A stretch of 64,000 nucleotides of DNA, from sequence record PV764938.1. One strand, given 5' to 3'. The notes below the pieces were generated by a model. It did not search any database. It saw only the letters and a list, made by a program, of their open reading frames with translations, and had not been told where the DNA came from. How positions within the stretch are numbered: position 1 is the stretch's first letter; each line of letters opens with the position of its first letter. Positions 1-64,000 of the stretch are shown here, one piece after another. The position numbers and the translations under genes were made by a program.

Positions 1-58
1 TTTTTGACTGGACGAGTATCAAGGCTGTAAATATGGAGAACTCTAACAGGACAAACAT

Positions 59-715
59 ATGCGATCCCGCGGCAATTTTTATCGAGGCATTACTCACGGA
101 TTACCCACAGTTGTAGGATCTGAACAGGTCATTTATACCTCAGGGTTGTTCACGGCCAACACTACGTTCCAACCAAGAACTACAGCAAACGCGGTAGCCG
201 GTGACATCATATTTGCAGTGGGTGTCGGAAACTCTGGGGTTATATTGCCAAACCCCACACGCACGGATTCAACCTCTATTGGCGGCGGCCTGTCGTCCCA
301 AACCAACGCATTTCAGATATTGACTGCGACTGACATCACAAACAATTCAATCAGTGTTACATGCCCGTCTTTGGGCAATTACGTTCTTATAGTGATTCGT
401 GGAATCAGCACGCTAACCCGTAAACAATCCGTTAACGTGCTGAACGCCACTGATACGGTCCCAGGCTTTACTAAGGCCGCGAATTCAAAATTGATTCTAG
501 CCATAGTCACCGACCGTACTGATGTTGGTGCTACTTTATCAGTGGCAACGGGATTCGCACTTTTGCGTAATGGGTTTTCGCAATATTTCTCGGTAGCCCA
601 CGGTGTGCGTAATTCTAGCACCTACACAAGCGGATCAAACTTCACCGTGTTCTCACAAGCCACTGGTGGTGGTGGTGCTTATGGTGCAGTGGCAAGTATC
701 TACGAAGCAACTTAA
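59..715 (+). CDS. Putative virion/tail-fibre-associated beta-rich protein
   Basis: 218-aa T/S/G-rich ORF; TAAATA late-promoter motif at 28-33; no recognisable catalytic motif. Confidence 0.45.
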   Translation: MRSRGNFYRGITHGLPTVVGSEQVIYTSGLFTANTTFQPRTTANAVAGDIIFAVGVGNSGVILPNPTRTDSTSIGGGLSSQTNAFQILTATDITNNSISVTCPSLGNYVLIVIRGISTLTRKQSVNVLNATDTVPGFTKAANSKLILAIVTDRTDVGATLSVATGFALLRNGFSQYFSVAHGVRNSSTYTSGSNFTVFSQATGGGGAYGAVASIYEAT

Positions 716-1002
716 TCGTCGGCGCCTAGATCAGGCTGAATGTTACGGCGATTGCACCATACTGCTATAGCCTGTTGCGCTGAAACCAAATAGTATTCGC
801 GCTCATCATCCTCAAACATGCCATTGCCCTGGGGCTTGGCGTCGTAGACGGTCTCACCACCCACATCAGGACATTGAACGTAGAAGTTGCCGTGACGGAG
901 CCGTAGGTATCCGACGTTCTTCCCGTCGTAAAGAGCATCGTACTGTTCGGGGCAAGCATCGCACGTTTTGAACAATTTGATATCCTGCCACCGAACTGTC
1001 AC
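712..1002 (-). CDS. Hypothetical protein
   Basis: 96-aa ORF co-oriented with 1012-1668. Confidence 0.6.
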   Translation of the reverse strand: MTVRWQDIKLFKTCDACPEQYDALYDGKNVGYLRLRHGNFYVQCPDVGGETVYDAKPQGNGMFEDDEREYYLVSAQQAIAVWCNRRNIQPDLGADD

Positions 1003-1011
1003 GAGTACATC

Positions 1012-1668
1012 TCACTTAATCTCAACGATGAACGGGTTGTTGTCGCTGTCGGAGACAGTCACCGTGAAATTCATACGCTTCAAGTCCGCAAGAGTCAAGC
1101 TCTCCGGCAAAGTGAGGTGTGCAATCTTCTGCACTTGGGCTTTCACCTGCTGATCATCAACCACACGCGCAAGCGCAACCTGCGTAGTTGGGGCCGGCTT
1201 CTCTGCTTTCGGCTTTGCTGGCTTCTTCACAGGCTTTTCCGGCTGCTTTTTGCCGTTAACAAGCGGACGCGCTGCATTCTTGATGAGCGATGCGACGGTC
1301 TCGCCGGTCAGATCAACATCGAAGGTGATCAGATCGTCGGTCTGCTCGATCACATGAACCGGTACTTCAACGCCATTGAACTTGGCAGCTTTGTTGCGCT
1401 CGATGCCCATGTAGCGACGAGTCGCTGCCGCAATGATCTTGGTGATGCTGTTGGGGTGATGGGTCACGTAAAGCTTACGTGCGTCTTTGCCGTGCCGTTC
1501 GTGAGCCATTTCAGCTGTTTTGTAGAGGGTGACGCGAATCACCTTTGTGCTGACATTGGCTTCGTGAATATAGCAGGCATTCCAGGCATTGAGCTTTATT
1601 GAGCCCGAATAAATGTTGAAGCTGGTGTGCCCTTTTGTAAAGGCAAACCGCACTGTTTCTTTAGCCAT
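1012..1668 (-). CDS. Hypothetical protein with K/P-rich linker
   Basis: 218-aa ORF, GGAG RBS, KKQPEKPVKKPAKPK linker. Confidence 0.65.
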   Translation of the reverse strand: MAKETVRFAFTKGHTSFNIYSGSIKLNAWNACYIHEANVSTKVIRVTLYKTAEMAHERHGKDARKLYVTHHPNSITKIIAAATRRYMGIERNKAAKFNGVEVPVHVIEQTDDLITFDVDLTGETVASLIKNAARPLVNGKKQPEKPVKKPAKPKAEKPAPTTQVALARVVDDQQVKAQVQKIAHLTLPESLTLADLKRMNFTVTVSDSDNNPFIVEIK

Positions 1669-1807
1669 CGATCTGTAACTCCCTTTTGAGGCGTGGTTAA
1701 CGCATTGTTAAACAAGCACCTTTGTTCAAATAAGTCAAATAATGCTGCCCTGCGTAGTTAACTGGAACCCATAAATATGTGGTATTGGTTGTTCAAAGAG
1801 GCAGTTC

Positions 1808-2653
1808 ATGGACAAAACGTATTTCAAACAAAAGTCTTTGATCTTGGCTCGTCAGCTATATCCGACTCTAGACGGTGATTTCCTTATCCAGGAAGCCGAA
1901 AGAATCTTCACATATCTCAGCACAAACAACTACCAGAACTTCATTGGACTCAACTTGATCTTCGATGATATTTTGAGCTTTACGGAAATGCTGATGGCGC
2001 CGTGGTCAACGGATAAGCCATTGACACTATACGAGTATCAGCGCGATTTGCTAAGCCAATGGCAAACTGGCGCCGACAATGTGGTTGTTCATGGACGAAG
2101 CATGGGTATCACAATGCTTTTGTGCATTTACGCGCTCTGGCTTGCATCGTTCAAAAATGATGTTCACATCGGAATAGTTTGCCCAAACACTCGTTCCGGC
2201 GCAGACATGTCCATACAGATTTGCGAGTTCCACAACCAAAGCAACTTCAAGCTACCAGCGATTACCAAATATAACCGTAACGCTGTTGAACTCGCAAACG
2301 GGAACAAGATCCGTTTCCTGACCCCATCCACGTATATGGTAGGCATTTCATTCTCGCATGTATTTGCGGACAACGCATCGGCGATCAGCTTCGCAGACGA
2401 CGAAAACTTCTACAGCACGATCATGTTCGCGAATAGTGGACAAAGCCTCATTACGGGTACTCCTGGATTCAACGTAGGCATCTTCTACGACATGGTATCC
2501 AACCCCGTGCTGTTCAAGAACCAAAAGACATTCGTGCCCTACGGGTTCCATCCGGACTACTCAAACGAATGGGAACGCAAGATGCGGGCGCAGATGGGCA
2601 ATGAAGAGTTTGAGAACCAATTCAACTGTGAGTTCAAAGACGCACAGATTTAA
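1808..2653 (+). CDS. Terminase large-subunit ATPase-domain paralog, degenerate Walker motifs, no nuclease domain
   Basis: LYEYQRDLL (cf. VYPFQRELI), HGRSMGITM (cf. ARQMGKTT), VFADNA (cf. LYLDEFA), TGTP, FENQFNCEF (cf. FAREFECKF) versus the terminase at 54683; TAAATA at 1772-1777. Confidence 0.75.
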   Translation: MDKTYFKQKSLILARQLYPTLDGDFLIQEAERIFTYLSTNNYQNFIGLNLIFDDILSFTEMLMAPWSTDKPLTLYEYQRDLLSQWQTGADNVVVHGRSMGITMLLCIYALWLASFKNDVHIGIVCPNTRSGADMSIQICEFHNQSNFKLPAITKYNRNAVELANGNKIRFLTPSTYMVGISFSHVFADNASAISFADDENFYSTIMFANSGQSLITGTPGFNVGIFYDMVSNPVLFKNQKTFVPYGFHPDYSNEWERKMRAQMGNEEFENQFNCEFKDAQI

Positions 2654-3906
2654 TATTCGGGTCCACCGAATAGTAAAGTGATTCCCGGGATAGTACGACG
2701 AGGAGTCGCAAACAAGTGCGGGAATTTCTTCGTAACACGGTTTACCAGCTTTTCCACTGCGATTTCGTTCTCACGATGTACACGGTCGCGTCGAGCTAGT
2801 ACCTCGCGCCAGTGAGCCCCGTAGATGCTCCGTTGAATGCGGTTCTCATCGGATTCTTCAACGGACTCAATCGCATTAAGGGCCAGCTCAACTTGGATCG
2901 GACGTTTGCGTTCTTCAATCTGCTTGAGTTTGGATTCCGGCAACAGTTCGAGATTACCACGTGCCGTGATATTTGCTTCCTCGATGATAAGGTCTTCAAG
3001 TCCACTCTTGCAGTGGAGCACGATACTTGCGAGATGGTCGAACACGGTCACGTTCTGCGTATACACGCAAAGCCCACAAACGAACTCATCGGAATCCTTG
3101 TGATAAACGCGAGTCTCAGCGGAACCATGCGACCCCGCAATGGAACCGTATTTCTGTTTTGTAAGTGAGAACCGATATTTCTGACCGACGACGGAAATCT
3201 CCTGGCCGCTCATGAACATCTGCACGGTGTTCTCACCCGTAATGGAATCCAATAGCTTGGCAGATCGCTTCAACGCTTTCTTCTTGGACTTCTCTGGAGC
3301 TTTCGGCTTGCGACGATCCTCCCATTCCATTTCATCGTAGATCTCGCCGATAGTTGGCCGTGCGGGCCAGATCAACTTGAATTCAGAGAGGTTCGGAATA
3401 TTGGTTAGCGCGTTCCATTGCGCATGAATGCGATAACGGGATTCCAAGAAATGCCGCTTGCGTTCGAACATTTTGAGTCCATCATAGTAGACGACTCCAC
3501 GATGGTTGTGGCGAATGTTATTGCGGTAATACTCAATCCCGTTGAGAACTCCTCGTTCGTCCTCAACTAGAGAACCACAAATTTCACGGGCGATTTGCTT
3601 GGCATTGCCCGAATAGTGAACTCCATAGGCCAAACACAGGGCAACCGCATTTGGATCCGCAGTCTCCTGCCAATCCAAATAGAGACGCTCCAAACGTGCG
3701 CCATAATTGGACAAACGAGTGCCGTGATTCTGATCCTGCAGATCCATTTCGTGATCGAATGAATCCAACAGCTCAGTGATGTTTGGGCAGAAATATCGTC
3801 CCCACAGGTAGACGTCGGTTGGAATGTCGAAACACTCCAACGCACCGTCCAAGTAGTATTGAATATCCGGTGGAACTCGGCCACCTGTGATAACGATGTC
3901 CGTCAT
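2650..3906 (-). CDS. Uncharacterised 418-aa protein, partner of the GG-terminated protein
   Basis: Translationally coupled (TAATG) to 3906-4259; C-terminal half has SHGSAETRVY...CGLCVY...FDHLASIVLH...ANI. Confidence 0.6.
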   Translation of the reverse strand: MTDIVITGGRVPPDIQYYLDGALECFDIPTDVYLWGRYFCPNITELLDSFDHEMDLQDQNHGTRLSNYGARLERLYLDWQETADPNAVALCLAYGVHYSGNAKQIAREICGSLVEDERGVLNGIEYYRNNIRHNHRGVVYYDGLKMFERKRHFLESRYRIHAQWNALTNIPNLSEFKLIWPARPTIGEIYDEMEWEDRRKPKAPEKSKKKALKRSAKLLDSITGENTVQMFMSGQEISVVGQKYRFSLTKQKYGSIAGSHGSAETRVYHKDSDEFVCGLCVYTQNVTVFDHLASIVLHCKSGLEDLIIEEANITARGNLELLPESKLKQIEERKRPIQVELALNAIESVEESDENRIQRSIYGAHWREVLARRDRVHRENEIAVEKLVNRVTKKFPHLFATPRRTIPGITLLFGGPEY

Positions 3907-4259
3907 TAGCCGCCCTGGAACTGACGAACCGCAACCGCGTGGTTCGAAGCAATCTCTTTGGGATTTGTCGAAGCATGAAGCGTGTTGATGACCGTTCCGG
4001 TGATGCGCTTGATCAGGCCGACCTTGCCCTCCGTGAACAGCTTTTCGATGTCTTCATCTGGAACGTTGATCTGCCGGCCCTTCACGTCTTCGAGTTTGGT
4101 CACCTGAATCTGCTTCTTGGTGAAAGGCTCGATGATGAAGAAGCGGATGCCCTGATCCAGTTTCTTCTGAATGATCTCGGCCATTGCATCATCCTTGTCC
4201 TCTTCCCAGACGATGCTCAGGTCACCCATTTCATTCAACAGAGTAAGCGAACGTGTCAT
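3906..4259 (-). CDS. Small protein ending in Gly-Gly (candidate ubiquitin-like modifier)
   Basis: 117 aa, begins RSLTLLNEMGDLSIVW, ends AVRQFQGG-stop. Confidence 0.5.
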   Translation of the reverse strand: MTRSLTLLNEMGDLSIVWEEDKDDAMAEIIQKKLDQGIRFFIIEPFTKKQIQVTKLEDVKGRQINVPDEDIEKLFTEGKVGLIKRITGTVINTLHASTNPKEIASNHAVAVRQFQGG

Positions 4260-4840
4260 TAAAACCTCACTGAGTGATCGTAGTCGATATGAAGCTGACG
4301 GAAAACAACGTCAGTCTCCATGAACTTCTTTAGATTTCCCTTGCGCTTAGCTTTAAGGAAATCAAAAAGCAAGGTGCCAGGCGTCCGAAGTGTAAACGGC
4401 TTCTCGTGAATGAGAGTTTCCGTTTTCGGATCCCATACACCGAAACGTCCCTCACCAAAGTATTGGGTTCCGGTGATCTGATATTGTCCGCAGTGGTCAC
4501 CCTTGCCGTTACCACAGCTACTGAAGCCGAAGAACCGAGAAATGTCCCAGGCAAACAACTTGCCGTCGAACGGGCCTGTTGGATTGCGGTAGTTTGGGGT
4601 AATGAGATCCTGTGCAGCAATGCTCACAAAATCGATTTCGTTTTTGCGGGCCTGTGCCATCAGAATCCGGAACAGCATTCGGCGAGCATCGGCGAGTTCC
4701 ACGTTGAAATCGTAGCCAATCGGATCCCAGTCACGAGTTTTAGCCTTGTTGAGACCTGCAAAATACTCGATCGAAGCTACGACGATTTGTGGATCTGGGA
4801 GCAGGTTTCCCTGCAAGTCTGTGACGTTATTTTCCAGCAT
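4259..4840 (-). CDS. Hypothetical protein
   Basis: 193-aa ORF coupled to the downstream gene (TAATG); SSCGNGKGDHCG motif. Confidence 0.65.
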   Translation of the reverse strand: MLENNVTDLQGNLLPDPQIVVASIEYFAGLNKAKTRDWDPIGYDFNVELADARRMLFRILMAQARKNEIDFVSIAAQDLITPNYRNPTGPFDGKLFAWDISRFFGFSSCGNGKGDHCGQYQITGTQYFGEGRFGVWDPKTETLIHEKPFTLRTPGTLLFDFLKAKRKGNLKKFMETDVVFRQLHIDYDHSVRF

Positions 4841-5132
4841 ATTTGTCCAAGAAGTCCTTGTTATTATTCAGGCACAGGTCGGACCATTTCTTGGCCACGT
4901 CATCCCACTTTTGCTCGATAGCGATTTTCGAGAAGGACTCGCAAAGCCGATTCAACGACGCCCAGTCGCTTTTGTCGATCTCCATAAACATGGTCTGGTA
5001 TCGAATGTCCATGGTATATTCCTTGTAGAAGAACATACCAACAGGGAAGATTGCTGGGATAGCCACAATACAAGCGGCAACGAGAACGCCTGAGACCCAC
5101 GCGGGATATTTGGAAACTTGTTCAGTCATCAT
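4827..5132 (-). CDS. Hypothetical membrane protein
   Basis: Hydrophobic segment WVSGVLVAACIVAIPAIFPVGMFF. Confidence 0.6.
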   Translation of the reverse strand: MMTEQVSKYPAWVSGVLVAACIVAIPAIFPVGMFFYKEYTMDIRYQTMFMEIDKSDWASLNRLCESFSKIAIEQKWDDVAKKWSDLCLNNNKDFLDKYAGK

Positions 5133-5196
5133 GCTTCTTTCGGAAACGATTATGGCCCCACTATAACAGTGGGGCCAGTGTTTGCAAGCCTAAGTT

Positions 5197-5577
5197 TTAG
5201 GCCGCGACCGTCTGAATGTCCTTCTTCGCCTTGCGCTTGCGGAGAGCCTTGAGGCGCGGGTGCATGACCTTTTCCGACCGAACGTCGAAAGCTTCCTTGA
5301 TCGCAGCGGCGTCGCGCGGGTCCTGGAGATAGATCTTGTCCACGTAGACGACCTTGTTCTCGAACTCCCGCGAACGCGCCGACTTGCGCTTGGAGTCCTT
5401 GTGAACGTAGGTGTAGACCTTGTAGTAGCCGACCGCGTTCAGGGTGCACCAGGAGTTGACGTCCTCGGGAGCGATCTGATGCTGGCCGAACCAGAAACGG
5501 AAGGGGAAGCCGTAGAAGAAGGGGATTTCACCGTGCTTTTCCGACTGACGTCCGAAGTCCTGAAGCGTAGAAGTCAT
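5197..5577 (-). CDS. Hypothetical protein
   Basis: 126 aa, AGGAAGAG RBS, downstream of a sigma70-type promoter; basic C-terminus. Confidence 0.65.
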   Translation of the reverse strand: MTSTLQDFGRQSEKHGEIPFFYGFPFRFWFGQHQIAPEDVNSWCTLNAVGYYKVYTYVHKDSKRKSARSREFENKVVYVDKIYLQDPRDAAAIKEAFDVRSEKVMHPRLKALRKRKAKKDIQTVAA

Positions 5578-5627
5578 TTGCTCTTCCTTTCGATCTCTGT
5601 GCAGCGCCTGTTGCTGCTATGTCCTGA

Positions 5628-5659
5628 ATACTAACATAGGACAGACAAGTGTCAACCAG
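5628..5659 (-). promoter_or_regulatory. Sigma70-type early promoter
   Basis: CTGG-TTGACA-N16-TAGTAT on minus strand; shares CTGGTTGAC and TCCTATGTTA with the promoter at 11767-11798. Confidence 0.7.
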
Positions 5660-5764
5660 GTTTTTCAATTCTTTTCCACACAATTTTAGCACGACACCGT
5701 TTGAGATCATAACTCTACGATAGAGCTACGATTAAAGCTAAATACGTAAAACTGGGGGTACCAT

Positions 5765-6208
5765 ATGCGATCGTTTATAGGCAACCTTATTCGAGGCATT
5801 TTCTCAGCGGGTAAAGGACGACAAGTTCAGTTGGAGTGGATTACTCCAGAGGGAACCATCGGACTCTACTATGAGACTGAGGAAATTATGATCCAGCTGC
5901 AGGTTGCATCCTCCGCTGACATTGACCATTTCGAGCTGATTTCCGGTGCTCTGCCTGATTTCGTACAATTGCTCAGTGATGGACTGATCTTCGGTGAAGT
6001 CCCAGAAACTATTCCCGAAAATACCATCTACGAGTTCACACTTCGTGTCATCGACAAGGAAGAGAGATCGCAAGATCGTACCTTCAACTTGGATATTCGC
6101 AAGGTCGTCTCTGATATTCAATGGATCACGCCCGAAGGTAACATCGGAACTCTACGTTTGGGTCAAGCCGCATTTAATCATGTTGAAGCAGAGAGTACAT
6201 TGGTATGA
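5765..6208 (+). CDS. Ig-like (He_PIG-type) repeat virion protein, N-terminal part
   Basis: One complete unit (WITPEG...SGALP...FTLRVID...DRTFNLDI) plus the start of a second; TAAATA at 5739-5744. Confidence 0.7.
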   Translation: MRSFIGNLIRGIFSAGKGRQVQLEWITPEGTIGLYYETEEIMIQLQVASSADIDHFELISGALPDFVQLLSDGLIFGEVPETIPENTIYEFTLRVIDKEERSQDRTFNLDIRKVVSDIQWITPEGNIGTLRLGQAAFNHVEAESTLV

Positions 6209-7776
6209 CAGATCGAAGCAGAAAAGTTACCTATGGTGTTGTTAGTGGAGCTTTGCCTCCGGGTCTATCCTTGAATACTTCTACTGGTGGTGTTCGTGGC
6301 CTGATCAACCCTGCGGATTTCCTCGATGCACCAGTTTGGAATACCACTGGTGGCCTTCTGGGCCAATGGGAAGAGTTTGATGTAGTCGAACCGATTACCT
6401 TGAGTGCTTCTCTACAGGGAGACGCAACAAGTCTCGTCTACACCATCATGGAAGGTTACCGAAACAATCGCGGCCTACCCTGGGGTATTACTTTGGATCC
6501 CTACACGGGCGTACTTTCAGGAACTCTTTTGGAACTTCGTGATCCAACAAGCGCGAGCTGGACAGAAGAGGAAGAACCACAGTGGGTGACCACAGCCGGG
6601 AAACTCGCAACCTATGATGAACTCGCAGTCGTTTCGGGACTCAGCATTCAAGCAACGCCATACCAGACCCGTACTCTACGATATTCCATCGAGCGTGGAT
6701 CGCTACCTTGGGGACTGGAAATGTCCACGACCGACGGAGCGTTCAGCGGTACAATTCGTCGACTGAAGGTTCTAGGCGGAGTCCCCATTATTGAACCGAA
6801 GCCACGTTGGTTGTCTCCGGCTTTTGTGGGAACTGCGGACGAACTCAAATCGGCCAGTTTTACAATCCTTGCCCAGCCACGCCTTGGTAATAAGGTTACC
6901 TATTTTATTCGTGGTGGTGGGCTTCCTTGGGGATTGTCGTTGAACCCTGCGACTGGTGTCATTTCGGGTACCGCAGCTCTGTTGAAAGCCAATGATGGTT
7001 TCTCATGGCCACCAGTACAGTCCCCGGTCTGGGAAACGCCTTCGGGTTCTATCCTCTCGACTGAGGAACTATCCGTAATTGACTTGCCCAACGTGTTCGA
7101 GGCAACCGCTTACCAAACACGTACTCTTCGCTATGAAGTTACCGGTGGCCGCCTACCGTGGGGTCTAGAGCTATCGAACGGTGGAACCCTAAGTGGTACC
7201 ATCACTCAGCTACAGTTACTCGAAGGTGTCCACGTCATTGAACCAAAGCCAACTTGGGGCACATCATCCGGAAACATTGGCGTATTCAACGAGCTAGAAG
7301 CTGGTGTAAATGTTCAGCTATCTGCCACAGCAAATCGTGGAACAACAATCCGTTATAATATTCGAAGCGGTGGTCTGCCTTGGGGCCTTTATTTGGATCC
7401 AAACACCGGTGCAATCACGGGAACCCTTGCCCAAATCAAACCCGTCGATACAGCTATTCCAGCGAGTAATCCTCCGACGTTCACAGAAGCTCCAGGAACG
7501 ACGATTATCACAACGACAGTCGGTGGAACGCCCTCATATGTGATTGGCGTTTCTGTGCAATCTGGACGCACTTTGAGTGCAATCGAATTGGTTCCTCAAC
7601 CAAAGTTCCGCTCGGGCCTACCATTTGGTCTTCAGCTAAATAGCGCAACAGGCGCAATTACTGGTACCGTTGCCGCTGGTGCAAGCGTTGGAACATATGA
7701 TGTAATTTTCCGAGCCATCGATAGTGTAGGCGCCATTTCCAATCTATCAGCTCATATTGTAATACAAGGTGCATAA
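6205..7776 (+). CDS. Ig-like (He_PIG-type) tandem-repeat scaffold protein, tail/baseplate-associated
   Basis: Seven GxLP(P/W/F)G(L/I)xLxxxxGx(I/L)(S/T)G-type repeats of about 75-85 aa. Confidence 0.75.
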   Translation: MTDRSRKVTYGVVSGALPPGLSLNTSTGGVRGLINPADFLDAPVWNTTGGLLGQWEEFDVVEPITLSASLQGDATSLVYTIMEGYRNNRGLPWGITLDPYTGVLSGTLLELRDPTSASWTEEEEPQWVTTAGKLATYDELAVVSGLSIQATPYQTRTLRYSIERGSLPWGLEMSTTDGAFSGTIRRLKVLGGVPIIEPKPRWLSPAFVGTADELKSASFTILAQPRLGNKVTYFIRGGGLPWGLSLNPATGVISGTAALLKANDGFSWPPVQSPVWETPSGSILSTEELSVIDLPNVFEATAYQTRTLRYEVTGGRLPWGLELSNGGTLSGTITQLQLLEGVHVIEPKPTWGTSSGNIGVFNELEAGVNVQLSATANRGTTIRYNIRSGGLPWGLYLDPNTGAITGTLAQIKPVDTAIPASNPPTFTEAPGTTIITTTVGGTPSYVIGVSVQSGRTLSAIELVPQPKFRSGLPFGLQLNSATGAITGTVAAGASVGTYDVIFRAIDSVGAISNLSAHIVIQGA

Positions 7777-8993
7777 TGACGACATTCAATTTCAAAGTAC
7801 GAGCCGTCGATAACAAGGGAGCTTTCGCAGATCGCGATTTCTCAATGGATGTCAGAAACACCGCCTACGACAAATTCGTAATGACTACGACTGAAGGTTA
7901 TATCGTAACAAGCGTTGACGGTCTGAATTGGCAATACCGTGCGCAGTACCTGAACGCCAATACCCTATTTGGTGATGTCGTATGGGGTCCTGGATTTTGG
8001 TTTGCTACAAAAACATCTACCACATATATTCGGAGCATCGACGGTATCAACTGGACTGAGCATTCATATCCAACAGGATATGCAATGTATCCAACCAATA
8101 TAGCATCGAACTATACGAATTCTCCTACTTTGATTCCGCGACCGTCAGTCGGTGATGGAAAGTTGATGATGCTGTTGGAAGTCGATACCGCTACCACAGC
8201 AGATCAGGCAAGGCATCTCGCATATACTACTGACGGGTTGACCTGGACTGTTGTACCGACGCCAGTCATCAAGAATACCAGTTATATCTATCGTGCTTGT
8301 TCTAACCAAGCATTGTTTGCGAATGATCGTTGGTATGTAAACCATTACGCGCAATCAAGTTGGCCGAATGCAGATGCCGCAATGAGATGGATTGCGAAGG
8401 ATTTCACTGGTGATTGGACTAACGTTCCACGTGCAAATGGCGCCACAGGTTTTGGTGGTGGCCATAATTTGCGTTTCGTAAACGGCACGTTCTTTACGTG
8501 GTCAAACTCAAACATTTACATGATGAGTGCAGATGGTATTAACTGGACCAGCTATGCAAGACCTACAACCAATCAATCCTATTATTACTTGCCCTGCATG
8601 TTGTACTGCAATGGCAAGATCGTTGCGTATCCTGACTCTTATAACTTTACTAGCGTTCAGGCTACCGCTGGTACGTGGGATAAAGTTCACACCAGTCTTG
8701 ATGGTATAACTTGGTCAACTGTTACGGTGCCTGCCTTGCCATTTACACATCCAAATATCGTAAACTATTCGACCCTATACAATACGGCTTCAGCTAACGG
8801 TCGTATCAGTGGAACCTACTACGGTGGTGTGATTTTGTTTGGCTCTAGAATCGTCAATAACAATGTCGCATATGGTGGATTGCTGACTAGTACAGATGGT
8901 GGACTCACATTTACTCGTAACGCAATTCCGTCGGTCGGTCTAGCCAGTGCCGTTGCTGTTAATGGTTTGGCATCTATGGGTCAGAGCGTTTAA
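7776..8993 (+). CDS. Asp-box beta-propeller protein (putative adhesin)
   Basis: Repeated (T/S)xDGxxW boxes (TSVDGLNW, RSIDGINW, YTTDGLTW, MSADGINW, TSLDGITW); N-terminal FNFKVRAVD...DRDFSMDV. Confidence 0.7.
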   Translation: MTTFNFKVRAVDNKGAFADRDFSMDVRNTAYDKFVMTTTEGYIVTSVDGLNWQYRAQYLNANTLFGDVVWGPGFWFATKTSTTYIRSIDGINWTEHSYPTGYAMYPTNIASNYTNSPTLIPRPSVGDGKLMMLLEVDTATTADQARHLAYTTDGLTWTVVPTPVIKNTSYIYRACSNQALFANDRWYVNHYAQSSWPNADAAMRWIAKDFTGDWTNVPRANGATGFGGGHNLRFVNGTFFTWSNSNIYMMSADGINWTSYARPTTNQSYYYLPCMLYCNGKIVAYPDSYNFTSVQATAGTWDKVHTSLDGITWSTVTVPALPFTHPNIVNYSTLYNTASANGRISGTYYGGVILFGSRIVNNNVAYGGLLTSTDGGLTFTRNAIPSVGLASAVAVNGLASMGQSV

Positions 8994-9003
8994 GGAGAAT
9001 ACA

Positions 9004-10221
9004 ATGGTAGACTTTAATTTCACAGTCCGCGCAACTGACGATATTGGTGCTTACACCGAACGCGACTTTTCCATTACCGTTGAAAATACACTAGTCAACC
9101 AGTTCATGGCGACAACGACGGCTGGACATATTTTGACCTCGGTGGATGGATACAATTGGGTACAACAAAACAACGTATATCCGGTAATCAACAACAATGC
9201 GTTTGGTCAAGTAATCAATGCGAATGGTTTCTGGTTAGTTGTTACGGGTCCAACAACTTACATCCGATCTATTGATTCGATTTCTTGGACCCAACATACT
9301 TTCCCGACCAATTACAATTTCGCACTCAATGGTGGTTCCTATTTGCCAACGTCCAAGCATCTGACTTATGGAGACGGTAAGATTGCATGTGTGTTGTTTG
9401 ATACAACCGCTTCAAACCAAGTTGCATTCTTTACAACGACTGATGGCCTATCATGGACACAAGGCGGAAACATTCCGCATCCGACTGGAACAAACCATTG
9501 GGTTTCGATTAGCAATGTAGAATACGGCAATGGTGTTTGGCTTTGCTCTCGTCGGGTGGCCACCGACTACATCAATACAGTCACGGAGATGGGTTATAAG
9601 AGTATTGATGGTGGAGCAACATGGACAGCGATGCCGTTCCCGACAGGAAATCAATCCACACTAGGATATGTCCGATTCACATTCATGAATGGTCTTTGGT
9701 ATGGGGCAGGCTTCAATAATGGTTACCTCTTGAGTAACGATTCAACAAACTGGTCCTATTATCCATATCCGACAACAAACTCATCAACTATGTTGTTCGT
9801 GAATGTAACTTATGCGAACGGAAAAATCTTCTGCTTCTCCGAATCCAGGGCAGTTATAACACTGGCCAATAACGGCGGTGACTGGCTAGCAACGTGGCAA
9901 AGCGTGGATGGTTTGACATGGTCCAAGGTTACTATGAGCTTTGCGGAAAATTCAGGAATATATTTCTCAAACTCCGCTCCCACTACTACATCGTACACCA
10001 GTTATACCACGAGTACAACAGGATCATCGCAAGCTTACAACTACCTGGCGTCGATCTTTCATAATGGTCTGTATGTGATGACCGCTAGAATTTCACCGGG
10101 ATCCGCAAATTTCAATAACGTTCTGGTAAGTGCAGACGGCGTAACTTGGCAACGAACTAATGTTGCAGCAAATTTGGGTATCACGGGAGTGGCAGCACTC
10201 CGATTGGATGACACAGTTTGA
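9004..10221 (+). CDS. Asp-box beta-propeller protein (paralog of 7776-8993)
   Basis: AAGGAG RBS before ATG 9004; seven Asp-box-like repeats; N-terminal FNFTVRATD...ERDFSITV. Confidence 0.7.
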   Translation: MVDFNFTVRATDDIGAYTERDFSITVENTLVNQFMATTTAGHILTSVDGYNWVQQNNVYPVINNNAFGQVINANGFWLVVTGPTTYIRSIDSISWTQHTFPTNYNFALNGGSYLPTSKHLTYGDGKIACVLFDTTASNQVAFFTTTDGLSWTQGGNIPHPTGTNHWVSISNVEYGNGVWLCSRRVATDYINTVTEMGYKSIDGGATWTAMPFPTGNQSTLGYVRFTFMNGLWYGAGFNNGYLLSNDSTNWSYYPYPTTNSSTMLFVNVTYANGKIFCFSESRAVITLANNGGDWLATWQSVDGLTWSKVTMSFAENSGIYFSNSAPTTTSYTSYTTSTTGSSQAYNYLASIFHNGLYVMTARISPGSANFNNVLVSADGVTWQRTNVAANLGITGVAALRLDDTV

Positions 10222-10226
10222 GGTAG

Positions 10227-10252
10227 AAAAAGCGGGCAACGCCCGCTTTTTT
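10227..10252. terminator. Bidirectional intrinsic terminator
   Basis: AAAAAGCGGGC-AAC-GCCCGCTTTTTT between convergent genes. Confidence 0.85.
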
Positions 10253-10267
10253 GTTTCTGTTGTCGGA

Positions 10268-10735
10268 TTACGCCGAGAGGATGAGATCCTGGTACTTGTC
10301 AGCGAACTGCTCGAAGCTCGGGGTGTTCAATACATCCAACTTAATCCGGCGCTTGGAGAGAAGATCGCGGAGTACAGCAACCACAACACCTGCTTCCGGC
10401 AACGTCGGCGGAACATCGCGCCAGTCTGCCTTCAGTTCCTTGTTGTTGAAGATTTCGCCAACCGCATCACGAGCAACTTCATATTCTGCATCACCCTTCT
10501 TGGGGCAAGTGAAGTTTTCGAGCATGTAGGAGATAATCTCTTCGAAGCTTACGACCTTACCGTCGTAATTTTCAACAATCGCACTGTGCAGACGAATGAC
10601 GTGCTTGATCTTGTCTGCATAAGTCTGCTTGAGAACCGCAGCAACAGCCGGCGAAGTAGCCGCAGCAACAATCGTTGCGCCAGCAAGTGCGCGACGGAGA
10701 AAGTTACGACGGGAAATGTTGCCGATGTTGCTCAT
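10268..10735 (-). CDS. Protein with twin-arginine (Tat) signal peptide
   Basis: MSNIGNISRRNFLRRALAGATIVAAATSPAVAA: SRRxFL motif, hydrophobic h-region, AxA cleavage site; GGAG RBS. Confidence 0.7.
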   Translation of the reverse strand: MSNIGNISRRNFLRRALAGATIVAAATSPAVAAVLKQTYADKIKHVIRLHSAIVENYDGKVVSFEEIISYMLENFTCPKKGDAEYEVARDAVGEIFNNKELKADWRDVPPTLPEAGVVVAVLRDLLSKRRIKLDVLNTPSFEQFADKYQDLILSA

Positions 10736-10868
10736 TGTATGCTCCGATTTGTGTTTGCGCTTTCCTGCGCTTCCGTATTTTGATAATAACAGAAACAGGA
10801 ATAGGCGCAACCAGAATCTTCCTGAATTTCAATTCAGGAAGACACATAGTTAACGAGCAGTTAATGAA

Positions 10869-11209
10869 TTAGAGTTGGATCATATCCAACAGTTCGGTGT
10901 AGGCTTCCAGCGTATAGTCGGCCATTGTATTGGATGCCCGCGAGCTGCTAGACGGACGGTGACGGGCACGGCTAATGACGTCGTTGAGTACGAACTTGTG
11001 GAGATTGGGTTCGTTGCGATCGTGTCGGCAGCGCCCTCGATGGACCCCACGTAATGCCGGAAGACGCGCAAACGGGCGGCAGCCTTCATTGCTTCATCGC
11101 CCCACTCGAAAGCGTAGGTCGGATCGTTGCCGAGCTTTTCGCGAAACTTTTCGATGACTTCCTGATCCATTTCGATCCGGCTTTTCATCTGACGGAGCAA
11201 GCGTTCCAT
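10869..11209 (-). pseudogene. Small hypothetical gene with an apparent 1-nt frameshift near 11007-11009
   Basis: After DTIATNP, shifting to the -1 frame gives NLHKFVLNDVISRARHRPSSSSRASNTMADYTLEAYTELLDMIQL-stop, with phage-like codons. Confidence 0.55.
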
Positions 11210-11332
11210 TTTCGATCTCCTTTGCCTCACTTAGAATAACAGCCCCACGTACCAGCTTCTTTCACCGACTCTCACGGTCTTTGGTCGCTTGGGTTTTATA
11301 CCGGACTTACCGAGCGGGCTGTTATCGTAAGT

Positions 11333-11356
11333 GAGGGGCCGAAGCCCCTACTTTTT
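11333..11356. terminator. Hairpin, probable terminator
   Basis: AGGGGC-CGAA-GCCCCT-ACTTTTT (CUUCGG loop on minus strand). Confidence 0.6.
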
Positions 11357-11717
11357 AGTGCTTGGTGTTGACCTTGCCCTTGGCCAGATCCGAGTAGTAA
11401 AAGCTGACCAGATCCTGCTTCAGCGTGGGGCAAAACGTTGCGCGAACCGCTTCGTTCTGCACCGACATGTAAATGTCGCCACCGTCACGACGTGCGCCGG
11501 TCTTTTCGGACCACTTCTGCATTGCAGCTTCGCGACCAGCGCGGCCCGGCATCGTCTTGAACTTGAGCTTGCCGTTGCGGCGACCCCAGAAAGTAACCAG
11601 CGTGTTTTCGATCATTGCCACGCCCCAGACCTTGTCGTTCTGTGCAGCACCGCCAGCGTTACCACGTGCGCCTTCATTGTAGTATGCGCCGAACTTTTCA
11701 ACAACTACGTTAGCCAT
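11355..11717 (-). CDS. Stand-alone WGR-domain-like protein
   Basis: NDKVWGV...LVTFWGRRNGKLKFK...AAMQKWSEK pattern. Confidence 0.5.
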   Translation of the reverse strand: MANVVVEKFGAYYNEGARGNAGGAAQNDKVWGVAMIENTLVTFWGRRNGKLKFKTMPGRAGREAAMQKWSEKTGARRDGGDIYMSVQNEAVRATFCPTLKQDLVSFYYSDLAKGKVNTKH

Positions 11718-11766
11718 GTGCGTGCTCCGATCTTTTGCGCTACGTTGTGTGCGCTTCCATGTTCTT

Positions 11767-11798
11767 AATGTAACATAGGAACAGGAATAGTCAACCAG
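11767..11798 (-). promoter_or_regulatory. Sigma70-type early promoter
   Basis: CTGG-TTGACT-N16-TACATT on minus strand. Confidence 0.7.
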
Positions 11799-11829
11799 AG
11801 TTGAGCAATCTTTTTCTGAATTTTTGAAA

Positions 11830-12555
11830 TTAAATTCCGTACTCGATGGAACCCCGGAAATGCCGGTTACTGAATCGACGGTAGGTTGAAACGCTGCCGT
11901 ATTTCAGGAGTGCCTCAACATGTTCGGGTGATTCCCGTAGGATCTTATTGAGGGTTTCATTAGCCTTCATCGGATCACGGAACTGCCAACGCGGGCTGAA
12001 CCATCCAATCTTAGCGACTTCCAATTCCTTACCGAACGCTTTTACCAGCATCTCGTTCATGCTGATTTCATCCCGTGTGAGGGGACGATTCTTTGCCGAT
12101 GGATTGGCCAAGAACGTATTGAAATGGGATTCTGCTTCGTGACGAGCTTGTCGACCTGTAATCTGTGCCTGTTTGAACTCAGTCTCTTCCATTTCTTGTC
12201 GTTCGAGCATCCGATTGTACTCATCGATTGCAGCTTGCTTCCGAGCTTCAAAGAAACGACGCATCTTACCCTTACTATCACTTACCGCGTCAGCATGAGC
12301 GAGCTTCTGTAGGATGAAGAAATTGCGGAAGTTGTCCTTGATCGTAGAATCGACCTCTCCAGTTTCCTGACGTGCCTTTTCGATTTCCTGGATTACGAAG
12401 AACGCATCCTCGGTCGGAATGGTCGGGCAGAGGCGAGAAAAGAACAGCGCAACGTTATAGACGGACTCATCCATCTTGCTCAGATACTCGTGCGTGTCGT
12501 CGATTTTTGCGGTCTTTGGTGTACCGAATTTATCGAAGTATTTTGCGAGTGCCAT
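11830..12555 (-). CDS. Hypothetical protein (coiled-coil rich)
   Basis: 241-aa ORF in a coupled leftward operon. Confidence 0.65.
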   Translation of the reverse strand: MALAKYFDKFGTPKTAKIDDTHEYLSKMDESVYNVALFFSRLCPTIPTEDAFFVIQEIEKARQETGEVDSTIKDNFRNFFILQKLAHADAVSDSKGKMRRFFEARKQAAIDEYNRMLERQEMEETEFKQAQITGRQARHEAESHFNTFLANPSAKNRPLTRDEISMNEMLVKAFGKELEVAKIGWFSPRWQFRDPMKANETLNKILRESPEHVEALLKYGSVSTYRRFSNRHFRGSIEYGI

Positions 12556-13205
12556 TATCTTTTGATCCCTGCGATAGCTTCACGCGCTTCTGCGGCTTTT
12601 GCTTTATCAGTGAATTCGTAGGTTGGGACGATCCAACCCTTCTTCACAAGTTTCACACCATATGTGCGTTGGAGTTCACCGACGTAGATGGCATCGTCTT
12701 CGATGTTGTCGACGGTGCCACTGTTGACTTTGTCCATGAAGGTGAGAAGCTCATCCTTGAACCGCAAAGCCGGTGGGATAACCGTGGGTATCATAATGCC
12801 CTGATTTGGTCTGGACACGGGTTTGTTCTTGATGGGTTCTTCGACAACTTCGATGACGTTGCGATTGTGGCCTTGAGCTTGCATTCGCTGCTCGTATTCC
12901 CACTGCGCCATGAGCTTTTTCTTTTCAAGCTCATGCTTGTATTCGTGCTTGGCACGAATCATGATCTTTTTCTCGAACGCCTGCGCCTGATCCGAATATG
13001 TGAGTTTCACATAGGTGAGCAGTCGGTTGACCATGTCTTGAACTGCCGTATCATCAGCAGCGTTTGTCAGTGCATTGACGAGGTAGGTCGCCTCAAATGG
13101 GCTGACCTTCCCCGAGAGTTCTGAGATGACCAGACCAAGTCCATACTCATCGGTAAAATCATCATTGAGGATTTGTCTGATGTACGGACTTAGTGGATCG
13201 TTCAC
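12555..13205 (-). CDS. Hypothetical protein (coiled-coil rich)
   Basis: 216-aa ORF overlapping both neighbours. Confidence 0.65.
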   Translation of the reverse strand: MNDPLSPYIRQILNDDFTDEYGLGLVISELSGKVSPFEATYLVNALTNAADDTAVQDMVNRLLTYVKLTYSDQAQAFEKKIMIRAKHEYKHELEKKKLMAQWEYEQRMQAQGHNRNVIEVVEEPIKNKPVSRPNQGIMIPTVIPPALRFKDELLTFMDKVNSGTVDNIEDDAIYVGELQRTYGVKLVKKGWIVPTYEFTDKAKAAEAREAIAGIKR

Positions 13206-13819
13206 CCAAATATCTCCTTGCGTAGCGTTGCCACGTCAATATAATCTTTGGTGCTCAGAGTCAAGCGTGCTTTGAAGGCTTGGTCACGATTGTGGAAGCC
13301 AAACATACCACGGAACTCACGGAAGGTGCGAGTCTTAATGTCGAGCAAGCGAAGCTGCGCCCGCGCTTCCTTGACTGTCTCCGACGTCGATACGCCCTTG
13401 GTCATGTCCAACTGCACGACGTATTCGATTTTGTCCGCGTAACCCTTCTTCGTTGCATTGTTCCAGAACTCACCGAAGTGGTAGGAACGATCGCGGATCT
13501 TCTTGGTCAAGAATACGTTCTTGACGTGAGTTGCCAGGCTGATAATACCGGCGTCCTTGTGGATAACTTCGGTCTTGACGATTTCGAGATCGTAGGGGAA
13601 AAGTTTGTCCATAGCCTCTTGCGTAAGCACCGAAGTATCATCGCCATAGAGCCGGCGGCTGATCTGATTGCTTACGAAGTATTCTAGACTATTGCGAGCA
13701 GTTGCTTCCGACTTGAACTCTTTGCCGCAGGATCCGAAACTTGACCAACCCTGGAAGTACGTGCCATTCTTTTTGTTTCTTATCTTGTATACGTAATGTG
13801 AAGTCGAAGTGGTCGACAT
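13202..13819 (-). CDS. Hypothetical protein, dispersed paralog family
   Basis: YVYKIRNKKNGTYF N-terminus; FGFHNRDQAFKARL C-terminus. Confidence 0.65.
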   Translation of the reverse strand: MSTTSTSHYVYKIRNKKNGTYFQGWSSFGSCGKEFKSEATARNSLEYFVSNQISRRLYGDDTSVLTQEAMDKLFPYDLEIVKTEVIHKDAGIISLATHVKNVFLTKKIRDRSYHFGEFWNNATKKGYADKIEYVVQLDMTKGVSTSETVKEARAQLRLLDIKTRTFREFRGMFGFHNRDQAFKARLTLSTKDYIDVATLRKEIFG

Positions 13820-13898
13820 TTGCTGCTCTCCGTTTGTTCGATCGTCTTTTGGAAGAGCACAAACCGAACCTAACAGAACAGCAAATCGAATTGCAATA

Positions 13899-14321
13899 TT
13901 ATTTCGTTAACTTTGCGAACGTGTAATAGGCCTTGGCCATACCGAGGGAACCAGCGAACTGGAAGTCCTGGAGGTCGACGATGACCTTCTCACGGACGCG
14001 GAGACTTTTGTGGACGCTATCGTCGTCGTAGAGCGTTGTGAGAACGCACACCGTAGATATAATAAACGACGGAGAAAAGATTTCCATGAAGCAAGCTTCG
14101 CGGTTTGCTTCGATGAATTGACTCACGCGGGAGAGCTGCTTAGCGTAGCGTTCGTTAGAACCCGTAAGCATTGCAACTTCAACATTGCCGACCATGTAAT
14201 GGGTGAAACCGTAACGCCAATTTCCCTTTGCAGCTTCCTCACGGCGTGAAGCAAAGATACCCTCGTCAACGAAGAAATGTTCGCGTAGGAACTTCTCCGT
14301 GACTTGTTTCAGTTCATCCAT
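13899..14321 (-). CDS. Hypothetical protein
   Basis: AGGGAG RBS before MDELKQ. Confidence 0.6.
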   Translation of the reverse strand: MDELKQVTEKFLREHFFVDEGIFASRREEAAKGNWRYGFTHYMVGNVEVAMLTGSNERYAKQLSRVSQFIEANREACFMEIFSPSFIISTVCVLTTLYDDDSVHKSLRVREKVIVDLQDFQFAGSLGMAKAYYTFAKLTK

Positions 14322-14341
14322 TTCGATCTCCCTACGCAATA

Positions 14342-15280
14342 TCACCTACCCACACATGGACTGTAGTTGTAGATTGTATCATAGCCATCCGCACCACTAT
14401 AATACATTTCCTGCAGATGTCGAATAGCTTCTTCGCGTGCTTCGTACTTGTATTCTTCCTCAAGTTCATCGACACGGCGATAGTAGAGATCCATGGCATT
14501 GTCACAAATAACTTCGCCATCTTCATCAAACAGTGGCAGAAACTCTTCAGCATCAAGCTCTACAATGCGTTCATCCACTTTGAAAGTCTCATAGATCTTA
14601 TCGGCATTTTCGTTAAGTTGGTCTTCGATCCAACAGACATGCTTAGATCTCAAGTCATCGATAACGCTGACCTTGGTGCTGAGTTGGAAACCTTTGAACT
14701 TCTCAAACGCTTCCTCCCAATCCGTATATTCGGGTTCAGTTAGGCATTCCTCTGCAAGGATATCGCAGACGAATTTGTCCCATACTGTTGGAACACCATC
14801 CTCGTAACGTCGAATGGAAGCCTCCACTAGATCATCCATGTAGAAGCTGAGGTCCTGCGCCTTTTTCATGCAGTGCAGGTTATAATGTTTGATGTCCGTA
14901 GCATATCGTGCCTCGGCACGTTGGGTATCGTCCTGATACTTTTCCTTGGCTTTGTTGTACTGTGACAAGTCCTTATTGATGATCTCGAGAGTACGATCCT
15001 CACCATCCAGCGTGAGCTTCACACACATGAGAAGCTCTTTCAACTTCTGCACGATTAGCGGATTATCCGAAACCATGGCAACTTCCAGATAATATCGCAG
15101 CAATGGCTGGGGAATCTGGAACTCTTCGGCACGACGGTCCGGATCAATGTGGACTCCGCGTCGTGGAAAAGGAGGCGCAACGAACGTATCTTTACGAGGT
15201 TGCGCTACCCGTTGATATGTCTGATAGTCTTCGTAGTCTTTGTGGATCTTATCAATACGCTTTGAATCTATCATAGCCAT
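14342..15280 (-). CDS. Hypothetical protein, tandem paralog A
   Basis: Shares YLEx3SDxP...KLxLD and GxDGYDxIY with 15252-16376. Confidence 0.65.
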   Translation of the reverse strand: MAMIDSKRIDKIHKDYEDYQTYQRVAQPRKDTFVAPPFPRRGVHIDPDRRAEEFQIPQPLLRYYLEVAMVSDNPLIVQKLKELLMCVKLTLDGEDRTLEIINKDLSQYNKAKEKYQDDTQRAEARYATDIKHYNLHCMKKAQDLSFYMDDLVEASIRRYEDGVPTVWDKFVCDILAEECLTEPEYTDWEEAFEKFKGFQLSTKVSVIDDLRSKHVCWIEDQLNENADKIYETFKVDERIVELDAEEFLPLFDEDGEVICDNAMDLYYRRVDELEEEYKYEAREEAIRHLQEMYYSGADGYDTIYNYSPCVGR

Positions 15281-16376
15281 AGGAATCAGGCTCGTCTTTT
15301 TCTTCTTGTGGCGTGTCGTAGATAATGTCGTAGCCATCGTGCCCTGCACGCGCACGCTCACGAATTATCTCATCCGCCCGTTGCCTTACTCGATCATCAA
15401 GCTTTGAAATGGCAAAGTGCATTTCATCCATGTGGTCTCGGAACGATTTGTTCAGACCATAGGAGTTTCCATAGGAATCATAACGCTCGTAACTCTCATA
15501 TGGGTTATCATAGTCATCGTAGGTCGTCACATAGATCCAGGTACCGTCAGGGGATTTGATCCTTTTCATTCCGGTTTTGGACCGGAAATAATTGTACTGG
15601 TCGTACTTCTGTCTGAGGTATTTGAGATCCGACTTATATTCGCGAGTTTGCTGGAGCTCAGCAATCAACGTGCGACGTTCGGAATCGATGAATGCACGGT
15701 GCGCCGCTTCGATCGCTTTGTTAGTCTTCTCTGCGAAACGGTGCAATTGGATGAAGCTATCCCAGTTCTCGGACTTCATCGGCGAAAGGTCGATTCGCTT
15801 CAGTTTCTTCTTGCCACCGAGATTCAGCCTCACGCATTCCTTTGTGTCTCGTGAATCCAAAACATCGTAGACGATCTTGTACCAGACATTACTTGTGCCG
15901 TTGATGGTGGCCTCAAGCGTCTCCACGTAGTCGTCCCACCAGGAGGTGGTTTGCCTACGCGCTGCTTCGATCTGATCCTTACGGATGGCAACAGCAGTAT
16001 CGTAGCGTTTCTGCTCGAAATCATTATGCTTGGTGATCTCGGTGTTGTCGGCGTCAATCTGACGGATCGTTTCGAAGGCCGTTTCAAGCCGTTCGTTATC
16101 AGCGTCCAACGCAAGCTTGCCCAACATATAGATCTTTTTGAGCTCTGCACGGAGCATGGGATGGTCGGACTCGATGATCGCCTCAAGATACGCCTTGATG
16201 ATCGAGGGATGATCACCGATACCAAATTCGTCTTTGATTTCGTGATACGCATTGGACACTTCTGGATACTCGTAGAGCATTCGGATTCTGGGATCATCCG
16301 GCTCACGCGAGTTCTTCAATGCCATGTAGGCGGAAAGAATGTTCCCGCCCTGCTCAATATCACGCTTCGTAACCAT
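15252..16376 (-). CDS. Hypothetical protein, tandem paralog B
   Basis: Same shared motifs; GAGGA RBS; sigma70-like TTGACA-N16-TAGTTT upstream. Confidence 0.65.
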   Translation of the reverse strand: MVTKRDIEQGGNILSAYMALKNSREPDDPRIRMLYEYPEVSNAYHEIKDEFGIGDHPSIIKAYLEAIIESDHPMLRAELKKIYMLGKLALDADNERLETAFETIRQIDADNTEITKHNDFEQKRYDTAVAIRKDQIEAARRQTTSWWDDYVETLEATINGTSNVWYKIVYDVLDSRDTKECVRLNLGGKKKLKRIDLSPMKSENWDSFIQLHRFAEKTNKAIEAAHRAFIDSERRTLIAELQQTREYKSDLKYLRQKYDQYNYFRSKTGMKRIKSPDGTWIYVTTYDDYDNPYESYERYDSYGNSYGLNKSFRDHMDEMHFAISKLDDRVRQRADEIIRERARAGHDGYDIIYDTPQEEKDEPDSYGYDRFKAY

Positions 16377-16474
16377 ACGTGTCCTCATTAGGTGTCATTC
16401 CTAAACTACAGGACCTAAGTTTTTTGTCAACCACATTGGCTAATAAATACAGATGCTAAACCAAGGAGTTTATA

Positions 16475-17077
16475 ATGGCTGTTCAAGTTCAATACCGTTA
16501 CGGTACCACTGCGCAACACGCGACATTCACTGGCGGTCCGCAGGAAATTTCCGTCGATACGACTAAGAACACTCTTGTCGTTCATGATAACACAACGGCA
16601 GGCGGCCACCCCTTGGCCAGAGAAAACCTGTCTAACGTTCCAACCCTCGTAGGTGCAACAGCAAGCGTTGCTGGTACTTCGGGTAAGATTCCAGTCCCTC
16701 AGGCCGGTGATCAGGCAAAGTATTTGAGTGGTGCAGGTACATGGACTGCTTTGCCCTCGTACATCGTTGAAATTCAAGCCTACAGCACAACAGCGGTCAC
16801 ACTGGCGCTAACTGATGCTGAAAAGTACCTCCGTTTCACCAACGCAAGCGCAAAGACACTGACAATTCCGACGAACGCAACAGTGGCATTTCCAATCGGT
16901 ACTACAATCAGTGGTATTTCCACAACGACTGGACAGCTCACAGTTGCTGGTGCATCCGGTGTTACAGTCAATACTCCTGAAACCCTACGTTTGCGTCCGA
17001 AAGCATTCGTAAGCTTTGTTCTGACCAAAGTCGCAACAGACACTTGGGACCTTGCAGGCGACCTAGAGCAAGTATAA
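16475..17077 (+). CDS. Short tail-fibre-like protein (Mtd-N-like anchor plus C-terminal beta domain)
   Basis: RYGTTAQHATFTGGPQEISVDTTKNTLVVHD...GGHPL anchor; TAAATA at 16444-16449. Confidence 0.7.
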   Translation: MAVQVQYRYGTTAQHATFTGGPQEISVDTTKNTLVVHDNTTAGGHPLARENLSNVPTLVGATASVAGTSGKIPVPQAGDQAKYLSGAGTWTALPSYIVEIQAYSTTAVTLALTDAEKYLRFTNASAKTLTIPTNATVAFPIGTTISGISTTTGQLTVAGASGVTVNTPETLRLRPKAFVSFVLTKVATDTWDLAGDLEQV

Positions 17078-17146
17078 TGGATAACAGCTAGTTCCTAAAC
17101 CGTGTGACTGCCAATAAATAGCAGTACACGGTTTTAGGAGACGTCC

Positions 17147-19360
17147 ATGGCTCAAGAAAAGAAATTCCGTCGCGGTACGACAGCTGAAATGGCTGCATTC
17201 ACAGGTGCCGAAGGCGAACTTACTGTCGATACAACAAAAGATACTCTTATTGTCCATGACGCTACCACAGTTGGTGGTCACGCACTGGCAAAGGAAAATC
17301 TTTCGAATGCTCCCAATTTTGGTGGAGCTTCTGCTGGTTCTGCCGGAACCGCAGGTAAAGTCCCGGCTCCCGCTGCCGGTGATCAGAACAAGGCACTTTA
17401 CGGTGATGGTACTTGGAAGACAGTTGATGCTGCTCCGACCGATGCCCAAATTGAAACAGCTTATAACAATCGAGTAGCAAAAGTATCCGGCGGTGAAATC
17501 ACTGCTGGTACAGAAACTACTGTTCGTCGTTATTCTCCCGCAGACATTGTTGCAATTGTTGCCGCACACGAAACAACTGGTGATGTTGGTCCTGCCGGTA
17601 AATCCGCATATGAAGTTGCCGTAGATGAAGGCTTTGTTGGTGATGAAACTGCTTGGCTTGCTTCGCTTGTTGGCGCTGATGGTCCACAGGGGCCAATCGG
17701 TGCTCCAGGTACGGACGGAACAGACGGCACAAACGGAACAGACGGCGCTGCTGGTGCAGATGGTCAATCCGCATATGCTCTTGCAGTAGAGCTTGGTTTT
17801 GTTGGAGATGAGGCTGCATGGCTTGCAAGTCTTGTAGGTCCTGAAGGTGCTGAGGGTCCACAAGGCCCGGCTGGTAACGATGGTGCACCTGGCACTCCAG
17901 GTGCTGCTGGTGCTGACGGTGAAGATGGTGCTACTGGTGCCACAGGTAAGTCCGCATACACAAGCGCCGTAGAAGGTGGCTTCGTAGGTACTGAAGCAGA
18001 ATGGATTGCTTCACTCAAGGGCGCAACTGGTGACCAAGGTATTCAGGGCGTTAAGGGTGACACTGGTGATGCTGGCGCAGACGGAGCAACAGGTGCTACC
18101 GGTGCTGATGGAAAGTCGGCGTATCAGGTTGCTGTTGATGAAGGATTCGTTGGTGACGAAGCAGCTTGGTTGGCCTCGCTCGTTGGTCCTCAAGGTACCG
18201 CAGGCGCAGATGGCGATGATGGTGCTCCAGGAGCGGCAGGAGCCGACGGCGTTGATGGTCGTACAATCCTAAGCGGTACAACCGCTCCTGGTGCGGGTCT
18301 AGGTAATGATGGTGATTTCTACATCGATACTGTCGCGCATAACCTGTATGGTCCTAAAACAACTGGAGCTTGGGGTTCTGCTACTTCGCTAGTAGGTCCA
18401 CAGGGAACTGCTGGTGCAGATGGTACGGACGGAACTGATGGCGTTGATGGCTTGATGATTCGCACAGGCACAGGCGCACCCGCAGGTGGCCTCGGTAATG
18501 ATGGCGACTTCTATATCGACACTGCAACTCATGAAATCTACGGCCCGAAGACAACAGGCGCTTGGGGCTCTGCAACATCGTTGGTCGGTCCTGCCGGCTC
18601 TGATGGTACTGACGGAACAGATGGTACAAACGGAACTAACGGCAAGACAATCATTACGGGAACTGTTGCTCCGACAACTGAAGGCGTAGATGGCGACATT
18701 TACATCAACACGGCAACAAGCACACTTTACGGTCCCAAGACTTCGGGTGTATGGGGTGCGGGAACTTCGTTGATTGGCCCTCAGGGCACAGCCGGCACGA
18801 ACGGTCAGGGTGTTCCAACTGGTGGTACAGTAACACAGATCCTTGTGAAGAACTCGTCTACCGACTATGACACAGCTTGGGCAAATGCTCCGGAAGTCGG
18901 TGTAACAAGCACAGACTCCTCGACCGTTGATTTCTCTGGTCTTGGTACTTCTGCAAGCGCATTGACTGCAAGTGTAAAACGTTCCACAACAATTGCTGGT
19001 AACCTAATTACTGCGGAAACAGATGGTCTTTCGGTATCCCCGCTAGTAACGATCATCGCTGAATCCACAACAAACAGAAACATTCTTGCTTCGGATGCTT
19101 ATGCAAAGTATATCCGTTTCACCAATGCTTCTGCTAAGACGATTACAGCTCAACCAAACGCTACAACAGCGATCCCAGTTGGCTCGGTTATTGTTTTCAT
19201 AAATATCGGAGCAGGCAACTTGACGATTACGCCAGGTGCAGCCGTAACAATTAACAAACCATCGACACAGACTTTTGTGTTGGGTCAATACGCAAGCGCG
19301 ACCCTGACAAAGGTTGGTACAGACGAATGGGATCTAGCAGGTGGCATGGCCAACGCATAA
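17147..19360 (+). CDS. Collagen-like long tail fibre/whisker
   Basis: Mtd-N-like N-terminus, G-X-Y tracts, four GxSAYxxAVxxGFVGxExxWxASLxG and three DGDxYIxTxxxxxYGPKTxGxWG modules; C-terminal domain shared with 16475. Confidence 0.85.
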   Translation: MAQEKKFRRGTTAEMAAFTGAEGELTVDTTKDTLIVHDATTVGGHALAKENLSNAPNFGGASAGSAGTAGKVPAPAAGDQNKALYGDGTWKTVDAAPTDAQIETAYNNRVAKVSGGEITAGTETTVRRYSPADIVAIVAAHETTGDVGPAGKSAYEVAVDEGFVGDETAWLASLVGADGPQGPIGAPGTDGTDGTNGTDGAAGADGQSAYALAVELGFVGDEAAWLASLVGPEGAEGPQGPAGNDGAPGTPGAAGADGEDGATGATGKSAYTSAVEGGFVGTEAEWIASLKGATGDQGIQGVKGDTGDAGADGATGATGADGKSAYQVAVDEGFVGDEAAWLASLVGPQGTAGADGDDGAPGAAGADGVDGRTILSGTTAPGAGLGNDGDFYIDTVAHNLYGPKTTGAWGSATSLVGPQGTAGADGTDGTDGVDGLMIRTGTGAPAGGLGNDGDFYIDTATHEIYGPKTTGAWGSATSLVGPAGSDGTDGTDGTNGTNGKTIITGTVAPTTEGVDGDIYINTATSTLYGPKTSGVWGAGTSLIGPQGTAGTNGQGVPTGGTVTQILVKNSSTDYDTAWANAPEVGVTSTDSSTVDFSGLGTSASALTASVKRSTTIAGNLITAETDGLSVSPLVTIIAESTTNRNILASDAYAKYIRFTNASAKTITAQPNATTAIPVGSVIVFINIGAGNLTITPGAAVTINKPSTQTFVLGQYASATLTKVGTDEWDLAGGMANA

Positions 19361-19878
19361 TGAGACACTTCGGTCATAGTATCGGAATCGCGGCTTTAAG
19401 CAGACCCCAGGCAACTGTGCCTGGGGCTGTTCGTTATTGGCGTATATTCTTCACTGAATCAAACGACGTTCCGTTCCAAAACAAATACATCACCATTGCT
19501 GAAATTCAGTTTAGACAAACTGTTGGAACACCTGCAACGATGCCCGGGACAGGAACAGCGTCGGCAAGTTCTTATTTCATTGATGCCGGAACCCATTATA
19601 CACCAGCAAATGGTGCAGATGGTAACTCAACCTCTTATTGGGTTACTGGTGCAGGTCAATTCGTCAACAGCTGGTGGCAATTTACGTTCAATTCGCCCGT
19701 GCTGATCAAACAATATACGATTCAGATATCACCTGGTGCAGCTGGACCACAACAGGCTCCCAAAGCCTTCCGTTTGCAATACTCATCGGACGGTGTATCA
19801 GGTTGGACAGACGTACAATCCGCTACAAACCAGATAAATTGGACTGCATCGGAAACCCGTACGTATACGGTGCCTTAA
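19360..19878 (+). CDS. Discoidin/F5-8 type C-like carbohydrate-binding protein
   Basis: RYWRIFF...IAEIQF...ASASS...WWQFTF...PKAFRLQYSSDGVSGWTDV; coupled (TAATG) to the fibre gene. Confidence 0.7.
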   Translation: MRHFGHSIGIAALSRPQATVPGAVRYWRIFFTESNDVPFQNKYITIAEIQFRQTVGTPATMPGTGTASASSYFIDAGTHYTPANGADGNSTSYWVTGAGQFVNSWWQFTFNSPVLIKQYTIQISPGAAGPQQAPKAFRLQYSSDGVSGWTDVQSATNQINWTASETRTYTVP

Positions 19879-20327
19879 CCCATACGGTATTGTCCAATAA
19901 AGTGAAACACCATATCCTCTAGATTCGACCAGATTCTCATGTCTGGTCGTTCTAGTCTCGACTGCACGATAACATCGAGTCGACGCTGATATTCCGGATG
20001 AGTTCCAACGACCAGCTTCTTGTCGGAGACCAAAAACTTACCGAGTTCCAGCAATGTGATCGGGCACAAAGTCTCCGAAGGGAACCAAAACAGGATCGTC
20101 TCAGATTTCTTCAGATGATCGTGTTCCCAGATGATCTGCTTCTTGCTTTCCTCATCACTGCCTTCCATGTTCCAAGCAGTACGACGCGGATTGAAGATCG
20201 TCAGATTGGTCAGCTCGTTGAGTTGAGCCGCAACTGGAGCCTGCCAGTCCGGGCAATTGGTGATACCGCCGGCCAGAAAGATCGTACGGGTGGTTTGTTC
20301 GGATACTTCCGGAGATATAATAATCAT
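19875..20327 (-). CDS. Nucleoside 2-deoxyribosyltransferase-like protein
   Basis: TIFLAGGITNCPDWQ...IFNPRR...QIIWEHDHL...ILFWFP..TLCPITLLELG. Confidence 0.8.
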   Translation of the reverse strand: MIIISPEVSEQTTRTIFLAGGITNCPDWQAPVAAQLNELTNLTIFNPRRTAWNMEGSDEESKKQIIWEHDHLKKSETILFWFPSETLCPITLLELGKFLVSDKKLVVGTHPEYQRRLDVIVQSRLERPDMRIWSNLEDMVFHFIGQYRMG

Positions 20328-20773
20328 TATCGTGCCTTTGTGGCAATCTCAACGATCGTGTTGATCATTTGAGTCATCACTTCGCTTGTGTAGGATTCGT
20401 AAGTGAAATCACTCGGTTCGTGGTCGACAAAGCTATGGTAACCATGTCCCTTTATTTGAATCAAATGCCTTGTGCGTTCATACTTACTTGTGGATTCGGG
20501 ACGAAACACAATGGCAAGGGATTTCAGCTTGAGTTGGTATACCTCATGAAGTTTCGAGTCGAACAAAACTTCCGCAAGAATACGTTGGGTCATAGCATAG
20601 TTATCAGCAAACCCAATTCTTGTTTCGACCCGTGAGTTGGGTAGATTGCCCTCGAGATACCACGTTAGCTCTCGCCCATTGATACTCGGGATAGACCGTT
20701 CCCCCAGAACAATATCTGGGTCCGTATACATACGGCGCGCCCAAAGCTTTTGTTCCAGGGGAATAGTCAACAT
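20327..20773 (-). CDS. Hypothetical protein
   Basis: 148-aa ORF coupled to both neighbours. Confidence 0.6.
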   Translation of the reverse strand: MLTIPLEQKLWARRMYTDPDIVLGERSIPSINGRELTWYLEGNLPNSRVETRIGFADNYAMTQRILAEVLFDSKLHEVYQLKLKSLAIVFRPESTSKYERTRHLIQIKGHGYHSFVDHEPSDFTYESYTSEVMTQMINTIVEIATKAR

Positions 20774-21420
20774 TATGCGGTTACCTTGATGCTCTTGCCT
20801 TCGTAGTCTTCACGCACGACTTCGTCGATGGTGCGGACAATACCACGGGTCAGACGGCGCGGAACTTCGACGTTGAAGCCGCGTGCGAGGAAGCCATCAG
20901 CAGCCCACTTCACACAGAAGTCAGCGGCCACGCCGATGATCACGACATCACGCACGCCATCCTCGAGCAGCGATTCGAAGAACGCATCGCGATCGTTCTC
21001 GAAAGCCAGCGGTCGACCATCGAGGCCCTTAACGAGGACCGAATCCTCTTCCCACATGTTGAAGACGCCCTTCTCCAGGGTAACGACTTCGATGCGGCCG
21101 TCGACGAGTTCCTTGTTATAGACGTTCTGCCAGCCCGGGGTCTTGTAGACGCAGTGGATCGGGAACTGCTTCGCTTCTTCCGAACCTTCATAGGTTTCCT
21201 TGTGGTGCGTATCGAAAGTGAACAGCACGCCGGCAGTTTCCTCGGGGGTCAGACCGTAGAGGTATTGGATTGTCGGTAGGACCGTCGACTGAGCATCCGA
21301 CACGTAGAGGGCGCCGTCTGGCATAACGAAGTCATACTGGGTGTCGATGACAACGACGAACTTCTTGGGCTTGGTGTTGTCGTCCATTGCGAGAACTGCA
21401 TTTACGAGTTCAGTGTCCAT
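20773..21420 (-). CDS. pncA: Nicotinamidase (isochorismatase fold)
   Basis: VVIDTQYDF..PDGALYV, TFDTH, FPIHC, EKG, IGVAADFCV (Asp-Lys-Cys triad). Confidence 0.9.
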   Translation of the reverse strand: MDTELVNAVLAMDDNTKPKKFVVVIDTQYDFVMPDGALYVSDAQSTVLPTIQYLYGLTPEETAGVLFTFDTHHKETYEGSEEAKQFPIHCVYKTPGWQNVYNKELVDGRIEVVTLEKGVFNMWEEDSVLVKGLDGRPLAFENDRDAFFESLLEDGVRDVVIIGVAADFCVKWAADGFLARGFNVEVPRRLTRGIVRTIDEVVREDYEGKSIKVTA

Positions 21421-21430
21421 TGTATTCTCC

Positions 21431-22027
21431 TTAGAGTTTTACCTTAAACGATTCCGGATAGGTGGATTCAATAAAGTCATGATTGACTGCAGGAACCCAA
21501 CGCTTCCATTCGTCGCTTCGGGTGGCCAAGTATGTACGGATTTCAGTGGCGCTCGGAAAGACGTTCTCTGAGCGGTCAATGATATGCAAGCGACGAAGCA
21601 CACCATTCTTCGTAAAATACTTGGATTCATTCTCGCGAGTGGCGAGAACTTTGTCTGTTGGATCACCGAACCAGAACATACCCTTGTACCACATTGCGTC
21701 GGCATGTGAACCAGTGAAATAGTCGGTGATCTCCGGAAGCTTCATGCCTTCCGCTTTGCTCAACACGTATTCGCACCACGTATTGGCGCCCTGTTCTGCA
21801 CCAATGTCCTGTAGGGGAATAATGCGAACACGATTCCCATAGACGTTGCGGAGCATTTCCTGACGATGAACTTGTGTCCAGGGATTGGCCGGCTCATTGT
21901 GGCGACCAGTCGATCCCAGACCAACAGACCAGGTCGAGAAATTCTCGTTCATCTGGTTCATCGTGTGGGTGTGGCCCTTGTGCAGGGGTTGAATTCTGAA
22001 AACGCCGTGTGCGTGACGTTCATCCAT
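21431..22027 (-). CDS. nadM: NMN/NaMN adenylyltransferase, NadM type
   Basis: FRIQPLHKGH (HxGH), GLGS, NPWT...RQEML, IPLQD, SATEIR; ATG at 22027 follows the Nudix stop. Confidence 0.85.
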   Translation of the reverse strand: MDERHAHGVFRIQPLHKGHTHTMNQMNENFSTWSVGLGSTGRHNEPANPWTQVHRQEMLRNVYGNRVRIIPLQDIGAEQGANTWCEYVLSKAEGMKLPEITDYFTGSHADAMWYKGMFWFGDPTDKVLATRENESKYFTKNGVLRRLHIIDRSENVFPSATEIRTYLATRSDEWKRWVPAVNHDFIESTYPESFKVKL

Positions 22028-22028
22028 C

Positions 22029-22670
22029 TTATTCGTCCTCGTCAGTACCCGGATACTTCCGTTCAGCCACTTCGAAAACCTTACGGAAGATTTCGTTGTG
22101 GTTGAAGGCCAGGGTATGATTGTGTACGTCATACACGGATTCGACCAGCAGTTCCTCGAGGTCGTCGCCGGCTTTCGCTTCGGTGATCGCATTGTTGTCG
22201 AGCATCACGAAGTAGCAGACGTTGACGACATGAGCACGCGGGTCGGTGTCCGGATTGCTGTGAACATGTGCGAGTTCCAGCTGATCTTCGGTGACCACCA
22301 GACCAGTTTCCTCGAAAATTTCACGAATTGCAGTCTGCTCGATGGTCTCGCCGGGCTTGATCAGCTTGTTGATTTCGGCTTGCTCTTCGGCGCCCAACAT
22401 TCCGTGTTCGGGCTCGATGAACTTGGAAAGGAACCAGTTCTTGATCGTGTAGAACACATCGCCGACCGTGGCGAAGATATCCTTTTCATCGACCTTCGCA
22501 TCGAGAAAACCGCCGGGAACACAAAGGAAGCCCGAGTACGCGCCATCCTTCCGTCCACGCCGCCCGAGAATAACGCGATCAGCGTTGGAGTTCCACGAGG
22601 ACTTGACCAGCAGAACGATCGTTGCGGTCACCGAGGGACGGGGGAAATCATAAACGTACTTGATCTTCAT
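22029..22670 (-). CDS. Nudix hydrolase (probable ADP-ribose pyrophosphatase)
   Basis: PRPSVTA, VPGGF, Nudix box GETIEQTAIREIFEETGL, DPRAHVV, AGDD, LAFNH; about 45-aa insertion before the box. Confidence 0.85.
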   Translation of the reverse strand: MKIKYVYDFPRPSVTATIVLLVKSSWNSNADRVILGRRGRKDGAYSGFLCVPGGFLDAKVDEKDIFATVGDVFYTIKNWFLSKFIEPEHGMLGAEEQAEINKLIKPGETIEQTAIREIFEETGLVVTEDQLELAHVHSNPDTDPRAHVVNVCYFVMLDNNAITEAKAGDDLEELLVESVYDVHNHTLAFNHNEIFRKVFEVAERKYPGTDEDE

Positions 22671-22691
22671 TTGTTGTCTCCTGTTTCTGGT

Positions 22692-22719
22692 ACATTAGCA
22701 CCAGAATCTATTGTGTCAA
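22692..22719 (-). promoter_or_regulatory. Sigma70-type promoter for nudix-nadM-pncA
   Basis: TTGACA-N16-TAATGT on minus strand, followed by AGGAG RBS. Confidence 0.7.
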
Positions 22720-22895
22720 CGCGCTTCGACGACTCTAAGCCTGTGAAGTGCATTGTCAACGTTCAGCCACATTTTTGCCTTCCAGGTGTCAACGGCATCC
22801 TGCCGGTTTGCAAATGGGCCGTATTCTTCGCGCTTGTCTTCATCCACCTTAGTGAATGTAAGATCCGTATGAACTCCACCTACGACTTTGAACAT
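22716..22895 (-). CDS. DUF4170-like small protein
   Basis: MFKVVGGVHTDLTF...EEYGPF...W...VDNA; AAGGAG RBS. Confidence 0.55.
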   Translation of the reverse strand: MFKVVGGVHTDLTFTKVDEDKREEYGPFANRQDAVDTWKAKMWLNVDNALHRLRVVEAR

Positions 22896-22905
22896 TTTGT
22901 TCTCC

Positions 22906-23154
22906 TTATATGCGTTCAAGCGTGTTGTAGTCGAAAGTGAACCCCGCAAATGAGGGTTCACTGGTAGTCAAAAGTATGCGAGTAGCCTGTAGCGGTGGGT
23001 CACCGAGGAGGGAAAATGGAGCCGCCGCATAAAGGTCCTTTGCTACTCTCGCAGCTTCTTCCGGTGTATCAACCTCAATCACCTCTGGATATTCGGGCGG
23101 TCGCGGCGAATAGCTACCAACTTCCAGGATATATCCGAAACGATATTTTGGCAT
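22906..23154 (-). CDS. Hypothetical protein
   Basis: 82-aa ORF coupled to the upstream gene. Confidence 0.5.
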   Translation of the reverse strand: MPKYRFGYILEVGSYSPRPPEYPEVIEVDTPEEAARVAKDLYAAAPFSLLGDPPLQATRILLTTSEPSFAGFTFDYNTLERI

Positions 23155-23456
23155 TACAATTGCAATCCTTCTGCGGTGCCCAGCACGTTGATCTTGCCTT
23201 CCTTGACCAGTTTGAGTATCTCGTCCAAAGTGAAGGAAGCATCGTACTCGCCTTCACCTTCTTCTTCATCGAGCCGGTCGAACTCTTCGCGTTCTTCGTC
23301 GGTGAGATTGAGAAGTTCCTTGATCACCAAGGGCTTCCAATCCATATCACCGAGGCTACCAGTAGTATTAGACAACCTGTCCCACTCGGCCTGGTCGACC
23401 ATGTAGAAGGTCATGTAATCGTCCCAGAGGCCAATCAAGAAAACGTCGTGTGCCAT
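23154..23456 (-). CDS. Hypothetical acidic protein
   Basis: GGGAG RBS before MAHDVFL. Confidence 0.6.
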   Translation of the reverse strand: MAHDVFLIGLWDDYMTFYMVDQAEWDRLSNTTGSLGDMDWKPLVIKELLNLTDEEREEFDRLDEEEGEGEYDASFTLDEILKLVKEGKINVLGTAEGLQL

Positions 23457-23460
23457 TGCT

Positions 23461-23712
23461 TCACTCCCACGAAGACCAGCAAGCTTGTTCGCCGGCGATT
23501 TCAATTTGGAAACGCGTCACGTAAGCGAGAAGATCAGTTACCTTCCCGAACTGCGCCTTCTCGCTTGCGCAGACGATGGGATCGACATCCTGGTCAAGCC
23601 AGCCGTTTTCGTTGAGCTGTTCATGCACGATGTCCCAAGTGTCCTTATCGATGAGCCGATAGTGGGCACTTGCGTCTTCGCGAGAATGTTCGATGAGAAG
23701 GTATGCTACCAT
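23461..23712 (-). CDS. Hypothetical protein
   Basis: 83 aa, GAGGA RBS, weak resemblance to the next gene. Confidence 0.6.
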   Translation of the reverse strand: MVAYLLIEHSREDASAHYRLIDKDTWDIVHEQLNENGWLDQDVDPIVCASEKAQFGKVTDLLAYVTRFQIEIAGEQACWSSWE

Positions 23713-23719
23713 TTGTTCC

Positions 23720-25042
23720 TCACACGGTTACTGGTGCATTTTCGACACCAGCGGTTCCGAAAACTCGGCGGTAACGCTCGATTTGTTCAGGCGTACCCGT
23801 TGCTTTCGTATAATTGTCGGACAGCTTGACAGCCGGACGACCAGCAGCTTCCTTGACCTTGCAGACCAACGAAATCGGAGCCAGTGCAGCTTCGGCTTCC
23901 TCATTGGGGTGGCAACCCCTGAAGTCGTTGGTCAGGAGCGTGCCCCAGCCAAAGCCGACGCGCATCTTGCCGCGGAATTCATTTGCGAGTTCCACAATGT
24001 TGTGGGCATCGAGACCGTCCGAGAACAGCCCAAGCTTGGTCGTCGGATCAACATCCTTGGACTTCCACCATTCGATTGTTTCGTAACCCGCAGTGACCGG
24101 ATCCTTCGAATCGTAACGGAAGCCGGTCCAGTCAGCGAGCCATTCCGGCGCATCCTGCAGGAACTGTGTCGTGCCGTAAGTGTCGGGCAGGGCGATCAAA
24201 AGCGCACCCGAGTAGGTGTTCGCCCACTTGATCAACACATCGTATTGTGCCTGCTTGAGGTCTTCGTCATTTTCGGCGAGCGTCGATAAAACCATCGGCA
24301 GTTCGTGTGCGTTGGTGCCCTTGGCTTCCAGATCGTGCTTCATAGCCAGGTAAGCGTTGGACGTGCCTGTGAACTTGTTGCCGAGTGCAGCCTTTGCCGC
24401 AGTCACTGCCCATTCCTGCCAGAGGAAGCTGTGACGACGACGTGTACCGAAGTCCGTGAGGTTCAAGTCGGGTACTTCGCGCAGAAGCTTGAACTTGTCC
24501 CAGAGCTTGGTCTTGGCACGTGCATACATGATATCGAGATCGAACTCGCTCATGTTGCTCATTGCTTTGCGATTGCGCAGTTCGTTGACCACGCTGAGCG
24601 CATAGATTTCCCAGAGCGTAACTTCGAGCCATGTGCCGCCGAATTCGACTTCGATTTCCGAGCCATCCTTGGTCGTGTTTTTACGCAAGGTGAACGATGG
24701 CAGCCGGAAAGTACGGAGATAGTCGATGAACTCGGGTTCGAACATTCCGCGCTTACCGTAGAACGTGTTACCCTGGAGCCAGATCAACTCCGAATTGGTG
24801 AAGCGGAGATTCTGCACGAATTCCAGCTGCTTGCTGAGCTCGTCGAAATCAACTTCATCGCCCAGCTTTACCGACTTGGTGCGGTTCTTCATTGCGAAGA
24901 CGACGGGAATATCCGCGTAGTGCTTGAAGATGAACTGCATCATCAGCAGCTTGTAGAAGTCCGTATCCAGGAGAGAGCGGACGATCGGATCCAGCCGATA
25001 GTTGTGATTGTGAACGCGCTGTGCGATATTGACCATGCTCAT
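23720..25042 (-). CDS. pncB: Nicotinate phosphoribosyltransferase
   Basis: SLLDTDFYKLLM, DFGTRRRHS, GTSN, GTNAHE (phospho-His), LPDTYGT, SDGLD, FGWGTLLTND, KLSDNYTKATG. Confidence 0.95.
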   Translation of the reverse strand: MSMVNIAQRVHNHNYRLDPIVRSLLDTDFYKLLMMQFIFKHYADIPVVFAMKNRTKSVKLGDEVDFDELSKQLEFVQNLRFTNSELIWLQGNTFYGKRGMFEPEFIDYLRTFRLPSFTLRKNTTKDGSEIEVEFGGTWLEVTLWEIYALSVVNELRNRKAMSNMSEFDLDIMYARAKTKLWDKFKLLREVPDLNLTDFGTRRRHSFLWQEWAVTAAKAALGNKFTGTSNAYLAMKHDLEAKGTNAHELPMVLSTLAENDEDLKQAQYDVLIKWANTYSGALLIALPDTYGTTQFLQDAPEWLADWTGFRYDSKDPVTAGYETIEWWKSKDVDPTTKLGLFSDGLDAHNIVELANEFRGKMRVGFGWGTLLTNDFRGCHPNEEAEAALAPISLVCKVKEAAGRPAVKLSDNYTKATGTPEQIERYRRVFGTAGVENAPVTV

Positions 25043-25248
25043 TTGCTTCTCTCCATACGTTTCGCCAGGCGTTCCGCTTCCTTAGCGCGCCATTCCCGGC
25101 TACTCTTACTTGCATTCAGGACATGAAGCAACCGAACAGGCAGTAAACGGTTAACAAAAATGTTGAACTCCATGAACCTGCGTTGTGCGGGTCTCGACCA
25201 TCTATTGGGATCGAACATCACAACCGGGTTTTGGTAATGCTTTGCCAT
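25039..25248 (-). CDS. Hypothetical protein
   Basis: 69 aa, overlaps the pncB start (ATGA). Confidence 0.5.
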   Translation of the reverse strand: MAKHYQNPVVMFDPNRWSRPAQRRFMEFNIFVNRLLPVRLLHVLNASKSSREWRAKEAERLAKRMERSK

Positions 25249-25254
25249 GTGGCC

Positions 25255-25584
25255 TCAAATGTAATTTCGGCAGCCGAACTGTTCGCTTTTGGTGTATTCG
25301 GCATGTTCTCGAATGAAGTTGAACACGTCGACTACAAAGTCGTTGGTGCCTTCGATGCCAATGTAGCTGGCATATCCAATTTCGGTTTCACGGCCACCGT
25401 CATGATACAGACCAGTGATCGGATTGTTGGCCGTGATGATGAGATCCTTTTCACCTTCGATGGTTGAGTAGCGATACCACTCCCAACCATCGTCGGTCAG
25501 CTCGCACGTAAGATCGTGGCGATCGATTAGCTCTTGCCAAACCGATGCCGAGATCTCCGTGAGGTCGAAGCCGGCTTGTGTCAT
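25255..25584 (-). CDS. Hypothetical protein
   Basis: 109 aa, coupled to the nadE stop (TAATG). Confidence 0.6.
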   Translation of the reverse strand: MTQAGFDLTEISASVWQELIDRHDLTCELTDDGWEWYRYSTIEGEKDLIITANNPITGLYHDGGRETEIGYASYIGIEGTNDFVVDVFNFIREHAEYTKSEQFGCRNYI

Positions 25585-26414
25585 TACGCGGCCGGACCGT
25601 AGGGAAGATCCCGCTTGTGCTGAGTCTTCAAGTAGGTCTCGATGATCTTTTCGGCCGCCGCAGCATCGATGGTCTTGCCTTCGAGGAAGTCATCGATTTG
25701 ATCATACGTTACACCATGTGCGACTTCATCCGGTAGGCCCGGATTATCGGTTTCAAGATCCGCAGTTGGAACCTTGTAGACCAGCGATTCAGGAGCCGCC
25801 ATGCGCGAAGCAAGTGCGCGAACCTGGCGCTTATTGAGGCCGGTGAGTGGGAGAATGTCGGCAGCACCGTCACCGAACTTCGTATAGAAGCCCATGATCG
25901 CTTCAGCGCAGTGGTCGGTACCGATGACCAGACCCTTTGTTTCGCCGGCGATCGCGTATTGTGCGATCATGCGAGCACGCGCCTTGATGTTGCCCTTGTT
26001 GAAGTCAGTCACGCCACCGAGAGCATCTGCCATCGCATCGACCGATGCCTTGATGTTAACGGTCTTGATCACATCGGGATTGATAGTTTCCAGCGAGAGC
26101 TGAGCTTCTGCTTCATCACGCTGCTCGCCATATGGGAGACGAACCGCGATGAATTGCGCGTCGTAGCCAGTTTCGCGAATGCGATTGACTGCCCACTGTG
26201 CAAGCAGACCCGCTGTAAGCGAATCAACGCCGCCGCTGATGCCGAGAACTAGCGAGCGTGTGCCAGTTGTACGAAGATAGTTTTGGAGAAAGTTGACTCG
26301 ACGTTCGATTTCAACATCGACATCAAAGTCGACGCCCATGCCGAGATCGTTGATAATTTCGAATTGAATGGGGAGAGTATTGTCAGCACGGCTGACGGCT
26401 TCAGTATGTGTCAT
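25584..26414 (-). CDS. nadE: Ammonia-dependent NAD+ synthetase
   Basis: [54 protein letters not shown]...[13 protein letters not shown]. Confidence 0.95.
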
Positions 26415-26476
26415 GATCCTCACCTTAATGGGTCATTTATGCCGCTTGGTGTAATGGGCGACCAGAGGATCGTTCC

Positions 26477-26518
26477 ATTCACTTCCACTTATGCAGTTAT
26501 TTATAAGTGGAAGGAATG
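26477..26518 (-). promoter_or_regulatory. T4-type late promoter TATAAATA inside an inverted repeat, upstream of nadE
   Basis: TATTTATA at 26498-26505 on + strand; 11-bp perfect arms CTTCCACTTAT/ATAAGTGGAAG. Confidence 0.7.
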
Positions 26519-26529
26519 TCAATGTCAAC

Positions 26530-27030
26530 TTAATAATAGGATCGTTTTTTCTTCGGCTTATCAGGATCCGAATATTTCAGCTTCAGGTAGATGAAATCCT
26601 TCTCCAGCTTCAGCAGCTTGATTTCTTCTTCGGTGAGTTTGCTCAAGGCGTTCCAACGACGGATCTCAGCGTATTCTTCAGCCATCGTATCGACTTGTGT
26701 GAGCGAATAAGACATATCAAATCGAAATAGCTGGATTTCACCAGAAGCCCGCTTCTGTAGTCGCTCCTGTGCATCCACTACAAGTTCGTGCTTTGTGGGG
26801 TCGATTTGGAACGCCAGGTTCCAATGTTCGGCTTCTGTACCTTCTTGGACTTCATGTTCAAGGTCGACTTGTTTCTTACCTGCACGATAGCGAGGTCCGA
26901 CAAACGTGAATTTGTCGAAATACAGGGCTTCATAACGTTCTTCGGGGCCCGGAAGATAGCCTAGGGTGTGGAAGCTGACATTGTTAGTGCCACTCCACAG
27001 CCCATTTGATTTAATTAGCGGTGCTGTCAT
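26530..27030 (-). CDS. Hypothetical protein
   Basis: GAGGA RBS before MTAPLIK. Confidence 0.6.
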   Translation of the reverse strand: MTAPLIKSNGLWSGTNNVSFHTLGYLPGPEERYEALYFDKFTFVGPRYRAGKKQVDLEHEVQEGTEAEHWNLAFQIDPTKHELVVDAQERLQKRASGEIQLFRFDMSYSLTQVDTMAEEYAEIRRWNALSKLTEEEIKLLKLEKDFIYLKLKYSDPDKPKKKRSYY

Positions 27031-27562
27031 CGATTTCCTCAATGAGGGTTTTAGCGTCGAAGCTGTGAGTCGTAGCGGAGATCGTCAAACGAAACTTGGC
27101 TGCATCTTCCTTACGGGCGAATGCAAATGTATATTCGGAATAACGATGGTCGGCCTTTTTGACCTTCAACATCCGCAGAGATTCTTTTGCTTCATCCCGA
27201 TACTTCGCCAGGTTCGAATCGATATGAACAATCCAGCGATATGTGTCGGTGGTGTTAGTCTTATCGAGTTTGTCCACGAATGCGGCGAAACTGTAGCCGT
27301 ATTGTTTTGTCAGTGAACTCATACGCTTACGACGGGAAACCATATCTTCGATCGAAGTCGCGTCAGCTTCTTTTAGTTCAAAAGCGACAAGCGAGCAATT
27401 CTTATAACGCTTGGCAAGATCATCATCACTGAACAATGCCATGTGGGAATTGAGGCTGCGAGAAGAGGTCCAAGACTTTCCGGACTTGGAGAAGCCGGGC
27501 CATGCACCACCGGTGCTGAATTCACCAGTCTTGTTATTACGGATTTTGAAAATGTAAGACAT
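27011..27562 (-). CDS. Hypothetical protein, dispersed paralog family
   Basis: YIFKIRNNKTGEF...GKSW; FAFARKEDAAKFRL. Confidence 0.65.
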   Translation of the reverse strand: MSYIFKIRNNKTGEFSTGGAWPGFSKSGKSWTSSRSLNSHMALFSDDDLAKRYKNCSLVAFELKEADATSIEDMVSRRKRMSSLTKQYGYSFAAFVDKLDKTNTTDTYRWIVHIDSNLAKYRDEAKESLRMLKVKKADHRYSEYTFAFARKEDAAKFRLTISATTHSFDAKTLIEEIDDSTAN

Positions 27563-27613
27563 TAAGGACTCCTTTGCCAGGAATCCTTAACAGAGCGTAA
27601 AATGGAAAGTCAA

Positions 27614-28996
27614 TTAAAGAGCAATGCGCCAGTAACCAGGACCATAATCACCGGCCAACGTTACGACCCACTGTCGGTTACGCCAGCTCAATTGCTTGCC
27701 AGTGCGCGAGTTCAACAGCGTGAAACTATTGGTCATCTCTTCACTGTCGAATGCAATAACCCACTGTCCAGTAGCATCATACTCGATAATATCGTTGGCA
27801 TTTGCACCGAATGTTCCCCATGTGGTGTTCGGCGCAATATTGTTGAGGATCATATAACGATCACCAACAGTAGGTGCCGGAAGAGGATTCACGGTGTTAC
27901 CGGGCCATGTCTTATGTGGATCAATAACACCGGAAATCGGTGGCAAGTTGTTCAGGGGTAGAGTAGCGATGTCGATGTTGAAGTACAGGAGACTAGGATC
28001 TTCATTATCGACTTCAATAGTTCCGACGACATCGGAATCATGATCATCCATATCGTCATTGGTTTTCAAACGGATCTGACTGATACCCGGGCGATACTTG
28101 CCGTAGAGTTCAAACAAGTTGATCCAATTCCATGGTTCATTCAAGTTATTCAATGGCTTAGTATCTTCACCAAGCAATCGAATAATGTCACCGTTGACTT
28201 CCACGTGATGGTCACCTGGAGTAACAATAGCTCGTTGGAATACATCACCTCGTGCCCAATCCACTGCGGATCGGTCGAAGTCCTTGTTGAGTTCTACTTC
28301 GGAATGATCCAGCGCACTGATGTTGGTGATAATTTGTTCGATGATTCGCTGACGCTGAACCTTCGCCGGAGGATTAATCCATGCGGGAATCTTTAGCGTC
28401 ATTGTTGCCAAATCAATATCAGTGGATAGTCCGACGGGAATACCACGAGTGGACCATGTAACCGACTGTAGACTCATAGTCGTCAACGCGGTCCAGTCCA
28501 ATGCGTTTGTTGAAGTTTGCAAGTCAATGCCTGGATTGAACAGAACCATAATCTGTTCAAGCAGTTCACACTTTTGGTTGAAGTTTGAAGTCCAAATATC
28601 GACTTGGAATGTCAGGTCATACGCAACTGGCATGAAACGTTCTACGGTGTAGGACTTGCCGCGCAGTTGAGTATATTTGTTGCTTGTGGTATCGATTTCA
28701 CGCTCGTGAACATTGAGCGTTGATACGTGATTAGGTACCTGACGACGCTCAGCCGGAATATCAATGTTGGTGATAAACACGGAGATCTGAGGCGTCGACA
28801 GGACTGTATTCTCAGAGTTATTTTTGATGATGGACGCAACCTGCTTATCCTGTGGTGCCCATGTTACTGGGACCGTACGAAGCTTGGGAGTACCATCGGT
28901 GTTTGTACCGTATTGGTACTGGAATCCACTCAACGCACGAATCACCTGCACGATGTAAGCGCGGAATTGTCCATCATAGAAATAATCGAGAGCCAT
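27614..28996 (-). CDS. Tail completion/sheath stabiliser, T4 gp15-like
   Basis: YFYDGQFRAYI...VPV...MPVAYDLTFQVDIWTSN..QK.ELLEQIMVLFNP. Confidence 0.75.
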   Translation of the reverse strand: MALDYFYDGQFRAYIVQVIRALSGFQYQYGTNTDGTPKLRTVPVTWAPQDKQVASIIKNNSENTVLSTPQISVFITNIDIPAERRQVPNHVSTLNVHEREIDTTSNKYTQLRGKSYTVERFMPVAYDLTFQVDIWTSNFNQKCELLEQIMVLFNPGIDLQTSTNALDWTALTTMSLQSVTWSTRGIPVGLSTDIDLATMTLKIPAWINPPAKVQRQRIIEQIITNISALDHSEVELNKDFDRSAVDWARGDVFQRAIVTPGDHHVEVNGDIIRLLGEDTKPLNNLNEPWNWINLFELYGKYRPGISQIRLKTNDDMDDHDSDVVGTIEVDNEDPSLLYFNIDIATLPLNNLPPISGVIDPHKTWPGNTVNPLPAPTVGDRYMILNNIAPNTTWGTFGANANDIIEYDATGQWVIAFDSEEMTNSFTLLNSRTGKQLSWRNRQWVVTLAGDYGPGYWRIAL

Positions 28997-29004
28997 TTTA
29001 TGCC

Positions 29005-29454
29005 TTACTTGAGGTTCAGCTTACCAGTTGCGAAAAGATCAGCTTCTGCCTGACGACGCTTTGTCAGACCAGCAAGAACCTTGCCGCCAGCCTTGTTCCA
29101 ACGCAGGAACTGATCAGGAACCAAATCGTAACGGCCCTGATTCAACAGCTTCAACAGAGTGGAGCTACCGAAGTTGCCTTCACCCAAGTTGTATGTGAAA
29201 CTTACCAGTGCGTCGAACTGTTCCTGTGTGAGCTTGACCTTAACCAGACGGTTTACAGCGGCTTCGAACCTACGCAGATCAGCCTGCAGGAACATTTCGC
29301 CCTGTGCTTCTGTGATCTTTGTGCCCATGCGAACACCGGCTGTTGTGCCATAACCGATTGTTGGAACACCCACAGCATCGTAATATGCCTGTGCGCGGAA
29401 TCCTTCGAAAAACTTGATGAGCTGAGTGCCCTTTTTGCCTGTAATTAGCGCCAT
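29005..29454 (-). CDS. Lysozyme (GH24 muramidase)
   Basis: IKFFEG...YYDAVGVPTIGYGTT...QFDALVSFTYNLG...W.KAGGKVLAGL.KRR.AE; AAGGAG RBS. Confidence 0.95.
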   Translation of the reverse strand: MALITGKKGTQLIKFFEGFRAQAYYDAVGVPTIGYGTTAGVRMGTKITEAQGEMFLQADLRRFEAAVNRLVKVKLTQEQFDALVSFTYNLGEGNFGSSTLLKLLNQGRYDLVPDQFLRWNKAGGKVLAGLTKRRQAEADLFATGKLNLK

Positions 29455-29605
29455 ATCGATCTCCTTAAATATGTTGCGTCCTTGATATTTATCAGGACTT
29501 GACAATTCAGAACATGGTGCTAAATTGTCGGTACAAACGTGGAGAACCCGATGAAGGCGTCCGATCAGTTCCGTTAGGTGACTTAACCTAACGGAGAAAA
29601 ACAAA

Positions 29606-30088
29606 ATGGCTTATGAAGCATTCTACTGGTCTGGCGTCAGTGAACAGTACCAGTTTGAAACCCTTGAGGAACTCGTTCACCATCACTGGTACAAGTTTCT
29701 CGGTGGTGTTGATGACAACTTCCGCATCATCGACACTTACGATCGTCAGCGCGTTGACATCGAAATCGTCAAGCGCGTTTTCAATCGCCTCTACAACGAA
29801 CGCATGGAGCGTTACTGGGCCCGTTGTGCTGGTCCTTATAAGTTCCGCAATGGTCCTGTTTCGGGTATCCGTAGCCATCGCCGTTGGGGCGGTGATCGCC
29901 ACCCGCGCACTTTGCAGGAACGTCGTGAGACCAAGGCTCTCCACAAGGACGAGGATCTCGCTGATCTCAAGATCAAGATTCGTGTCCGTCGTGAAAAGCT
30001 TCCTACCAGCTGGGATGACATCCCGCGCGGCGACTACAGCCACCGTACCTGGAAGCGTCACCGCAAAACCCAGTACAAACAGAGTTGA
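29606..30088 (+). CDS. Hypothetical basic protein
   Basis: 160 aa, ends LPTSWDDIPR...WKRHRKTQYK; TTGACA-N16-TAAATT upstream. Confidence 0.65.
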   Translation: MAYEAFYWSGVSEQYQFETLEELVHHHWYKFLGGVDDNFRIIDTYDRQRVDIEIVKRVFNRLYNERMERYWARCAGPYKFRNGPVSGIRSHRRWGGDRHPRTLQERRETKALHKDEDLADLKIKIRVRREKLPTSWDDIPRGDYSHRTWKRHRKTQYKQS

Positions 30089-30136
30089 CAGGTTTCCTGT
30101 TTGTGTTAATATAAGGGCACAAACAGGAGATCGAAC

Positions 30137-30307
30137 ATGCCAAGTCCCGAAGTACAACGTCTTATGGTTCTGGTGGAAGATTACGCCCGTCACCTCGTAA
30201 AGGTGGATTTCTGGTCCGGTACACAGAAGAACTCTTCCGTGCTGACTCCGGCGTATGAAGCGAAGAAGCGCCTGGAAGAGGCGCTCCAACAGACCATCAC
30301 TTATTAA
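30137..30307 (+). CDS. Small hypothetical protein (56 aa, absent from ORF track)
   Basis: TTGACA-N16-TAATAT promoter and AGGAG RBS; MPSPEVQRLMVLVEDYARHLV... Confidence 0.6.
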   Translation: MPSPEVQRLMVLVEDYARHLVKVDFWSGTQKNSSVLTPAYEAKKRLEEALQQTITY

Positions 30308-31374
30308 AAGTCCGCTTTCGGGCCGATCGCCTTCGACAGAGGTTGTTTCTCTGCGAAGGTGTCGCCTTGAATGGTCGTCATATTGTTGTTGTTGATGAAC
30401 GACTCCAAGATACGATGCGCGGCTTGCCACTTCTTGCGATAATCAACTTCCTGACGACGCCACTTGGAGCCATCACGACGATACAGAACGTGTGGCTCCA
30501 TATCCGTACGTAGGTACCAATCACCATCCTTTGAGCCTTCGTCCTCTGTTGGGAAGCGGTTACCCGATCCAGCGAGTTGCGCTCCATTCGGTGGATGGCC
30601 GTCACCTGCGAAGATCCACGGATATTGCTTACCGAGTTCGTCACCGGGAACCACATAGAACTGGGCGGTCTGGAAGTTACGACGATCGACGGCCTTCTCA
30701 GCTTCCTCAACGACCTTATTGTTCAGGTTCATCTTATCACGATAATCGGAAATGATGTCTTCGAGTGTGAGATCACCGTTATCGCCAGAACCTGGACCCT
30801 CGATGGGATCGCCATTGCCGTCCAACGGAGGCTGATTAAAGATGTCTTCGAACTCTTGGCTGCTGGTGATAACCTTCAGCTTGACACGAAGCAAATGTGG
30901 GAACCAAGTCGGCGAGTAACCATTGGCCTCACGAGTAACTTCCTCAACCACATAATACTTGTTGACGGCTGGTGCATCCTCACGGAGCAGAGCATCATCA
31001 CGTAGGTGTGGAATCTCAAACACATCGCCCGCAAGAAGCTTTCGGCCGAGTCGACGAATCGAATCGTTCAAATGGAAGCTGATATACATGATATCCGCGG
31101 AAACAATCTGGCCGAATTGAGTCAGGTCGTATTCGAGATCCTGAACATTATAAACGCCAAGTAGCTCATAGATATCGGGATCATACTTACGGTTGCGATT
31201 TTCTTGGAAGACTGGGTCTTCGATTTCGGATGGGTCATCGCCGTCCGGACCAACGCCCAAGTATTTGTGAACGAAGATACTTGTAGCACCTGCTTCAAAC
31301 ATCTCTTGAATGGTTGCATCGAAAAACTCGTAATCTTGATTTTTTCGAGGATCCCACAGACTAAAACGTGCCAT
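30304..31374 (-). CDS. Neck protein, T4 gp14-like
   Basis: FQENRNRKYD...YNVQDLEYDLTQFG...FHLND...GRKLLAGDVFEIPH...WFPHLLRVK; divergent TAAATA at 31402-31407. Confidence 0.7.
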   Translation of the reverse strand: MARFSLWDPRKNQDYEFFDATIQEMFEAGATSIFVHKYLGVGPDGDDPSEIEDPVFQENRNRKYDPDIYELLGVYNVQDLEYDLTQFGQIVSADIMYISFHLNDSIRRLGRKLLAGDVFEIPHLRDDALLREDAPAVNKYYVVEEVTREANGYSPTWFPHLLRVKLKVITSSQEFEDIFNQPPLDGNGDPIEGPGSGDNGDLTLEDIISDYRDKMNLNNKVVEEAEKAVDRRNFQTAQFYVVPGDELGKQYPWIFAGDGHPPNGAQLAGSGNRFPTEDEGSKDGDWYLRTDMEPHVLYRRDGSKWRRQEVDYRKKWQAAHRILESFINNNNMTTIQGDTFAEKQPLSKAIGPKADF

Positions 31375-31455
31375 GAGTATTCTCCCTAACAAAGCTTCTG
31401 ATATTTATGTGGATTTTCGCGTAAATACTGGATAACACTGACTTAGGAGACGACT

Positions 31456-32211
31456 ATGGCCACCTTGATTTCGGCACGTCAAAAGCTATTGAAGGAAGTT
31501 GGATTGTCCTTGGGCGTGGGCATGGTCCGCGTTGAACTAACTCCCGACCACTATGAACTTGCATTTGATTTGGCCTTGGATCGCTATCGTCAGCGTTCCT
31601 CAAACAGCGTGGCCGAGCGTGTAACCTTTATCGATTTGCAACCCGAACAGACTCACTATGTGCTTCCTCAAGAAGTTACCCTGGTAAAACAGTTGTATCG
31701 TCGTGGAACTTCCGGAACTGCGAGTGGAACCGGAGTAGCCTTCGATCCGTTCGGTGCTGCATTTGTTAACCAGTCAAGTATTGGTCTAGGCTCCGGTAGT
31801 GGTTCTCTGTTGACATACGAGCTGTATGCGGGATTTCAAGAGACTGTCGGACGTATGTTTGGACTCTTCATCAACTATACCTGGGATCCAGCAAGTCATA
31901 CGCTTGTGATCGGCCGGCACGTAAAAGCTAAAGAAACTATCCTCGCCCAAATATATGTTGTGAAATCCGAGGAGGAGCTCCTTGCTGATCTTTATGCAAG
32001 ACCTTGGTTGCGTGACTACACAACTGCTAAGTGCAAAGTTATGCTTGGCGAGGCTCGTAGTAAATTCGCAAGTATTGTAGGTCCTCAAGGTGGTACAACA
32101 CTTAATGGTGACGCACTAAAAGCTGAAGGACTAGCTGAATTGGAGCGATTGGAGCTTGAAGTTGCTACGCAGGTAGAGCAAGATGCAGGCTACGGTTTTA
32201 TCATTGGTTAA
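31456..32211 (+). CDS. Neck protein, T4 gp13-like
   Basis: LG.GMVRVELT..HYE...WLRDYT.A.CK..LGEARSKF..I.GPQGGTTLNGDALKAEG; TAAATA at 31422-31427. Confidence 0.8.
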   Translation: MATLISARQKLLKEVGLSLGVGMVRVELTPDHYELAFDLALDRYRQRSSNSVAERVTFIDLQPEQTHYVLPQEVTLVKQLYRRGTSGTASGTGVAFDPFGAAFVNQSSIGLGSGSGSLLTYELYAGFQETVGRMFGLFINYTWDPASHTLVIGRHVKAKETILAQIYVVKSEEELLADLYARPWLRDYTTAKCKVMLGEARSKFASIVGPQGGTTLNGDALKAEGLAELERLELEVATQVEQDAGYGFIIG

Positions 32212-32358
32212 GCATATTACAATACGTGCATAAAAAGTCAGCAGGGTGCTGTTGCTTTTCTCACACACAAACACTATAAAAATTTACTGGCTGTTGTCGA
32301 AACTTTTTCCGCAGTCATGTGTTTCTGCATCGTAAACGCAACATGAGGAAGCTAGAAA

Positions 32359-32535
32359 ATGCAGTACGCTTATAACGCATATGTGACCAAGGTCTTAGAA
32401 GCGGTGGCGAATGAATCGTCCATGTCAGCTATCGAGGCCAAGCGTATGTGCAGGCAGAATCTCCAATTTATCGAGACTTCTTACCTGAACCTTGCTGATA
32501 CGCAATCGGTAGCTCGGACTCTTCTAGCGAACTGA
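32359..32535 (+). CDS. Small hypothetical protein (58 aa, absent from ORF track)
   Basis: GAGGA RBS; MQYAYNAYVTKVLEAVANESS... Confidence 0.45.
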   Translation: MQYAYNAYVTKVLEAVANESSMSAIEAKRMCRQNLQFIETSYLNLADTQSVARTLLAN

Positions 32536-32654
32536 TATTTCGTTTGCACCTTTGCATCTAACGTCGACTTACCTCGGAACCCACATTCCGAGGTCTTTTC
32601 TTGACTTGTTACCAAAACCTGTTAATTTACCGCGCAATTTCCAGGAGAATCATA

Positions 32655-33155
32655 ATGAGCGCGGACGAACTAAATTTCAAAAAGCTGAGCAACGAGAAGT
32701 ATCGCGTTTATCGCCTTTTGCAGTCTCCGATTCCGATGATCGAGACTTACCGCAGCCTCATCAAGACCATCGGTGATGTTCGTGGCGCGGTGATCTTCCC
32801 GGAACAATTCATCAGCCTATATGGACAATCGATTTGTCGTGTGAGCCTCAAGCGTTCCCAGGACTCCGTCGTCGCATCCGCTGAAATAATCCGCAACTTC
32901 TCACTCTGGGGTTACAGCGCGAAGAAGTCGCTGTTCACGTTCGACGACGTGCTGGAGATTGAAAAGAAATGTGCGCAGGCCGGCGATGATTTCGAGCGAA
33001 TGTTCAGCTTGAAGCTCGAACGCCCCAAGACGGAAGAGAACACTTACTACTCGAACAACGGCATCGACCTGAAATTCTCGGCAAAGGAGCCCATCTATTG
33101 GTTCTCCAACAAGTCCGATGGTTTGGCGTTCGTTCGCAAGAACATCAAAATCTAA
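32655..33155 (+). CDS. Hypothetical protein
   Basis: AGGAG RBS before MSADELNF; TTGACT-N16-TAATTT upstream. Confidence 0.65.
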   Translation: MSADELNFKKLSNEKYRVYRLLQSPIPMIETYRSLIKTIGDVRGAVIFPEQFISLYGQSICRVSLKRSQDSVVASAEIIRNFSLWGYSAKKSLFTFDDVLEIEKKCAQAGDDFERMFSLKLERPKTEENTYYSNNGIDLKFSAKEPIYWFSNKSDGLAFVRKNIKI

Positions 33156-33209
33156 CATTGTCACTTGCCGTTTTGGCACTAGAACAATAAGAAACTACAG
33201 GAGAGAGCT

Positions 33210-33626
33210 TTGGCCAATTACCTTTATCTGCTGGTCCGTACGGACATGGAATCCCTCGGTCGCGGCAAGTCTGTTGCCCAGGGCGCCCACGCAGCCAATG
33301 CTTTCACCTGGGACACGATCATCGCCCCGTCAATCCAAAACACGGCGATGGATCCTGCTGCATTGGAATGGTCGCGTGAAGCCGATGGTTTCGGCACGAC
33401 AATTGCTTTCGGTGCTACCCTCCGTGAGATCGAAGAGACTGTAATCCTCGCAAAGGCGCTCGGATTTAAGGCACGTGTTGTGGCCGATCCCGAGTATCCG
33501 CTTGTCGATGGTCGCACGCTTCACCTGATCCCCGATGTGGTAACGGGCGCGTACATCTTCGGCGAGAAGGCTGCACTGGAAATCATCCTGCGTGACTTTG
33601 CGTTGTTGAAAAACGACCCTGTATGA
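33210..33626 (+). CDS. Peptidyl-tRNA hydrolase PTH2-like protein
   Basis: LYLLVRTDM..LGRGKSVAQGAHA motif; AGGAG RBS with TTG start. Confidence 0.7.
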   Translation: MANYLYLLVRTDMESLGRGKSVAQGAHAANAFTWDTIIAPSIQNTAMDPAALEWSREADGFGTTIAFGATLREIEETVILAKALGFKARVVADPEYPLVDGRTLHLIPDVVTGAYIFGEKAALEIILRDFALLKNDPV

Positions 33627-34336
33627 CCTCTTCTACATCTGGACTTCCGGCTGACCCGCTGGAAGTCAATTTCCGTTATGGCCTTCGTCATAAAACGAAT
33701 GGTCGCCAATATCGTTTGGGTTCTGGATGGCTTCCTACGACGGGAGACATGTACGAGAACCAACTATCGCTGTTCAGCTTGTACGAAGCACATTTGGGTG
33801 CGAAAGCATTCCGTGAGCTTCTGGAAGTCAGCCAGATAGTAAAGTATCGTATATCAACAGTGTTTGAGAACGAGAAGGTAGTTCCCAACAAGCTCAAGAC
33901 GGAACTCGACCGTAAGCTCGAAGCCGAGCATATCTTCGCCTCAGATGCTCCCGAATACGTTCGAGCCGAATACTTCAACTACCACACTCGTGGTGGTCCG
34001 GCTAAGTCCACGTATCACTATGCGTTTCAGTTCCCTAGGAAGACTACGCAGAAATGGCTGAACTCCAAGAAGGATAAATTCAAACTTGAACACTTCGGCT
34101 ATACTTGGGTATCAGCGGACATCTTTGAAATTCAAGGTGTTATCAAGGGTATTGCTAAGATGCATGACCTCAAGTATCCGCAGGTTCGGGCGCATTTTGA
34201 TACTCTGTTGTTTAGGACCAAGACCGACGCCATGGTGTTCCGACTAGCTTTGGAGATGCCGGCTACATTCTTCGACTTCGAAGCAATCCACGCCAACTTC
34301 AAAGCTACAAACAAGATTGATATTGCAGCATCATGA
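33623..34336 (+). CDS. Hypothetical protein, dispersed paralog family
   Basis: YGLRHKTNG...; LLFRTKTDAMVFRLAL. Confidence 0.65.
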   Translation: MTSSTSGLPADPLEVNFRYGLRHKTNGRQYRLGSGWLPTTGDMYENQLSLFSLYEAHLGAKAFRELLEVSQIVKYRISTVFENEKVVPNKLKTELDRKLEAEHIFASDAPEYVRAEYFNYHTRGGPAKSTYHYAFQFPRKTTQKWLNSKKDKFKLEHFGYTWVSADIFEIQGVIKGIAKMHDLKYPQVRAHFDTLLFRTKTDAMVFRLALEMPATFFDFEAIHANFKATNKIDIAAS

Positions 34337-34923
34337 ATCGCACCGTCTATAAGATCAAGCACGAGAACGGTACCTACTTCAACGGGAACTATACGAGTAC
34401 TCGGTTCGCAAAACTGGGCAAATCGTACCTCACGATGCAGGAGCTCAAAGAAGATCTTTCCGTATACTTGGATTCCTCCAAGGGCGTAAAGCGAATCACT
34501 GCAATGAGCTCCAAGCTTTCAATTGTGAAGGAAAAGCAAACCGTCCTTGAGACGCCAGCAGAACTCACGATGGATGATTTGCAGGCGAAGCTTGTGGAAA
34601 AGGCGGAAACTCTTAAGAAGTTCAATCGCCCTCGTTCCTCATACTTGAGCCACGTTATGAGTTCTGATCTCGCATTAATGTTTCCGGCTTGGGACATTGG
34701 TGAGTTCGTGCATGTGGTATCATTGGACTATGGTTCAGTCCAGCCCTTCACATCTGAACCAACTGCGGCTGTTGTGAAAGCAATCGGCGCCAAGCGTAAT
34801 GATTTCGTCCGTGGCAATCGAACCATTGCATTCAAGGACAAGAAGTTCGTTATGGCAACGAAACTGCTGGTTCAGGGTGGAATGGAATATGTGAACCTGG
34901 CGGAGCTCTCGAAACCAGAGTAA
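34333..34923 (+). CDS. Hypothetical protein, dispersed paralog family
   Basis: VYKIKHENGTYF...LGKSY; IAFKDKKFVMATKL. Confidence 0.65.
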   Translation: MNRTVYKIKHENGTYFNGNYTSTRFAKLGKSYLTMQELKEDLSVYLDSSKGVKRITAMSSKLSIVKEKQTVLETPAELTMDDLQAKLVEKAETLKKFNRPRSSYLSHVMSSDLALMFPAWDIGEFVHVVSLDYGSVQPFTSEPTAAVVKAIGAKRNDFVRGNRTIAFKDKKFVMATKLLVQGGMEYVNLAELSKPE

Positions 34924-35003
34924 CTGGTGTTCCTGAATAGTGACAAACAGATAACGCTTCAGTTAAATTAAGGCTTAATCTTAATTTAATCTGAGGCTTT
35001 TCT

Positions 35004-35663
35004 ATGACAGATATCATTGGAATCGTCGGCTTTCTCGGTAGCGGGAAGAACACCGTCGGAGACTACCTAATCAAACAATACGGATACAAACGTGACTCTT
35101 TTGCTGGTCCACTAAAGGACGCTGTCAGCGTTGTATTCGGCTGGGATCGTGAACTCCTCGAGGGTGAAACAAAGGAATCCCGGGCATGGCGTGACCAACC
35201 CGACGAGTGGTGGGAAGAGCGACTCGAATGGTCCACCAACAAGCTCAACTATATGAACAAGCGTTTCACTCCGCGTCTGGCACTCCAGCTCTGGGGCACG
35301 GATGTTCTGCGTGTTGGTTTCTTCAATGACATCTGGATCGCAAGCCTAGAGTATCGCCTCAAGGATATGAACCGCGTTGTGGTCACCGACTGTCGTTTTC
35401 CGAATGAGATTAAAACAATTCGCAAAATGGGCGGCAAAGTCATAAGAGTCAAGCGTGGTCCTGAGCCCGATTGGTGGGAAACGGCCGAAGCAGCAAACTC
35501 CGATTTTACCCATGCTCCTGAATGTGCAAAAGCACTCGACAATCTTGGAATTCATATTTCCGAGTGGGCATGGATTGGTCAGGAATTTGATGCAGTGATT
35601 CATAATGATGGCACTCTTGAACAGCTTGAGGAAAACACACAGTGGACGCTTCACAATCTCTGA
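35004..35663 (+). CDS. Deoxynucleoside monophosphate kinase (T4 gp1-like)
   Basis: IIGIVGFLGSGKNT, SFAGPLKD, TPRLALQLWGTD, VVTDCRFPNE, HISE, NDGTL. Confidence 0.92.
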   Translation: MTDIIGIVGFLGSGKNTVGDYLIKQYGYKRDSFAGPLKDAVSVVFGWDRELLEGETKESRAWRDQPDEWWEERLEWSTNKLNYMNKRFTPRLALQLWGTDVLRVGFFNDIWIASLEYRLKDMNRVVVTDCRFPNEIKTIRKMGGKVIRVKRGPEPDWWETAEAANSDFTHAPECAKALDNLGIHISEWAWIGQEFDAVIHNDGTLEQLEENTQWTLHNL

Positions 35664-36556
35664 CACAAGTTCTCGATGCAGACGCTGATGTCTGTTTGAG
35701 CGGTGGTGCTGATGGTGCAGACCTGCAATGGGGTCTGCAAGCGGGCAAAGCCGGACACGGAGTAATTCACTGGAGCTTCTCTGGGCATCGCTCGCAAGCT
35801 CCTGAACAGGAACTTGTCCGCTTAACACAGGAACAGCTTGAGCTAGCGGACACTGCTGTAGCGCGTGCCAACATCTCACTCAAGCGTCGTTGGCCCTCTT
35901 CAAGCATTTTCACGAACAACCTGTTGCGTCGCAATTGGTATCAAGTCAAAGACACCCAAAGCCTTTATGCGGTTGCTGAATTCTCCTGGGATAAGGGAGT
36001 TTCCGGCGGAACCGCATGGGCCGTGCAAATGTACTTGGATCGCTTCCTCATTGATGGCGAGCCAATGGAACGCTGCAAAGTCTACGTGTTGGACAAAAAC
36101 TCCTTGCATTGGCATACCTGGGACGGAACAAAGTGGACCAACATGCTGAGCCGTCCTCCGAAGCCTACGGGACTTTGGACCGGTATCGGATCACGTGAGT
36201 TGTCGGCGCTTGCACGGGTTGAAATCCGCAAGCTCATGGGCACCTATGTGTTGGATGAGCAACAGTTGGCCTCACTGTTTCCGATTGTTGAAGAACCAAA
36301 AGTCAACGACATCATTTATGTTCCTGACCACAAGGTTCCCGGGCAAGGTGCAATGAATCGTGCTGGTGGATGGGCGACAGTACGTCGTTTGTCCACGGGT
36401 GACCGACTTTGGGTGAGCGTAGTCGAGTTTTCCAACAATGAGGAATTCGATTGGAACACATTGAAGGACCAACAAATCGCTCTCCGTAAGCAATTTGGTA
36501 CCAATCGAGCAATGTCTAAGCCCGATTTCTCTCCCGAAAATAACAAAACCGTATAG
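35642..36556 (+). CDS. SLOG-superfamily (DprA/YpsA-like) nucleotide-binding protein
   Basis: LSGGADGADLQW, LLRRNWYQV, GGTAWAVQM. Confidence 0.65.
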   Translation: MDASQSLTQVLDADADVCLSGGADGADLQWGLQAGKAGHGVIHWSFSGHRSQAPEQELVRLTQEQLELADTAVARANISLKRRWPSSSIFTNNLLRRNWYQVKDTQSLYAVAEFSWDKGVSGGTAWAVQMYLDRFLIDGEPMERCKVYVLDKNSLHWHTWDGTKWTNMLSRPPKPTGLWTGIGSRELSALARVEIRKLMGTYVLDEQQLASLFPIVEEPKVNDIIYVPDHKVPGQGAMNRAGGWATVRRLSTGDRLWVSVVEFSNNEEFDWNTLKDQQIALRKQFGTNRAMSKPDFSPENNKTV

Positions 36557-36665
36557 TCAAAGGGATAGGCCTCAAAACACGCCATATAAGAACGGTGCGG
36601 ATAAATAAGAGAACTTAGGGCGTCCTTTAGCCCTAAAACCGTTCGTTCTTATAAGGGGTTTCAAC

Positions 36666-39600
36666 ATGGCCTATCCACTAAGTTCTCCAGGCGTTGATGT
36701 TAGCGTAACAGACGAAAGTTTCTACGCGACATCCGGCGATGGCACTGTCCCTCTGTTTATTCTTGGTACACACGAGTACAAGACACATCCAAATGGCACA
36801 GACATTTCTTCTGGTACTCTTCCAGAGAATGCAAACAAGCTTTACCTAGTCACAAGCCAGCGTGAGTTGGTTCAGACATTCGGTAACCCAATCTTCTATC
36901 AGAAGAATGGCACTTCCCGTCACGGTTACGAAACAAACGAATATGGTCTGTGGGCTGCTTACTCGTACCTGGGTATGGCTAACAAGGCTTTCATCATTCG
37001 TGGTTCCGTTGACTACGCTCAGTTGTTCCCACGCACTGCTGAACCAGTTGGTGAGCCATTCGCTGGTACATACTGGCTCGACACCGCAAACACTTCTTGG
37101 GGTATTCACGAAGGTATCGATTCTACATTCCCAGGTTCTGCTTGGGTTTCGCAGAAGACAATCGTTATCGACGAAGCCGCAGAAGTTGAACACCGCGTAA
37201 TCGGTTCCGTAGTATTTGACGCTTCCACAGATCAGGCAATCGCAACTGCTGGTAACCTCGTCATCAACGGTCAGACTGTTGCTCTCACAGGTGGCGCAAC
37301 TCTCCAGGACGTTGCAACGGCAATCAACGCCGCAGCAATCACTGGCGTTTCCGCTAGCATCTTCCAGCTCTCCGGTAAGTCCCGTCTGCTTATCCGCAAC
37401 ACCGTAACAAACGGCGCAGTAAGCATCGGCAACACAAGCACTCCAGCGGTTCTGGTTGCTCTGGGTCTCAACGGTCAGGAAGAAGCCAACTACGGTCCAC
37501 GTAGCACAATCGGCCTTGATGGCGAATTTGCAATTGTTCTCACAGAGCACAATGACAACGAAGTATACCAGAAGCTTCGCGCTGGTGGTGTAGAGTTCGC
37601 AAACGATCCATTGGCTATGAGCTTCTGGTTCAAGGTTGGTACAGCTAACTGGAAGGCTGCAACTCCGACTCGCGTTGCCGGTAACAACCTGGGCACAGGC
37701 GCAATCGCTGCTATCGATACGAAGACATTGACGATCAATGTAAGCAACGATGTTCTCAGCGCAGTTGACGTAACATTCACAGGCACAACTCTCACAGTCG
37801 CAGACATTGCAACGGAAATCAACACGGTTCTCGCTGCTTTGGTTGGTGATGCTGCAAAGGGTATCACAGCAACAAGCATTCAGGCATTTGCACAGAATGG
37901 TTCGCTGGTTCTCGTTAACAAGATCGGCGGCGACGTTGTTCTCGATAGCGACTCCGATGCCGCTGTTATCCTGGGTGTTGAAACAAAGTTTGGTGTAGCT
38001 CTCCGCTTCTCGCCGCACTACACGATTCCATCCCGTGTTGACGATCTCGGTCGTAAGCGCGTAACTGCTGGTGACGTTTGGATCAACACAACTGCTCCTA
38101 ACAACGGTGCAAACTGGGTTGTAAAGTATTTCAACGGCGACACCGGTCTGTGGAACACAATCACAGCACCGATGCTCGAAAATGACATCGCAGCTAACTC
38201 GCTGTTTGGTATCAATAAGGGTATCGGCTCCCTGTACGTTCGTTACAATCTGAACGGTACAACTGGCGCTCCAATCGGTTCGCACGAACTGCGTCGTTGG
38301 AACGGCATTGTTTGGGAACCACTCGTATACAACTACGGTCCAGTTGCTCCAACTACGGATGCCGAAGAAGGTACTCTGTGGTTCAACGACAACTTCCGCG
38401 TTGACATTATGATCAACGATGGTGACCAGTGGGTTGGTTACAAGAACTTCCCAGGCAACATCGGCACAAGCCAGAACGGTGTAATCCTTTCGGGTTCTAC
38501 TCCGACACTTCAGCAGAATGGTCAGCCACTGTCCAACAATGATCTGTGGATCGATACGACGGATACAGAAAACTATCCGAAGCTGTATCGTTACGAAGCA
38601 GCAACTCGTAACTGGGTTCTCATCGATAACACAGACTCGACAACACCTTTCGGTATCGTATTTGCTGATGCGCGTGCAACTGCAAACGGTCTCCGTAGCG
38701 GTCCACAAGATGCGGCTTCGATGCTTGCTTCTAACTTCCTAGACCCAGATGCTCCGGATCCACGTTTGTACCCAGAAGGCACACTTCTGTTCAACACACG
38801 TTACAGCACAAACAACGTTAAGGAATGGCGTCCAAACTATTTCGCTGGCGAGTTTGAGTCCACCGACTACACACTCACAGACTACGATGTAGGCTTCTCG
38901 ACATTCGACCCGCTTGTTGATGTTGGTCGTTGGGTTACTGTTTCGGGCAACGCGGCTGATGGTTCGCCGAACATGGGTCGTAAGGCTCAGCGTGCAATCA
39001 TCGTTCGTGCCCTCACAAGCACAATCAACACAAACGAAGACATTCGCGCAGAATCGATCTACTTCAACCTGATCGCAGCACCTGGTTACCCAGAACTTAT
39101 CGATGAGATGGTCACACTGAACACCGATAAGAAGGAAGTTGCTTTCGTTGTTGGTGACACTCCGATCCGTCTCGGTTCTTCGGCTACTGAGATCCAGAAG
39201 TACGCAAACGTTGAACTCTCCGGCGCTATCAGCAACGGCGAAGATGGTATCACAACATTCAACCCATACGTTGGTGTTTACTACCCATGGGGTCTCGGTT
39301 CCAACGTTGATGGCTTTGAAATCATGGTCCCACCATCGGCTATGGCTCTTCGTTCGATCGCATACTCGGACAGTGTTGGCTACCCATGGTACGCTCCTGC
39401 TGGTACAACACGTGGTCTCGTAACAAACGCAACAAACGTTGGTTACCTGACAGACGAAGACGAGTTCCGCTCGGTACTGTTGAACCAGGCACAGCGTGAC
39501 GTGCTCTACAACAATAACATCAACCCAATCGCGTACATTCCAAACCGCGGTCTGATGTTGTACGGTCAGAAGACACGTTCGTCCACAGCAAGCGCACTTG

Positions 39601-39941
39601 ATCGCATTAACGTTGCTCGTTTGATCAACCACATGCGTTACAACCTGGACAACTTGAGCCGTCCGTTCTTGTTCGAGCCTCATACGTTCCATACACGTGA
39701 CTCCATCCGTATCGCTTTCGAGCGTTACTTGGCTTCGCTTGTAAATCTGAACGCAATGTACGACTTCATCGTAGTTTGCGATGAAACCAACAACACACCA
39801 GATCGTATCGATCGTAATGAGTTGTGGGTAGACGTTGCGATTCAGCCGGTTAAGGCAATCGAGTTCATCTACATTCCGATCCGTATCGTTAATACCGGAG
39901 ATGATCTCTCCGAGCTTTACGCGGCATCGACAACACTATAA
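36666..39941 (+). CDS. Tail sheath protein (T4 gp18-like), 1091 aa with large insertions
   Basis: LSSPGVDVSVTDES, NEYGL.AAYSYLG, WYAPAGTTRG, RD.LY.NNINPI, GQKT, ALDRINVARL, CDETNNTP..IDRNELWVDVAIQPVKAIEFIYI. Confidence 0.95.
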   Translation: MAYPLSSPGVDVSVTDESFYATSGDGTVPLFILGTHEYKTHPNGTDISSGTLPENANKLYLVTSQRELVQTFGNPIFYQKNGTSRHGYETNEYGLWAAYSYLGMANKAFIIRGSVDYAQLFPRTAEPVGEPFAGTYWLDTANTSWGIHEGIDSTFPGSAWVSQKTIVIDEAAEVEHRVIGSVVFDASTDQAIATAGNLVINGQTVALTGGATLQDVATAINAAAITGVSASIFQLSGKSRLLIRNTVTNGAVSIGNTSTPAVLVALGLNGQEEANYGPRSTIGLDGEFAIVLTEHNDNEVYQKLRAGGVEFANDPLAMSFWFKVGTANWKAATPTRVAGNNLGTGAIAAIDTKTLTINVSNDVLSAVDVTFTGTTLTVADIATEINTVLAALVGDAAKGITATSIQAFAQNGSLVLVNKIGGDVVLDSDSDAAVILGVETKFGVALRFSPHYTIPSRVDDLGRKRVTAGDVWINTTAPNNGANWVVKYFNGDTGLWNTITAPMLENDIAANSLFGINKGIGSLYVRYNLNGTTGAPIGSHELRRWNGIVWEPLVYNYGPVAPTTDAEEGTLWFNDNFRVDIMINDGDQWVGYKNFPGNIGTSQNGVILSGSTPTLQQNGQPLSNNDLWIDTTDTENYPKLYRYEAATRNWVLIDNTDSTTPFGIVFADARATANGLRSGPQDAASMLASNFLDPDAPDPRLYPEGTLLFNTRYSTNNVKEWRPNYFAGEFESTDYTLTDYDVGFSTFDPLVDVGRWVTVSGNAADGSPNMGRKAQRAIIVRALTSTINTNEDIRAESIYFNLIAAPGYPELIDEMVTLNTDKKEVAFVVGDTPIRLGSSATEIQKYANVELSGAISNGEDGITTFNPYVGVYYPWGLGSNVDGFEIMVPPSAMALRSIAYSDSVGYPWYAPAGTTRGLVTNATNVGYLTDEDEFRSVLLNQAQRDVLYNNNINPIAYIPNRGLMLYGQKTRSSTASALDRINVARLINHMRYNLDNLSRPFLFEPHTFHTRDSIRIAFERYLASLVNLNAMYDFIVVCDETNNTPDRIDRNELWVDVAIQPVKAIEFIYIPIRIVNTGDDLSELYAASTTL

Positions 39942-39948
39942 TTGGAGT

Positions 39949-39972
39949 AGCCCGGGTTCGTCCCGGGCTTTT
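39949..39972 (+). terminator. Intrinsic terminator after the sheath gene
   Basis: AGCCCGGG-TTCGT-CCCGGGCT-TTT. Confidence 0.8.
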
Positions 39973-40021
39973 CCTTGACTTCCATTGGATTTTCCTGCAG
40001 ACTGGGTGAAAGGAGAATCAA

Positions 40022-40243
40022 ATGGCCAAGACCCTATATGGCGAACACGAGTATGCCCACGTCCAAACCTTGAATGTGGATTATGCGATGGAGATCCTCT
40101 ATAACGAGGGTGTCTTCTTCCACTGGTTCAAGCGTCAGTACGAAACCATGGAAGAATTCAAAGAGAAAGATCCGATCGGCTATGGCGAATTCGGCGGCAT
40201 TGTAGAGCGAATTTTGCTCGCATCAGTGCAGGAAAAAGGTTGA
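40022..40243 (+). CDS. Hypothetical protein
   Basis: 73 aa, AAGGAG RBS, TTGACT promoter upstream. Confidence 0.6.
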   Translation: MAKTLYGEHEYAHVQTLNVDYAMEILYNEGVFFHWFKRQYETMEEFKEKDPIGYGEFGGIVERILLASVQEKG

Positions 40244-40268
40244 ATCCAGAACCGGTTTACTCTATATT
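40240..40268 (+). promoter_or_regulatory. Sigma70-type promoter for the putative large ncRNA
   Basis: TTGAAT-N17-TATATT. Confidence 0.6.
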
Positions 40269-40274
40269 AACGAT

Positions 40275-41047
40275 ATAACGGTCACTGAGGAGCAATCCTG
40301 AACCTATAACTTCTACACTTGTCGACTAGGCCGCTATTTCTAAAGCGTAAGGATATGCCGGGACTAGAAATCCTGGGTGTGTAGGAGGTGCCGGAATTAA
40401 CCGGCCATAGTGGTCGGCTCGCCTGGTGAAACAGGTGGGCGAGTTTCGGAGTGGGCTTGTCCTACTCAGATGGAGAATGAATGCCCGATAATGAAACTCA
40501 TCGGCAGCTCGGTAGCAATGCAGCACGGGTGTTAAGTAGTTGATAGTCTCTGTTCAGACTTGATACGAAATGAAAAGGGTAGTGAACCCATAGTAATATG
40601 GCGGAGCAGGACGGAACAACCCTCATTCATCTCCTGATCGAACAACTTTTTGAACTAATTATTGACGTATCCGTAAAAGGTTGCGTAAATAAAGACGAAG
40701 CCGACGTAAAAGGGTTATCTTTATCAAGCACAGTGTCTTATAGGCAAAAGGCTTGCACAAGGTCCAAGTCGTCCGAAAGGATGCAATAACTCTAGCTTTG
40801 CCGAAAGCCTTCGGGCAATCGGATGCCGGTTTAGGGAGTGGAGCGCCTAGGCGTGTTGAAGCTTACCTAGATTTGGTAGCGTTTCCCTTTACTCACTTGC
40901 TTCTCAAACTAACAGCCTCACTAAAAGAGAGCACTGTTAGCTGGCCGTTTAGGCTTAAGATGCGGACCAAAGCAAGATATAAAGCCATAACCGTTTGACC
41001 TACGGGTGCAAACAACACAGCCTAGTTCTTCGGAGCTAGGCTTTTTC
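40275..41047 (+). ncRNA. Putative large (~770 nt) highly structured non-coding RNA
   Basis: No credible RBS-led ORF; more than 12 hairpins with GNRA/UUCG loops, long-range helices, own promoter and terminator. Confidence 0.65.
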
Positions 41048-41052
41048 TTTTT
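41019..41052 (+). terminator. Intrinsic terminator ending the putative ncRNA
   Basis: AGCCTAGTTC-TTCG-GAGCTAGGCT-TTTTCTTTTT. Confidence 0.85.
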
Positions 41053-41112
41053 CTTATATTGTAAATGGTTTGTTAACCTAGTATGGTTCGGTCATCAACA
41101 ACAGGAGCTGAT

Positions 41113-41790
41113 ATGTCCTTCAACGTACCAATGAGCAATGTGAGCATGACGCTCAACGCCGACGAATTCATCACGTCGGAATCCGCAAAGCTTGTCTTCA
41201 CGGCAACCTATGCACTGACCGACCCGGCCGCCGACGCAAAGGGTGAAATCCTCGAAGCAGCCAAGAAGCTCTACAACGGCGAATGGTTCGTCACGGGCGT
41301 TTATCGCGAAGATAGCTCCGCCGGCATCGAAACCGTCACTTACAACCTGAGCATCCGTGTTCCGGAAAACTTCGTCAACTCCGTCCGCAGCGGCATCAAG
41401 AACGTCAACCGTTCCGGCTTGAAGTTTGAACTTCACTCCACCGACTACACGCCGACCCAGGCACAGATCGAGGAAGGCAACAAGAGCCTCCGTAAGAAGA
41501 TCTACGCCAAGGCCAACGAGGAACTCGAAATCCTCAACGCCGAAACTTCCGGCAAGGAATCCGACGAGAAGTGGGTTCTCGGTTCCGTTAACTTCAACAA
41601 CAATGGCGGCGCTGTTTCCAAGGCCAACATGCTCCGTACTGCATCGACCGCGATGATGTACGAAAGCGTCGGCAATGCTGCTGGCGGTGGTGCTGCTGGT
41701 GATGACGACGACGGCGAGGCCGGCGTTACTCAGAAGCTCGTTCTCTCGGCTTCGGTCAACTTCACCCGCAAGATCTACACCCGACTCTAA
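41113..41790 (+). CDS. SIMPL/DUF541-like protein (tentative)
   Basis: AGGAG RBS; architecture resembles SIMPL (KLVFTA...FELHSTDY...IY.KA..E...LGSVNF...QKLVLSASVNF); no signal peptide. Confidence 0.4.
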   Translation: MSFNVPMSNVSMTLNADEFITSESAKLVFTATYALTDPAADAKGEILEAAKKLYNGEWFVTGVYREDSSAGIETVTYNLSIRVPENFVNSVRSGIKNVNRSGLKFELHSTDYTPTQAQIEEGNKSLRKKIYAKANEELEILNAETSGKESDEKWVLGSVNFNNNGGAVSKANMLRTASTAMMYESVGNAAGGGAAGDDDDGEAGVTQKLVLSASVNFTRKIYTRL

Positions 41791-41833
41791 TAGGTCTTGA
41801 CTTTGAAGTCGGATTCCAGTATAACTGGATCCG

Positions 41834-42157
41834 ATGACAAAGGAAAAAGAGCTGTTTTACGAGGAGTGTGCGAAGATCCTCGAGGTAGATCACAACTACC
41901 AGGTGCCCTATTCGGCTTACAAATGGCCGAATAGATGGAACAACAGAGCGCCCGGAAATGGGCGCTTTGAAGGCCGTGGGTGCATTATGATGTACGGGGC
42001 AACCTGCATTCATATTATGCTACACACACCTCAGAAAGTTAATTGTCGGGTCAGTTCGGCTGATCAGGCTTATGAGATTCTGAGGACGATAATGGGTAAC
42101 GGAACAAATATTGGAAGCGTTAGGGTTGGCGAGGACGACCCATTATCCGAAGCCTAA
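41834..42157 (+). CDS. Hypothetical protein
   Basis: TTGACT-N17-TATAAC promoter; RWNNRAPGNGRF motif. Confidence 0.6.
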   Translation: MTKEKELFYEECAKILEVDHNYQVPYSAYKWPNRWNNRAPGNGRFEGRGCIMMYGATCIHIMLHTPQKVNCRVSSADQAYEILRTIMGNGTNIGSVRVGEDDPLSEA

Positions 42158-42300
42158 GCCGATCTGCAGTGAATTTCACTGTTGCAAAATAGAGAAAAAA
42201 CTATTATTGGGTAATGCCCCAAGGGAGAGCATGTCTCTCCTTTGGATCGAAATGTAAGGAAATTGCCCCAAAAGGGCCGGATGAGAAGGAGAGGTCAACA

Positions 42301-43965
42301 ATGACTCGACAGACTGATATGGTAAAGGGCCGTGAGGATATGGTCCGCAACAACGCCGGCGGTTTCACTTTCAAGGTGTCCGATATGGATCGCCTTGACC
42401 GCTTCCTGGTTCTCGGAACCGAAGGCAATACCTATTATCAGGGCGGAGCTCAGCTGGCGAAGGAAAACGCTCAGCACGTTATCTCCCTACTTCGTAAGGA
42501 CCCAAAGGGAGCCATCGACCGTGTTGTTGAAGTGAGCAAGGCTGGCCGTGCGCCGAAGAATGAATACGCGCTATTCGTTCTCGCGCTTGCCGCATCGGAC
42601 ACTTCCGAAGACACACGGCGAATGGCATTTGAGGCACTTCCGCAGGTAGCCCGTACGGGTACTCATCTGTTCGAATTCGTGTCCTACGCCGAACAGTTCC
42701 GTGGTTGGGGCGCAGCAATGCGCAAGGCTATCGGCCGTTGGTACACGGAAAAGACTCCTGACGCGCTTGCGTATCAGGTTGTCAAGTACCAGTCGCGTGG
42801 TGGTTGGTCCAACCGAGACCTTCTCCGTCTCGCACACCCAAAGGCGAAGGATGACTCCTTCGACGCGGTTTTCCGTTGGGTTGCAGGCGGTCCGGAAGGC
42901 CTGAAGGCTTCCACTCACGCTGGTGGTAACTCGAAGGCAGCGCCCAAGCTGACCCAGCGTAAGGATGTTACGGCGGCTCTGCCGGGTATCATCCAGGCGT
43001 TCGAAGAGGCAAAGACTTGCGGTGAAAACCGTCTGGTCGCGCTGATTCGTGACCACAACCTGCCGCGTGAAGCTGTTCCTACGGAGCACCTGAACTCGGT
43101 GAAGGTGTGGGAAGCACTTCTCGAGAAGATGCCGATGACTGCTATGGTTCGTAACCTGGCCACGATGACCCGCAATGGTCTCCTGGACTCGGTAACTGCG
43201 AAGCAGAAGGTTCTCGACACGCTCTCGAACCAGGCAGCCCTGACGAAGTCCCGCATCCACCCGATGCAGGTTCTGATGGCGCTGAAGACCTACGAGGCCG
43301 GCCGCGGTGTACGAGGATCCAACACTTGGACTCCACACAAGGACATCGTGAAGGCTCTCGATAGCGCGTTCTACTTGACGTTCGGTAACGTAACTCCGAC
43401 GAACAAGAAGACCGTTTTGGGCCTGGACGTTTCGGGTTCGATGACGTACGGCGATATCGCTGGTTTCATCGGTCTTAACCCGCGCATCGCATCGATTGCA
43501 ATGGCGCTAGTCACTGCAAACGTTGAGCCGGACTACCGACTCATCGCATTCACTCCTGGTGGCTTCTCCCCGAACACGGGCGGCCGTTCCTGGGGCGGTG
43601 GTTCTTCCGTTAAGGAAATCCACTTGGATCCGAAGGGTGGTCTGACCAAGGCGATTGCGGCTGTCAACAACATGCCGTTCGCCGGCACGGATTGCTCGCT
43701 GCCAATGCTGTGGGCTGACCATGTCGGTTACGCTGCGGAGAACTTCTCCGTATACACAGACAACGAAACCTATGCGGGTTCCGTACATCCGTTCCAGGCG
43801 CTGAAGACGTTCCGCGTAAAGCACAACGTCGCAGCAAAGCTGGCAGTGTTCGGTATGACGTCGACTGGATTCACGATCGCAGACCCGACCGACGCGGGTA
43901 TGATGGACTTTGTTGGCTTTGACTCCGCAGCGCCGGAACTAGCTCAGCAGTTCTTCGCAAAGTGA
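42301..43965 (+). CDS. Ro60/Rsr-like RNA-binding protein (TROVE + vWA)
   Basis: NNAGG, DRFLVLGTEG.TYY, RTGTHLF, KYQSRGGWSNRDLLRLAHP, RIHP, MIDAS DVSGSM, TDNET, FVGFDS; AGGAGAGG RBS before ATG 42301. Confidence 0.95.
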   Translation: MTRQTDMVKGREDMVRNNAGGFTFKVSDMDRLDRFLVLGTEGNTYYQGGAQLAKENAQHVISLLRKDPKGAIDRVVEVSKAGRAPKNEYALFVLALAASDTSEDTRRMAFEALPQVARTGTHLFEFVSYAEQFRGWGAAMRKAIGRWYTEKTPDALAYQVVKYQSRGGWSNRDLLRLAHPKAKDDSFDAVFRWVAGGPEGLKASTHAGGNSKAAPKLTQRKDVTAALPGIIQAFEEAKTCGENRLVALIRDHNLPREAVPTEHLNSVKVWEALLEKMPMTAMVRNLATMTRNGLLDSVTAKQKVLDTLSNQAALTKSRIHPMQVLMALKTYEAGRGVRGSNTWTPHKDIVKALDSAFYLTFGNVTPTNKKTVLGLDVSGSMTYGDIAGFIGLNPRIASIAMALVTANVEPDYRLIAFTPGGFSPNTGGRSWGGGSSVKEIHLDPKGGLTKAIAAVNNMPFAGTDCSLPMLWADHVGYAAENFSVYTDNETYAGSVHPFQALKTFRVKHNVAAKLAVFGMTSTGFTIADPTDAGMMDFVGFDSAAPELAQQFFAK

Positions 43966-43971
43966 AGTAAT

Positions 43972-43998
43972 AATGGCCGGAGGAAACTCCGGCCATTT
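43972..43998 (+). terminator. Hairpin/terminator after the Ro60 gene
   Basis: AATGGCCGGAG-GAAA-CTCCGGCCATT. Confidence 0.75.
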
Positions 43999-44043
43999 CC
44001 ATGACTTCCAGCTAAATAGTTCAAAACAGCTGGAGTTACTGAC

Positions 44044-44244
44044 GTGTTTCAGGGAGCATCATACGGAGTTCGGGTTATCGGAAATCTCATTCTGATCTGT
44101 CTGATACTCACGATCATTGCTTACGGTTCTGCCGTAACCTATGAGAAAGAAACGGGCACGTTGATGGCTCGTGAATCCGAACAAACTCTTCCTACCCATC
44201 GTGACCGTTATATGGAAACCAGTAACTTCCCAAGTCACGATTAA
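44044..44244 (+). CDS. Small single-pass membrane protein
   Basis: VIGNLILICLILTIIAYG hydrophobic segment; GGAG RBS with GTG start; TAAATA upstream. Confidence 0.45.
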   Translation: MFQGASYGVRVIGNLILICLILTIIAYGSAVTYEKETGTLMARESEQTLPTHRDRYMETSNFPSHD

Positions 44245-44313
44245 CCGCGTATATAAAAAAATTCGACTGTTCTGGTAAATATCTAAAATGTTTGCTAAAC
44301 AGGAGAATTTCCC

Positions 44314-44898
44314 ATGGCAGAAACCCTTTCTAAATTCGGCGTTCCGCTGGGTGGCGGCTCTGGCCGTGGCGGTATCCTACAGCCCAAGTACAAGTATCGC
44401 TTCCGCGTCCGCGTTGTAAACTTCGGACCAGTAGCCGGCGGTATTGAATTGACTCAGCAGGTTCAGAGCGTTGCAAAGCCAACTCTCGGTCACGAATCCG
44501 TTGCTGTTCATTCCTACAACAGCACTGGTTACTACGCTGGTAAGCACACATGGGAAACTATTTCCCTTGTTGTGAAGGACGACATCACCAACAGTGTTAG
44601 CCGTCTCGTTGGTCACCAGCTACAGAAGCAGTTGAACCACTTCGAACAGACTGGTTTCACAAGCGGCGTCAACTACAAGTTCGTTATGCTCATCGAGACA
44701 ATGGACGGTGGTAACGACGGCGTTCTCGAAACTTGGACACTCGAGGGTTGCTTCATTGAAAACGTTGACTATTCCGAACTCGCATACGATGATTCGTCCT
44801 TCCAGACAATCACAATGAGCATTCGTTATGACAACGCAACACTCGCAGACGGTCTGATGACAGCTCTGCCAGAGTCGATCGCTGGTACACGCCTCTAA
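44314..44898 (+). CDS. Tail tube protein (T4 gp19-like)
   Basis: ILQPKYKYRFRV, LTQQV.SV.KP, YYAGKHTWETI, LETWTLEGCF, ITMSIRYDNA; TAAATA at 44276-44281. Confidence 0.85.
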   Translation: MAETLSKFGVPLGGGSGRGGILQPKYKYRFRVRVVNFGPVAGGIELTQQVQSVAKPTLGHESVAVHSYNSTGYYAGKHTWETISLVVKDDITNSVSRLVGHQLQKQLNHFEQTGFTSGVNYKFVMLIETMDGGNDGVLETWTLEGCFIENVDYSELAYDDSSFQTITMSIRYDNATLADGLMTALPESIAGTRL

Positions 44899-44910
44899 TA
44901 GGATAGACCA

Positions 44911-45903
44911 ATGTCGACTATGCTTAGGGATTCCCATACGGCGTCTAGTAACTTCCGTCTCAACAGTCAAGTTTGGGACGGAACCCCTAAGCCCGGCTTT
45001 CTCTATTACATTCGTTTCGTACGCGCAAACGCCGGCGCGTCCGGAAACGATTGGGCCAAGGGCATCGGTATTCTTGCAAAGCAGATCGATCGCCCGAAGG
45101 TCAACTTCGATACCGAAGTCCTCAACCAATACAACAAGAAGCGCATTGTCCAGAAGCGTGTCGAATATGAGCCCGTAAGCTTCACATTTCACGACACCGT
45201 TGACAATAAAGCTCTCCACATGTTCGAGGACTATTTCCGATTCTACTACGGCGATCCTCGTAATTCCAGCGCCACTGATTGGTCCTGGGATATTATGAGC
45301 AACTCGATGAATCCGGGTCAAGCCGGTGCCTGGGGTTATATCCCACCCGTCGGTAATACCAACCTGGCCTACTTCTTCTCGCACATCGAATTCTACTACA
45401 TCTATGGCGGCTATTACAGCCGATACGATATCGTCAACCCGAAGATCAAAAGCTTTACTCCGTCCGATATGAGCATGGATTCCTCCGAAGGTGCATCCGT
45501 TCAAATGACGTTTGAGTTCGAAGGCCTTATCTATCAGGGAAACAATTTGAGCCTCTCTGGTCAGGCTGGTCTCCTACAGGAAATGGGACTGTCAGCGAGT
45601 AGCTTCTATGAGCCCCGTACCGCAAGCGGTAGCGCGGTAATTGGTACCGGCGCTAACTACAGCAAACAGGGTGCCAATCCATTTTACAACTCAGCTGAAC
45701 TATTTGCCCTCGCTTCAGCTGATGCGTCGGCCAGTGCGAACGCAGTAAATCGCAGTTCGACACTGGTCGATTCTAACCTCAGCTTCAACAGCATTTTTAC
45801 TGGTCTCATCACAATGCAAGCTCAGCCCCAGACGACTGTGGTTACAGGTGATCCGACAATCGGTGACAACTTGGCAAAGCGCCTTGTGAAGGGAATGAAA
45901 TAA
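44911..45903 (+). CDS. Baseplate/tube-initiator, tube-fold paralog (gp48/gp54-like)
   Basis: PKPGFLYYIRF, AKQIDRPK.NFDTE.LNQYNKKR......YEPVSFTFHD. Confidence 0.7.
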   Translation: MSTMLRDSHTASSNFRLNSQVWDGTPKPGFLYYIRFVRANAGASGNDWAKGIGILAKQIDRPKVNFDTEVLNQYNKKRIVQKRVEYEPVSFTFHDTVDNKALHMFEDYFRFYYGDPRNSSATDWSWDIMSNSMNPGQAGAWGYIPPVGNTNLAYFFSHIEFYYIYGGYYSRYDIVNPKIKSFTPSDMSMDSSEGASVQMTFEFEGLIYQGNNLSLSGQAGLLQEMGLSASSFYEPRTASGSAVIGTGANYSKQGANPFYNSAELFALASADASASANAVNRSSTLVDSNLSFNSIFTGLITMQAQPQTTVVTGDPTIGDNLAKRLVKGMK

Positions 45904-46334
45904 TGGGAAAGTGGCACCAAGACGTTTTCAATCCGAAGAACCCTGGCAAATACGTAGGAACATTTCCTATCGTGTATCGTTCTGCTTGGGAACTTACGTT
46001 CATGAACGTTTGCGATCAACACCCAAATATCTTGCAGTGGGCGAGTGAGTCGATCCAAATCCCATATCAGAATCCAATGACGGGTCGTTGGCACCGATAC
46101 ATTCCAGATTTCCTCATTCTCTACGCGGACAAGAACGGCAAGAAGCATGGTGAACTCATTGAGATCAAGCCAGCGAGCCAAGCAATCCTCGAACGTGCCC
46201 GTACCAAGCGTGACAAAGAAGCTTACGTGGTAAATGCGGCTAAGTGGAAAGCAGCAGAAGCTTTCTGCGCTCAGCGTAATTTGAAGTTCCGCGTTATGAC
46301 CGAATACGATCTTTACCGCAAAGGCAAAGCCTAA
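45903..46334 (+). CDS. Head completion nuclease, T4 gp4-like (TnsA-like fold)
   Basis: NPKNPGKYVG, YRSAWE, WASE...IPY, YIPDF, IEIKP, N.AKW.AA. Confidence 0.88.
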   Translation: MGKWHQDVFNPKNPGKYVGTFPIVYRSAWELTFMNVCDQHPNILQWASESIQIPYQNPMTGRWHRYIPDFLILYADKNGKKHGELIEIKPASQAILERARTKRDKEAYVVNAAKWKAAEAFCAQRNLKFRVMTEYDLYRKGKA

Positions 46335-46386
46335 TACATCAATCCTGAGTCCCAATAAATACGTATACAATTGGTGAGGGACTCAA

Positions 46387-46806
46387 ATGTATAAGATTGG
46401 TGTAGTAGGGTATTCTTCAGGCGATTTCGACAAAGAAGTTGCTCGCGCTCATATTCGGCGCTTTTTAAATCTTATCGGAAAATACTACGCAAACACCGAC
46501 GACATTGCAGTTGTCAGTGGTCTCACAAATCTCGGTATACCGGCTCTTGCATACGAGGAAGCGGTCGCCGCTAACATGCGCACCGTAGGTATAGCTTGCG
46601 CACGAGCGAGCGAATATGAAGTGTTTCCGGTGGATCTAACAGTTATCGAAGGCGAAGATTGGGGCGATGAATCAGAACGTTTCATCCACTCCATCGATTG
46701 CCTTCTGAGAGTTGGTGGTGGCGAACAGAGCCGTAAGGAAGTCCGAATGTTTTTCGAGGCTTATCCTAGCCGTCCAATTTTCGAAGTGGAGCTTGAACGC
46801 AAATGA
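46387..46806 (+). CDS. Small SLOG-like protein
   Basis: IGVVGYS, VVSGLT..GI.ALAY.EA, WGDES..F, LLRVGGG.QS..E. Confidence 0.6.
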   Translation: MYKIGVVGYSSGDFDKEVARAHIRRFLNLIGKYYANTDDIAVVSGLTNLGIPALAYEEAVAANMRTVGIACARASEYEVFPVDLTVIEGEDWGDESERFIHSIDCLLRVGGGEQSRKEVRMFFEAYPSRPIFEVELERK

Positions 46807-47309
46807 CAAAGCGCATTGAAGAAGTATTGGACCTACCAAGCTTGGAATCCCTAATGGGTGAAAATCCATTGAGTCCCGAAGACCAAGCCAAAATCGACGA
46901 TATCACCCGAGCGTTGGAAGCCAACGACATTGACATCGACAAACATCTGCTGGACCCCGACGGTACACGCGAACATGCTGCGGAGATGGATCAGATCGTT
47001 GACGCCGCAATGACCGCCCATAAGGATGCCATCGATATGGCCTTCAACATGGAACCAAAGAATGCCGGCTCCATTATGGAGCCCGCTGCCCGATTCCTCG
47101 AGCTTTCCATGAAGGCTATGCAGGCAAAGCTCGACGCCCGTATGAAGGGTATCGAATTGAAGATGAAGCGTGAGAAACTAGATCACGAACTTCGCAAGAA
47201 CCAAGAAGAAGGAGTCGTTGAGGGCGAAGCTCCTGTCTCCGAAGCCGGTTCCCTCAAAGATCGAAATCAACTCCTGAAATCCCTGAAGGAAAAGAAATCT
47301 GACAGCTAA
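46803..47309 (+). CDS. Helical protein, possible terminase small subunit
   Basis: Helical/coiled-coil composition and late-cluster position only; no diagnostic motif. Confidence 0.35.
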   Translation: MTKRIEEVLDLPSLESLMGENPLSPEDQAKIDDITRALEANDIDIDKHLLDPDGTREHAAEMDQIVDAAMTAHKDAIDMAFNMEPKNAGSIMEPAARFLELSMKAMQAKLDARMKGIELKMKREKLDHELRKNQEEGVVEGEAPVSEAGSLKDRNQLLKSLKEKKSDS

Positions 47310-47516
47310 GGCGAGGCTCCGTTTTGTAAGATTGCTTCACAATCTTACAAAACCAACCGCTTCTGCGTCAATATTTCCACGCCTGAATTAAGGGCAAAAC
47401 CAGGTTTAATTTTATTGAATATTTCTTCCAGAATCCAGTAAAGTACGCAAATAACGGTAATTGGCCGGACTAAATATTCTACCTTTAGAACAATAAGAAA
47501 AAGACGAGAGAAGAAA

Positions 47517-48491
47517 ATGCTTTTCGAAGAACAAATCGCGCGCAAGCCGAATCTGTACCCATGGACTCAAACGTTCATTGATAAGATTTGGGCGGGCTTT
47601 TGGACTCCTAACGAGTTCGATTTTAAATCCGACTATCACCAGTTCAAGAAGGAAATGCCCGAAAACGAAAAGCAGATCGTAGTCAAGACTCTGTCTGCGA
47701 TCGGTCAGGTAGAAATTGCCGTTAAGCGTTTCTGGGCAAACCTTGGTGATAACTTCCCACACCCTTCCATGTACGACTTGGGTTACGCTATGGCGAACAC
47801 CGAAGTTATTCACAACCAGGCTTATGAAAAGCTCTTGGACGTGTTGAAGCTTGAGAAGGCGTTTCAGGAAAACCTCAACGAGCCCGTTGTAAAGGGTCGT
47901 GTTGAGTACCTACGCAAGTACCTGAATAAGGTATACGCGGACGACAACAAGAAGCAATACATCTACGCGGTCATCCTGTTTACCCTGTTTGTTGAGAACG
48001 TTTCGCTGTTTAGCCAGTTCTACAACATCCTGTGGTTCAACCGCTCGCGTAACAAGCTCAAGGATACTGCACAGCAAGTTCAGTATACTCGTAATGAAGA
48101 GATGCTCCACGCTCTCGTGGGTATCAAAATCATCAACACACTTCGCGAAGAATATCCGGAACTGTTTGATGCAGATCTGGAATCCAAGATCTTCGAAGAG
48201 TGCAATGCAGCATTTGTTGCTGAATCCCAGCTCATCGATTGGATGCTGGGCGATTTCAAGGATGAAGGTATTTCGGCTGAGATTCTGAAAGAGTTCATCA
48301 AGGATCGTATCAATCAGTCCCTAGTCCAGATCGGCTATGGCAAAGCTTTCGATATCGACGACGAACTCATCGACCAGACAACCTGGTTCAACGAGGAACT
48401 CCTCGGTAACAACATGACGGACTTCTTTGTGAAGCGTCCAGTGGAATACTCCAAGAAGAGCCGAGTATTCGACGAAGACAGTCTGTTTTAA
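47517..48491 (+). CDS. nrdB: Ribonucleotide reductase beta subunit
   Basis: FWTPNE, E.IHNQAY, FVENVSLFSQF, NEE.LH, DFF.KRP.EYSK. Confidence 0.95.
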   Translation: MLFEEQIARKPNLYPWTQTFIDKIWAGFWTPNEFDFKSDYHQFKKEMPENEKQIVVKTLSAIGQVEIAVKRFWANLGDNFPHPSMYDLGYAMANTEVIHNQAYEKLLDVLKLEKAFQENLNEPVVKGRVEYLRKYLNKVYADDNKKQYIYAVILFTLFVENVSLFSQFYNILWFNRSRNKLKDTAQQVQYTRNEEMLHALVGIKIINTLREEYPELFDADLESKIFEECNAAFVAESQLIDWMLGDFKDEGISAEILKEFIKDRINQSLVQIGYGKAFDIDDELIDQTTWFNEELLGNNMTDFFVKRPVEYSKKSRVFDEDSLF

Positions 48492-48530
48492 TCAATACAA
48501 TCAATAACCTACACGTATGTCGTTTGAAGG

Positions 48531-50195
48531 ATGGGTACACGCATGATTTATGAAAAGGGCTACTGGCTTAATAAGGACTCTCGGACTTACTTGAGCCGTG
48601 GTTACCTCAAGGAAGGCCAAACTGCGGAAGAGCGTATTAGAGAAATCGCTGACGCCGCAGAAGGCTACCTTGGGATTAAGGGTTTCGCCGACGAGTTTGA
48701 AGAATATATGCTGAACGGCTGGATCTCTCTGAGCTCGCCGGTTTGGTCGAACTTCGGCGCAGGCCGTGGTCTTCCGATCGCATGTAATGGTTCGTTTGTT
48801 GATGATAATATCAACTCGATCCTCGGCAAGACTGCTGAAATTGGTAAGATGACTCAGCTTGGTGCTGGTACATCTGCCTACTATGGAGCACTCCGTCCTC
48901 GCGGTTCGGTAATCTCCACAGGTGGTACCGCTGACGGTCCAGTCCACTACATGGAACTGGTTTCGGCTACCACAAACATCGTAAGCCAGGGCAATGTCCG
49001 CCGTGGTCACTGCGCGGTTTATCTGCCAGTTGAGCATCCGGACATTAAGGAATTCCTGAACCTGCGTGAAGAAGGCTCTTCGATCCAGAACCTGTCCCTG
49101 GGCGTTTGCATTAGCGATGCTTGGATGGAAGAAATGATCGCCGGCGACAAGTCCAAGCGTAAGCTGTGGGCACGTATCATCCAGAAACGTTTTGAATCTG
49201 GCTACCCATACATCTTCTTCACTGACAACGTAAACCGTGGCGCTCCTGCTGTTTACCGTGACAACGACATGAAGATCTACGCCTCGAATATGTGCGTGGA
49301 AATTGCATTGCCGTCGGCTAAGGATGAGTCCTTCGTCTGCTGCCTGGCTTCGCTGAACCTGTTGCATTTTGATGACTGGAAGAACACTCGTGTTGCCCGT
49401 GTTCTCACCATGTTCCTTGATGCTGTTATGCAGGAATACATCGACAAGACTGAAGGTCTTCCGTTCATGGACGACGCACGTCGTTTCGCTATGCGTCACC
49501 GTGCAGTTGGCGTTGGTGTACTTGGCTGGCACTCGTTCCTGCAGAGCAAGATGATTCCGTTCGAAACAGCGGAAGCAAAGCAGCTGAACAAGGACATGCA
49601 CGAGCACATCTTTAACGAGTGCATGGAAGGTTCGAAGGAACTCGCAGCAATTCTCGGTGAGCCTGAGCTTCTCAAGGGTCACGGTCGTCGTAACACCACT
49701 GTTATGGCAATTGCTCCGACAACATCGTCCAGCTTTATCCTGGGTCAGGTTTCGCCAAGCATTGAGCCTCTGAACTCCAACTACTTCACGAAGGATCTTC
49801 AGAAGGGCAAGTTCGGCTTTAAGAACCCACACCTGAAGGAACTCCTGAAGACTTACGGCCAGGACACCAAGGAAACTTGGGATAGCATTTTGCTTGCTGG
49901 TGGTTCGGTTCAGCACTTGCCATTCCTCTCCGCTAAGGAGAAGGCAGTGTTCAAGACGTTCGGTGAAATCGCGCAAATCGAGATCATCATCCAGGCCGCT
50001 GACCGTCAGAAGTTCCTGGATCAGGGCCAGTCCCTGAACCTCATGATTCACCCGGATGCACCACTTGCAGACGTGAACAAGATCATGATTGAAGCTTGGA
50101 AGCTGGGCGTCAAGACCCTGTACTACCAACGCTCCACAAACCCATCGCAGGAACTCGCACGCGAGCTTCTCTCTTGCAAGTCTTGCGAAGCCTAA
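48531..50195 (+). CDS. nrdA: Ribonucleotide reductase alpha subunit (no ATP cone)
   Basis: GLPIAC, RRG.CAVYL, SNMCVEI, CCLASLNL, MAIAPTTSSS, DQGQSLN, KTLYY, C-terminal CKSCEA. Confidence 0.95.
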   Translation: MGTRMIYEKGYWLNKDSRTYLSRGYLKEGQTAEERIREIADAAEGYLGIKGFADEFEEYMLNGWISLSSPVWSNFGAGRGLPIACNGSFVDDNINSILGKTAEIGKMTQLGAGTSAYYGALRPRGSVISTGGTADGPVHYMELVSATTNIVSQGNVRRGHCAVYLPVEHPDIKEFLNLREEGSSIQNLSLGVCISDAWMEEMIAGDKSKRKLWARIIQKRFESGYPYIFFTDNVNRGAPAVYRDNDMKIYASNMCVEIALPSAKDESFVCCLASLNLLHFDDWKNTRVARVLTMFLDAVMQEYIDKTEGLPFMDDARRFAMRHRAVGVGVLGWHSFLQSKMIPFETAEAKQLNKDMHEHIFNECMEGSKELAAILGEPELLKGHGRRNTTVMAIAPTTSSSFILGQVSPSIEPLNSNYFTKDLQKGKFGFKNPHLKELLKTYGQDTKETWDSILLAGGSVQHLPFLSAKEKAVFKTFGEIAQIEIIIQAADRQKFLDQGQSLNLMIHPDAPLADVNKIMIEAWKLGVKTLYYQRSTNPSQELARELLSCKSCEA

Positions 50196-50210
50196 TAAGG
50201 AGATAAATCA

Positions 50211-50435
50211 ATGGCTTACACAGTTTATTCAAAAGACTCTTGCCCATTCTGCAAGCGCGCCAAGGATCTCCTGGATGTTCTTGGTGAAGAATACACAGTG
50301 ATTGATATCACTGAGGGTGACAACCGCACACAGCTAAACGAACGTCTGGGTTATGAAGCCCGGACTGTTCCGCAGATCTGGGACGGTGAGAAGCACGTCG
50401 GTGGATTCACCGAACTGGTTGCTTACACGAAATAA
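50211..50435 (+). CDS. Glutaredoxin
   Basis: CPFC, RTVPQIW, HVGGFTEL. Confidence 0.92.
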   Translation: MAYTVYSKDSCPFCKRAKDLLDVLGEEYTVIDITEGDNRTQLNERLGYEARTVPQIWDGEKHVGGFTELVAYTK

Positions 50436-50494
50436 AAGAATTTGACCAGAAGCTCAAAAATTTAAAGGTTTTTGAGCTCTGGTGAAAGGTTTTT

Positions 50495-50523
50495 GAGGGA
50501 GCTTCGGCTCCCTTTTTCTTTTT
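50495..50523 (+). terminator. Intrinsic terminator
   Basis: AGGGAGC-TTCG-GCTCCCT-TTTTCTTTTT. Confidence 0.85.
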
Positions 50524-50556
50524 CCGCTAAATACTGGAAACCCCATGGAGGTACCT

Positions 50557-51312
50557 ATGAAGAATTTCTATGAATATCTGTCCAGTGTGAAGAGAGAGTA
50601 CAAGTACAAGCTGAAACTCGCGATCAACGTTGATGATGAAGTCCTCGACAAGATCGAACGTGTTCTCAAGCGTTATGATGCATTGGAAATCTCCAAACCA
50701 AAGAAGTCTATTTTGCAGCGCAATGAAATCGACTTCCCGGATGCAGGACCAGTCGAGTCCTGGACAATCGCAATTACAACTGAACGTCCGCTGGTTGCAC
50801 AACAGCTCACAAACGATCTCAAGAAGGCATTGAACGTTTCGGAGATCTTTATCCGTGTTCGTGGTGAAAATGAACCAGTAGCTGTTGAGTCTCGCTTTGC
50901 TGAGGAATTCGCAGTTGTTGATGAAAAGGTCGGTGAATCCGAAGTTGCAACTCTGCTTGGCAATGATGAAGTCGTAGAAGACCAAGTCATGGCCTACGGT
51001 GACGATTACAACCAGAGCTTGCTCAACTACTTGGCTCAGATTCAGTCGAATCGTGCTGAAGAGCAGACGAAGGCAATGGGTCACAAGAGCCTATTTGGTT
51101 GGCTTGACAATCAGACAGCAATCGAAGACGCCGAGTTCAATGCGGATCACAAGGGCGTTCGTCCCGTTAGTGGTTCCACCGTAAAGGCGAAGGCAGCTAA
51201 GGCTCCCGCTGATGTAGCTCCGACTGGTAACTTTGATTCGCGCATCAAGCACGCTTCAAAGACAGTAAAGACTGGCACAGGACTGAAGAAGATCGAAGGC
51301 AAGGGCGAATAA
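50557..51312 (+). CDS. Late (probably virion) protein
   Basis: TAAATA upstream, GGAGG RBS before MKNFYEYL. Confidence 0.55.
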   Translation: MKNFYEYLSSVKREYKYKLKLAINVDDEVLDKIERVLKRYDALEISKPKKSILQRNEIDFPDAGPVESWTIAITTERPLVAQQLTNDLKKALNVSEIFIRVRGENEPVAVESRFAEEFAVVDEKVGESEVATLLGNDEVVEDQVMAYGDDYNQSLLNYLAQIQSNRAEEQTKAMGHKSLFGWLDNQTAIEDAEFNADHKGVRPVSGSTVKAKAAKAPADVAPTGNFDSRIKHASKTVKTGTGLKKIEGKGE

Positions 51313-53429
51313 TGGCTGGGCAGAAGCGTACATCAATTCCCGCGGTTCCTAATACGACTCGTGGAACTTACCGCAAGCAAGTATCTCCAACGGAAGATGC
51401 TGTATTGCCGAATACAACTGTTCCCGTGACTGCGCCGGTTCTCACGGGCGGGTTTAGTGGTGTACCTACTGCGACATCTTCGACTTTCGATGTTCTCGAC
51501 AACATTCGCGTAAACACGTTGGGTTCAGCAAATGATTCCAGCGTGTTCTCCGCTATTGATAAGTCGAAGGGCTTCTACGACCTTAACTTCAAGGGATTCG
51601 CTGTCTCAGGCGATCTGGAACTCACTGAGACACCTACTACGATTGTTCTCGGCATCAAGGCCCCGGAAGTCCAACCCACGTTTATTGAATCCGGTGTAAA
51701 CTTGGATCAAACTGGTGGCCGCATCTACAAAGGCGTGGATGGTTCGACCTTGCAGTTCCGTACAATCAAGGTAGGCCCGAACCTCACAGTTCAGCAAAGC
51801 GCCAATAGCGTTGAAATCGGTCTTGGATTCGATCCGACAACCGGTGATATCTCCAACGCCGCTAACATTGGCTCTGCAGGTGCAGAAGTATTCCATAGCA
51901 AGGATGGTTCTACTCTGAACTTCCGTCGCTTGGCCTCTTCTAGCAACGCATTGAGCCTGAGCATGGATTCTTCTGGTACTCAGATCATCTTCACGGTCAA
52001 CGAGAACCAATTCAACATTGCAAGCTTCAGTGGTGTACTTCCGGCAAGCCGAGTTTCCGGTCTGCATCCGATTGCCACATCCGCCGACTATAATCAGCTC
52101 AACAATAAGCCGTTGATCCCGACAAGTCTCGCACAAATGTCGGACGTCTCTGGTACACCAACAAACGGTGCAGTCCTCCGTTATGTTTCGGGTACTGGCT
52201 GGACTCCTGGTGCTGTTGATGCCGTAAGCACAATCGGAACTGTTCGTGCAGGTCCAAACACAATTGTTGCAACTGCACCGAATACGGATATCCGTTTCAA
52301 TCCGGGTAGCGAACTCACTGTTGAAGCAAACGTGATTGATCGCTCCGTCACATATAACCTGAAACCAACGGGTGTGACTGCGGGTTCCTATACGAACTCA
52401 AACATTCAGGTAGATTCGTTCGGTCGCATCATCGGTATTGCCAACGGAACTTCCGGTGGTTCATCCAACTTTGTTGATCCAATGACCACTTCCGGTGACA
52501 TGATTGTCCGTGGTGGTTCTGCCCCGACTCGTTTGCCGATTGGTTCGAATGATCAGATCCTCACAATCGTCAATGGAATGCCTGCGTGGAAGACTTTCAC
52601 AAGTCCAGCTGGCTCTGGTACTGTTCGCAGTGTTGGTCTTTTCGGTAAGAACGGCATCGATATTCAGGGTGGTCCGATCACGGATTCCGGTATCATCAAC
52701 GTTGGTCTAAAACCGACGGGTGTTGCTGCGGGAACATACACCAACGCAACTATCCAAGTCGACGTTAGTGGCCGTGTCATTAGCGCGGCAAATGGCTCCG
52801 GTGGTGGTGCTGGTGGTAACCCAATTCGCGTCGATACCGGTTATGGTCTCACAGGTGGTGGTCCACTCACAAGTAACCTCACGTTGAGCCTCCAGAAGAC
52901 CGGCGTAACCGCTGGTACATTTACGGCTCCGCGTATCCAAGTCGACGAATACGGTCGTATTCTTTCGATCCAGAACGGCACTGGAGGCGGTGGTGGCGTG
53001 ACTAGTGTTGCGGCTACTGGTGTGAATGGCATCAACGTTACTGGCGGTCCTATTACGGATTCCGGCACACTCACAGTCACACTCACGGATACTGGTGTTG
53101 TAGCGGGTCAGGTCGCATTGAAGCGTTTCACAGTTAACTCGGCGGGTCGAATCACAAACGTCAACAACACGGCGGATTTGGACCTCGAAGTCAACATCAA
53201 CAACGTGAGCACTGGTGAGCCAATTATTGACAAAACTGGTGGACTCTACTTTGCTGCCTACACGGCTGCACAGATCGGAAATAAGAACCATGCCGTCAAC
53301 ACCCAGAACAAGGGTCTGGGCAAATGTATCCTGAACATCACGAATTATCAGTTGATGTTTGCGACGGATGAAACACCTACAGCGCCTTGGGCACAACTCG
53401 GTGGCACCGTACAGATAACACCCGCATAA
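51312..53429 (+). CDS. Repeat-rich fibre/decoration virion protein
   Basis: TGVxAGxYTxxxIQVDxxGR repeats (x3 plus one variant), GxNGIxxxGGPITDSG x2, LxFRT/RR modules x2. Confidence 0.7.
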   Translation: MAGQKRTSIPAVPNTTRGTYRKQVSPTEDAVLPNTTVPVTAPVLTGGFSGVPTATSSTFDVLDNIRVNTLGSANDSSVFSAIDKSKGFYDLNFKGFAVSGDLELTETPTTIVLGIKAPEVQPTFIESGVNLDQTGGRIYKGVDGSTLQFRTIKVGPNLTVQQSANSVEIGLGFDPTTGDISNAANIGSAGAEVFHSKDGSTLNFRRLASSSNALSLSMDSSGTQIIFTVNENQFNIASFSGVLPASRVSGLHPIATSADYNQLNNKPLIPTSLAQMSDVSGTPTNGAVLRYVSGTGWTPGAVDAVSTIGTVRAGPNTIVATAPNTDIRFNPGSELTVEANVIDRSVTYNLKPTGVTAGSYTNSNIQVDSFGRIIGIANGTSGGSSNFVDPMTTSGDMIVRGGSAPTRLPIGSNDQILTIVNGMPAWKTFTSPAGSGTVRSVGLFGKNGIDIQGGPITDSGIINVGLKPTGVAAGTYTNATIQVDVSGRVISAANGSGGGAGGNPIRVDTGYGLTGGGPLTSNLTLSLQKTGVTAGTFTAPRIQVDEYGRILSIQNGTGGGGGVTSVAATGVNGINVTGGPITDSGTLTVTLTDTGVVAGQVALKRFTVNSAGRITNVNNTADLDLEVNINNVSTGEPIIDKTGGLYFAAYTAAQIGNKNHAVNTQNKGLGKCILNITNYQLMFATDETPTAPWAQLGGTVQITPA

Positions 53430-53461
53430 ATATCAGAAATACCGTGTGAAAGGTACCACCT

Positions 53462-54676
53462 ATGTCTGAGACAAAAGTTACATTGAGCATTTCTTCTAAC
53501 GAAGGGGAGAACTCTTCTTCGACCACAATCCAGACTAATTCCCTCAGCGAATTGCATCGTATGTTGGATCTTGCTGGTGTGCCTGGCGCTTACGATTATG
53601 CAACGACTAACGAGCCCGTAGCTCAGGAAGTTGATGCAGAAGTTGTTGAGCAGGAAACATACAAGCCATCGGCTTCGAATCAGGTTCGCAACCCGAATCA
53701 CAAACCTAACAACCCACGTTTCGCGGACAACTCGCTTGAGGAAGACTTCGCGGACCCAAGCATGGATCTTGAAAACGTGAACCCGCATTTCATCACAGAC
53801 ACTTACTCGAACTATTTGGCATTCGTTGATCACGAAGAAGCCGTAGCCCGCACCGCAGACGAATTTGGTATCACTGGCGAAGCTGTTGAGCGCGTTATTG
53901 ACGATGCTCGCCGCGCTAAGGAACAAGCAAAGGAATTCTCCGAGGATTTCGACGACTACAATCAGGTTGAGCCAGGTGAAGAAGCTCCTCCGGCCCCAAA
54001 GGGTTTCAAGGATTACCTGAGTGACCTGGGTGCAGAGCGCGAAGTACAGCACGCGGATAAGCGTTTCCAGGTTAAGGTAGAGTGGATGGATTCCGCCTAC
54101 AACAGCCAGTTCGAAGACATGGTTGTCACTGCTGGAACTGCAAAAGAAGCCGAGCAAGCTGTTCTGTCCATGTTGAAGATCAACAACGGCGGAAAGCTCA
54201 ACGTCATCGACACAGAAGTTGAAGAGTTTGTTGGCGAAGGCGAAGTCGATGAAGCCTATGGCTACCGCAAGAATAGCTGGGATCAGAAGGCACTGGATCG
54301 TCGTTACGATCACCAGGCAGCTCTTCTTCCAGTACCGGGCATGTATAGCCTGGAATCTCTCGGAACACACGAATACTACGGCAAGGACCTCACTGATGGT
54401 AAGGGCGCCTACGTCGTAATGAAGATTGACACCGGCGATGCCGCAAAGCCTCGCTATACTTTCTGTGCCACGTATGGCGACGCATCCGACTGGAAAGCGG
54501 GTGACACAGTTCTAACGTATCATGACCAATCAGGTAAAGAACGCCCAGCAGTCGTTATTACGAACTTCTCGGCAGCTGAATGGAATGATCCAGCCGGCCG
54601 CATGGATATTGCCAAGCGAATGGCACAAGGAGGTATGGATCCTAAGAAGAAGTATTCGGTTAGGACCTTCAAATAA
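53462..54676 (+). CDS. Acidic late protein, putative internal head/prohead core protein
   Basis: TAAATA upstream; very acidic; LHRMLDLAGV motif; LEE/VDEA junctions. Confidence 0.5.
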   Translation: MSETKVTLSISSNEGENSSSTTIQTNSLSELHRMLDLAGVPGAYDYATTNEPVAQEVDAEVVEQETYKPSASNQVRNPNHKPNNPRFADNSLEEDFADPSMDLENVNPHFITDTYSNYLAFVDHEEAVARTADEFGITGEAVERVIDDARRAKEQAKEFSEDFDDYNQVEPGEEAPPAPKGFKDYLSDLGAEREVQHADKRFQVKVEWMDSAYNSQFEDMVVTAGTAKEAEQAVLSMLKINNGGKLNVIDTEVEEFVGEGEVDEAYGYRKNSWDQKALDRRYDHQAALLPVPGMYSLESLGTHEYYGKDLTDGKGAYVVMKIDTGDAAKPRYTFCATYGDASDWKAGDTVLTYHDQSGKERPAVVITNFSAAEWNDPAGRMDIAKRMAQGGMDPKKKYSVRTFK

Positions 54677-54682
54677 TAAAAT

Positions 54683-56281
54683 ATGGCGAAAAGCTCAGGT
54701 GATATTGAAATTATCAAGAAGGGGTATCAAAAGGACCTCTTCACTAGGGAACGCGAAGAAGAACTTCTAAAGTGCTCAACGGATCCACTGTATTTCATTG
54801 AGAAATACGTGATGATTCAGCACCCAACGAAGGGTCGCGTTCCATTTCGTGTTTATCCGTTCCAGCGAGAACTCATTCGTGCATTTCACGAAAACCGCCG
54901 CGTAGTTGCGTTGACTGCCCGTCAGATGGGCAAGACGACTTGCGCTGCGGCTTTCTTGCTCTGGAAAGTTATGTTCGAACCAGACACCACTGTTTTGCTT
55001 GCTGCGAACAAGATGGTGCAGGCTCTCGAAATTATGGATCGTATCCGATTCGCTTATGAAAACCTAGAACAGTACAACTGGTTGCGCGCGGGTGTTACCG
55101 AATACAACAAAGGTACGCTAGGCTTTGATAATGGATCGCGTATTATCGCACGCGCTACCACTCCAGACGCTGGTCGTGGTCTCTCCATTACGCTGCTCTA
55201 TTTGGATGAGTTTGCGTTTGTTAAACCAAACATGGCTTCTGAATTCTGGGCTGCTATTCAGCCTACGTTGTCGACGGGTGGTGCGTGTATCGTAACATCT
55301 ACGCCGAACAACGACGAAGATCAGTTCGCACAAATCTGGCACGGTGCTAACCAAACACTGGATGAGTTCGGCAACGAGCTTCCTAATGGCCTCGGCGTAA
55401 ATGGCTTCCGTGGTATCGAGGTTAAGTGGGATCAGCATCCGGATCGTGACGAGCAGTGGGCGAAGGAATTCCGCGCAATGCTTGGTGCGGATAAGTTTGC
55501 TCGAGAGTTCGAATGCAAGTTCGTTACCGAAGACGAAACCCTCATCAACAACTTGACTCTTGCCGCGCTTAAAGGCGAAGACGAGCTGTTCAAGATTGGT
55601 GAAGTTCGCTGGTATCAGGAACCACAGCCCAATTGCGTCTACACGGTCGCACTGGATCCATCCTTGGGTACTGGTGGTGACTTTGCCGCGATTCAAGTCT
55701 TCGAGATGCCCAGCATGAATCAGGTTGCGGAATGGCGTCACAATAAGACTCCAATTCGTCAACAAATCTCGATCCTATTGGAAACCCTCAATTACATCTT
55801 CTTCACACTCATGGAGAGTGATGAGCAGGCGGGTGAACCCGAAATCTACTGGACCGTCGAAAACAACACGTTGGGTGAAGCCGCGCTGGTTGTCATTGAG
55901 GATACTGGTGAGGAAAACTTCCCAGGCGTATTCGTCCATGAGCCAAAGCGTTCCGGCGGCGGCCGTGGTCGTAAGGGCTTGAACACAACGAACAAGAGCA
56001 AGTTGGCTGCGGCATCCAAGCTGAAGTCACTTATTGAGTCTCGACGCACCGAAGTTAAGTCCAAGGCGCTGATCAGAGAGCTCAAGAACTTTGTTCGTGC
56101 TGGTGCAGGCTTTGCTGCGAAGTGGGGCGAAACCGACGATCTTATCTCGGGTTGCTTGCTCGTGATTCGTATCAGCCAGATGATCTCAGAGTGGGATCCA
56201 GATCTCGGCGAACGTCTCAAGGACATTGCAACTGCGGATGATTCCGAATTCAGTATGGCGCCACTACCGATCAGCTTCTAA
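54683..56281 (+). CDS. Terminase large subunit (T4 gp17-like)
   Basis: YPFQ, ARQMGKTT (Walker A), LYLDEFAFV (Walker B), TSTP, FAREFEC, DPSLG.GGD, VENN, TDDL. Confidence 0.95.
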   Translation: MAKSSGDIEIIKKGYQKDLFTREREEELLKCSTDPLYFIEKYVMIQHPTKGRVPFRVYPFQRELIRAFHENRRVVALTARQMGKTTCAAAFLLWKVMFEPDTTVLLAANKMVQALEIMDRIRFAYENLEQYNWLRAGVTEYNKGTLGFDNGSRIIARATTPDAGRGLSITLLYLDEFAFVKPNMASEFWAAIQPTLSTGGACIVTSTPNNDEDQFAQIWHGANQTLDEFGNELPNGLGVNGFRGIEVKWDQHPDRDEQWAKEFRAMLGADKFAREFECKFVTEDETLINNLTLAALKGEDELFKIGEVRWYQEPQPNCVYTVALDPSLGTGGDFAAIQVFEMPSMNQVAEWRHNKTPIRQQISILLETLNYIFFTLMESDEQAGEPEIYWTVENNTLGEAALVVIEDTGEENFPGVFVHEPKRSGGGRGRKGLNTTNKSKLAAASKLKSLIESRRTEVKSKALIRELKNFVRAGAGFAAKWGETDDLISGCLLVIRISQMISEWDPDLGERLKDIATADDSEFSMAPLPISF

Positions 56282-56311
56282 CTATAAATATGAAATAGTT
56301 AGGAGAAATAC

Positions 56312-59242
56312 ATGGCATCGTTGATTAGCTCAATGGCGAAGGAAATCTTCCAGATCCTTAAAGGGACTGGACGAACTCTTAGCCTTTTTGATGAACACGG
56401 TAACAAAGTATTCGAGCCTGAATCCGCTTTGAGTTTCTTCGCTGAACCCGACAAGCTGATGGTTTCCATTGATGCAAACGGGGCTGACTCTGCCCTAAAC
56501 ATGTATATCAGTGACTCCGCAGACGTCGATCAGATGAAGAAGATGATTGACAACATGCGCAACACTGCGACGCGTTTCAATTATCTGTTTAACATTCGCA
56601 AGTACGGTCGTGATTTGACTCCCAAGGATTTCGCATTCAAGGCTTTGCCGATGATGGAATCCATGTGGGGTTCTGCCAAGACAAGCTATCAGACAATTGG
56701 TTCTGCTAAGCTTATCGTGCGTCACTCCTCAAGAATCTCTGAAGAGATTCGCGGAGCTCGCAGCCGTCGGATTCATTCGATCTTTGTTGAAACCGCAAAT
56801 GGCGAACGCTTTCGCTGCCCTATGAACTCGCTTCATGGCGCACGCGCTTTTGCCAAGCATTTGGACGCCGGTGGGACACCAACGGACGACTTCTCCACAT
56901 ATATCTTCGCTGAATGCGATATGCAGGGCACGATGAATCGTGTTCGTCGTCATATCCGCAAAATCAAGGAAGCAAGCGAAGAAGTCACTAGCCTAGCAGA
57001 AACTCTTCAGCGTGTAGTTGAAGACTCTAAGAAGCGCATTAGCCGTAGCAAGGGTAATCGCTTCTACACGGGTATTGTTGAACAGATCACCAATGCTCCA
57101 AACCATGTTGGTCCACTTGCAAGCGAAATCGCAGAGCAAGTCGAGCATCTCCAAGGTCTGCTTGGCATCGATGAAACCAGTTCGCTGTTTCCTATTCTGG
57201 AATCCGTAGCGAAAACACTATTGGAAACAAAGCAAATGGATCCTATTAATTTCGAAGAAGAAACCCTACTACAAACCTACGTGTTTGAAAACGAAGACGC
57301 AATTGCAGATCTTATTGAATCCCTAGTTGGTGAGTTTGGCTTTGAAGAAGGCGTTCACTTTGAGCGTTTCGAGGCAAACGGTGTTGCCATGTTGAGCGAA
57401 GAAGCTCTTGACGGCGCAACAATGTACCTGCAGGGCTTTGATGGTTTCACACTCCAGGAAACACCGCAGGACAAGTTCCTCGCTTATGCAACACAGTGGC
57501 TTTCCACTCGTTTCAAGAAGGCCGGCATGGATGCTCGTGAAATTGAGCAAGCCGATCTGCAGAAGCAAGCTACGGAACTCGCAACTGGTCTCAAGCAGGT
57601 AGTTGCTGGCGCGCTCAGCGTAAAGGTCAAGGCAGGCGATTCCCCACGTTTCGCTAACCCAGCCGCTGCAATCGCTTACAAGCTGGATAAGTTGCTTGCT
57701 CCGGGTTCGGGTCTCGGCAATGACGCTCTCTGGAACTTTGTCAGCACAATCAGTGACAAGATCGGTCACGGTGATTCGCTCGACGCTAACGAACGTTTCT
57801 TCGCACAGAAGCTCGCTGACGTTGTTGATAAGGCTTCGGTTGCTGAAGACGCAATCCTGCCGGAAATGAATGAGCTCGAAGAGTGGATCGGTCAATTCGA
57901 CGAGGCACGTTTCAGCATCGACAACAACCCATACGACATGGATGCAGAAGAAGTTTACGCCGCAAAGCATGGCACATATATGCCATCCCAGGAACAGTTC
58001 GAACGCACAGTTGCCAAGTTCAAGTTCGCTGACTTCATTGCGGATCGTGGTTCGGATCTCGAAGGTTATGAATCCGGTCAGTATAAGGAACTTCCAGTTG
58101 AGGATCGCACATACAGCCGCAACTATATCACGGATATGGTCGAAGGCTACCTCGCACACATTCTCGACATCGACGTTCATGACCTCTCACAGTATGAGTA
58201 TCAGATCGACGATCTCGTTGATGACGTTGTTCCGGCACTTGAACAGCTTGGTTTCGTAATCACGCTCCATGAGGAATTCGACCTGACAGTTTTCGAGAGC
58301 GATCTCGATGAAGCAGAAGGTGGTATGAACCCAGCGATCAAGGAACTCGTAGTTAAGGCTCTTTCGGAAATTGACTCCGGTGACTTCTACGGAATTGTCA
58401 GTGGTGACGATGCCGACGACGATCTGTACCAGCTGCTTCATGCGCTGAAGGCACGCATTGCCAACGATCTGGATCTCACAGATTATGCTGAAGAGATCAA
58501 GCAGATGGCTTATTCGGCATGGACGCAGGACTGGAACAAGAACGAATCGCTTGAAGAAGCCGGTAACTATCCGGATGACTACAACGACGCTCGTAACCCA
58601 CATTCGGCTGCTGGTCCAAGCGATGCCCTAGATGGCGAAGTCGTAGACGCAATTCACGATGTTGTTGGTAATCCGCCGAAGGATTCGACACTGGCGAAGG
58701 TAACCGCAGAGTGGTTCGATGGTGAAGCAGATGACGATCTATTTGCGGATCTGGTCGGTGATGTGCTCTATTACGCGGGTAACGAAGTTGATCGTTCCTA
58801 CGATAACGAAGAAGGCACCAACTACATCAAGGACTACGAAGAAGAGTTCAAGAAGTTGGCTCTTGGTCTTCTCCAGAAGAAGTACGCAAAGGTCGAAGAA
58901 GGTCGCAGCGACATTCAGGATTCCGCACGTATCTCGCTCTTGCAGCTCAAGGACACAGTTCCAAGCTTTGTCCAGAAGGCAAGTGACGATGCTTCTGTAG
59001 ACGATATCTTCGCTGCTATGGAAGAGTTCTACATGGATTCCCGCACTATGGGTCCGCTGCTCTACACGAACGAGCGTCAGATCAAGAGCGAAATCGCTAA
59101 GAACCTCGGCGTGACAACTGAATCCGAAGAAGCAATTGCAGGCGCGGATCAGGGGGACGATTTCGTCTCGGATATCACCTACAAGGGTGACACGGATGAG
59201 GCCGAACACATCGCACGTTTGCGTAAATTGGCTGGCATTTAA
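56312..59242 (+). CDS. 976-aa late protein, putative internal head/core protein
   Basis: TATAAATA at 56283-56290; acidic modular C-terminal half; ends IARLRKLAGI. Confidence 0.55.
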   Translation: MASLISSMAKEIFQILKGTGRTLSLFDEHGNKVFEPESALSFFAEPDKLMVSIDANGADSALNMYISDSADVDQMKKMIDNMRNTATRFNYLFNIRKYGRDLTPKDFAFKALPMMESMWGSAKTSYQTIGSAKLIVRHSSRISEEIRGARSRRIHSIFVETANGERFRCPMNSLHGARAFAKHLDAGGTPTDDFSTYIFAECDMQGTMNRVRRHIRKIKEASEEVTSLAETLQRVVEDSKKRISRSKGNRFYTGIVEQITNAPNHVGPLASEIAEQVEHLQGLLGIDETSSLFPILESVAKTLLETKQMDPINFEEETLLQTYVFENEDAIADLIESLVGEFGFEEGVHFERFEANGVAMLSEEALDGATMYLQGFDGFTLQETPQDKFLAYATQWLSTRFKKAGMDAREIEQADLQKQATELATGLKQVVAGALSVKVKAGDSPRFANPAAAIAYKLDKLLAPGSGLGNDALWNFVSTISDKIGHGDSLDANERFFAQKLADVVDKASVAEDAILPEMNELEEWIGQFDEARFSIDNNPYDMDAEEVYAAKHGTYMPSQEQFERTVAKFKFADFIADRGSDLEGYESGQYKELPVEDRTYSRNYITDMVEGYLAHILDIDVHDLSQYEYQIDDLVDDVVPALEQLGFVITLHEEFDLTVFESDLDEAEGGMNPAIKELVVKALSEIDSGDFYGIVSGDDADDDLYQLLHALKARIANDLDLTDYAEEIKQMAYSAWTQDWNKNESLEEAGNYPDDYNDARNPHSAAGPSDALDGEVVDAIHDVVGNPPKDSTLAKVTAEWFDGEADDDLFADLVGDVLYYAGNEVDRSYDNEEGTNYIKDYEEEFKKLALGLLQKKYAKVEEGRSDIQDSARISLLQLKDTVPSFVQKASDDASVDDIFAAMEEFYMDSRTMGPLLYTNERQIKSEIAKNLGVTTESEEAIAGADQGDDFVSDITYKGDTDEAEHIARLRKLAGI

Positions 59243-59284
59243 TTAAAAGAATATTGAAACCAGAGTTTCTGGTTTGCTATAAAG

Positions 59285-59321
59285 AGAGGACGGGAAAGAA
59301 GCTCCCGTCCTCTTTGTATTT
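59285..59321 (+). terminator. Intrinsic terminator
   Basis: AGAGGACGGGA-AAGAAGC-TCCCGTCCTCT-TTGTATTTT. Confidence 0.75.
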
Positions 59322-59499
59322 TGAGGTTGGACAAAATAGATAAATTTTTAGGAATTTAAATATTGATAGTTCGTCCAGGTATAAATACAATGTGAATACA
59401 ATAGGTTAACAAGAACCGAGTGTTCTCAATAATAAGAAAAACAACACCTATATTGGCTCTTTATAAGACTCATAATAAGGCTCAAGGAGAAAAATAAAA

Positions 59500-60516
59500 A
59501 TGGCTACTCTTGACGAAATTCGCGCAAAGCTCCAGTCTCAACAGGCTCGTGGCGAGAACAAAGGTGGCGGTGGTGACCGCGCAATGTTCCCATTCTGGAA
59601 CACACCTGAAGGACAATCCTCTACAATTCGTTTTCTTCCAGACGCTGATCCATCCAACACGTTTTTCTGGGTTGAACGCTTGGTCATCAAGCTTCCATTC
59701 CAGGGCGTAAAGGGCGGCGACGACAAGGAAGTAATCGTTCAGGTCCCTTGCATGGAAATGTACGGTGAATCCTGCCCGATCATCTCCGAGACCCGTCCTT
59801 GGTGGAAGGATCCGGAACTGCAGGCTGTTGCCCGCAAGTATTGGAAGAAGAAGTCCTACCTGTTCCAGGGCTTTGTTGTAAACTCTGGCTTCGAAGAGAA
59901 GGAACTCCCAGAGAACCCAATCCGTCGTTTTGCTATCAATAGCTCGATCTTCGATATCATCAAGTCGTCCTTGATGAACCCTGAAATGGAAGATCTTCCG
60001 ATTGACTACCAGAACGGTCGCGATTTCAAGCTGACCAAGACAACAAAGGGTCAGTTTGCAAACTACTCGACTTCTAACTGGTCGTTCAAGACTCGTCCGC
60101 TCAACGCTGTTGAAGCTGGCGCAATTGAACAGCATGGTCTCTTCAACCTGAAGGAATTCCTTCCGAAGAAGCCGGACGCTGCTGAACTGAACGCAATCAA
60201 GGAAATGTTCCAGGCCTCCGTTAACCAGGAAGCTTACGATGCAGATCGTTGGGGCAACTTCTACAAGCCGTTCGGTCTCAACACGGGCAACTCCGCAGAC
60301 CGTGACGAGGATGGTTTCGCACGTAACACTGGCGCTTCTAGCGCACCAAGTGCAGGCGCAAGCGACATCCTGAGCCGCCTCAGCGCAAAGCAGGCTGCTC
60401 CAGTTGCTGAAGACGAAGATGAAACACCGGTAGCTCCTTCGGCTCCGGCAGCATCCGGCGCTAAGCCAGATGCACAGGAAATCCTGCGTCGTATTCGCGA
60501 GCGTCAGGGCAACTAA
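59500..60516 (+). CDS. Single-stranded DNA-binding protein (T4 gp32-like)
   Basis: IRFLPD, VPC.EMYGESCPI, ARKYWKKKSY, GRDFKLTKT.KG.FANYSTS, acidic tail. Confidence 0.92.
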   Translation: MATLDEIRAKLQSQQARGENKGGGGDRAMFPFWNTPEGQSSTIRFLPDADPSNTFFWVERLVIKLPFQGVKGGDDKEVIVQVPCMEMYGESCPIISETRPWWKDPELQAVARKYWKKKSYLFQGFVVNSGFEEKELPENPIRRFAINSSIFDIIKSSLMNPEMEDLPIDYQNGRDFKLTKTTKGQFANYSTSNWSFKTRPLNAVEAGAIEQHGLFNLKEFLPKKPDAAELNAIKEMFQASVNQEAYDADRWGNFYKPFGLNTGNSADRDEDGFARNTGASSAPSAGASDILSRLSAKQAAPVAEDEDETPVAPSAPAASGAKPDAQEILRRIRERQGN

Positions 60517-60594
60517 TCCTAAGTGGGGAGTGAAACACCTCCCCACGGTTTCCCTAAAAACAATAATAAAAACAATCTCATATTAGGAGATGAC

Positions 60595-61701
60595 ATGAAA
60601 CCTATGGATTTTTCAAAGTTCCGCAAGGATATCACCAAGTCGCTTGACGGTATTTCGGTTGGGTTTAACGACCCCAAATACTGGGTATCCACCGGCAACT
60701 ACGCCTTGAACTACGCGGTAAGCTCGGACTTTACTAAGGGTATTCCTCTGGGTAAGGTAACGATGCTTGCAGGTCAGTCCGGTTCTGGCAAGTCGTACAT
60801 CGCGTCGGGTAACCTCGCACGCAACGCACAACAGGCCGGTTATTTCGTGGTCATTATTGACTCCGAAAACGCACTTGACTCTGATTGGCTCGAAGCTCTG
60901 GGCGTAAGCACGGACGACGACAAGCTGCTCAAGATCAACGTTGCGATGATTGACGACGTTGCGAAGATTGTTTCGGACTTCATGAAGGACTTCAAGTCCA
61001 ACTACAAGGATCTGTCTCGTGAAGAGCGCCCGAAGGTTCTCTTTATTGTTGACTCCTTGGGTATGCTTTTGACCCCAACTGACGTTAACCAGTTCGAAGC
61101 TGGTGAAATGAAGGGCGACATGGGTCGTAAGCCGAAGGCACTGAACGCACTCGTGCGTAACTGTGTCAACATGTTCGGTGAATGGGATGTTGGTCTCGTA
61201 GCAACGAACCACTCCTATGCGTCTCAGGACATGTTCGATCCCGATGACAAGATCACCGGCGGTCAGGGCTTCATCTACGCAAGCTCCATCGTTATGGCAA
61301 TGCGTAAGCTGAAGCTTAAGGAAGACGCAAACGGAAACAAAGTCGCGGAAGTCCGTGGTATTCGTTCGCAGATTAAAGTAATGAAGTCGCGTTATGCGAA
61401 GCCATTCGAATCTGTGGAAGTAAAGATTCCGTGGGATACTGGTATGGACCCTTACTCGGGCTTGCTCGATATGTTTGAGGCCAAGCAGTACGTGGTCAAG
61501 GACGGTAATAAGCTCAAGTATGTTGCGCTGGATGGTACTGAACACAAGTATTTCCGCAAGCAATACACGAACGAGATTCTGGACATGATCATGGAAGAGT
61601 TCCCAGAACAAGAGCGTCGTCGCGACGAAGCAGAAGCTGCTCGTCTTGCAGCAGAAGCATTGGCCGAACAGGCTGAAGCACAGGCTGCTGGAGAGGAATA
61701 A
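60595..61701 (+). CDS. uvsX: RecA-like recombinase
   Basis: STGNYALNY, AGQSGSGKS, IDSENA, IVDSLG, GDMGRK, TNHSY, GG.GFIYASS, KSRY.KPF. Confidence 0.92.
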   Translation: MKPMDFSKFRKDITKSLDGISVGFNDPKYWVSTGNYALNYAVSSDFTKGIPLGKVTMLAGQSGSGKSYIASGNLARNAQQAGYFVVIIDSENALDSDWLEALGVSTDDDKLLKINVAMIDDVAKIVSDFMKDFKSNYKDLSREERPKVLFIVDSLGMLLTPTDVNQFEAGEMKGDMGRKPKALNALVRNCVNMFGEWDVGLVATNHSYASQDMFDPDDKITGGQGFIYASSIVMAMRKLKLKEDANGNKVAEVRGIRSQIKVMKSRYAKPFESVEVKIPWDTGMDPYSGLLDMFEAKQYVVKDGNKLKYVALDGTEHKYFRKQYTNEILDMIMEEFPEQERRRDEAEAARLAAEALAEQAEAQAAGEE

Positions 61702-61807
61702 TCCTCTCCCTGTGTGTAAATACGCACACGATAGGTAATTGGCAAAGGCCATCGCTGCAACTCATCGGTGGCCTTTTCCATGGTAATTTGAAATAGGAAT
61801 ACAGAAA

Positions 61808-62041
61808 ATGGGCAGTGAAAGTGAACTCGTTCTGGGACTTTGGGAAGCATTTCGCGATGTTATCCCGGCCAGCAAGCGAGAAGATGCAGCAAACAAAATG
61901 CTAAAGATCCTCGAGGATTGGGTTGATATCGAGGACGCAGCGAAGCAGTTGCAGGGTGAAGATACGTATTTGGACAGAGCCTTCGAACACTACGTCGAAA
62001 CCGACGAAGACGAGGACGAAGATTACGACGATTACGAATAA
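61808..62041 (+). CDS. Small acidic hypothetical protein
   Basis: 77 aa with D/E tail, between uvsX and uvsY. Confidence 0.65.
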   Translation: MGSESELVLGLWEAFRDVIPASKREDAANKMLKILEDWVDIEDAAKQLQGEDTYLDRAFEHYVETDEDEDEDYDDYE

Positions 62042-62112
62042 TGACATAGGACTACTTACCGCGTTAAGGTAAGAAAAAACACCTGTCACAAGTTGAAAGT
62101 TGAAGGCCAATA

Positions 62113-62580
62113 ATGAGCAAATGGTACGGAAAAATCACATCGACACCTGATGATCTGTCCATCCTAGTGGATGCAGTTCTCTATTTCGAAAACGAAATCG
62201 AAATGGCAAAGCATGAGGTAAAGCTCAAGGGCTCCGTCGAGAAGTCGAGCGCACAGCTCCCCGGTATCGTTGAGCATCGGTTCAACCAGTACCAAGAGGT
62301 CGAGGCCATTCTCAAGTATTTGGAAATTAAACACACCAAAGCCAAGTCCGCAGCTTTCAAGCGTTTTCTCGAAAACTACAATCGCACACTCAGCAGCCGT
62401 GATGCAGCAATTTACGCGGACGCAGACTCCGACGTCATTGAGCTTGCAATGCTGATCAACCAAGTTGCGCTCGTGCGTAACACCTACATGGGTGTCATGA
62501 AGGGTCTCGAATACAAGCATTGGCAGATCAACAACATTGTCAAGTTAAAGGTCGCCGGCATGGAAGACTTCGAGGTCTGA
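62113..62580 (+). CDS. uvsY: Recombination mediator, UvsY-like
   Basis: F..FLENYNR.LSSRDA..Y.D...D......NQVAL.RN...G.MKGL..K.WQINNIVKL..AGMED. Confidence 0.8.
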   Translation: MSKWYGKITSTPDDLSILVDAVLYFENEIEMAKHEVKLKGSVEKSSAQLPGIVEHRFNQYQEVEAILKYLEIKHTKAKSAAFKRFLENYNRTLSSRDAAIYADADSDVIELAMLINQVALVRNTYMGVMKGLEYKHWQINNIVKLKVAGMEDFEV

Positions 62581-62618
62581 GGTTGACATCCAGAAGCGTC
62601 GGCAACTAGGAGAATATC

Positions 62619-63122
62619 ATGCTTTTTGTTGCCGACGCCGACTTTGTCCAAAAGACGCAAAGCCAAGATCTTGGAGCTGTTGCCGAACAATTCGATGGCA
62701 TTGCGGTGATTGAACGCTGCGATACGTTCGACGATCCCGGCTCATATATCCACTTCATGGATATCCCAGATGAATGGGTGGCACCACGCAAACTGCTGGT
62801 GAATCAAACGGGTAACCTCCTCTACAAGCCCTACAACACTGACCATCTCGATGAAGACCTTCTGGCTCAGTATTGGGAGATCAAACAGTACGACATCCAG
62901 TTCCGCTACGCTATAATGTCGTACGAACCCTACTTGACTCGTAAGGGCCGATATGCGTTGCAAACGCATATGTGGCAGACTCTGATATTTTTTAATTTTG
63001 ACTCTAGCGCGGACGCCGTGTTAGCAAAATTGAGTACAGACGACCTTAGGAGCATTAGCGTTGAAGACTATCGAAGATTGCTTGGAGAAATTGGACAACC
63101 TTCAGTCCATCTTTCCGTATAA
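62619..63122 (+). CDS. Hypothetical protein
   Basis: AGGAG RBS; C-terminal FNFDSSADAVLAKL resembles the dispersed family. Confidence 0.6.
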   Translation: MLFVADADFVQKTQSQDLGAVAEQFDGIAVIERCDTFDDPGSYIHFMDIPDEWVAPRKLLVNQTGNLLYKPYNTDHLDEDLLAQYWEIKQYDIQFRYAIMSYEPYLTRKGRYALQTHMWQTLIFFNFDSSADAVLAKLSTDDLRSISVEDYRRLLGEIGQPSVHLSV

Positions 63123-63729
63123 TCCTCCTCCGGGTTCGATCCATCCCACAAAACTCATTTCACAGTGGGATCAGAAATTCATCTCCGATGTTTCCACGCA
63201 CACGGTTCGTGGTTCCCCTTTGAGTTCCGCGCAAGCCGCGTTGACGCTCAAGATCCTCAACAAATACACGTCACTGTTCTCGGGTAACGATCGCACCAAT
63301 GTTGAGTCCCTGATTAAGCATCCGATTTACCGCCGCGAGCTTTACCAAAGCATTGCAGTGGAACGCGAAGTACGTTGGGCTGGTGGTGCAACTCTGTTGT
63401 TCCGCTGCCAGTACAATGCAATCGTGATGAGTGACCTCAAGTACATTAGTTGTGCGCTGGATACGATCATCGAGAAGCGCATGATCAAGGGCATGAAGAC
63501 TTGGAAAATCGTAGTCGACGATTCCAATTACAAGGAGATCATGAACTTCGTAAAGAAGCACAACTTCGCCTTTGACGATGGTGTGCTCGAATTGTTCATG
63601 CACATCAACAATCACGTCGATGACGAACCTGCAATCCGTGTCGTAGACGGCGAGATCCAAGTAGAAATCAACAATGATGTCCTCTCCACGCTGTGGATTG
63701 AGGAAATGGAATGGCTGCGAAATGTTTGA
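63061..63729 (+). CDS. Hypothetical protein
   Basis: 222 aa, AGGAG RBS with TTG start. Confidence 0.6.
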   Translation: MKTIEDCLEKLDNLQSIFPYNPPPGSIHPTKLISQWDQKFISDVSTHTVRGSPLSSAQAALTLKILNKYTSLFSGNDRTNVESLIKHPIYRRELYQSIAVEREVRWAGGATLLFRCQYNAIVMSDLKYISCALDTIIEKRMIKGMKTWKIVVDDSNYKEIMNFVKKHNFAFDDGVLELFMHINNHVDDEPAIRVVDGEIQVEINNDVLSTLWIEEMEWLRNV

Positions 63730-64000
63730 GAGAACTTCATATCCGCTAACCGGCAAGTGGGCCAGGCATCTCCTTCGCTTATCAAATGCTTCAAAGATAC
63801 CCGTAGATGCATCGCTACGCGAAGTAGCGAAACAACGTAGCTACGACGTATCAATGGTTCCTGCGCATCTCAAGTTCTCCCGTAAAGAATACGACGCTAT
63901 CCAATACCTATTGGACTGGAATTGCCGTGCCATCCTGTTGGATCACAAGGGTATCAGCTATTCCCGCCACATCTCGCTGTTGGGTGCGCAACTGTTGGAA
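63722..64000 (+). CDS. Partial ORF, possibly a degenerate SNF2-like helicase N-terminus
   Basis: Open to the window end; EYDAIQYLLDWNCRAILLDHKGISYSR resembles SNF2 YQ.EG..L....GILADEMGLGKT. Confidence 0.35.
   Translation, partial: MFERTSYPLTGKWARHLLRLSNASKIPVDASLREVAKQRSYDVSMVPAHLKFSRKEYDAIQYLLDWNCRAILLDHKGISYSRHISLLGAQLLE

Follow-up and report, generated by a model that had tools for sequence, protein, structure and literature searches.

How the products of an operon that combines Ig-type repeats with beta-propellers might be joined to one another is the question raised by a locus of Sinorhizobium phage Phosso, a jumbo phage with a genome of 469 kb. In the window, the whole stretch of 64,000 nucleotides analysed here, positions 5765–10221 hold one operon of four open reading frames, all on the plus strand: ORF1 (5765–6208, 147 aa), ORF2 (6205–7776, 523 aa), which encodes a He_PIG Ig-repeat protein, and two Asp-box propeller genes, propeller 1 (7776–8993, 405 aa) and propeller 2 (9004–10221, 405 aa, with an ATG start that is also the start of the GenBank CDS). 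The operon is closed by a terminator-like hairpin on the same strand (10226–10252, 12-bp stem and T run), and the next gene lies on the opposite strand. Proteins of these kinds are currently annotated as hypothetical. Our answer, to which we give about an even chance, is that the four genes encode a virion appendage joined by rebuilding a He_PIG Ig-type domain from pieces on different polypeptides.

ORF2 matched Pfam He_PIG (PF05345) in seven stretches at 133.1 bits, above the gathering score of 24 bits that serves as the membership cut-off, and 77 relatives were found. A PDB search with its sequence returned no relative, and its AlphaFold2 (AF2) model, of moderate confidence (mean pLDDT 72), matched only cadherin and Ig arrays in Foldseek. 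The initial annotation had claimed that six Ig units lack their last two strands, and the profile matches bore this out. The six comprise a lone C-C'-E half unit at the start of ORF2 (6205–6330, profile positions 33–64 of 96) and five internal units (6331–7467), and their matches all ended at profile position 64–66 of 96. When completeness is taken to mean coverage of the full profile, last two strands included, all six fell short, and the complete unit of ORF1 (reaching position 95) and the last unit of ORF2 (reaching 85) covered it or nearly so. In addition, the units of ORF2 were spaced at 73–81 residues, where arrays made up of complete units have a median spacing of 89, and a hairpin HMM found no match in the internal linkers of ORF2, where its best score was negative. 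The terminal complete unit of ORF2 (7468–7773, profile positions 8–85 of 96) ends with an F-G hairpin at about 7690–7767, for which AF2 predicted strands at residues 496–506 and 511–521.

As had also been noted, LPWG is present in five hairpin-less units; the sixth, the lone half, has no Trp at the LPxG position. Trp occupied this position in 93 of 117 internal hairpin-less units, in none of 35 lone halves and in 8 of 188 ordinary complete units, and an aromatic residue did so in 102 of the 117 internal units (lone halves, 0/35). Judged by sequence, the five internal units are a separate, Trp-bearing subtype. Lone C-C'-E halves begin 35–36 ORF2-like proteins, and the complete-type profile scored better for 31 of 36 of them.

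ORF1 consists of an N-terminal peptide of approximately 22 aa devoid of an Ig signature (5765–5830), one complete He_PIG unit (5831–6109) with its own F-G hairpin (about 6023–6103), and a lone A-B half unit at the C-terminal end (6110–6205). The complete unit aligned to profile positions 43–95 of 96 at 18.9 bits, ORF1 alone scoring 17.5–18.9 bits, below the 24-bit cut-off, and a hairpin HMM matched residues 87–113. Both cis hairpins on which the initial annotation relied were thus present, but ORF1 does not finish with its hairpin as had been stated, since it continues with the half unit. Near-identical homologues of ORF1 are 147–148 aa long, nine aligned ORF1-like proteins all end at one shared point, and every ORF1-like protein stops a few residues past the lone A-B half, including those of loci L004 and L008, in which the ORF2-like gene is not adjacent. 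The lone A-B half was not distinguishable by profile from internal A-B halves (3/8). The GenBank start of ORF1 is later, at 5831; GGGGG is located 8–12 nt upstream of the ATG at 5765, and an N-terminal peptide of like length and character was found in all ORF1-like proteins. Its role may possibly be that of an attachment end.

In Phosso, ORF1 and ORF2 overlap by their stop and start codons, and the unit sequence runs on across both. The initial annotation had missed this division of the first hairpin-less unit between two ORFs. Among related jumbo-phage contigs, 12 gene pairs showed the A-B | C split at the identical point in varying layouts, namely overlap, a stop in the same frame (L005), or one or two propeller genes lying in between (L004 and L008); since the split is constant even where the genes are not adjacent, it is not that of a broken gene. 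In the 13th module (L135), which has no ORF1-like gene, the unit was unsplit, hairpin-less and without Trp, and was followed by a propeller gene.

The counterpart of the missing strands was found at the start of the propellers, as the initial annotation had recognized: residues 2–29 of propeller 1 (7779–7862) and of propeller 2 (9007–9090) scored 59 and 57.6 bits, respectively, with an HMM trained on propeller N-termini alone. The search for hairpin-first ORFs proposed in that annotation yielded a total of three across the whole Phosso genome, at 57–61 bits with the next ORF at 9 bits, and 35 propeller proteins in all, in every one of which the hairpin starts at residues 2–3. In these 35 proteins the median identity was 68% in the hairpin versus 26% in the propeller body; seven of the first 29 positions, the start Met included, were invariant (share of the commonest residue, 1.00), and the conservation covered residues on both strand faces. 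In He_PIG arrays the same HMM also picked out 52 ordinary F-G hairpins in cis, in the right register and at up to 38.8 bits, most of the cis matches listed lying 5–14 residues past the preceding half. Pfam He_PIG gave no hit on the isolated 45-residue propeller N-termini. The HMM matches indirectly support the assignment of the propeller N-terminus as an orphaned F-G hairpin from a He_PIG domain. In the AF2 monomer of propeller 1, residues 1–29 had pLDDT <50 and no secondary structure beside a confident propeller, on which the peptide was not packed.

The propeller bodies, that of propeller 1 starting at residue ~33, contain six (propeller 1) and seven (propeller 2) Asp-box-like motifs; the AF2 model of propeller 1 had a pTM of 0.81, and propeller 2 is 31% identical to propeller 1 (tblastn within the window). 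Foldseek matched the fold to sortilin Vps10p, Ycf48, BamB and GH74 with a probability of 1.00 each, albeit at TM values of only 0.3–0.5, and to the Atu_ph07 homologue at a TM of 0.74. Searched against the PDB, the family profile detected only sialidase chains (E about 1e-6 over 114 residues), a similarity at the level of blades. Pfam assigned no family, whether BNR, BNR_2, DUF6242_C or any other, to either Phosso protein at E up to 1; in relatives, precomputed hits to PF25852 or PF13088 were present, though some were weak or faint. On motifs and model, both proteins qualify as Asp-box (BNR-type) beta-propellers, in agreement with the initial annotation. Receptor binding or host recognition by these propellers would be a guess, and their description as interchangeable was not borne out, as no protein family other than this one was found behind the orphan hairpin.

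Scaffold and propeller genes co-occurred in every locus examined, and a gap matching the hairpin was present in the neighbouring gene products in 13 of 13 modules. Most loci have a single propeller gene per scaffold pair, two being found in Phosso, L003, L006, L004 and L008. By our own tally, the number of non-aromatic hairpin-less units equalled that of propeller genes in 11 of the 13 modules; module A of Phosso and L008 each have two propeller genes and one such unit. Meanwhile, three homologues of the Phosso proteins, gp239, gp240 and gp241 of phage Atu_ph07, are all virion proteins, detected by mass spectrometry of the virion proteome with three, two and six peptides, respectively (Table S5, PMC6102473). 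gp239 (15.8 kDa) was most abundant in the low-mass gel band 11 (PMC6102473), and is therefore a separate polypeptide.

Since each protein carries loose fragments of one Ig-type domain, the pieces probably lock together. In the most likely reading, strands A-B at the end of ORF1, C-C'-E at the start of ORF2 and F-G at the start of each propeller would fold into one sandwich domain, the propeller hairpin completing the split unit in trans to give a three-protein junction. The rebuilt domain would tie an anchor (ORF1, with its N-terminal peptide and one complete Ig unit) to a stalk (ORF2, with its five shortened Trp-type units and terminal complete unit) and to a binding head, the Asp-box propeller. 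The two adjacent propellers of Phosso may be alternative occupants of the junction, or one of them may use a second site. The Trp-type internal units would serve mainly as spacers, the aromatic residue compensating for the hairpin that they lack, although the Trp might just as well contribute to a docking surface. We infer this docking, and likewise the number of sockets, the location in the virion and the propeller ligand. The idea of the initial annotation that the hairpins dock into incomplete Ig units thus gained indirect support from the complementary pieces, their conservation, gene co-occurrence and the virion homologues, but its array form did not. That one Ig-type domain made from three virion proteins forms a natural three-way split branching joint, perhaps with further stalk units filled in trans so that one scaffold carries several propellers, we regard as plausible at somewhat less than an even chance.

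An array, as originally envisaged, would make every hairpin-less unit of the scaffold an open socket (about six in Phosso), with several propellers side by side in a multivalent brush. We consider this unlikely, although the same two strands are missing from all six units, a hairpin that fits many different sockets would be tightly constrained in keeping with its near-invariance, and five loci do encode two propellers per scaffold. There is also a precedent in the rope protein of podophage A1002, whose 11 docking sites bind fibre dimers by sheet augmentation (PMC13730344). However, the figure of about six sockets was not supported, as the five internal units are the aromatic subtype and most scaffold pairs come with one propeller gene; the hairpin-less units, 4–8 per module, do not track the one or two propeller genes. 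An array also assigns no role to the conserved split of the first unit, and the division of that unit between ORF1 and ORF2 points instead to one three-piece junction.

It is likewise improbable, to a similar degree, that the hairpin-less and half units are self-sufficient or pair with each other, the propeller N-terminus binding another virion component or its own propeller, so that the linkage of the genes would reflect shared function only. AF2 modelled the unit cores of ORF2 at pLDDT 80–90 without any hairpin, and phage fibres and spikes often carry a conserved N-terminal adaptor through which they attach to baseplate or adaptor proteins. Against this, the peptide shares homology, in the proper register, with the F-G hairpins of He_PIG units, the matching gap recurs in the neighbouring products of all modules, AF2 leaves the peptide unpacked on the propeller, and this reading would offer no explanation for the two orphan half units at the ends of proteins.

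Far less probable still is that a frameshift, through error or programmed recoding, divides a single gene into ORF1 and ORF2, and that the N-terminal hairpins are only scars of cassette recombination between Ig-propeller fusion genes: although the unit is continuous across stop-start overlaps in Phosso and several relatives, and the ORFs of L005 share a frame with a stop between them, the split is identical where propeller genes separate the pair, the differing layouts fit no single recoding mechanism, no slippery sequence was apparent on our own reading of the Phosso overlap, gp239 occurs mainly as a small protein, and conservation across 35 proteins would not peak in scars.

Bacterial pili are the textbook case of assembly by trans completion of an incomplete Ig fold. 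In chaperone-usher pili (Pap, Fim), an Ig-like fold is completed through donor-strand complementation and exchange by the N-terminal extension of another polypeptide, resulting in a very stable non-covalent joint. Phosso resembles these pili in having an Ig-like fold with C-terminal strand material missing and a candidate N-terminal donor on another polypeptide. The pili, however, polymerize head to tail by donation of one strand (G) between like subunits with the aid of a periplasmic chaperone and an usher, whereas in Phosso two strands (F-G) would come from an unrelated propeller protein and not from an Ig subunit, the acceptor is in turn divided over two proteins, and the infected cell's cytoplasm would be the site of assembly. 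Neither chaperone nor usher genes were found in 10 loci, judged by their called genes and precomputed Pfam hits, or in the Phosso annotation.

Ig-like repeats are also displayed on virions by tailed-phage decoration and fibre domains such as T4 Hoc, which are complete within a single chain and presumably serve weak surface adhesion; we know of no trans-completed domain described for them. In SpyTag/SpyCatcher and its three-part version, an engineered Ig-like domain in two or three pieces reassembles spontaneously and is locked by an isopeptide bond; that system is man-made and covalent, and nothing suggests a covalent bond in Phosso. By sequence, ORF2 and the ORF1 unit belong with the He_PIG/cadherin-like arrays of bacterial surfaces (PF05345), and the propeller hairpin has its match in the F-G strands of the family. 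Bacterial arrays, however, have complete units at ~89-residue spacing, and this phage group alone showed the shortened Trp-type units, terminal half units and orphan hairpin.

Assembly of a phage appendage by sheet sharing, as proposed here, has a parallel in the chain-like fibres of podophages GP4, VP1 and A1002, which have a split nozzle and in which a rope protein docks fibre subunits via augmented beta-sheets (PMC13730344). A podophage with a rope protein also rebuilds a canonical domain from two proteins by strand complementation (PMC13730344). These fibres differ in that fibre dimers sit on a dock domain, not on an Ig domain cut in three, and in belonging to podophages instead of jumbo myophages. 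No relation to the solved rope and fibre proteins was detected in the PDB sequence search and Foldseek search with ORF2 or in the propeller profile search.

In the searched literature, we found no description of trans completion for an Ig domain of a phage virion, nor of a domain distributed over three proteins. Should the junction prove real, it would explain the assembly, from small proteins, of the 'hairy' appendages of jumbo phages like Atu_ph07, which are poorly understood, and would offer protein science a natural example of a three-piece split domain. It would also provide an annotation signature, namely one protein with a half unit at its end, another that opens with the next half and a third that is hairpin-first. 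A scan of the whole Phosso genome detected two lone A-B halves, two lone C-C'-E halves and three hairpin-first genes, located in two modules.

The region 5700-10300 of the window was 100% identical to the 469,473-bp genome of Sinorhizobium phage Phosso (PV764938.1), whose host is S. meliloti; record base 248,001 corresponds to window base 1. According to the ORF list, four genes lie here on the + strand, namely ORF1 (5765-6208, 147 aa), ORF2 (6205-7776, 523 aa), and the propeller genes prop1 (7776-8993, 405 aa) and prop2 (9004-10221, 405 aa), and a strong terminator-like hairpin on the same strand (10226-10252) stands at the end of the set. All four were labeled "hypothetical protein" in GenBank, and among other phage records a relative of the propeller protein occurred only in that of Agrobacterium phage Atu_ph07 (28% identity). 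The GenBank start of ORF1, a TTG at 5831, is probably too late, since GGGGG is placed 8-12 nt 5' of the ATG at 5765, the two near-identical homologs to which the word filter confined a search with ORF1 are 147-148 aa in length, and a comparable N-terminal peptide is common to all ORF1-like proteins.

The Ig-type He_PIG unit was divided into X (strands A-B), Y (strands C-C'-E with the LPxG and G..SGT turns), and H (the F-G hairpin), and the units were sorted by position-based classes and HMMs. ORF1 consists of the N-terminal peptide, one X-Y-H unit, and a lone X; ORF2 of a lone Y, five X-Y units, and a final X-Y-H unit; and each propeller protein of an H followed by the propeller. The Pfam He_PIG match ended at profile position 64-66 of 96 for ORF2's lone Y and each of its five X-Y units, at 95 of 96 in the ORF1 unit, and at 85 in the last ORF2 unit. 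The spacing from one LPxG turn of ORF2 to the next was 73-81 residues, versus a median of 89 in arrays of complete units, and a hairpin HMM gave no signal on the internal linkers of ORF2. The ORFs, match ends, spacing, and hairpin HMM together bore out the observation of the initial annotation that Ig repeats devoid of the hairpin occur with propeller proteins starting with it. The linkers after the internal units (6331-7467) alternate between an acidic kind with a Ser-Trp pair and a kind that has a Leu-rich stretch and ends in Glu-Pro-Lys-Pro, which suggests a stalk with a two-unit super-repeat.

An HMM derived from 21 propeller N-termini alone (29 columns) matched 52 internal hairpins in He_PIG arrays of phages and bacteria with scores of at least 10 bits (maximum 38.8), and most of those listed lie 5-14 residues past the end of Y, namely in the register of strands F-G. 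These matches mark the N-terminus of the propeller proteins as a genuine He_PIG hairpin; Pfam itself returned no He_PIG match for the isolated 45-residue propeller N-termini. A chunk-by-chunk HMM scan of the whole Phosso genome yielded three ORFs at 57-61 bits, namely the two propeller genes of the window and one more at record 439,995-441,122, and therefore the presence of four propeller paralogs, considered from the four places matched by prop1 in the search, was rejected. The next best and highest non-propeller score, 9 bits, fell in an annotated S8 family peptidase of 1,287 aa (L137:26888-27370, a Phosso segment; record ~75,888-76,370), whose He_PIG-like units bear a weak resemblance to ORF1 and ORF2. 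When an eight-residue hairpin segment was back-translated and searched for as a pattern in viral_contigs (4 matches, 1 real) and metagenome_contigs (at least 120 matches), nearly all listed matches were due to chance or unrelated families, and the loci L011 and L016 were the only real ones among the matches listed.

Among 35 distinct propeller proteins beginning with the hairpin, the median identity was 68% in residues 2-29 and 26% in the propeller body. Seven of the first 29 columns, start Met included, were invariant, and in most other hairpin columns the commonest residue had a share of at least 0.8, on both strand faces. In the AF2 monomer model of prop1, the hairpin was the least confident segment (pLDDT <50) and had no secondary structure, as would be expected if the segment folded only on a partner.

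The propeller itself begins near residue 33 of this model (pTM 0.81), and 6 and 7 Asp-box-like motifs were found in prop1 and prop2, respectively. Foldseek matched prop1 to sortilin Vps10p, Ycf48, BamB, kelch, and GH74 proteins (TM 0.3-0.5); within the viral library, the Atu_ph07 homolog ranked first (TM 0.74), followed by DUF6242 or BNR propellers within proteins named tail fiber or structural protein. The family profile matched sialidase chains of the PDB (E ~1e-6 over 114 residues); an active sialidase was considered as the identity of the propeller, and the likeness was at blade level only. Cellular organisms have a very large set of family members, with 35,978 representatives (E ≤0.001). 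Of the top 150, the only ones whose match began at profile position 1 were the 21 short proteins (343-415 aa). The 14 short proteins that were new all bore the hairpin, at residue 2-3 and with 55-64 bits, and none of the 129 giant proteins had it (maximum 9 bits by the hairpin HMM).

Each module, comprising ORF1-like anchor, ORF2-like stalk, and propeller genes, was found to carry a single lone X, a single lone Y, and one or more lone H pieces, X-Y being unsplit in the contig class of L135. In the seven-strand Ig sandwich, strand B pairs with E and C with F, and A adjoins G; therefore, each pair of the pieces X, Y, and H would share sheet hydrogen bonds. Because the orphan pieces would pair in this manner, we prefer a model in which the three would rebuild one He_PIG domain and constitute a three-protein junction. 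The L135 class, which has no ORF1-like gene, supports the assignment of the first hairpin-less unit as the socket: its ORF2-like protein begins with an unsplit X-Y having neither H nor Trp, and a gene for a hairpin-first propeller comes next.

The inner residue of the LPxG turn was tallied by unit class in 35 ORF2-like proteins. Trp occupied this position in 93 of 117 internal hairpin-less units (8 others had Phe and 1 Tyr), in 6 of 35 terminal complete units (Phe in 10), and in 8 of 188 units of ordinary complete arrays (Phe in 7, Tyr in 9); none of the 35 lone Y pieces had Trp or another aromatic residue. By this measure the internal units without hairpin belong to a subtype of their own. 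The complete-type Y profile outscored the own-neighbor profile for the lone Y in 31 of 36 proteins; the same comparison for the lone X did not discriminate (3 of 8). It is reasonable to suppose that the aromatic residue stands in for the absent hairpin and that the internal units form the stalk. In a small sample of related members, the count of hairpin-less non-aromatic units matched that of propeller genes in 11 of 13 modules; in the other two, the window module of Phosso and L008, one such unit goes with two propellers.

Completion in trans centered on the split junction is, in our estimate, about an even prospect. The initial annotation had instead taken the Ig-repeat scaffold for an array of some six sockets; the missing hairpins of its internal units would suit such an array, their aromatic subtype argues against it, and we regard it as unlikely. 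Binding of the hairpin at some other place, against which the F-G register of the hairpin speaks, is similarly unlikely.

The junction model includes a point missed by the initial annotation: the lone X plus a few residues is the C-terminus of ORF1 and the lone Y is the start of ORF2, and the first hairpin-less unit is accordingly divided between two proteins, which could initially be mistaken for a frameshifted gene. The same cut was present in Atu_ph07, in which the annotated start of gp240 (the ORF2 homolog) is too far downstream, the ORF opening at an ATG that overlaps the stop of gp239, the ORF1 homolog (L002:6907-6982; MF403008 record ~187,408-187,483). It recurred in the metagenomic jumbo-phage contigs L003, L005, L006, L007, L133, and L134 (twice), in the second module of Phosso, and in L004 and L008, even though one or two propeller genes there separate the X-ending from the Y-starting gene. 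The layouts range from stop-start overlap through a same-frame stop (L005) to full separation, and hence one recoding mechanism cannot fit all. TGA is the ORF1 stop in both Phosso and Atu_ph07; a "suppressor" tRNA with anticodon TCA is tabulated for Atu_ph07 (supplement of PMC6102473). In Phosso, a tRNA with anticodon CTA (labeled tRNA-Pyl) is annotated at record 446,731-446,806, and in-frame readthrough of the TGA would not arrive at ORF2. In the Atu_ph07 virion proteome, gp239 (15.8 kDa) was most abundant in the low-mass gel band 11, and gp240 was detected in bands 5-6 (PMC6102473, Table S5). A single broken or recoded ORF1-ORF2 gene, very improbable in view of the recurrent cut, also in separated genes, the varied layouts, and the low-mass band of gp239, was rejected. 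As five lines of evidence speak against a frameshift, ORF1 and ORF2 were treated as two intact genes, each product carrying half of one unit.

Purified Atu_ph07 particles yielded 3, 2, and 6 unique peptides of gp239, gp240, and the propeller gp241, respectively, and bear tail fibers as well as "hairy" whiskers, mainly capsid-associated in appearance (PMC6102473). Donor-strand complementation is the principle shared with chaperone-usher pili. The present modules, however, are not a member of that system, since they lack chaperone and usher, would donate two strands rather than one from a protein other than an Ig subunit, and have a split acceptor. The nearest functional precedents within phages are the podophages GP4, VP1, and A1002, in which a rope protein docks up to 11 fiber dimers via sheet augmentation, and, in A1002, a split nozzle is rebuilt from two proteins via strand complementation (PMC13730344). 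Foldseek and PDB profile searches found no relation to these rope, fiber, or nozzle proteins by sequence or fold, and the literature on donor strands or strand complementation in phage fibers and on He_PIG in phages contained no description of this arrangement that we found. The best explanation at hand, based on anatomy, conservation, synteny, and proteomics, is that an incomplete Ig unit would receive the hairpin in trans.

The window module of Phosso is flanked by capsid and terminase genes and by a block with Mtd_N-type tail fiber genes. A second complete module lies outside the window on the - strand (L144:995-4481; record 439,995-443,481), placed after a 248-aa protein without family match and comprising an ORF1-like protein of 154 aa, an ORF2-like protein of 380 aa with three Trp-type units, and one hairpin-first propeller of 375 aa. 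The L135 module is preceded by a DUF2793 protein matching tail-fiber PHROGs. The metagenomic contig L134 contains two complete triads of anchor, stalk, and propeller in tandem (3570-9339), with a divergent upstream gene for a 962-aa protein that opens with complete He_PIG units, and L133 has an upstream gene for a similar protein (665 aa). The anchor can itself be a long fiber, as suggested by the 1,308-aa ORF1-like protein of L004 (1864-5790), which has ~13 complete units and likewise terminates in a lone A-B half. Past the terminal complete unit, some ORF2-like proteins (P0033, P0054, P0060) have an additional C-terminal domain of lectin type, either Laminin_G_3 (as in P0033) or F5/8 type C, also called discoidin (as in P0054), which is compatible with a putative adhesive role. 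Elsewhere in the Phosso record (48,338-68,978 and 195,696-209,363), three giant genes of ~3,160, 3,690, and 4,555 codons were observed, the last annotated as a virion structural protein and adjoining baseplate wedge genes.

Follow-up and report, generated by a model that had tools for sequence, protein, structure and literature searches.

Phage reconstitution of NAD+ is a recently recognized, broad-spectrum escape from NAD+-depleting immunity, and three routes are known. NARP1 (Adps and Namat) joins ADPR-PP and nicotinamide directly. NARP2, from Vibrio phage KVP40, pairs Nampt with a bifunctional NadM-Nudix Nmnat and overcomes Thoeris and DSR2 by ordinary salvage chemistry (10.1101/2024.02.11.579819). 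NARP3, published in 2026, combines the transporter PnuC with NadR and acts on imported nicotinamide riboside (PMC13464706). Complete Preiss-Handler clusters (pncB-nadD-nadE) were reported from jumbo phages in 2024, e.g., in Kuafu_71; in the accessible parts of that report, the clusters rest on annotation alone and the present five-gene architecture is not described (PMC11662467). The 735-kb phage LR756501 provides an independent Preiss-Handler example, with PncB, a 170-aa ORF and NadE, and PnuC nearby. In an earlier survey of viral genomes, NadM was accompanied by NadV in every case (PMC9503650). The conserved deamidating module described below would be a fourth candidate, extending this theme to giant soil phages of rhizobia and agrobacteria, and it contradicts the generalization that phage NadM always occurs with NadV.

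A five-gene NAD+ salvage cluster in Sinorhizobium phage Phosso

The window, i.e., the whole 64,000-nucleotide stretch of DNA that was analyzed, matches Sinorhizobium phage Phosso (PV764938.1; 469 kb), a giant soil phage, at 100% identity, with window positions equal to record positions minus 248000. A preliminary description had placed at 20773-26414 a leftward cluster of five motif-intact genes, encoding PncA-like, PncB, NadM-type, NadE and Nudix proteins. The content is as claimed, with all five genes on the minus strand; these bounds coincide exactly with the outermost CDSs of the five, and the catalytic residues are all present in each of the five proteins. In the deposited record, four of the five genes were already named, while the PncA-like one is labeled "hydrolase."

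Like NARP2, the module would start from nicotinamide and PRPP and proceed by classical salvage, with a NadM-family adenylyltransferase and a Nudix hydrolase of the same clade. Unlike in NARP2, the single step from nicotinamide to NMN is replaced by PncA and PncB, an amidation by NadE is added at the end, and the NadM and Nudix parts are not joined by the N-terminal NadM fusion of NatV-type bifunctional enzymes but are encoded by two adjacent ORFs, Nudix upstream, with one base separating the Nudix stop from the start of NadM. Neither the annotation of the Phosso genome nor tblastn revealed Nampt, NadD or another phosphoribosyltransferase; the sole phosphoribosyltransferase is a nicotinate enzyme (NAPRTase) without a paralogue. 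Hence, the NaMN step beside NadE has no other phage candidate than the NadM-like protein. Counter-defense is experimentally proven for NARP2, and for the Phosso module it would be a putative function.

With NARP1, the module shares the goal of rebuilding NAD+ from cleavage products, but it would degrade ADP-ribose instead of re-using the intact molecule, and neither the profile matches in the cluster nor the product annotations of the complete record include a Prs-like or Namat-like gene. It resembles NARP3 in restoring NAD+ through ordinary salvage enzymes, yet both the substrate and the enzymes differ, and no PnuC-NadR operon lies within the 20773-26414 cluster. Phosso has such a pair at another locus, PnuC (PF04973) and a 350-aa NadR-like protein (AAA_28) at record positions 37257-39212, outside the window, and a PnuC and NadR-like pair is also found in Atu_ph07 (PMC6102473). 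Because NARP3 has already been published, the label "third NAD-reconstitution route," given to the cluster in the preliminary description, no longer holds.

The Preiss-Handler clusters of jumbo phages likewise gather PncB and NadE into a deamidated route from nicotinate through NaMN and NaAD to NAD+. They have NadD, however, whereas the Phosso module has an archaeal-type NadM enzyme; it further adds an ADP-ribose-type Nudix hydrolase and a nicotinamidase, the latter making it able to start from nicotinamide. It is this composition that is new here: a NadM-type enzyme in the place of NadD, joined by PncA and Nudix. Bacterial and archaeal deamidating salvage (PncA-PncB-NadD/NadM-NadE) comprises the same four chemical steps; unlike in cells, the phage genes have been gathered from different sources into one module, and searches of cellular genomes did not recover their NadM-like lineage.

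Identity of the PncB, PncA-like and Nudix enzymes

The phosphoribosyltransferase (23720..25042, minus strand; 440 aa) is a type I nicotinate phosphoribosyltransferase, PncB, scoring 461 bits against PRK05321 (cut-off 379) and 285.8 bits against the equivalog TIGR01514 (cut-off 269.55). All six of its solved matches are NAPRTases, the best being the Agrobacterium tumefaciens enzyme (PDB 1ybe, 547 bits), and the histidine of its GTNAHELP motif is invariant in 22 homologues. We therefore rejected a Nampt reading, which settles in favor of the nicotinate enzyme the choice between PncB and NadV/Nampt that had been left to profile searches.

The PncA-like protein (20773..21420, minus strand; 215 aa) is a more distant member of the isochorismatase family, scoring only 32 bits against PF00857 and 33.7 bits against the NCBIfam PncA equivalog, under its cut-off of 174. 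Nevertheless, its nine best solved matches are nicotinamidases or related cysteine hydrolases, led by Pyrococcus horikoshii PncA (1ilw, E = 6e-13) and followed by 2wt9 and 3pl1. Alignment to 1ilw places D26, K117 and C169, the Asp-Lys-Cys catalytic triad, and D70, H72 and H89, the Asp-x-His...His metal site, on the catalytic and metal positions of this fold; all six residues are invariant in 23 distinct homologues, except in one truncated copy that lacks C169. Relatives at about 50-55% identity carry the source names nicotinamidase or pyrazinamidase. Some relatives occur in Sphingomonas and Novosphingobium, and the gene context in Sphingomonas contained nothing informative. PHROG 19305, listed with "unknown function," looks like nicotinamidase, and the labels "cytidyltransferase" and "hydrolase" in Atu_ph07 and Phosso can be sharpened.

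The Nudix hydrolase (22029..22670, minus strand; 213 aa) scores 45 bits against PF00293, and its solved relatives, 2fml, 2yyh and the NadM-Nudix enzymes 2qjt and 2qjo, place it in the NadM-Nudix/NrtR (ADP-ribose-type) group. In its Nudix box, REIFEETG, residues R116, E117, E120 and E121 are invariant in 21 homologues, while the loop inside the box spans 54 residues in Phosso and 6 to 56 among relatives. ADP-ribose is its most likely substrate by this kinship. An NrtR-type regulator was rejected, since the score of 34.9 bits against a cut-off of 400 reflects similarity of the Nudix domain only, the protein is without a winged-helix domain, and its catalytic box is intact.

The module is conserved across giant phages

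Our census covers the NadM-like gene in 26 distinct lineages from phages or metagenomes. The four pathway enzymes, proposed earlier as the set to be counted across phage genomes, are conserved as a module, being found together in 17 of these lineages; in 16, all five genes fall within a 10-kb span, mostly on the same strand and ordered NadE-PncB-Nudix-NadM-PncA. NadE is present in 23/26 and a nicotinate phosphoribosyltransferase in 24/26, while Nampt was found beside the NadM-like gene in none of the 26. The recurrence of this gene set in many related giant phages argues for a real pathway.

Two slots have been refilled in place. Most lineages carry a NadE of 270 to 370 aa, and seven have instead a glutamine-dependent CN_hydrolase-NAD_synthase fusion; in three lineages, a distant NAPRTase-like enzyme occupies the slot of PncB. 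Such swaps of NadE type and of nicotinate phosphoribosyltransferase class point to selection on the pathway itself. The flanks of the module are unrelated: it follows lysozyme and gp15 genes in about 14 lineages and lies beside PrkA/SpoVR/ClpP genes in another (L006). No NadE was found near the NadM-like gene in Atu_ph07 and in one further lineage (L009), so the module is not always self-sufficient.

Proposed pathway and its role

We favor, with a probability of roughly 0.7, a conserved phage-borne module for NAD+ salvage and recycling via deamidated intermediates. Weighing against it are the low profile scores of the NadM-like and PncA-like proteins, the lineages with no NadE near the NadM-like gene, the placement among tail and lysis genes, and the long loop of variable length that interrupts the Nudix box. 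The PncA-like nicotinamidase would convert nicotinamide to nicotinate and NH3, PncB would join nicotinate and PRPP to give NaMN, the NadM-type enzyme would adenylylate NaMN with ATP to NaAD, and NadE would produce NAD+ from NaAD, ATP and NH3. The Nudix hydrolase would most likely cleave ADP-ribose to AMP and ribose-5-phosphate, which the host would convert to PRPP, a step assigned to the host because no phage Prs is annotated. The expected effect is that NAD+ is kept available in the infected cell for NAD(P)-dependent enzymes of the phage. Losses of NAD+ to NADase defenses would be buffered as well.

One account of why phages maintain the module, which is about its adaptive role and compatible with the chemistry above, is dedicated counter-defense, i.e., a fourth NAD+ reconstitution pathway selected mainly for rebuilding NAD+ from the products of TIR- and SIR2-type NADases. 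PncA and an ADP-ribose-type Nudix match exactly the two products, nicotinamide and ADP-ribose; the module retains the NadM and Nudix parts of NARP2, whose ordinary salvage chemistry is sufficient against Thoeris and DSR2; the NadM-like lineage looks phage-restricted; and, upstream of NadE, a sigma-70-like element that is conserved and close to consensus would permit transcription by unmodified host polymerase. Against this, the four steps consume more ATP than either NARP1 or NARP2 and depend on host PRPP, and the module is placed among structural genes: in Phosso and close relatives it is surrounded by tail and lysis genes, which does not suggest early expression. Moreover, Phosso also encodes a NAD kinase, a NAD-dependent LigA-type DNA ligase and an annotated ADP-ribosyl glycohydrolase, which, with the PnuC and NadR-like pair, fit a general NAD economy. 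We hold this account only tentatively.

The same inventory favors general metabolic support, in which the module would supply NAD(P) over a long jumbo-phage infection, for the ligase and NADPH-dependent nucleotide synthesis, with no specific link to defense. The NAD kinase, the ligase and the PnuC and NadR-like pair all suit this role, as do the ribonucleotide reductase, DHFR and thymidylate synthase annotated in Phosso. During infection, jumbo phage PA5oct raises expression of the host pncA-pncB1-nadE operon (PMC7318152), and "NAD-jumbo phages" are said to reroute NAD+ to their own needs (PMC11662467). However, the host lineage already possesses the route, the phage PncB being closest to alphaproteobacterial PncB (1ybe, as above, and 58% identity to a Hypericibacter MAG), which makes simple complementation of a missing host pathway unlikely, and the inclusion of PncA and an ADP-ribose-type Nudix points to the recovery of breakdown products more than to net synthesis. 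This account, too, we put forward with reserve, although metabolic support, named as an alternative in the preliminary description, has no less in its favor than counter-defense, and the NAD kinase and NAD-dependent ligase of Phosso are equally consistent with a general supply of NAD+.

A stronger form of the counter-defense account, which we regard as doubtful, is that the five genes, perhaps with a Nuc_deoxyri_tr2 gene as a sixth, form a dedicated fourth reconstitution pathway in jumbo phages of soil and freshwater, which would neutralize NADase immunity by feeding the two cleavage products back via deamidated intermediates, with a phage-specific NadM lineage turned NaMN adenylyltransferase. 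The module is a natural case for asking why a costlier four-step route is retained, and the gene set could be added to anti-defense finders.

Substrates of the NadM-type adenylyltransferase and NadE

The adenylyltransferase (21431..22027, minus strand; 198 aa) scores only 25 bits against PF01467 and, like the PncA-like protein, falls far under curated NCBIfam cut-offs. Its HKGH and S-x-T-E-I-R motifs align with those of the Methanocaldococcus jannaschii NMNAT (1f9a), and residues G18, H19 and R164 are invariant among homologues. In Foldseek searches with its AlphaFold2 model (pLDDT 94.1), the archaeal NMNATs 1f9a, 4yp7 and 1ej2 ranked best (target TM 0.72-0.78), followed by NadM-Nudix 2qjo, with NadD structures below the archaeal NadM structures. 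By modeled fold and by motifs, the protein belongs to the NadM type and not to NadD. Its lineage comprises 41 clusters among 5.8 billion proteins, and no cellular relative was found in a pattern-based scan, of limited sensitivity, of 185,579 species-representative genomes, from which it appears confined to phages.

NaMN is the predicted substrate of this enzyme, from its linkage to NadE and NAPRTase. Alternatively, it could be NMN-specific, taking NMN from the ligase reaction or from imported nicotinamide riboside, in which case the phage route would be incomplete and host NadD would adenylylate the NaMN made by PncB before phage NadE acts. Characterized bacterial NadM-Nudix enzymes favor NMN, Phosso has both a NAD-dependent ligase and PnuC, and the survey cited at the outset had found NadM always with NadV. 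Yet the gene accompanies NadE and a nicotinate phosphoribosyltransferase, never Nampt, at the frequencies given above; the separate NadR-like enzyme covers the NMN and nicotinamide riboside branch in Phosso; and the closest folds are those of stand-alone archaeal NadM, which in archaea, where NadD is lacking, works together with NadE and upstream of it. We thus consider NMN specificity unlikely.

NadE (25584..26414, minus strand; 276 aa) scores 381 bits against PRK00768 (cut-off 250) and 209 bits against PF02540. A single NAD_synthase domain makes it NH3-dependent by architecture, as the preliminary description had it. Its SGGVDS motif is present, with the SGGxDS residues invariant in 23 distinct homologues, and among solved structures it is closest to canonical NH3-dependent NAD synthetases (3dpi, 303 bits; 4xfd, 295 bits). 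By family, the phage NadE is thus a predicted NaAD-amidating NAD+ synthetase. The Francisella order, in which NadE would amidate NaMN to NMN for adenylylation by the NadM-like enzyme, agrees with the Francisella arrangement of NadM and single-domain NadE without NadD (primary paper cited in PMC7824862), but we judge it very improbable, since canonical NAD synthetases match the phage NadE with 265-303 bits and the Francisella enzyme (3fiu) with only 120 bits, and the fusion found in the NadE slot of seven lineages is of the classical NaAD-amidating type.

Promoter-like element and accompanying ORFs

A promoter-like element, TTGACA-N17-TATAAATA (26498..26528, minus strand), precedes the start of NadE by about 90 nt. 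Six other lineages have the composite in the orthologous position, and it occurs only three times in the 469-kb Phosso record. Transcription of the module probably begins at a promoter of its own ahead of NadE, to judge by consensus match and conservation. Sigma-70-like sites are enriched neither in the region nor in the genome, where 10 were found against about 6 expected; among them, only the conservation of the putative NadE site carries weight. A riboswitch or structured leader upstream of NadE was rejected, with no Rfam match at E <= 1 and a folding z-score of -0.46, and no consensus structure was found for this leader across nine lineages. A palindrome at a promoter-like site of the Nudix gene was likewise rejected as a repeated operator, the window having a single copy of it.

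Six further ORFs of the cluster, small or unfamilied, are absent from the preliminary description. All are on the minus strand: four between Nudix and PncB (22716..23712), one in the PncB-NadE interval and another downstream of PncA. The first of the four (22716-22895) belongs to DUF4170 (57 bits), a family found between the phosphoribosyltransferase and Nudix in 10/26 lineages; the other three (22906-23154, 23154-23456 and 23461-23712) had no family match in Pfam, NCBIfam or PHROG. The ORF between PncB and NadE (25255..25584, 109 aa) gave no match in these three collections and was not found in related loci. For the ORF downstream of PncA (20327..20773, 148 aa), no Pfam match was obtained, and weak relatives occur at the matching place in two lineages (L003 and L033).

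Just beyond the 20773-26414 bounds lies a Nuc_deoxyri_tr2 gene (19875..20327, minus strand; PF15891, 83.6 bits), which follows PncA in 12 of the 26 lineages and whose product is a possible sixth member of the module. Its model (pLDDT 93.4) has the nucleoside deoxyribosyltransferase/DNPH1 fold, and E94 is invariant in 41 sequences. On an unrelated contig, a PnuC-NadR-NAD kinase group directly adjoins a Nuc_deoxyri_tr2 family member.

A five-gene NAD module in the jumbo phage Phosso

The genome of the Sinorhizobium jumbo phage Phosso (PV764938.1) is circular and 469,473 bp long; soil was the source of the phage and S. meliloti its isolation host. Over the 6.1 kb surrounding the module, the window matches this record with 100% identity, and subtracting 248000 from a record position gives the window position. 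The bounds claimed for its NAD module, 20773-26414, coincide exactly with the outermost coding sequences of a five-gene set. Four of the five genes were already named by the depositors, as nicotinate phosphoribosyltransferase, ammonia-dependent NAD(+) synthetase, nicotinamide-nucleotide adenylyltransferase, and MutT-like pyrophosphohydrolase, with the remaining one tagged just "hydrolase." All functional statements on the module made here are based on homology, models, and gene context.

PncB (23720-25042, minus strand) exceeded both curated cut-offs of the NCBIfam nicotinate phosphoribosyltransferase models (461 bits versus 379 and 285.8 versus 269.55), and Nampt was absent from its solved-structure matches; profile search thus bears out its assignment as PncB rather than Nampt. 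The closest solved relative was the Agrobacterium tumefaciens protein 1ybe (547 bits, with the runner-up at 175 bits), and the top match in species-representative genomes was in an alphaproteobacterial MAG (58% identity). Together, these matches point to an origin of the phage gene in the wider lineage of its host. NadE (25584-26414, minus strand) consists of a lone NAD_synthase domain (381 bits versus a cut-off of 250) and scored 265-303 bits against canonical NH3-dependent NAD synthetases versus 120 bits against the Francisella enzyme 3fiu. An unannotated 69-aa ATG open reading frame (25039-25248, minus strand), a candidate gene only, occupies most of the 213-nt gap separating a 109-aa hypothetical gene from PncB and runs 4 nt into the start of PncB.

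The Nudix protein (22029-22670, minus strand) belongs to the NadM-Nudix/NrtR group and retains the REIFEETG box. Its Nudix box contains a loop, flanked by the Gly and the first Glu, that comprises 54 residues in Phosso (residues 54-107) and ranges from 6 to 56 residues across 21 homologues, with the catalytic residues invariant throughout. Directly upstream of the gene lies TTGACA-N16-TAATGT (22692-22719, minus strand), whose -10 hexamer is overlapped by a palindrome with a 7-bp stem (22685-22706) that is unique in the window. A small DUF4170 protein is encoded at 22716-22895 (minus strand), and such a gene is found between the phosphoribosyltransferase and Nudix genes in 10 of 26 lineages.

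The NadM-like protein (21431-22027, minus strand), whose start at 22027 agrees with the lengths of its relatives, carries HKGH and S-x-T-E-I-R motifs. Its structural model (pLDDT 94.1, built with a 34-sequence alignment) matched best to stand-alone archaeal NMN adenylyltransferases (target TM 0.72-0.78) and then to NadM-Nudix enzymes, with NadD, PPAT, and NadR ranked lower.

The PncA-like protein (20773-21420, minus strand) gave a weak profile match (PF00857, 32 bits), far under the PncA equivalog cut-off. Its top nine solved matches were all nicotinamidases or related cysteine hydrolases, and alignment with P. horikoshii PncA put the triad D26, K117, and C169 and the metal-binding residues D70, H72, and H89 at its known catalytic positions. 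Relatives with approximately 50-55% identity occur on Sphingomonas and Novosphingobium chromosomes under the source name nicotinamidase/pyrazinamidase. PHROG 19305, which matches the PncA-like protein with an E value of 3e-40, is labelled "unknown function," and in phage Atu_ph07, gp236 and gp237 (L002:4407-5646) are labelled "hypothetical" and "cytidyltransferase." More specific labels, nicotinamidase-like and NadM-type adenylyltransferase, can replace these.

Conservation of the module across phage lineages

The NadM-like protein was found in just 41 clusters among 5.8 billion proteins, many on contigs of 130-480 kb; among 50,697 phage records, its gene was confined to Phosso and Atu_ph07, while PncB-like genes occurred in 13, NadE in 33, and PncA-like genes in 6. 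Contigs of these clusters and 26 IMG/VR loci were reduced to 26 distinct lineages (NadM identity of ≤95%), in which genes were counted by a local tblastn census; because the census was seeded on the NadM-like gene, its counts apply to lineages bearing that gene. A pattern-based scan of limited sensitivity, covering 185,579 species-representative genomes, detected no cellular relatives of the NadM-like protein.

NadE was present in 23 lineages, a nicotinate phosphoribosyltransferase in 24, the PncA-like protein in 21, and Nudix in 20. The four pathway enzymes singled out in the preliminary description occur together in 17 of the 26 lineages, and all five genes lie within 10 kb in 16, typically on one strand in the order NadE-PncB-(DUF4170)-Nudix-NadM-PncA. 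The five-gene set is a conserved module. Among incomplete lineages, at least three are broken by a contig end right at the NadM-like gene, and another sits on a 7.7-kb contig. The catalytic residues of the motifs described earlier as intact are indeed invariant across distinct homologues, save for one truncated PncA-like copy without C169. The module follows genes for a lysozyme and a gp15-like tail-sheath stabiliser in approximately 14 lineages, Phosso included; its flanks differ elsewhere, for example in the related locus L006, where it lies beside PrkA/DUF444/SpoVR and ClpP.

Two steps are subject to enzyme replacement. NadE measures 270-370 aa in most lineages, and seven carry in its slot a CN_hydrolase-NAD_synthase fusion of the glutamine-dependent type (520-605 aa); in one of these, L003, PncB and NadM are 82% and 72% identical to the Phosso proteins. 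The PncB slot of three lineages holds a distant enzyme, whose family matches are solely to other nicotinate phosphoribosyltransferase models. Loci with such non-orthologous replacements include L003:5696-7507, L008:2413-3633, L012, and L027, and swaps of both kinds preserve the deamidated route. Non-orthologous swaps at the same step among fixed neighbours are the pattern predicted by selection on the pathway.

Proposed chemistry of the module and the NaMN step

Altogether, homology, models, and gene context make it likely, with a probability of roughly 70%, that the module performs the proposed deamidating conversion of nicotinamide to NAD+ via nicotinate, NaMN, and NaAD. The NH3 freed by PncA would be what the NH3-dependent NadE consumes.

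The case for NaMN use by the NadM-like enzyme is contextual. The gene nearly always adjoins NadE and a nicotinate phosphoribosyltransferase, and in no case does it lie beside Nampt; genome annotation and tblastn revealed no Nampt, NadD, or second phosphoribosyltransferase in Phosso, whose NMN branch has its own NadR-like enzyme. In archaea, which are not known to possess NadD, NadM acts ahead of NadE. Less probably, the phage route is incomplete, with the NadM-like enzyme serving NMN. Characterised bacterial NadM-Nudix enzymes favour NMN as a substrate. A viral survey recorded NadM only along with NadV (PMC9503650), which also counts against NaMN use. In Atu_ph07, the Nudix-NadM-PncA order is kept, PncB lies 3 kb off, and no match to NadE was detected; likewise, there is no NadE near the module of the related locus L009. 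These two phages would rely on the host for the final step.

Putative transcription signals of the module

A promoter-like element, TTGACA-N17-TATAAATA, lies approximately 90 nt upstream of NadE (26498-26528, minus strand) and recurs at the orthologous place in six related loci (L003, L004, L006, L021, L022, and L033) within otherwise diverged sequence. Since near-consensus sigma-70 sites as a class showed no enrichment in a scan of Phosso, it is this conservation that counts as evidence for the element. Base composition predicts approximately 0.02 copies of the composite in the complete record, which contains three; the remaining two (record 20184 and 452817, both plus strand) directly precede tRNA-Met and tRNA-Ser genes. 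The dozens of phage tRNA genes include an annotated "tRNA-Pyl(cta)" with an amber-reading anticodon (446731-446806 of the record, beyond the window).

A hairpin with a 14-bp stem and a T-rich tail (27560-27592, minus strand) comes shortly after the gp15-like tail-sheath stabiliser gene; it resembles a terminator and would set the late genes apart from those leading into the NAD module. Together, the hairpin and the NadE element suggest that the module may be its own transcription unit, readable by the host polymerase. No Rfam family matched the NadE leader, nor did the leader show a conserved structure; a conserved CCCAT...GGTGAGG is present at the ribosome-binding site.

Relation to known systems and possible role

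The earlier accounts of NARP1 (Adps and Namat) and NARP2 (Nampt and Nmnat) hold, but the place of a third NAD-reconstitution route is already taken by NARP3 (PnuC and NadR), published in August 2026 (PMC13464706). The pathway idea itself is already known: a 2024 study based on annotation reported full salvage or Preiss-Handler routes in many jumbo phages, among them a pncB-nadD-nadE cluster, and also mentions phage pncA (PMC11662467). Two comparative viral NAD surveys cover the amidated route only (PMC7824862 and PMC9503650), and our literature search returned no paper joining phage, nicotinamidase, and NAD+ reconstitution and none naming Phosso. The architecture, i.e., a NadM-type enzyme with PncA and Nudix in conserved order, and its breadth appear to be undescribed so far. 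An unrelated 735-kb uncultured phage (LR756501.1) has a deamidated-route cluster independent of that of Phosso at 7968-14310; the run comprises PncB, a 170-aa open reading frame without a family match, NadE, a TonB-dependent receptor-like open reading frame, and PnuC.

As to adaptive role, a general NAD(P) economy explains the module at least as well as dedicated counter-defence. In its favour, Phosso encodes many NAD genes outside the window: a NAD kinase (record 31839-32642), a NARP3-type PnuC and NadR-like pair (37257-39212), a LigA-type NAD-dependent DNA ligase (140903-142930), an annotated ADP-ribosyl glycohydrolase (410856-411707), and three more Nudix genes. Dedicated counter-defence is favoured by the pairing of PncA with an ADP-ribose-type Nudix protein, which target exactly both products of TIR/SIR2 NADases, and by NARP2, which has NadM and Nudix parts in common with the module and is proven to overcome Thoeris and DSR2 (10.1101/2024.02.11.579819).

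A possible sixth gene

In 12 of the 26 lineages, PncA is followed by a Nuc_deoxyri_tr2 (PF15891) gene, at 19875-20327 (minus strand) in Phosso. The model of its product (pLDDT 93.4) adopts a nucleoside deoxyribosyltransferase/DNPH1 fold, the family has an invariant Glu within PITLLELG, and the sole solved relative is the uncharacterised 4mcj. The protein is possibly a NAD-linked N-glycosidase or transferase that has so far escaped recognition; a reasonable guess would be N-glycosidase action on a pyridine nucleoside or nucleotide. Of the further contexts of this family, one was informative: a member (L049:6001-6471) on an unrelated contig of 129 kb directly follows PnuC-NadR-NAD kinase, with NrtR nearby.

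What the first reader, a model, noticed from the sequence alone, without database searches (positions are those of the whole stretch)
40240..41052. ~770-nt ORF-less, densely structured transcription unit (large ornate RNA candidate) beside Ro60
Seen: promoter TTGAAT-N17-TATATT (40240-40268) and a strong terminator (41019-41052) enclose about 770 nt with no credible ORF in an otherwise gene-dense genome. Hairpins include AGGA-GCAA-TCCT (40288-40299), GCCGG/CCGGC (40390-40405), CTCGCC/GGCGAG (40418-40443), GAGTGGG/CCTACTC (40449-40467), CGTCC-GAAA-GGATG (40770-40783), CCGA..GCC-TTCG-GGC..TCGG (40801-40822) and CTAACAG/CTGTTAG (40909-40940). Long-range helices: 40310-40318 with about 40380-40388, and TCAG..GAG.ATGAATG (40466-40483) with CATTCAT-CTC-CTGA (40624-40637), closing a multi-branch domain. 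Established: large ornate bacterial/phage RNAs such as GOLLD (~800 nt) and ROOL have unknown function. Inference: a GOLLD-sized RNA of a known or new class, possibly a Ro60 partner.
Basis: partly seen in the sequence, partly recalled or inferred. Interest (0 to 1): 0.85.

Follow-up and report, generated by a model that had tools for sequence, protein, structure and literature searches.

The report
Two-part phage RNA beside Ro60
The gene-free 0.8 kb next to the Ro60 gene of the giant Sinorhizobium phage Phosso encodes two conserved structured RNAs: a heavily knotted RNA of a class absent from Rfam, found between the tail-sheath and tail-tube genes of many giant phages, and an unusually large relative of the Y RNAs that bind Ro60.

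Summary
Window 40240-41052 (Sinorhizobium jumbo phage Phosso) has a promoter-like site, a strong terminator and no conserved ORF. GenBank's 81-aa CDS there is frameshifted or absent in relatives. The interval is two modules rather than one GOLLD-like RNA.

Module A (about 40275-40642) has 16 helices and 3 pseudoknots: 106 pairs, 91.6% paired in 13 homologues against about 41% in slid controls. Its first 150 nt define an RNA family with no Rfam match. I found 38 distinct copies, one per locus, nearly all between tail-sheath and tail-tube genes of giant myovirus contigs, and one inside a tRNA array. I found none in cellular genomes.

Module B (about 40694-41052) is an oversized Y RNA. Its stem GAAGC-C-GA / UU-GCUUC, a covarying upper stem and GGGUUAUC match the compact Y RNAs beside Ro60 in many other phages, but its loop is 165 nt instead of 12-35. 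In 11 of 11 loci with module B, Ro60 is present. The two relatives that lack Ro60 also lack module B.

Function is inferred. Module B most likely tethers phage Ro60. Module A works without Ro60, and its role is unknown. Whether the two form one transcript or two is unresolved.

The parts
40240..40268 (+). sigma-70-like promoter of module A (TTGAAT-N17-TATATT); transcription start expected near 40275
   Evidence: scan. TTGAC-N17-TATATT / TATAGT is conserved at the same place in relatives. Distant relatives have TTGCGN-N16/17-TATAAG/TATAAT.
40278..40425 (+). Module A, subdomain I: core of the new phage RNA family. Helices P1-P6 plus pseudoknot PK0. Conserved single strands CCUGAACCYAUAA, GGUGACURGG, GUAA(A)GGUA, and loop GAAUUAAC.
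   Evidence: CM R1 scores 122.7 bits (the window sequence was in the seed). 38 distinct homologues; 37 pairs are 82.9% paired against 36-48% in slid controls.
40303..40330 (+). Pseudoknot PK0: CCUA (40303-40306) pairs with UAGG (40327-40330)
   Evidence: The middle pair is U-A in 19 sequences, C-G in 17 and A-U in 2, with no violation in 38 sequences.
40426..40642 (+). Module A, subdomain II (Phosso clade and its nearer relatives): P7-P14. PK1 is GAGUUUC 40441-40447 with GAAACUC 40493-40499. PK2 is UGUUC 40551-40555 with GAACA 40614-40618. Closing helix P9 is 40472-40483 with 40624-40634. Ends in the conserved GAUCGAA (40636-40642).
   Evidence: whole module A has 106 pairs in 16 helices, 91.6% paired, and 86 pairs with changes on both sides (slid controls 32-47).
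40662..40691 (+). Linker: covarying hairpin (40665-40672 with 40679-40686), overlapped by promoter-like TTGACG-N18-TAAATA. TAAATA is invariant in all 9 long forms.
   Evidence: L034 has TTGACA-N17-TATACA at the equivalent place. In short forms a true terminator sits here.
40697..40903 (+). Module B core, a Y-RNA-type stem. Lower stem GAAGC (40697-40701), bulged C 40702, GA (40703-04), pairing with UU (40897-98) and GCUUC (40899-40903). Upper stem is 40705-40714 with 40885-40893. GGGUUAUC is at 40712-40719. The loop is 165 nt.
   Evidence: 94% paired; 12 pairs with compensatory change against 1-4 in slid controls. Searches show the same architecture in 22 Y cores beside Ro60 genes; the compact relative in L040 hits the Rfam nematode Y-RNA-homologue family (29 bits, E 5e-4, below gathering).
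40761..40968 (+). Pseudoknot between the Y loop (GGUCC 40761-40765) and the 3' extension (GGACC 40964-40968), next to the conserved AAGAUG. Also hairpin CGUCC-GAAA-GGAUG at 40770-40783.
   Evidence: helices 3 and 4; compensatory changes in L024 and L026.
41019..41052 (+). Intrinsic terminator shared by the locus (10-bp stem, UUCG loop, T-run)
   Evidence: It is homologous to the terminator that directly follows module A in short-form relatives.
42263..42291 (+). Hairpin UUGCCC-CAAAA-GGGC-C-GG, which resembles the Ro60-binding helix, immediately 5' of the Ro60 Shine-Dalgarno (AAGGAG 42286-42291; start codon 42301). Candidate Ro60 autoregulatory site.
   Evidence: a strict script finds it in 27 of 51 distinct Ro60 leaders spanning 33-68% protein identity. 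The Phosso group, which has a 4-bp stem, is additional and was read by eye.
42301..43965 (+). Phage Ro60 (TROVE + vWA), presumed protein partner of module B
   Evidence: (PF05731 1.8e-47, PF25045 6.1e-47).

Best explanation
The interval is a non-coding RNA locus built from two separable modules.

Module A (about 40275-40642, ~370 nt) is transcribed from a sigma-70-like promoter and folds into 16 helices with three pseudoknots. Its first ~150 nt are the core of a phage-specific RNA family that is absent from Rfam and that I could not find in the paper library. The ancestral position of that family is a stand-alone small RNA gene, with its own terminator, between the tail-sheath and tail-tube genes of giant myoviruses. 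In one phage it sits inside a tRNA array. I therefore read it as a stable, trans-acting RNA. It probably acts as the RNA part of a protein complex or as a catalytic or ligand-binding fold. It is not an mRNA leader.

Module B (about 40694-41052, ~360 nt) is an enlarged Y RNA that was inserted between module A and its terminator. It has the Y-RNA lower stem with bulged C (GAAGC-C-GA / UU-GCUUC), a covarying upper stem, and GGGUUAUC. It also carries a 165-nt structured loop and a pseudoknotted 3' extension.

Inferred mechanism: module B binds the phage Ro60 encoded 1.25 kb downstream through that stem. Its expanded loop and extension, and possibly the covalently linked module A, then tether Ro60 to another factor. 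This follows bacterial and Thermus-phage Ro60-Y RNA-PNPase complexes and would redirect RNA decay or processing during infection.

Shown: conservation, structure, family distribution, motif identity, and co-occurrence with Ro60.
Inferred: Ro60 binding, the effector, the transcript boundaries, and any function of module A.
For: Identity and context:
- The window is phage Phosso.
- Synteny is sheath-p73-RNA-p235-p107-Ro60-tube.

Module A:
- 13 homologues give 106 pairs, 91.6% paired, covariation score 0.62 against 0.12-0.14 in slid controls.
- The broad family has 38 CM hits of 54-123 bits, one per locus.
- PK0 is U-A in 19, C-G in 17 and A-U in 2 sequences.
- It lies between sheath and tube genes without Ro60, p235 or p107 in about 20 contigs, and between tRNA-Ser and tRNA-Thr in L132.
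- It is absent from Rfam.
- It was not detected in 185,579 cellular species genomes (one weak 22-bit hit).

Module B:
- 22 Y cores share the same architecture. The bulged C is invariant and GA occurs in 19 of 22. CAC-UU-GCYYN forms the 3' strand.
- GCCGR-N3-16-GGUUAUC lies on the Ro60 strand, mostly within ~1 kb of the gene (upstream in most), in 20 of 46 distant Ro60 phage loci. Chance expectation is about 5 over all 1.07 Mb of loci held at that point.
- Some of those RNAs carry tRNA-like T and D arms, as in YrlA.
- L040 matches Rfam RF01656 below threshold.
- Published motifs GGUCCGA / GNCGAAN0-1G and YUAY are given in PMC4201824.
- A phage Ro60-Yrl-PNPase complex is described in PMC12135203.

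Co-occurrence: all 11 loci with module B have Ro60. L003 and L033 lack both.
Against: - There is no expression data, so transcript ends and whether the locus gives one RNA or two are unknown.
- Module B fails two classical Y RNA criteria: size (80-130 nt) and, for YrlA, a tRNA-like domain. It gets no Rfam hit itself.
- Co-occurrence is one-directional. L002 and L035-L038 have Ro60 but no module B within the fetched locus. The events are few and phylogenetically linked.
- Selection of the 3' strands used pairing thresholds, so those pair counts are biased upward.
- Module A persists without Ro60, and Atu_ph07 keeps p107-Ro60 without module A. A functional link between the two modules is therefore weak.
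- No function for module A follows from any test here.
Confidence: 0.72

Rival explanations
1. One indivisible ~780-nt 'ornate' RNA of a single new class (GOLLD/ROOL-like), working as a unit.
For: No intrinsic terminator lies between the halves in the 9 long forms. The only terminator is shared and is homologous to the short-form terminator. The linker hairpin covaries, which implies it is transcribed.
Against: Module A occurs alone in L002, L003, L032 and L033, and its core occurs alone in about 20 other contigs. Module B-type RNAs occur alone beside Ro60 in many phages. A promoter-like TTGACG-N18-TAAATA sits before module B, and a better one before it in L034. No Rfam large-RNA family matches.
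Confidence: 0.12
2. Module A is a cis-acting leader or riboswitch-like sensor that controls downstream structural genes (tail tube; in Phosso p235, p107 and Ro60) through the terminator that follows it.
For: It has a highly conserved pseudoknotted core followed directly by an intrinsic terminator, upstream of the tube gene, in the stand-alone loci. This layout resembles aptamer plus expression platform.
Against: In L132 the motif lies between two tRNAs and has no gene to regulate. In the stand-alone loci TAAATA-type promoter-like boxes lie between the terminator and the tube gene. In Phosso 3.3 kb and several genes separate it from the tube gene. No alternative antiterminator pairing was seen (inspection only).
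Confidence: 0.08
3. Module A is a ribozyme or processing element. The conserved GAUCGA(A) that follows its closing helix, and that also precedes Y units and the Ro60 leader hairpin, marks a cleavage site that releases the Y RNA.
For: GAUCGAA is nearly invariant after P9 although it is unpaired. (A)GAUCGA directly precedes Y units in L034, L054 and L049. It also lies about 12 nt upstream of the Ro60 leader hairpin at 42244-42251. Module A has three pseudoknots and strictly conserved single strands.
Against: No match to any self-cleaving ribozyme family (Rfam searches). Stand-alone family members mostly lack a downstream Y RNA. The motif could equally be a protein or RNase site. Nothing was tested biochemically.
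Confidence: 0.06
4. The interval is protein-coding, as annotated (XYS97552.1, 81 aa, 40753-40998), or it encodes other small proteins.
For: GenBank annotation. The ORF is intact in L030.
Against: There is no third-position bias in substitutions. The frame has 6 stops in L021 at 87% nucleotide identity. There is no tblastn match in L004, L024, L027, L026 or L031 although the DNA is homologous. The changes there preserve base pairs. No gene was called in any of the Logan/ENA contigs.
Confidence: 0.02

Closest known systems
Y RNAs / bacterial and phage YrlA-type Y RNAs (Ro60 partners; Chen et al. 2014, PMC4201824; Thermus phage phiLo Yrl1/2, PMC12135203)
   Same: Module B is encoded next to Ro60 on the same strand. 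Its terminal stem has the motif GCCGA (compare GNCGAA / GGUCCGA), a bulged C and a G-U/A-U step. It has a covarying upper stem ending GGG/CCC, and the loop starts with UUAUC (the YUAY of YrlA). The same signature appears in compact Y RNAs beside Ro60 in more than 20 other phage loci fetched here.
   Different: The loop is 165 nt (120-174 in the clade) instead of 12-35 nt. No tRNA-like T or D arms were detected. There is an additional ~150-nt 3' extension pseudoknotted to the loop. It sits directly downstream of, and is possibly co-transcribed with, another 370-nt structured RNA. It gets no Rfam hit of its own.
GOLLD and ROOL (large phage-associated RNAs of unknown function, often near tRNAs)
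   Same: Module A is phage-borne and large, has multiple pseudoknots, is of unknown function, and lies in a tRNA array in one case.
   Different: There is no sequence or structure match (Rfam CMs; nothing at E<=10). Module A is smaller (150-nt core, 370 nt in Phosso). Its genomic position, between tail-sheath and tail-tube genes, is different and fixed.
Nematode stem-bulge RNAs (Rfam RF01656 ceN72-3_ceN74-2), Y RNA homologues
   Same: The consensus UCGGUCCGG..UGGGUUAUC..CCCA..ACUUGACCG aligns with the phage Y core (L040: 29 bits, E 5e-4).
   Different: The score is below the gathering threshold (38). The Phosso RNA itself is not detected because of its large loop insert.
Autoregulatory mRNA operators that mimic a protein's RNA target (ribosomal-protein leaders, T4 RegA/gp32; from general knowledge)
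   Same: A copy of the Ro60-binding helix sits right at the Ro60 ribosome-binding site.
   Different: Nothing of the kind turned up for Ro60 in the two Ro60 papers searched (a term search of PMC12135203 and the passages read in PMC4201824). It is untested.

Membership tests
Y RNA (Ro60-associated RNA) | Encoded adjacent to a Ro60/TROVE gene | tested here: met
   Ro60 at 42301-43965, 1.25 kb downstream on the same strand. All 11 loci with module B carry Ro60.
Y RNA (Ro60-associated RNA) | Stem formed by distant 5' and 3' strands carrying the Ro60-binding motif (GGUCCGA / GNCGAAN0-1G) with a bulged C | tested here: met
   GAAGC-C-GA (40697-40704) pairs with UU-GCUUC (40897-40903). The outer pairs covary: GAAGC/GCUUC, AGAGC/GCUCU, GGAGC/GCUCU. 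The bulged C is invariant in 22 of 22 cores. The motif is GCCGAC, matching GNCGAA at 5 of 6 positions.
Y RNA (Ro60-associated RNA) | Upper stem followed by UUAUC / YUAY at the start of the loop | tested here: met
   GGGUUAUC is invariant in 9 of 9 long forms. The upper stem has 5 pairs with compensatory changes.
Y RNA (Ro60-associated RNA) | Size 80-130 nt with one large internal loop | tested here: not met
   207 nt from stem to stem and about 360 nt to the terminator. The loop is 165 nt, against 12-35 nt in compact phage Y RNAs.
YrlA subfamily | tRNA-like domain (T and D arms) in the loop | tested here: not met
   ARAGORN finds no tRNA or tmRNA in the window. No GGUUCGAAUCC-type T arm is seen in 40720-40884. 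Such arms are visible in L044, L052, L070, L075 and L077.
Y RNA (Ro60-associated RNA) | Match to Rfam Y RNA-type covariance models | tested here: inconclusive
   The window gives no hit at E<=10. The compact relative L040 hits RF01656 at 29 bits, below the gathering score of 38.
Y RNA (Ro60-associated RNA) | Physical binding to Ro60 | not testable with these tools
   Needs RIP/EMSA.
GOLLD / ROOL / OLE / HEARO / raiA and other large Rfam RNAs; group I/II introns; RNase P; tmRNA | Match to the family covariance model | tested here: not met
   Rfam 15 gives no gathering-level hit in the whole 64-kb window. Nothing relevant at E<=10. ARAGORN finds no tmRNA.
New sheath-tube phage RNA family (model R1, defined here) | P1-P6 plus PK0 with conserved CCUGAACCYAUAA, GGUGACURGG, GUAA(A)GGUA and the GAnUUnAC loop | tested here: met
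   Window 40278-40425 scores 122.7 bits, but it was part of the seed. Independent support is that sequences from unrelated contigs share every element and covary.
T4 stable RNAs rnaC / rnaD | Sequence similarity | tested here: not met
   The T4 rnaC/rnaD sequence was read. None of the conserved motifs is present.

The most novel reading that the evidence does not exclude
Module A defines a new class of catalytic or ligand- or protein-binding RNA. It is conserved in a fixed slot between the tail-sheath and tail-tube genes of giant phages. In the Phosso clade it has been fused to a giant Y RNA, so that Ro60, and through it a host exoribonuclease, is delivered to or controlled by this RNA. That would be a phage-built RNA-only scaffold that reprogrammes host RNA decay, with Ro60 also repressing its own mRNA through a stem mimic at its ribosome-binding site.
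Probability: 0.2. Interest if true: 0.9.

Novelty: new variant of a known kind. Interest (0 to 1): 0.78.

Why it matters
- Large structured RNAs of unknown function are rare, and those solved so far have turned out to be unusual machines. Module A adds a well-supported new class: 38 members, three pseudoknots and near-perfect covariation. It also has a cultured, genetically tractable carrier, Phosso on S. meliloti.
- The locus shows that the Y RNA design can be expanded several-fold and joined to another RNA. That makes the long-standing question of what the second module of a Y RNA recruits directly testable in a phage.
- The Ro60-leader hairpin suggests a simple autoregulatory loop for Ro60. 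Neither Ro60 paper I searched (only partly read) mentions one.
- The locus corrects a spurious CDS in the GenBank record.

Tried and rejected
- Rfam, all 8 searches: whole window at gathering, then five sub-regions at E<=10 (window 40100-41200, 39900-44400, 40265-40660; L036 and L150 homologues). No family matched either module. The only informative hit was the sbRNA/Y family for the compact relative L040.
- ARAGORN found no tRNA or tmRNA in the window.
- blastn/tblastn against 50,697 phage records found only Phosso itself for the RNA, p73 and p235. The stand-alone motifs gave no match.
- Cultured relatives Atu_ph07 and PA5oct lack both RNAs.
- T4 rnaC/rnaD, tested because one family member sits in a tRNA array, are unrelated.
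- The loose metagenome pattern gave four chance hits, L015-L017 and L019.
- The viral-contig pattern scan returned more than 110 stretches, of which only about 27 are real by nhmmer/CM.
- The genome-contig scan gave 15 pattern hits. 14 do not match the CM and one is weak.
- Neighbour proteins gave no mechanism. p107 has no significant fold match; it has an alpha-beta3-alpha topology, and dsRBD proteins appear only at E of about 2-7. p235 is SIMPL/BP26-like. Neither has a Pfam or PHROG hit.
- A proposed CAAGU/ACUUG helix in module B competes with the Y-type GA/UU pairs and is not supported by variation.
- My first column assignments for some helices were off by one and were corrected.
Full report
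**Source and layout.** The window is Sinorhizobium phage Phosso (PV764938.1, 469 kb; window 40200 = record 288200). The genes run in this order:
- tail sheath, 36666-39941
- a 73-aa ORF, 40022-40243
- the 839-nt gap under study
- p235, 41083/41113-41790
- p107, 41834-42157
- Ro60 with TROVE and vWA domains, 42301-43965
- tail tube, from 44314

GenBank places an 81-aa CDS at 40753-40998 inside the gap.

**Check of the observation.** The promoter-like TTGAAT-N17-TATATT (40240-40268) and the terminator (41019-41042 plus T-run) are both found by the scan. The scan's overall counts are at chance level. Conservation is what gives them weight. The + strand folds better than shuffles (z = -4.1) and the - strand less so (z = -2.0). 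Rfam 15 finds nothing at gathering level in the 64 kb, and nothing credible at E<=10 in the interval.

**Homologues.**
- A tail-sheath scan of IMG/VR gave three relatives with a homologous gap (L002-L004). More distant ones had the sheath followed directly by the tube gene.
- A search with p235 gave 12 proteins. Their contigs (L021-L033) all show p73-gap-p235 with no gene called in the gap.
- A Ro60 scan added L034-L038 and L054.

The 81-aa ORF is not coding. Substitutions are spread evenly over codon positions. The frame has six stops in L021 and disappears in more distant homologues whose DNA still aligns.

**Two forms.** Nine sequences carry the full ~780 nt. Four (L002, L003, L032, L033) carry only the first ~375 nt, followed at once by a terminator that is homologous to the final terminator of the long forms. 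The 3' half is therefore an insertion between the 5' RNA and its terminator, or a deletion from that position.

**Module A (about 40275-40642).** RNAalifold on 13 sequences predicts 77 pairs, 64 of them with compensatory changes. A helix scan then added two pseudoknots and several helices:
- PK1: GAGUUUC 40441-40447 with the P10 loop GAAACUC 40493-40499
- PK2: P12 loop UGUUC 40551-40555 with GAACA 40614-40618

The curated structure has 106 pairs in 16 helices. 91.6% of cells are paired, against 72% in shuffles and 39-43% when partners are slid. 86 pairs change on both sides, against 32-47 in slid controls. The covariation score is 0.62 against 0.12-0.14.

**A wider family.** A pattern scan of IMG/VR, filtered with nhmmer, showed that the first ~150 nt of module A occur in many otherwise unrelated phage contigs. 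On a 37-sequence alignment RNAalifold found a further 4-bp pseudoknot, PK0: CC-Y-A (40303-40306) with U-R-GG (40327-40330). A covariance model (R1) then found 38 distinct copies at 54-123 bits, with exactly one per locus. It found none in the following:
- the other Ro60 phage loci
- contigs where the sheath abuts the tube gene
- Atu_ph07
- PA5oct

On the model alignment 82.9% of cells pair (36-48% slid). The variable PK0 pair is U-A in 19 sequences, C-G in 17 and A-U in 2, with no exception.

In the stand-alone loci the RNA lies between a sheath homologue (45-57% identity) and a tube homologue (57-70%). It has its own terminator, and Ro60, p235 and p107 are absent. In L132 it lies between tRNA-Ser and tRNA-Thr. 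A strict pattern over 185,579 cellular species genomes gave only chance matches and one weak hit in a MAG. Rfam has no family for the stand-alone form either. T4 rnaC/rnaD are unrelated.

**Module B (about 40694-41052).** The conserved blocks are RRAGCCGA, GGGUUAUC, GGUCCAAGUCG, CACUUGCUYY and CUUAAGAUGNGGACC. They pair as follows:
- GAAGC (40697-40701) pairs with GCUUC (40899-40903), and the outer pairs covary.
- C40702 is bulged.
- GA pairs with UU.
- GUAAAAGGG pairs with CCCUUUAC and covaries strongly.
- GGUCC (40761-40765) pairs with GGACC (40964-40968) as a pseudoknot (94% paired; 12 compensatory pairs against 1-4 in slid controls).

This is the Y RNA design. Vertebrate Y RNAs have GGUC-C-GA / UU-GACC. 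Bacterial YrlA RNAs have GNCGAAN0-1G near the 5' end and YUAY at the start of the loop (PMC4201824).

Support from other phages:
- The signature GCCGR-N3-16-GGUUAUC occurs on the Ro60 strand in 20 of 46 distant Ro60 phage loci, mostly within ~1 kb upstream of the gene. About 5 hits are expected by chance over all 1.07 Mb of loci held at that point.
- Those RNAs are compact Y RNAs, and some have clear tRNA-like T and D arms.
- 22 cores share the same register, an invariant bulged C and the 3' strand CAC-UU-GCYYN. Their loops are 12-35 nt, or 75-86 nt when tRNA-like, against 120-174 nt in the Phosso clade.
- The compact L040 RNA hits the Rfam nematode stem-bulge (Y-homologue) family at 29 bits, E 5e-4, below the gathering score.

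Co-occurrence with Ro60:
- Every locus with module B has Ro60 (11 of 11).
- L003 and L033, which lack Ro60, lack module B.
- L002 and L035-L038 have Ro60 without module B in the fetched stretch.

**One transcript or two.** No terminator separates the modules, and the linker hairpin covaries. This argues for read-through from the first promoter. Against that, TTGACG-N18-TAAATA (40662-40691) ends 5 nt before GAAGC, TAAATA is invariant in all long forms, and L034 has a textbook TTGACA-N17-TATACA there. Similar TAAATA boxes precede the tube gene, which suggests a T4-type late promoter. That last point is inference. Both routes may operate.

**Mechanism.** For module B the best-supported reading is binding of the phage Ro60 through the bulged stem. 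The enlarged loop and extension would then tether another factor. The closest precedent is the Thermus phage phiLo Ro60, which binds two upstream Y-like RNAs and assembles with host PNPase (PMC12135203).

For module A I can only say three things. It is a stable, highly constrained, probably trans-acting RNA. Its function does not depend on Ro60. Its conserved slot between sheath and tube genes is unexplained.

The neighbouring proteins do not settle the matter:
- p107 (conserved RWNNRxPGNGRFxGxG, alpha-beta3-alpha) accompanies module A in 17 of 18 loci of the clade, but it also occurs with Ro60 and without the RNA in Atu_ph07.
- p235 has a SIMPL/BP26-like fold.

**Verdict.** The locus combines a new RNA family with an expanded member of a known one.

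Noticed in passing
window 42263-42291 (and the Ro60 leaders of L004, L034-L037, L048, L050, L056-L076): A hairpin that copies the Ro60-binding helix (UUGCCC-loop-GGGC-C-GR, containing GNCGAA-like GCCGAA/GCCGGA) sits directly 5' of the Ro60 Shine-Dalgarno. A strict script finds it in 27 of 51 distinct leaders (33-68% Ro60 identity). The Phosso group has a 4-bp version. It looks like an autoregulatory operator.
   Followed up: partly
window 40636-40642 and 42244-42251; L034 ~5530; L054 ~5667 and ~5960; L049 ~6782; L164: The motif (A)GAUCGA(A), always just 3' of a helix, recurs at the end of module A, directly before Y units in other phages, and about 12 nt upstream of the Ro60 leader hairpin. 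It could be a processing site, a protein site or a promoter element. It is unexplained.
   Followed up: partly
window 40753-40998: The GenBank CDS XYS97552.1 (81 aa, hypothetical protein) lies inside the Y-like RNA and is very likely spurious. Similarly, the longest Ro60 ORF starts at 42214, but the conserved leader hairpin and SD support the annotated start at 42301.
   Followed up: yes
window 41834-42157 (p107): A small basic protein with the invariant motif RWNNRxPGNGRFxGxG. The predicted topology is alpha-beta-beta-beta-alpha (dsRBD-like), with no significant structural match. It is confined to this phage clade and lies next to module A and/or Ro60. It may bind RNA.
   Followed up: partly
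window 41113-41790 (p235): The predicted fold matches SIMPL/BP26-type proteins (7c50 E 1e-6, 4hvz E 8e-5), with a disordered Gly/Asp-rich insert at residues 164-203. Its function here is unknown.
   Followed up: partly
L054 5676-6640; L044 9193-9392; L045 6411-6771; L046 6280-6707; L039 6448-6900: Several phages carry two or three tandem Y-type RNAs upstream of Ro60. L044 also has a permuted tmRNA (RF04321, 71 bits) and a long tRNA array beside Ro60.
   Followed up: no
L026 2860-4506; L031 2242-3885; L021 9404-10102; L194 (PA5oct) 3242-4858: Free-standing homing-endonuclease genes (NUMOD3, GIY-YIG, Hef-like) are repeatedly inserted in the sheath-tube interval of related phages. This interval is a hot spot for insertions.
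   Followed up: no
window 44276-44283, 41066-41072; L036 ~2960; L123 ~1505: (G/T)TAAATA boxes 20-40 nt upstream of the tube, p235 and p107 start codons resemble T4-type late promoters (TATAAATA). The same box precedes module B.
   Followed up: no
L193 (Agrobacterium phage Atu_ph07) 3820-7004: The closest cultured relative keeps sheath-p107-Ro60-tube but has neither module A nor a recognisable Y core nearby. Small annotated ORFs occupy the slot, and a 650-nt AT-rich gap follows Ro60.
   Followed up: partly
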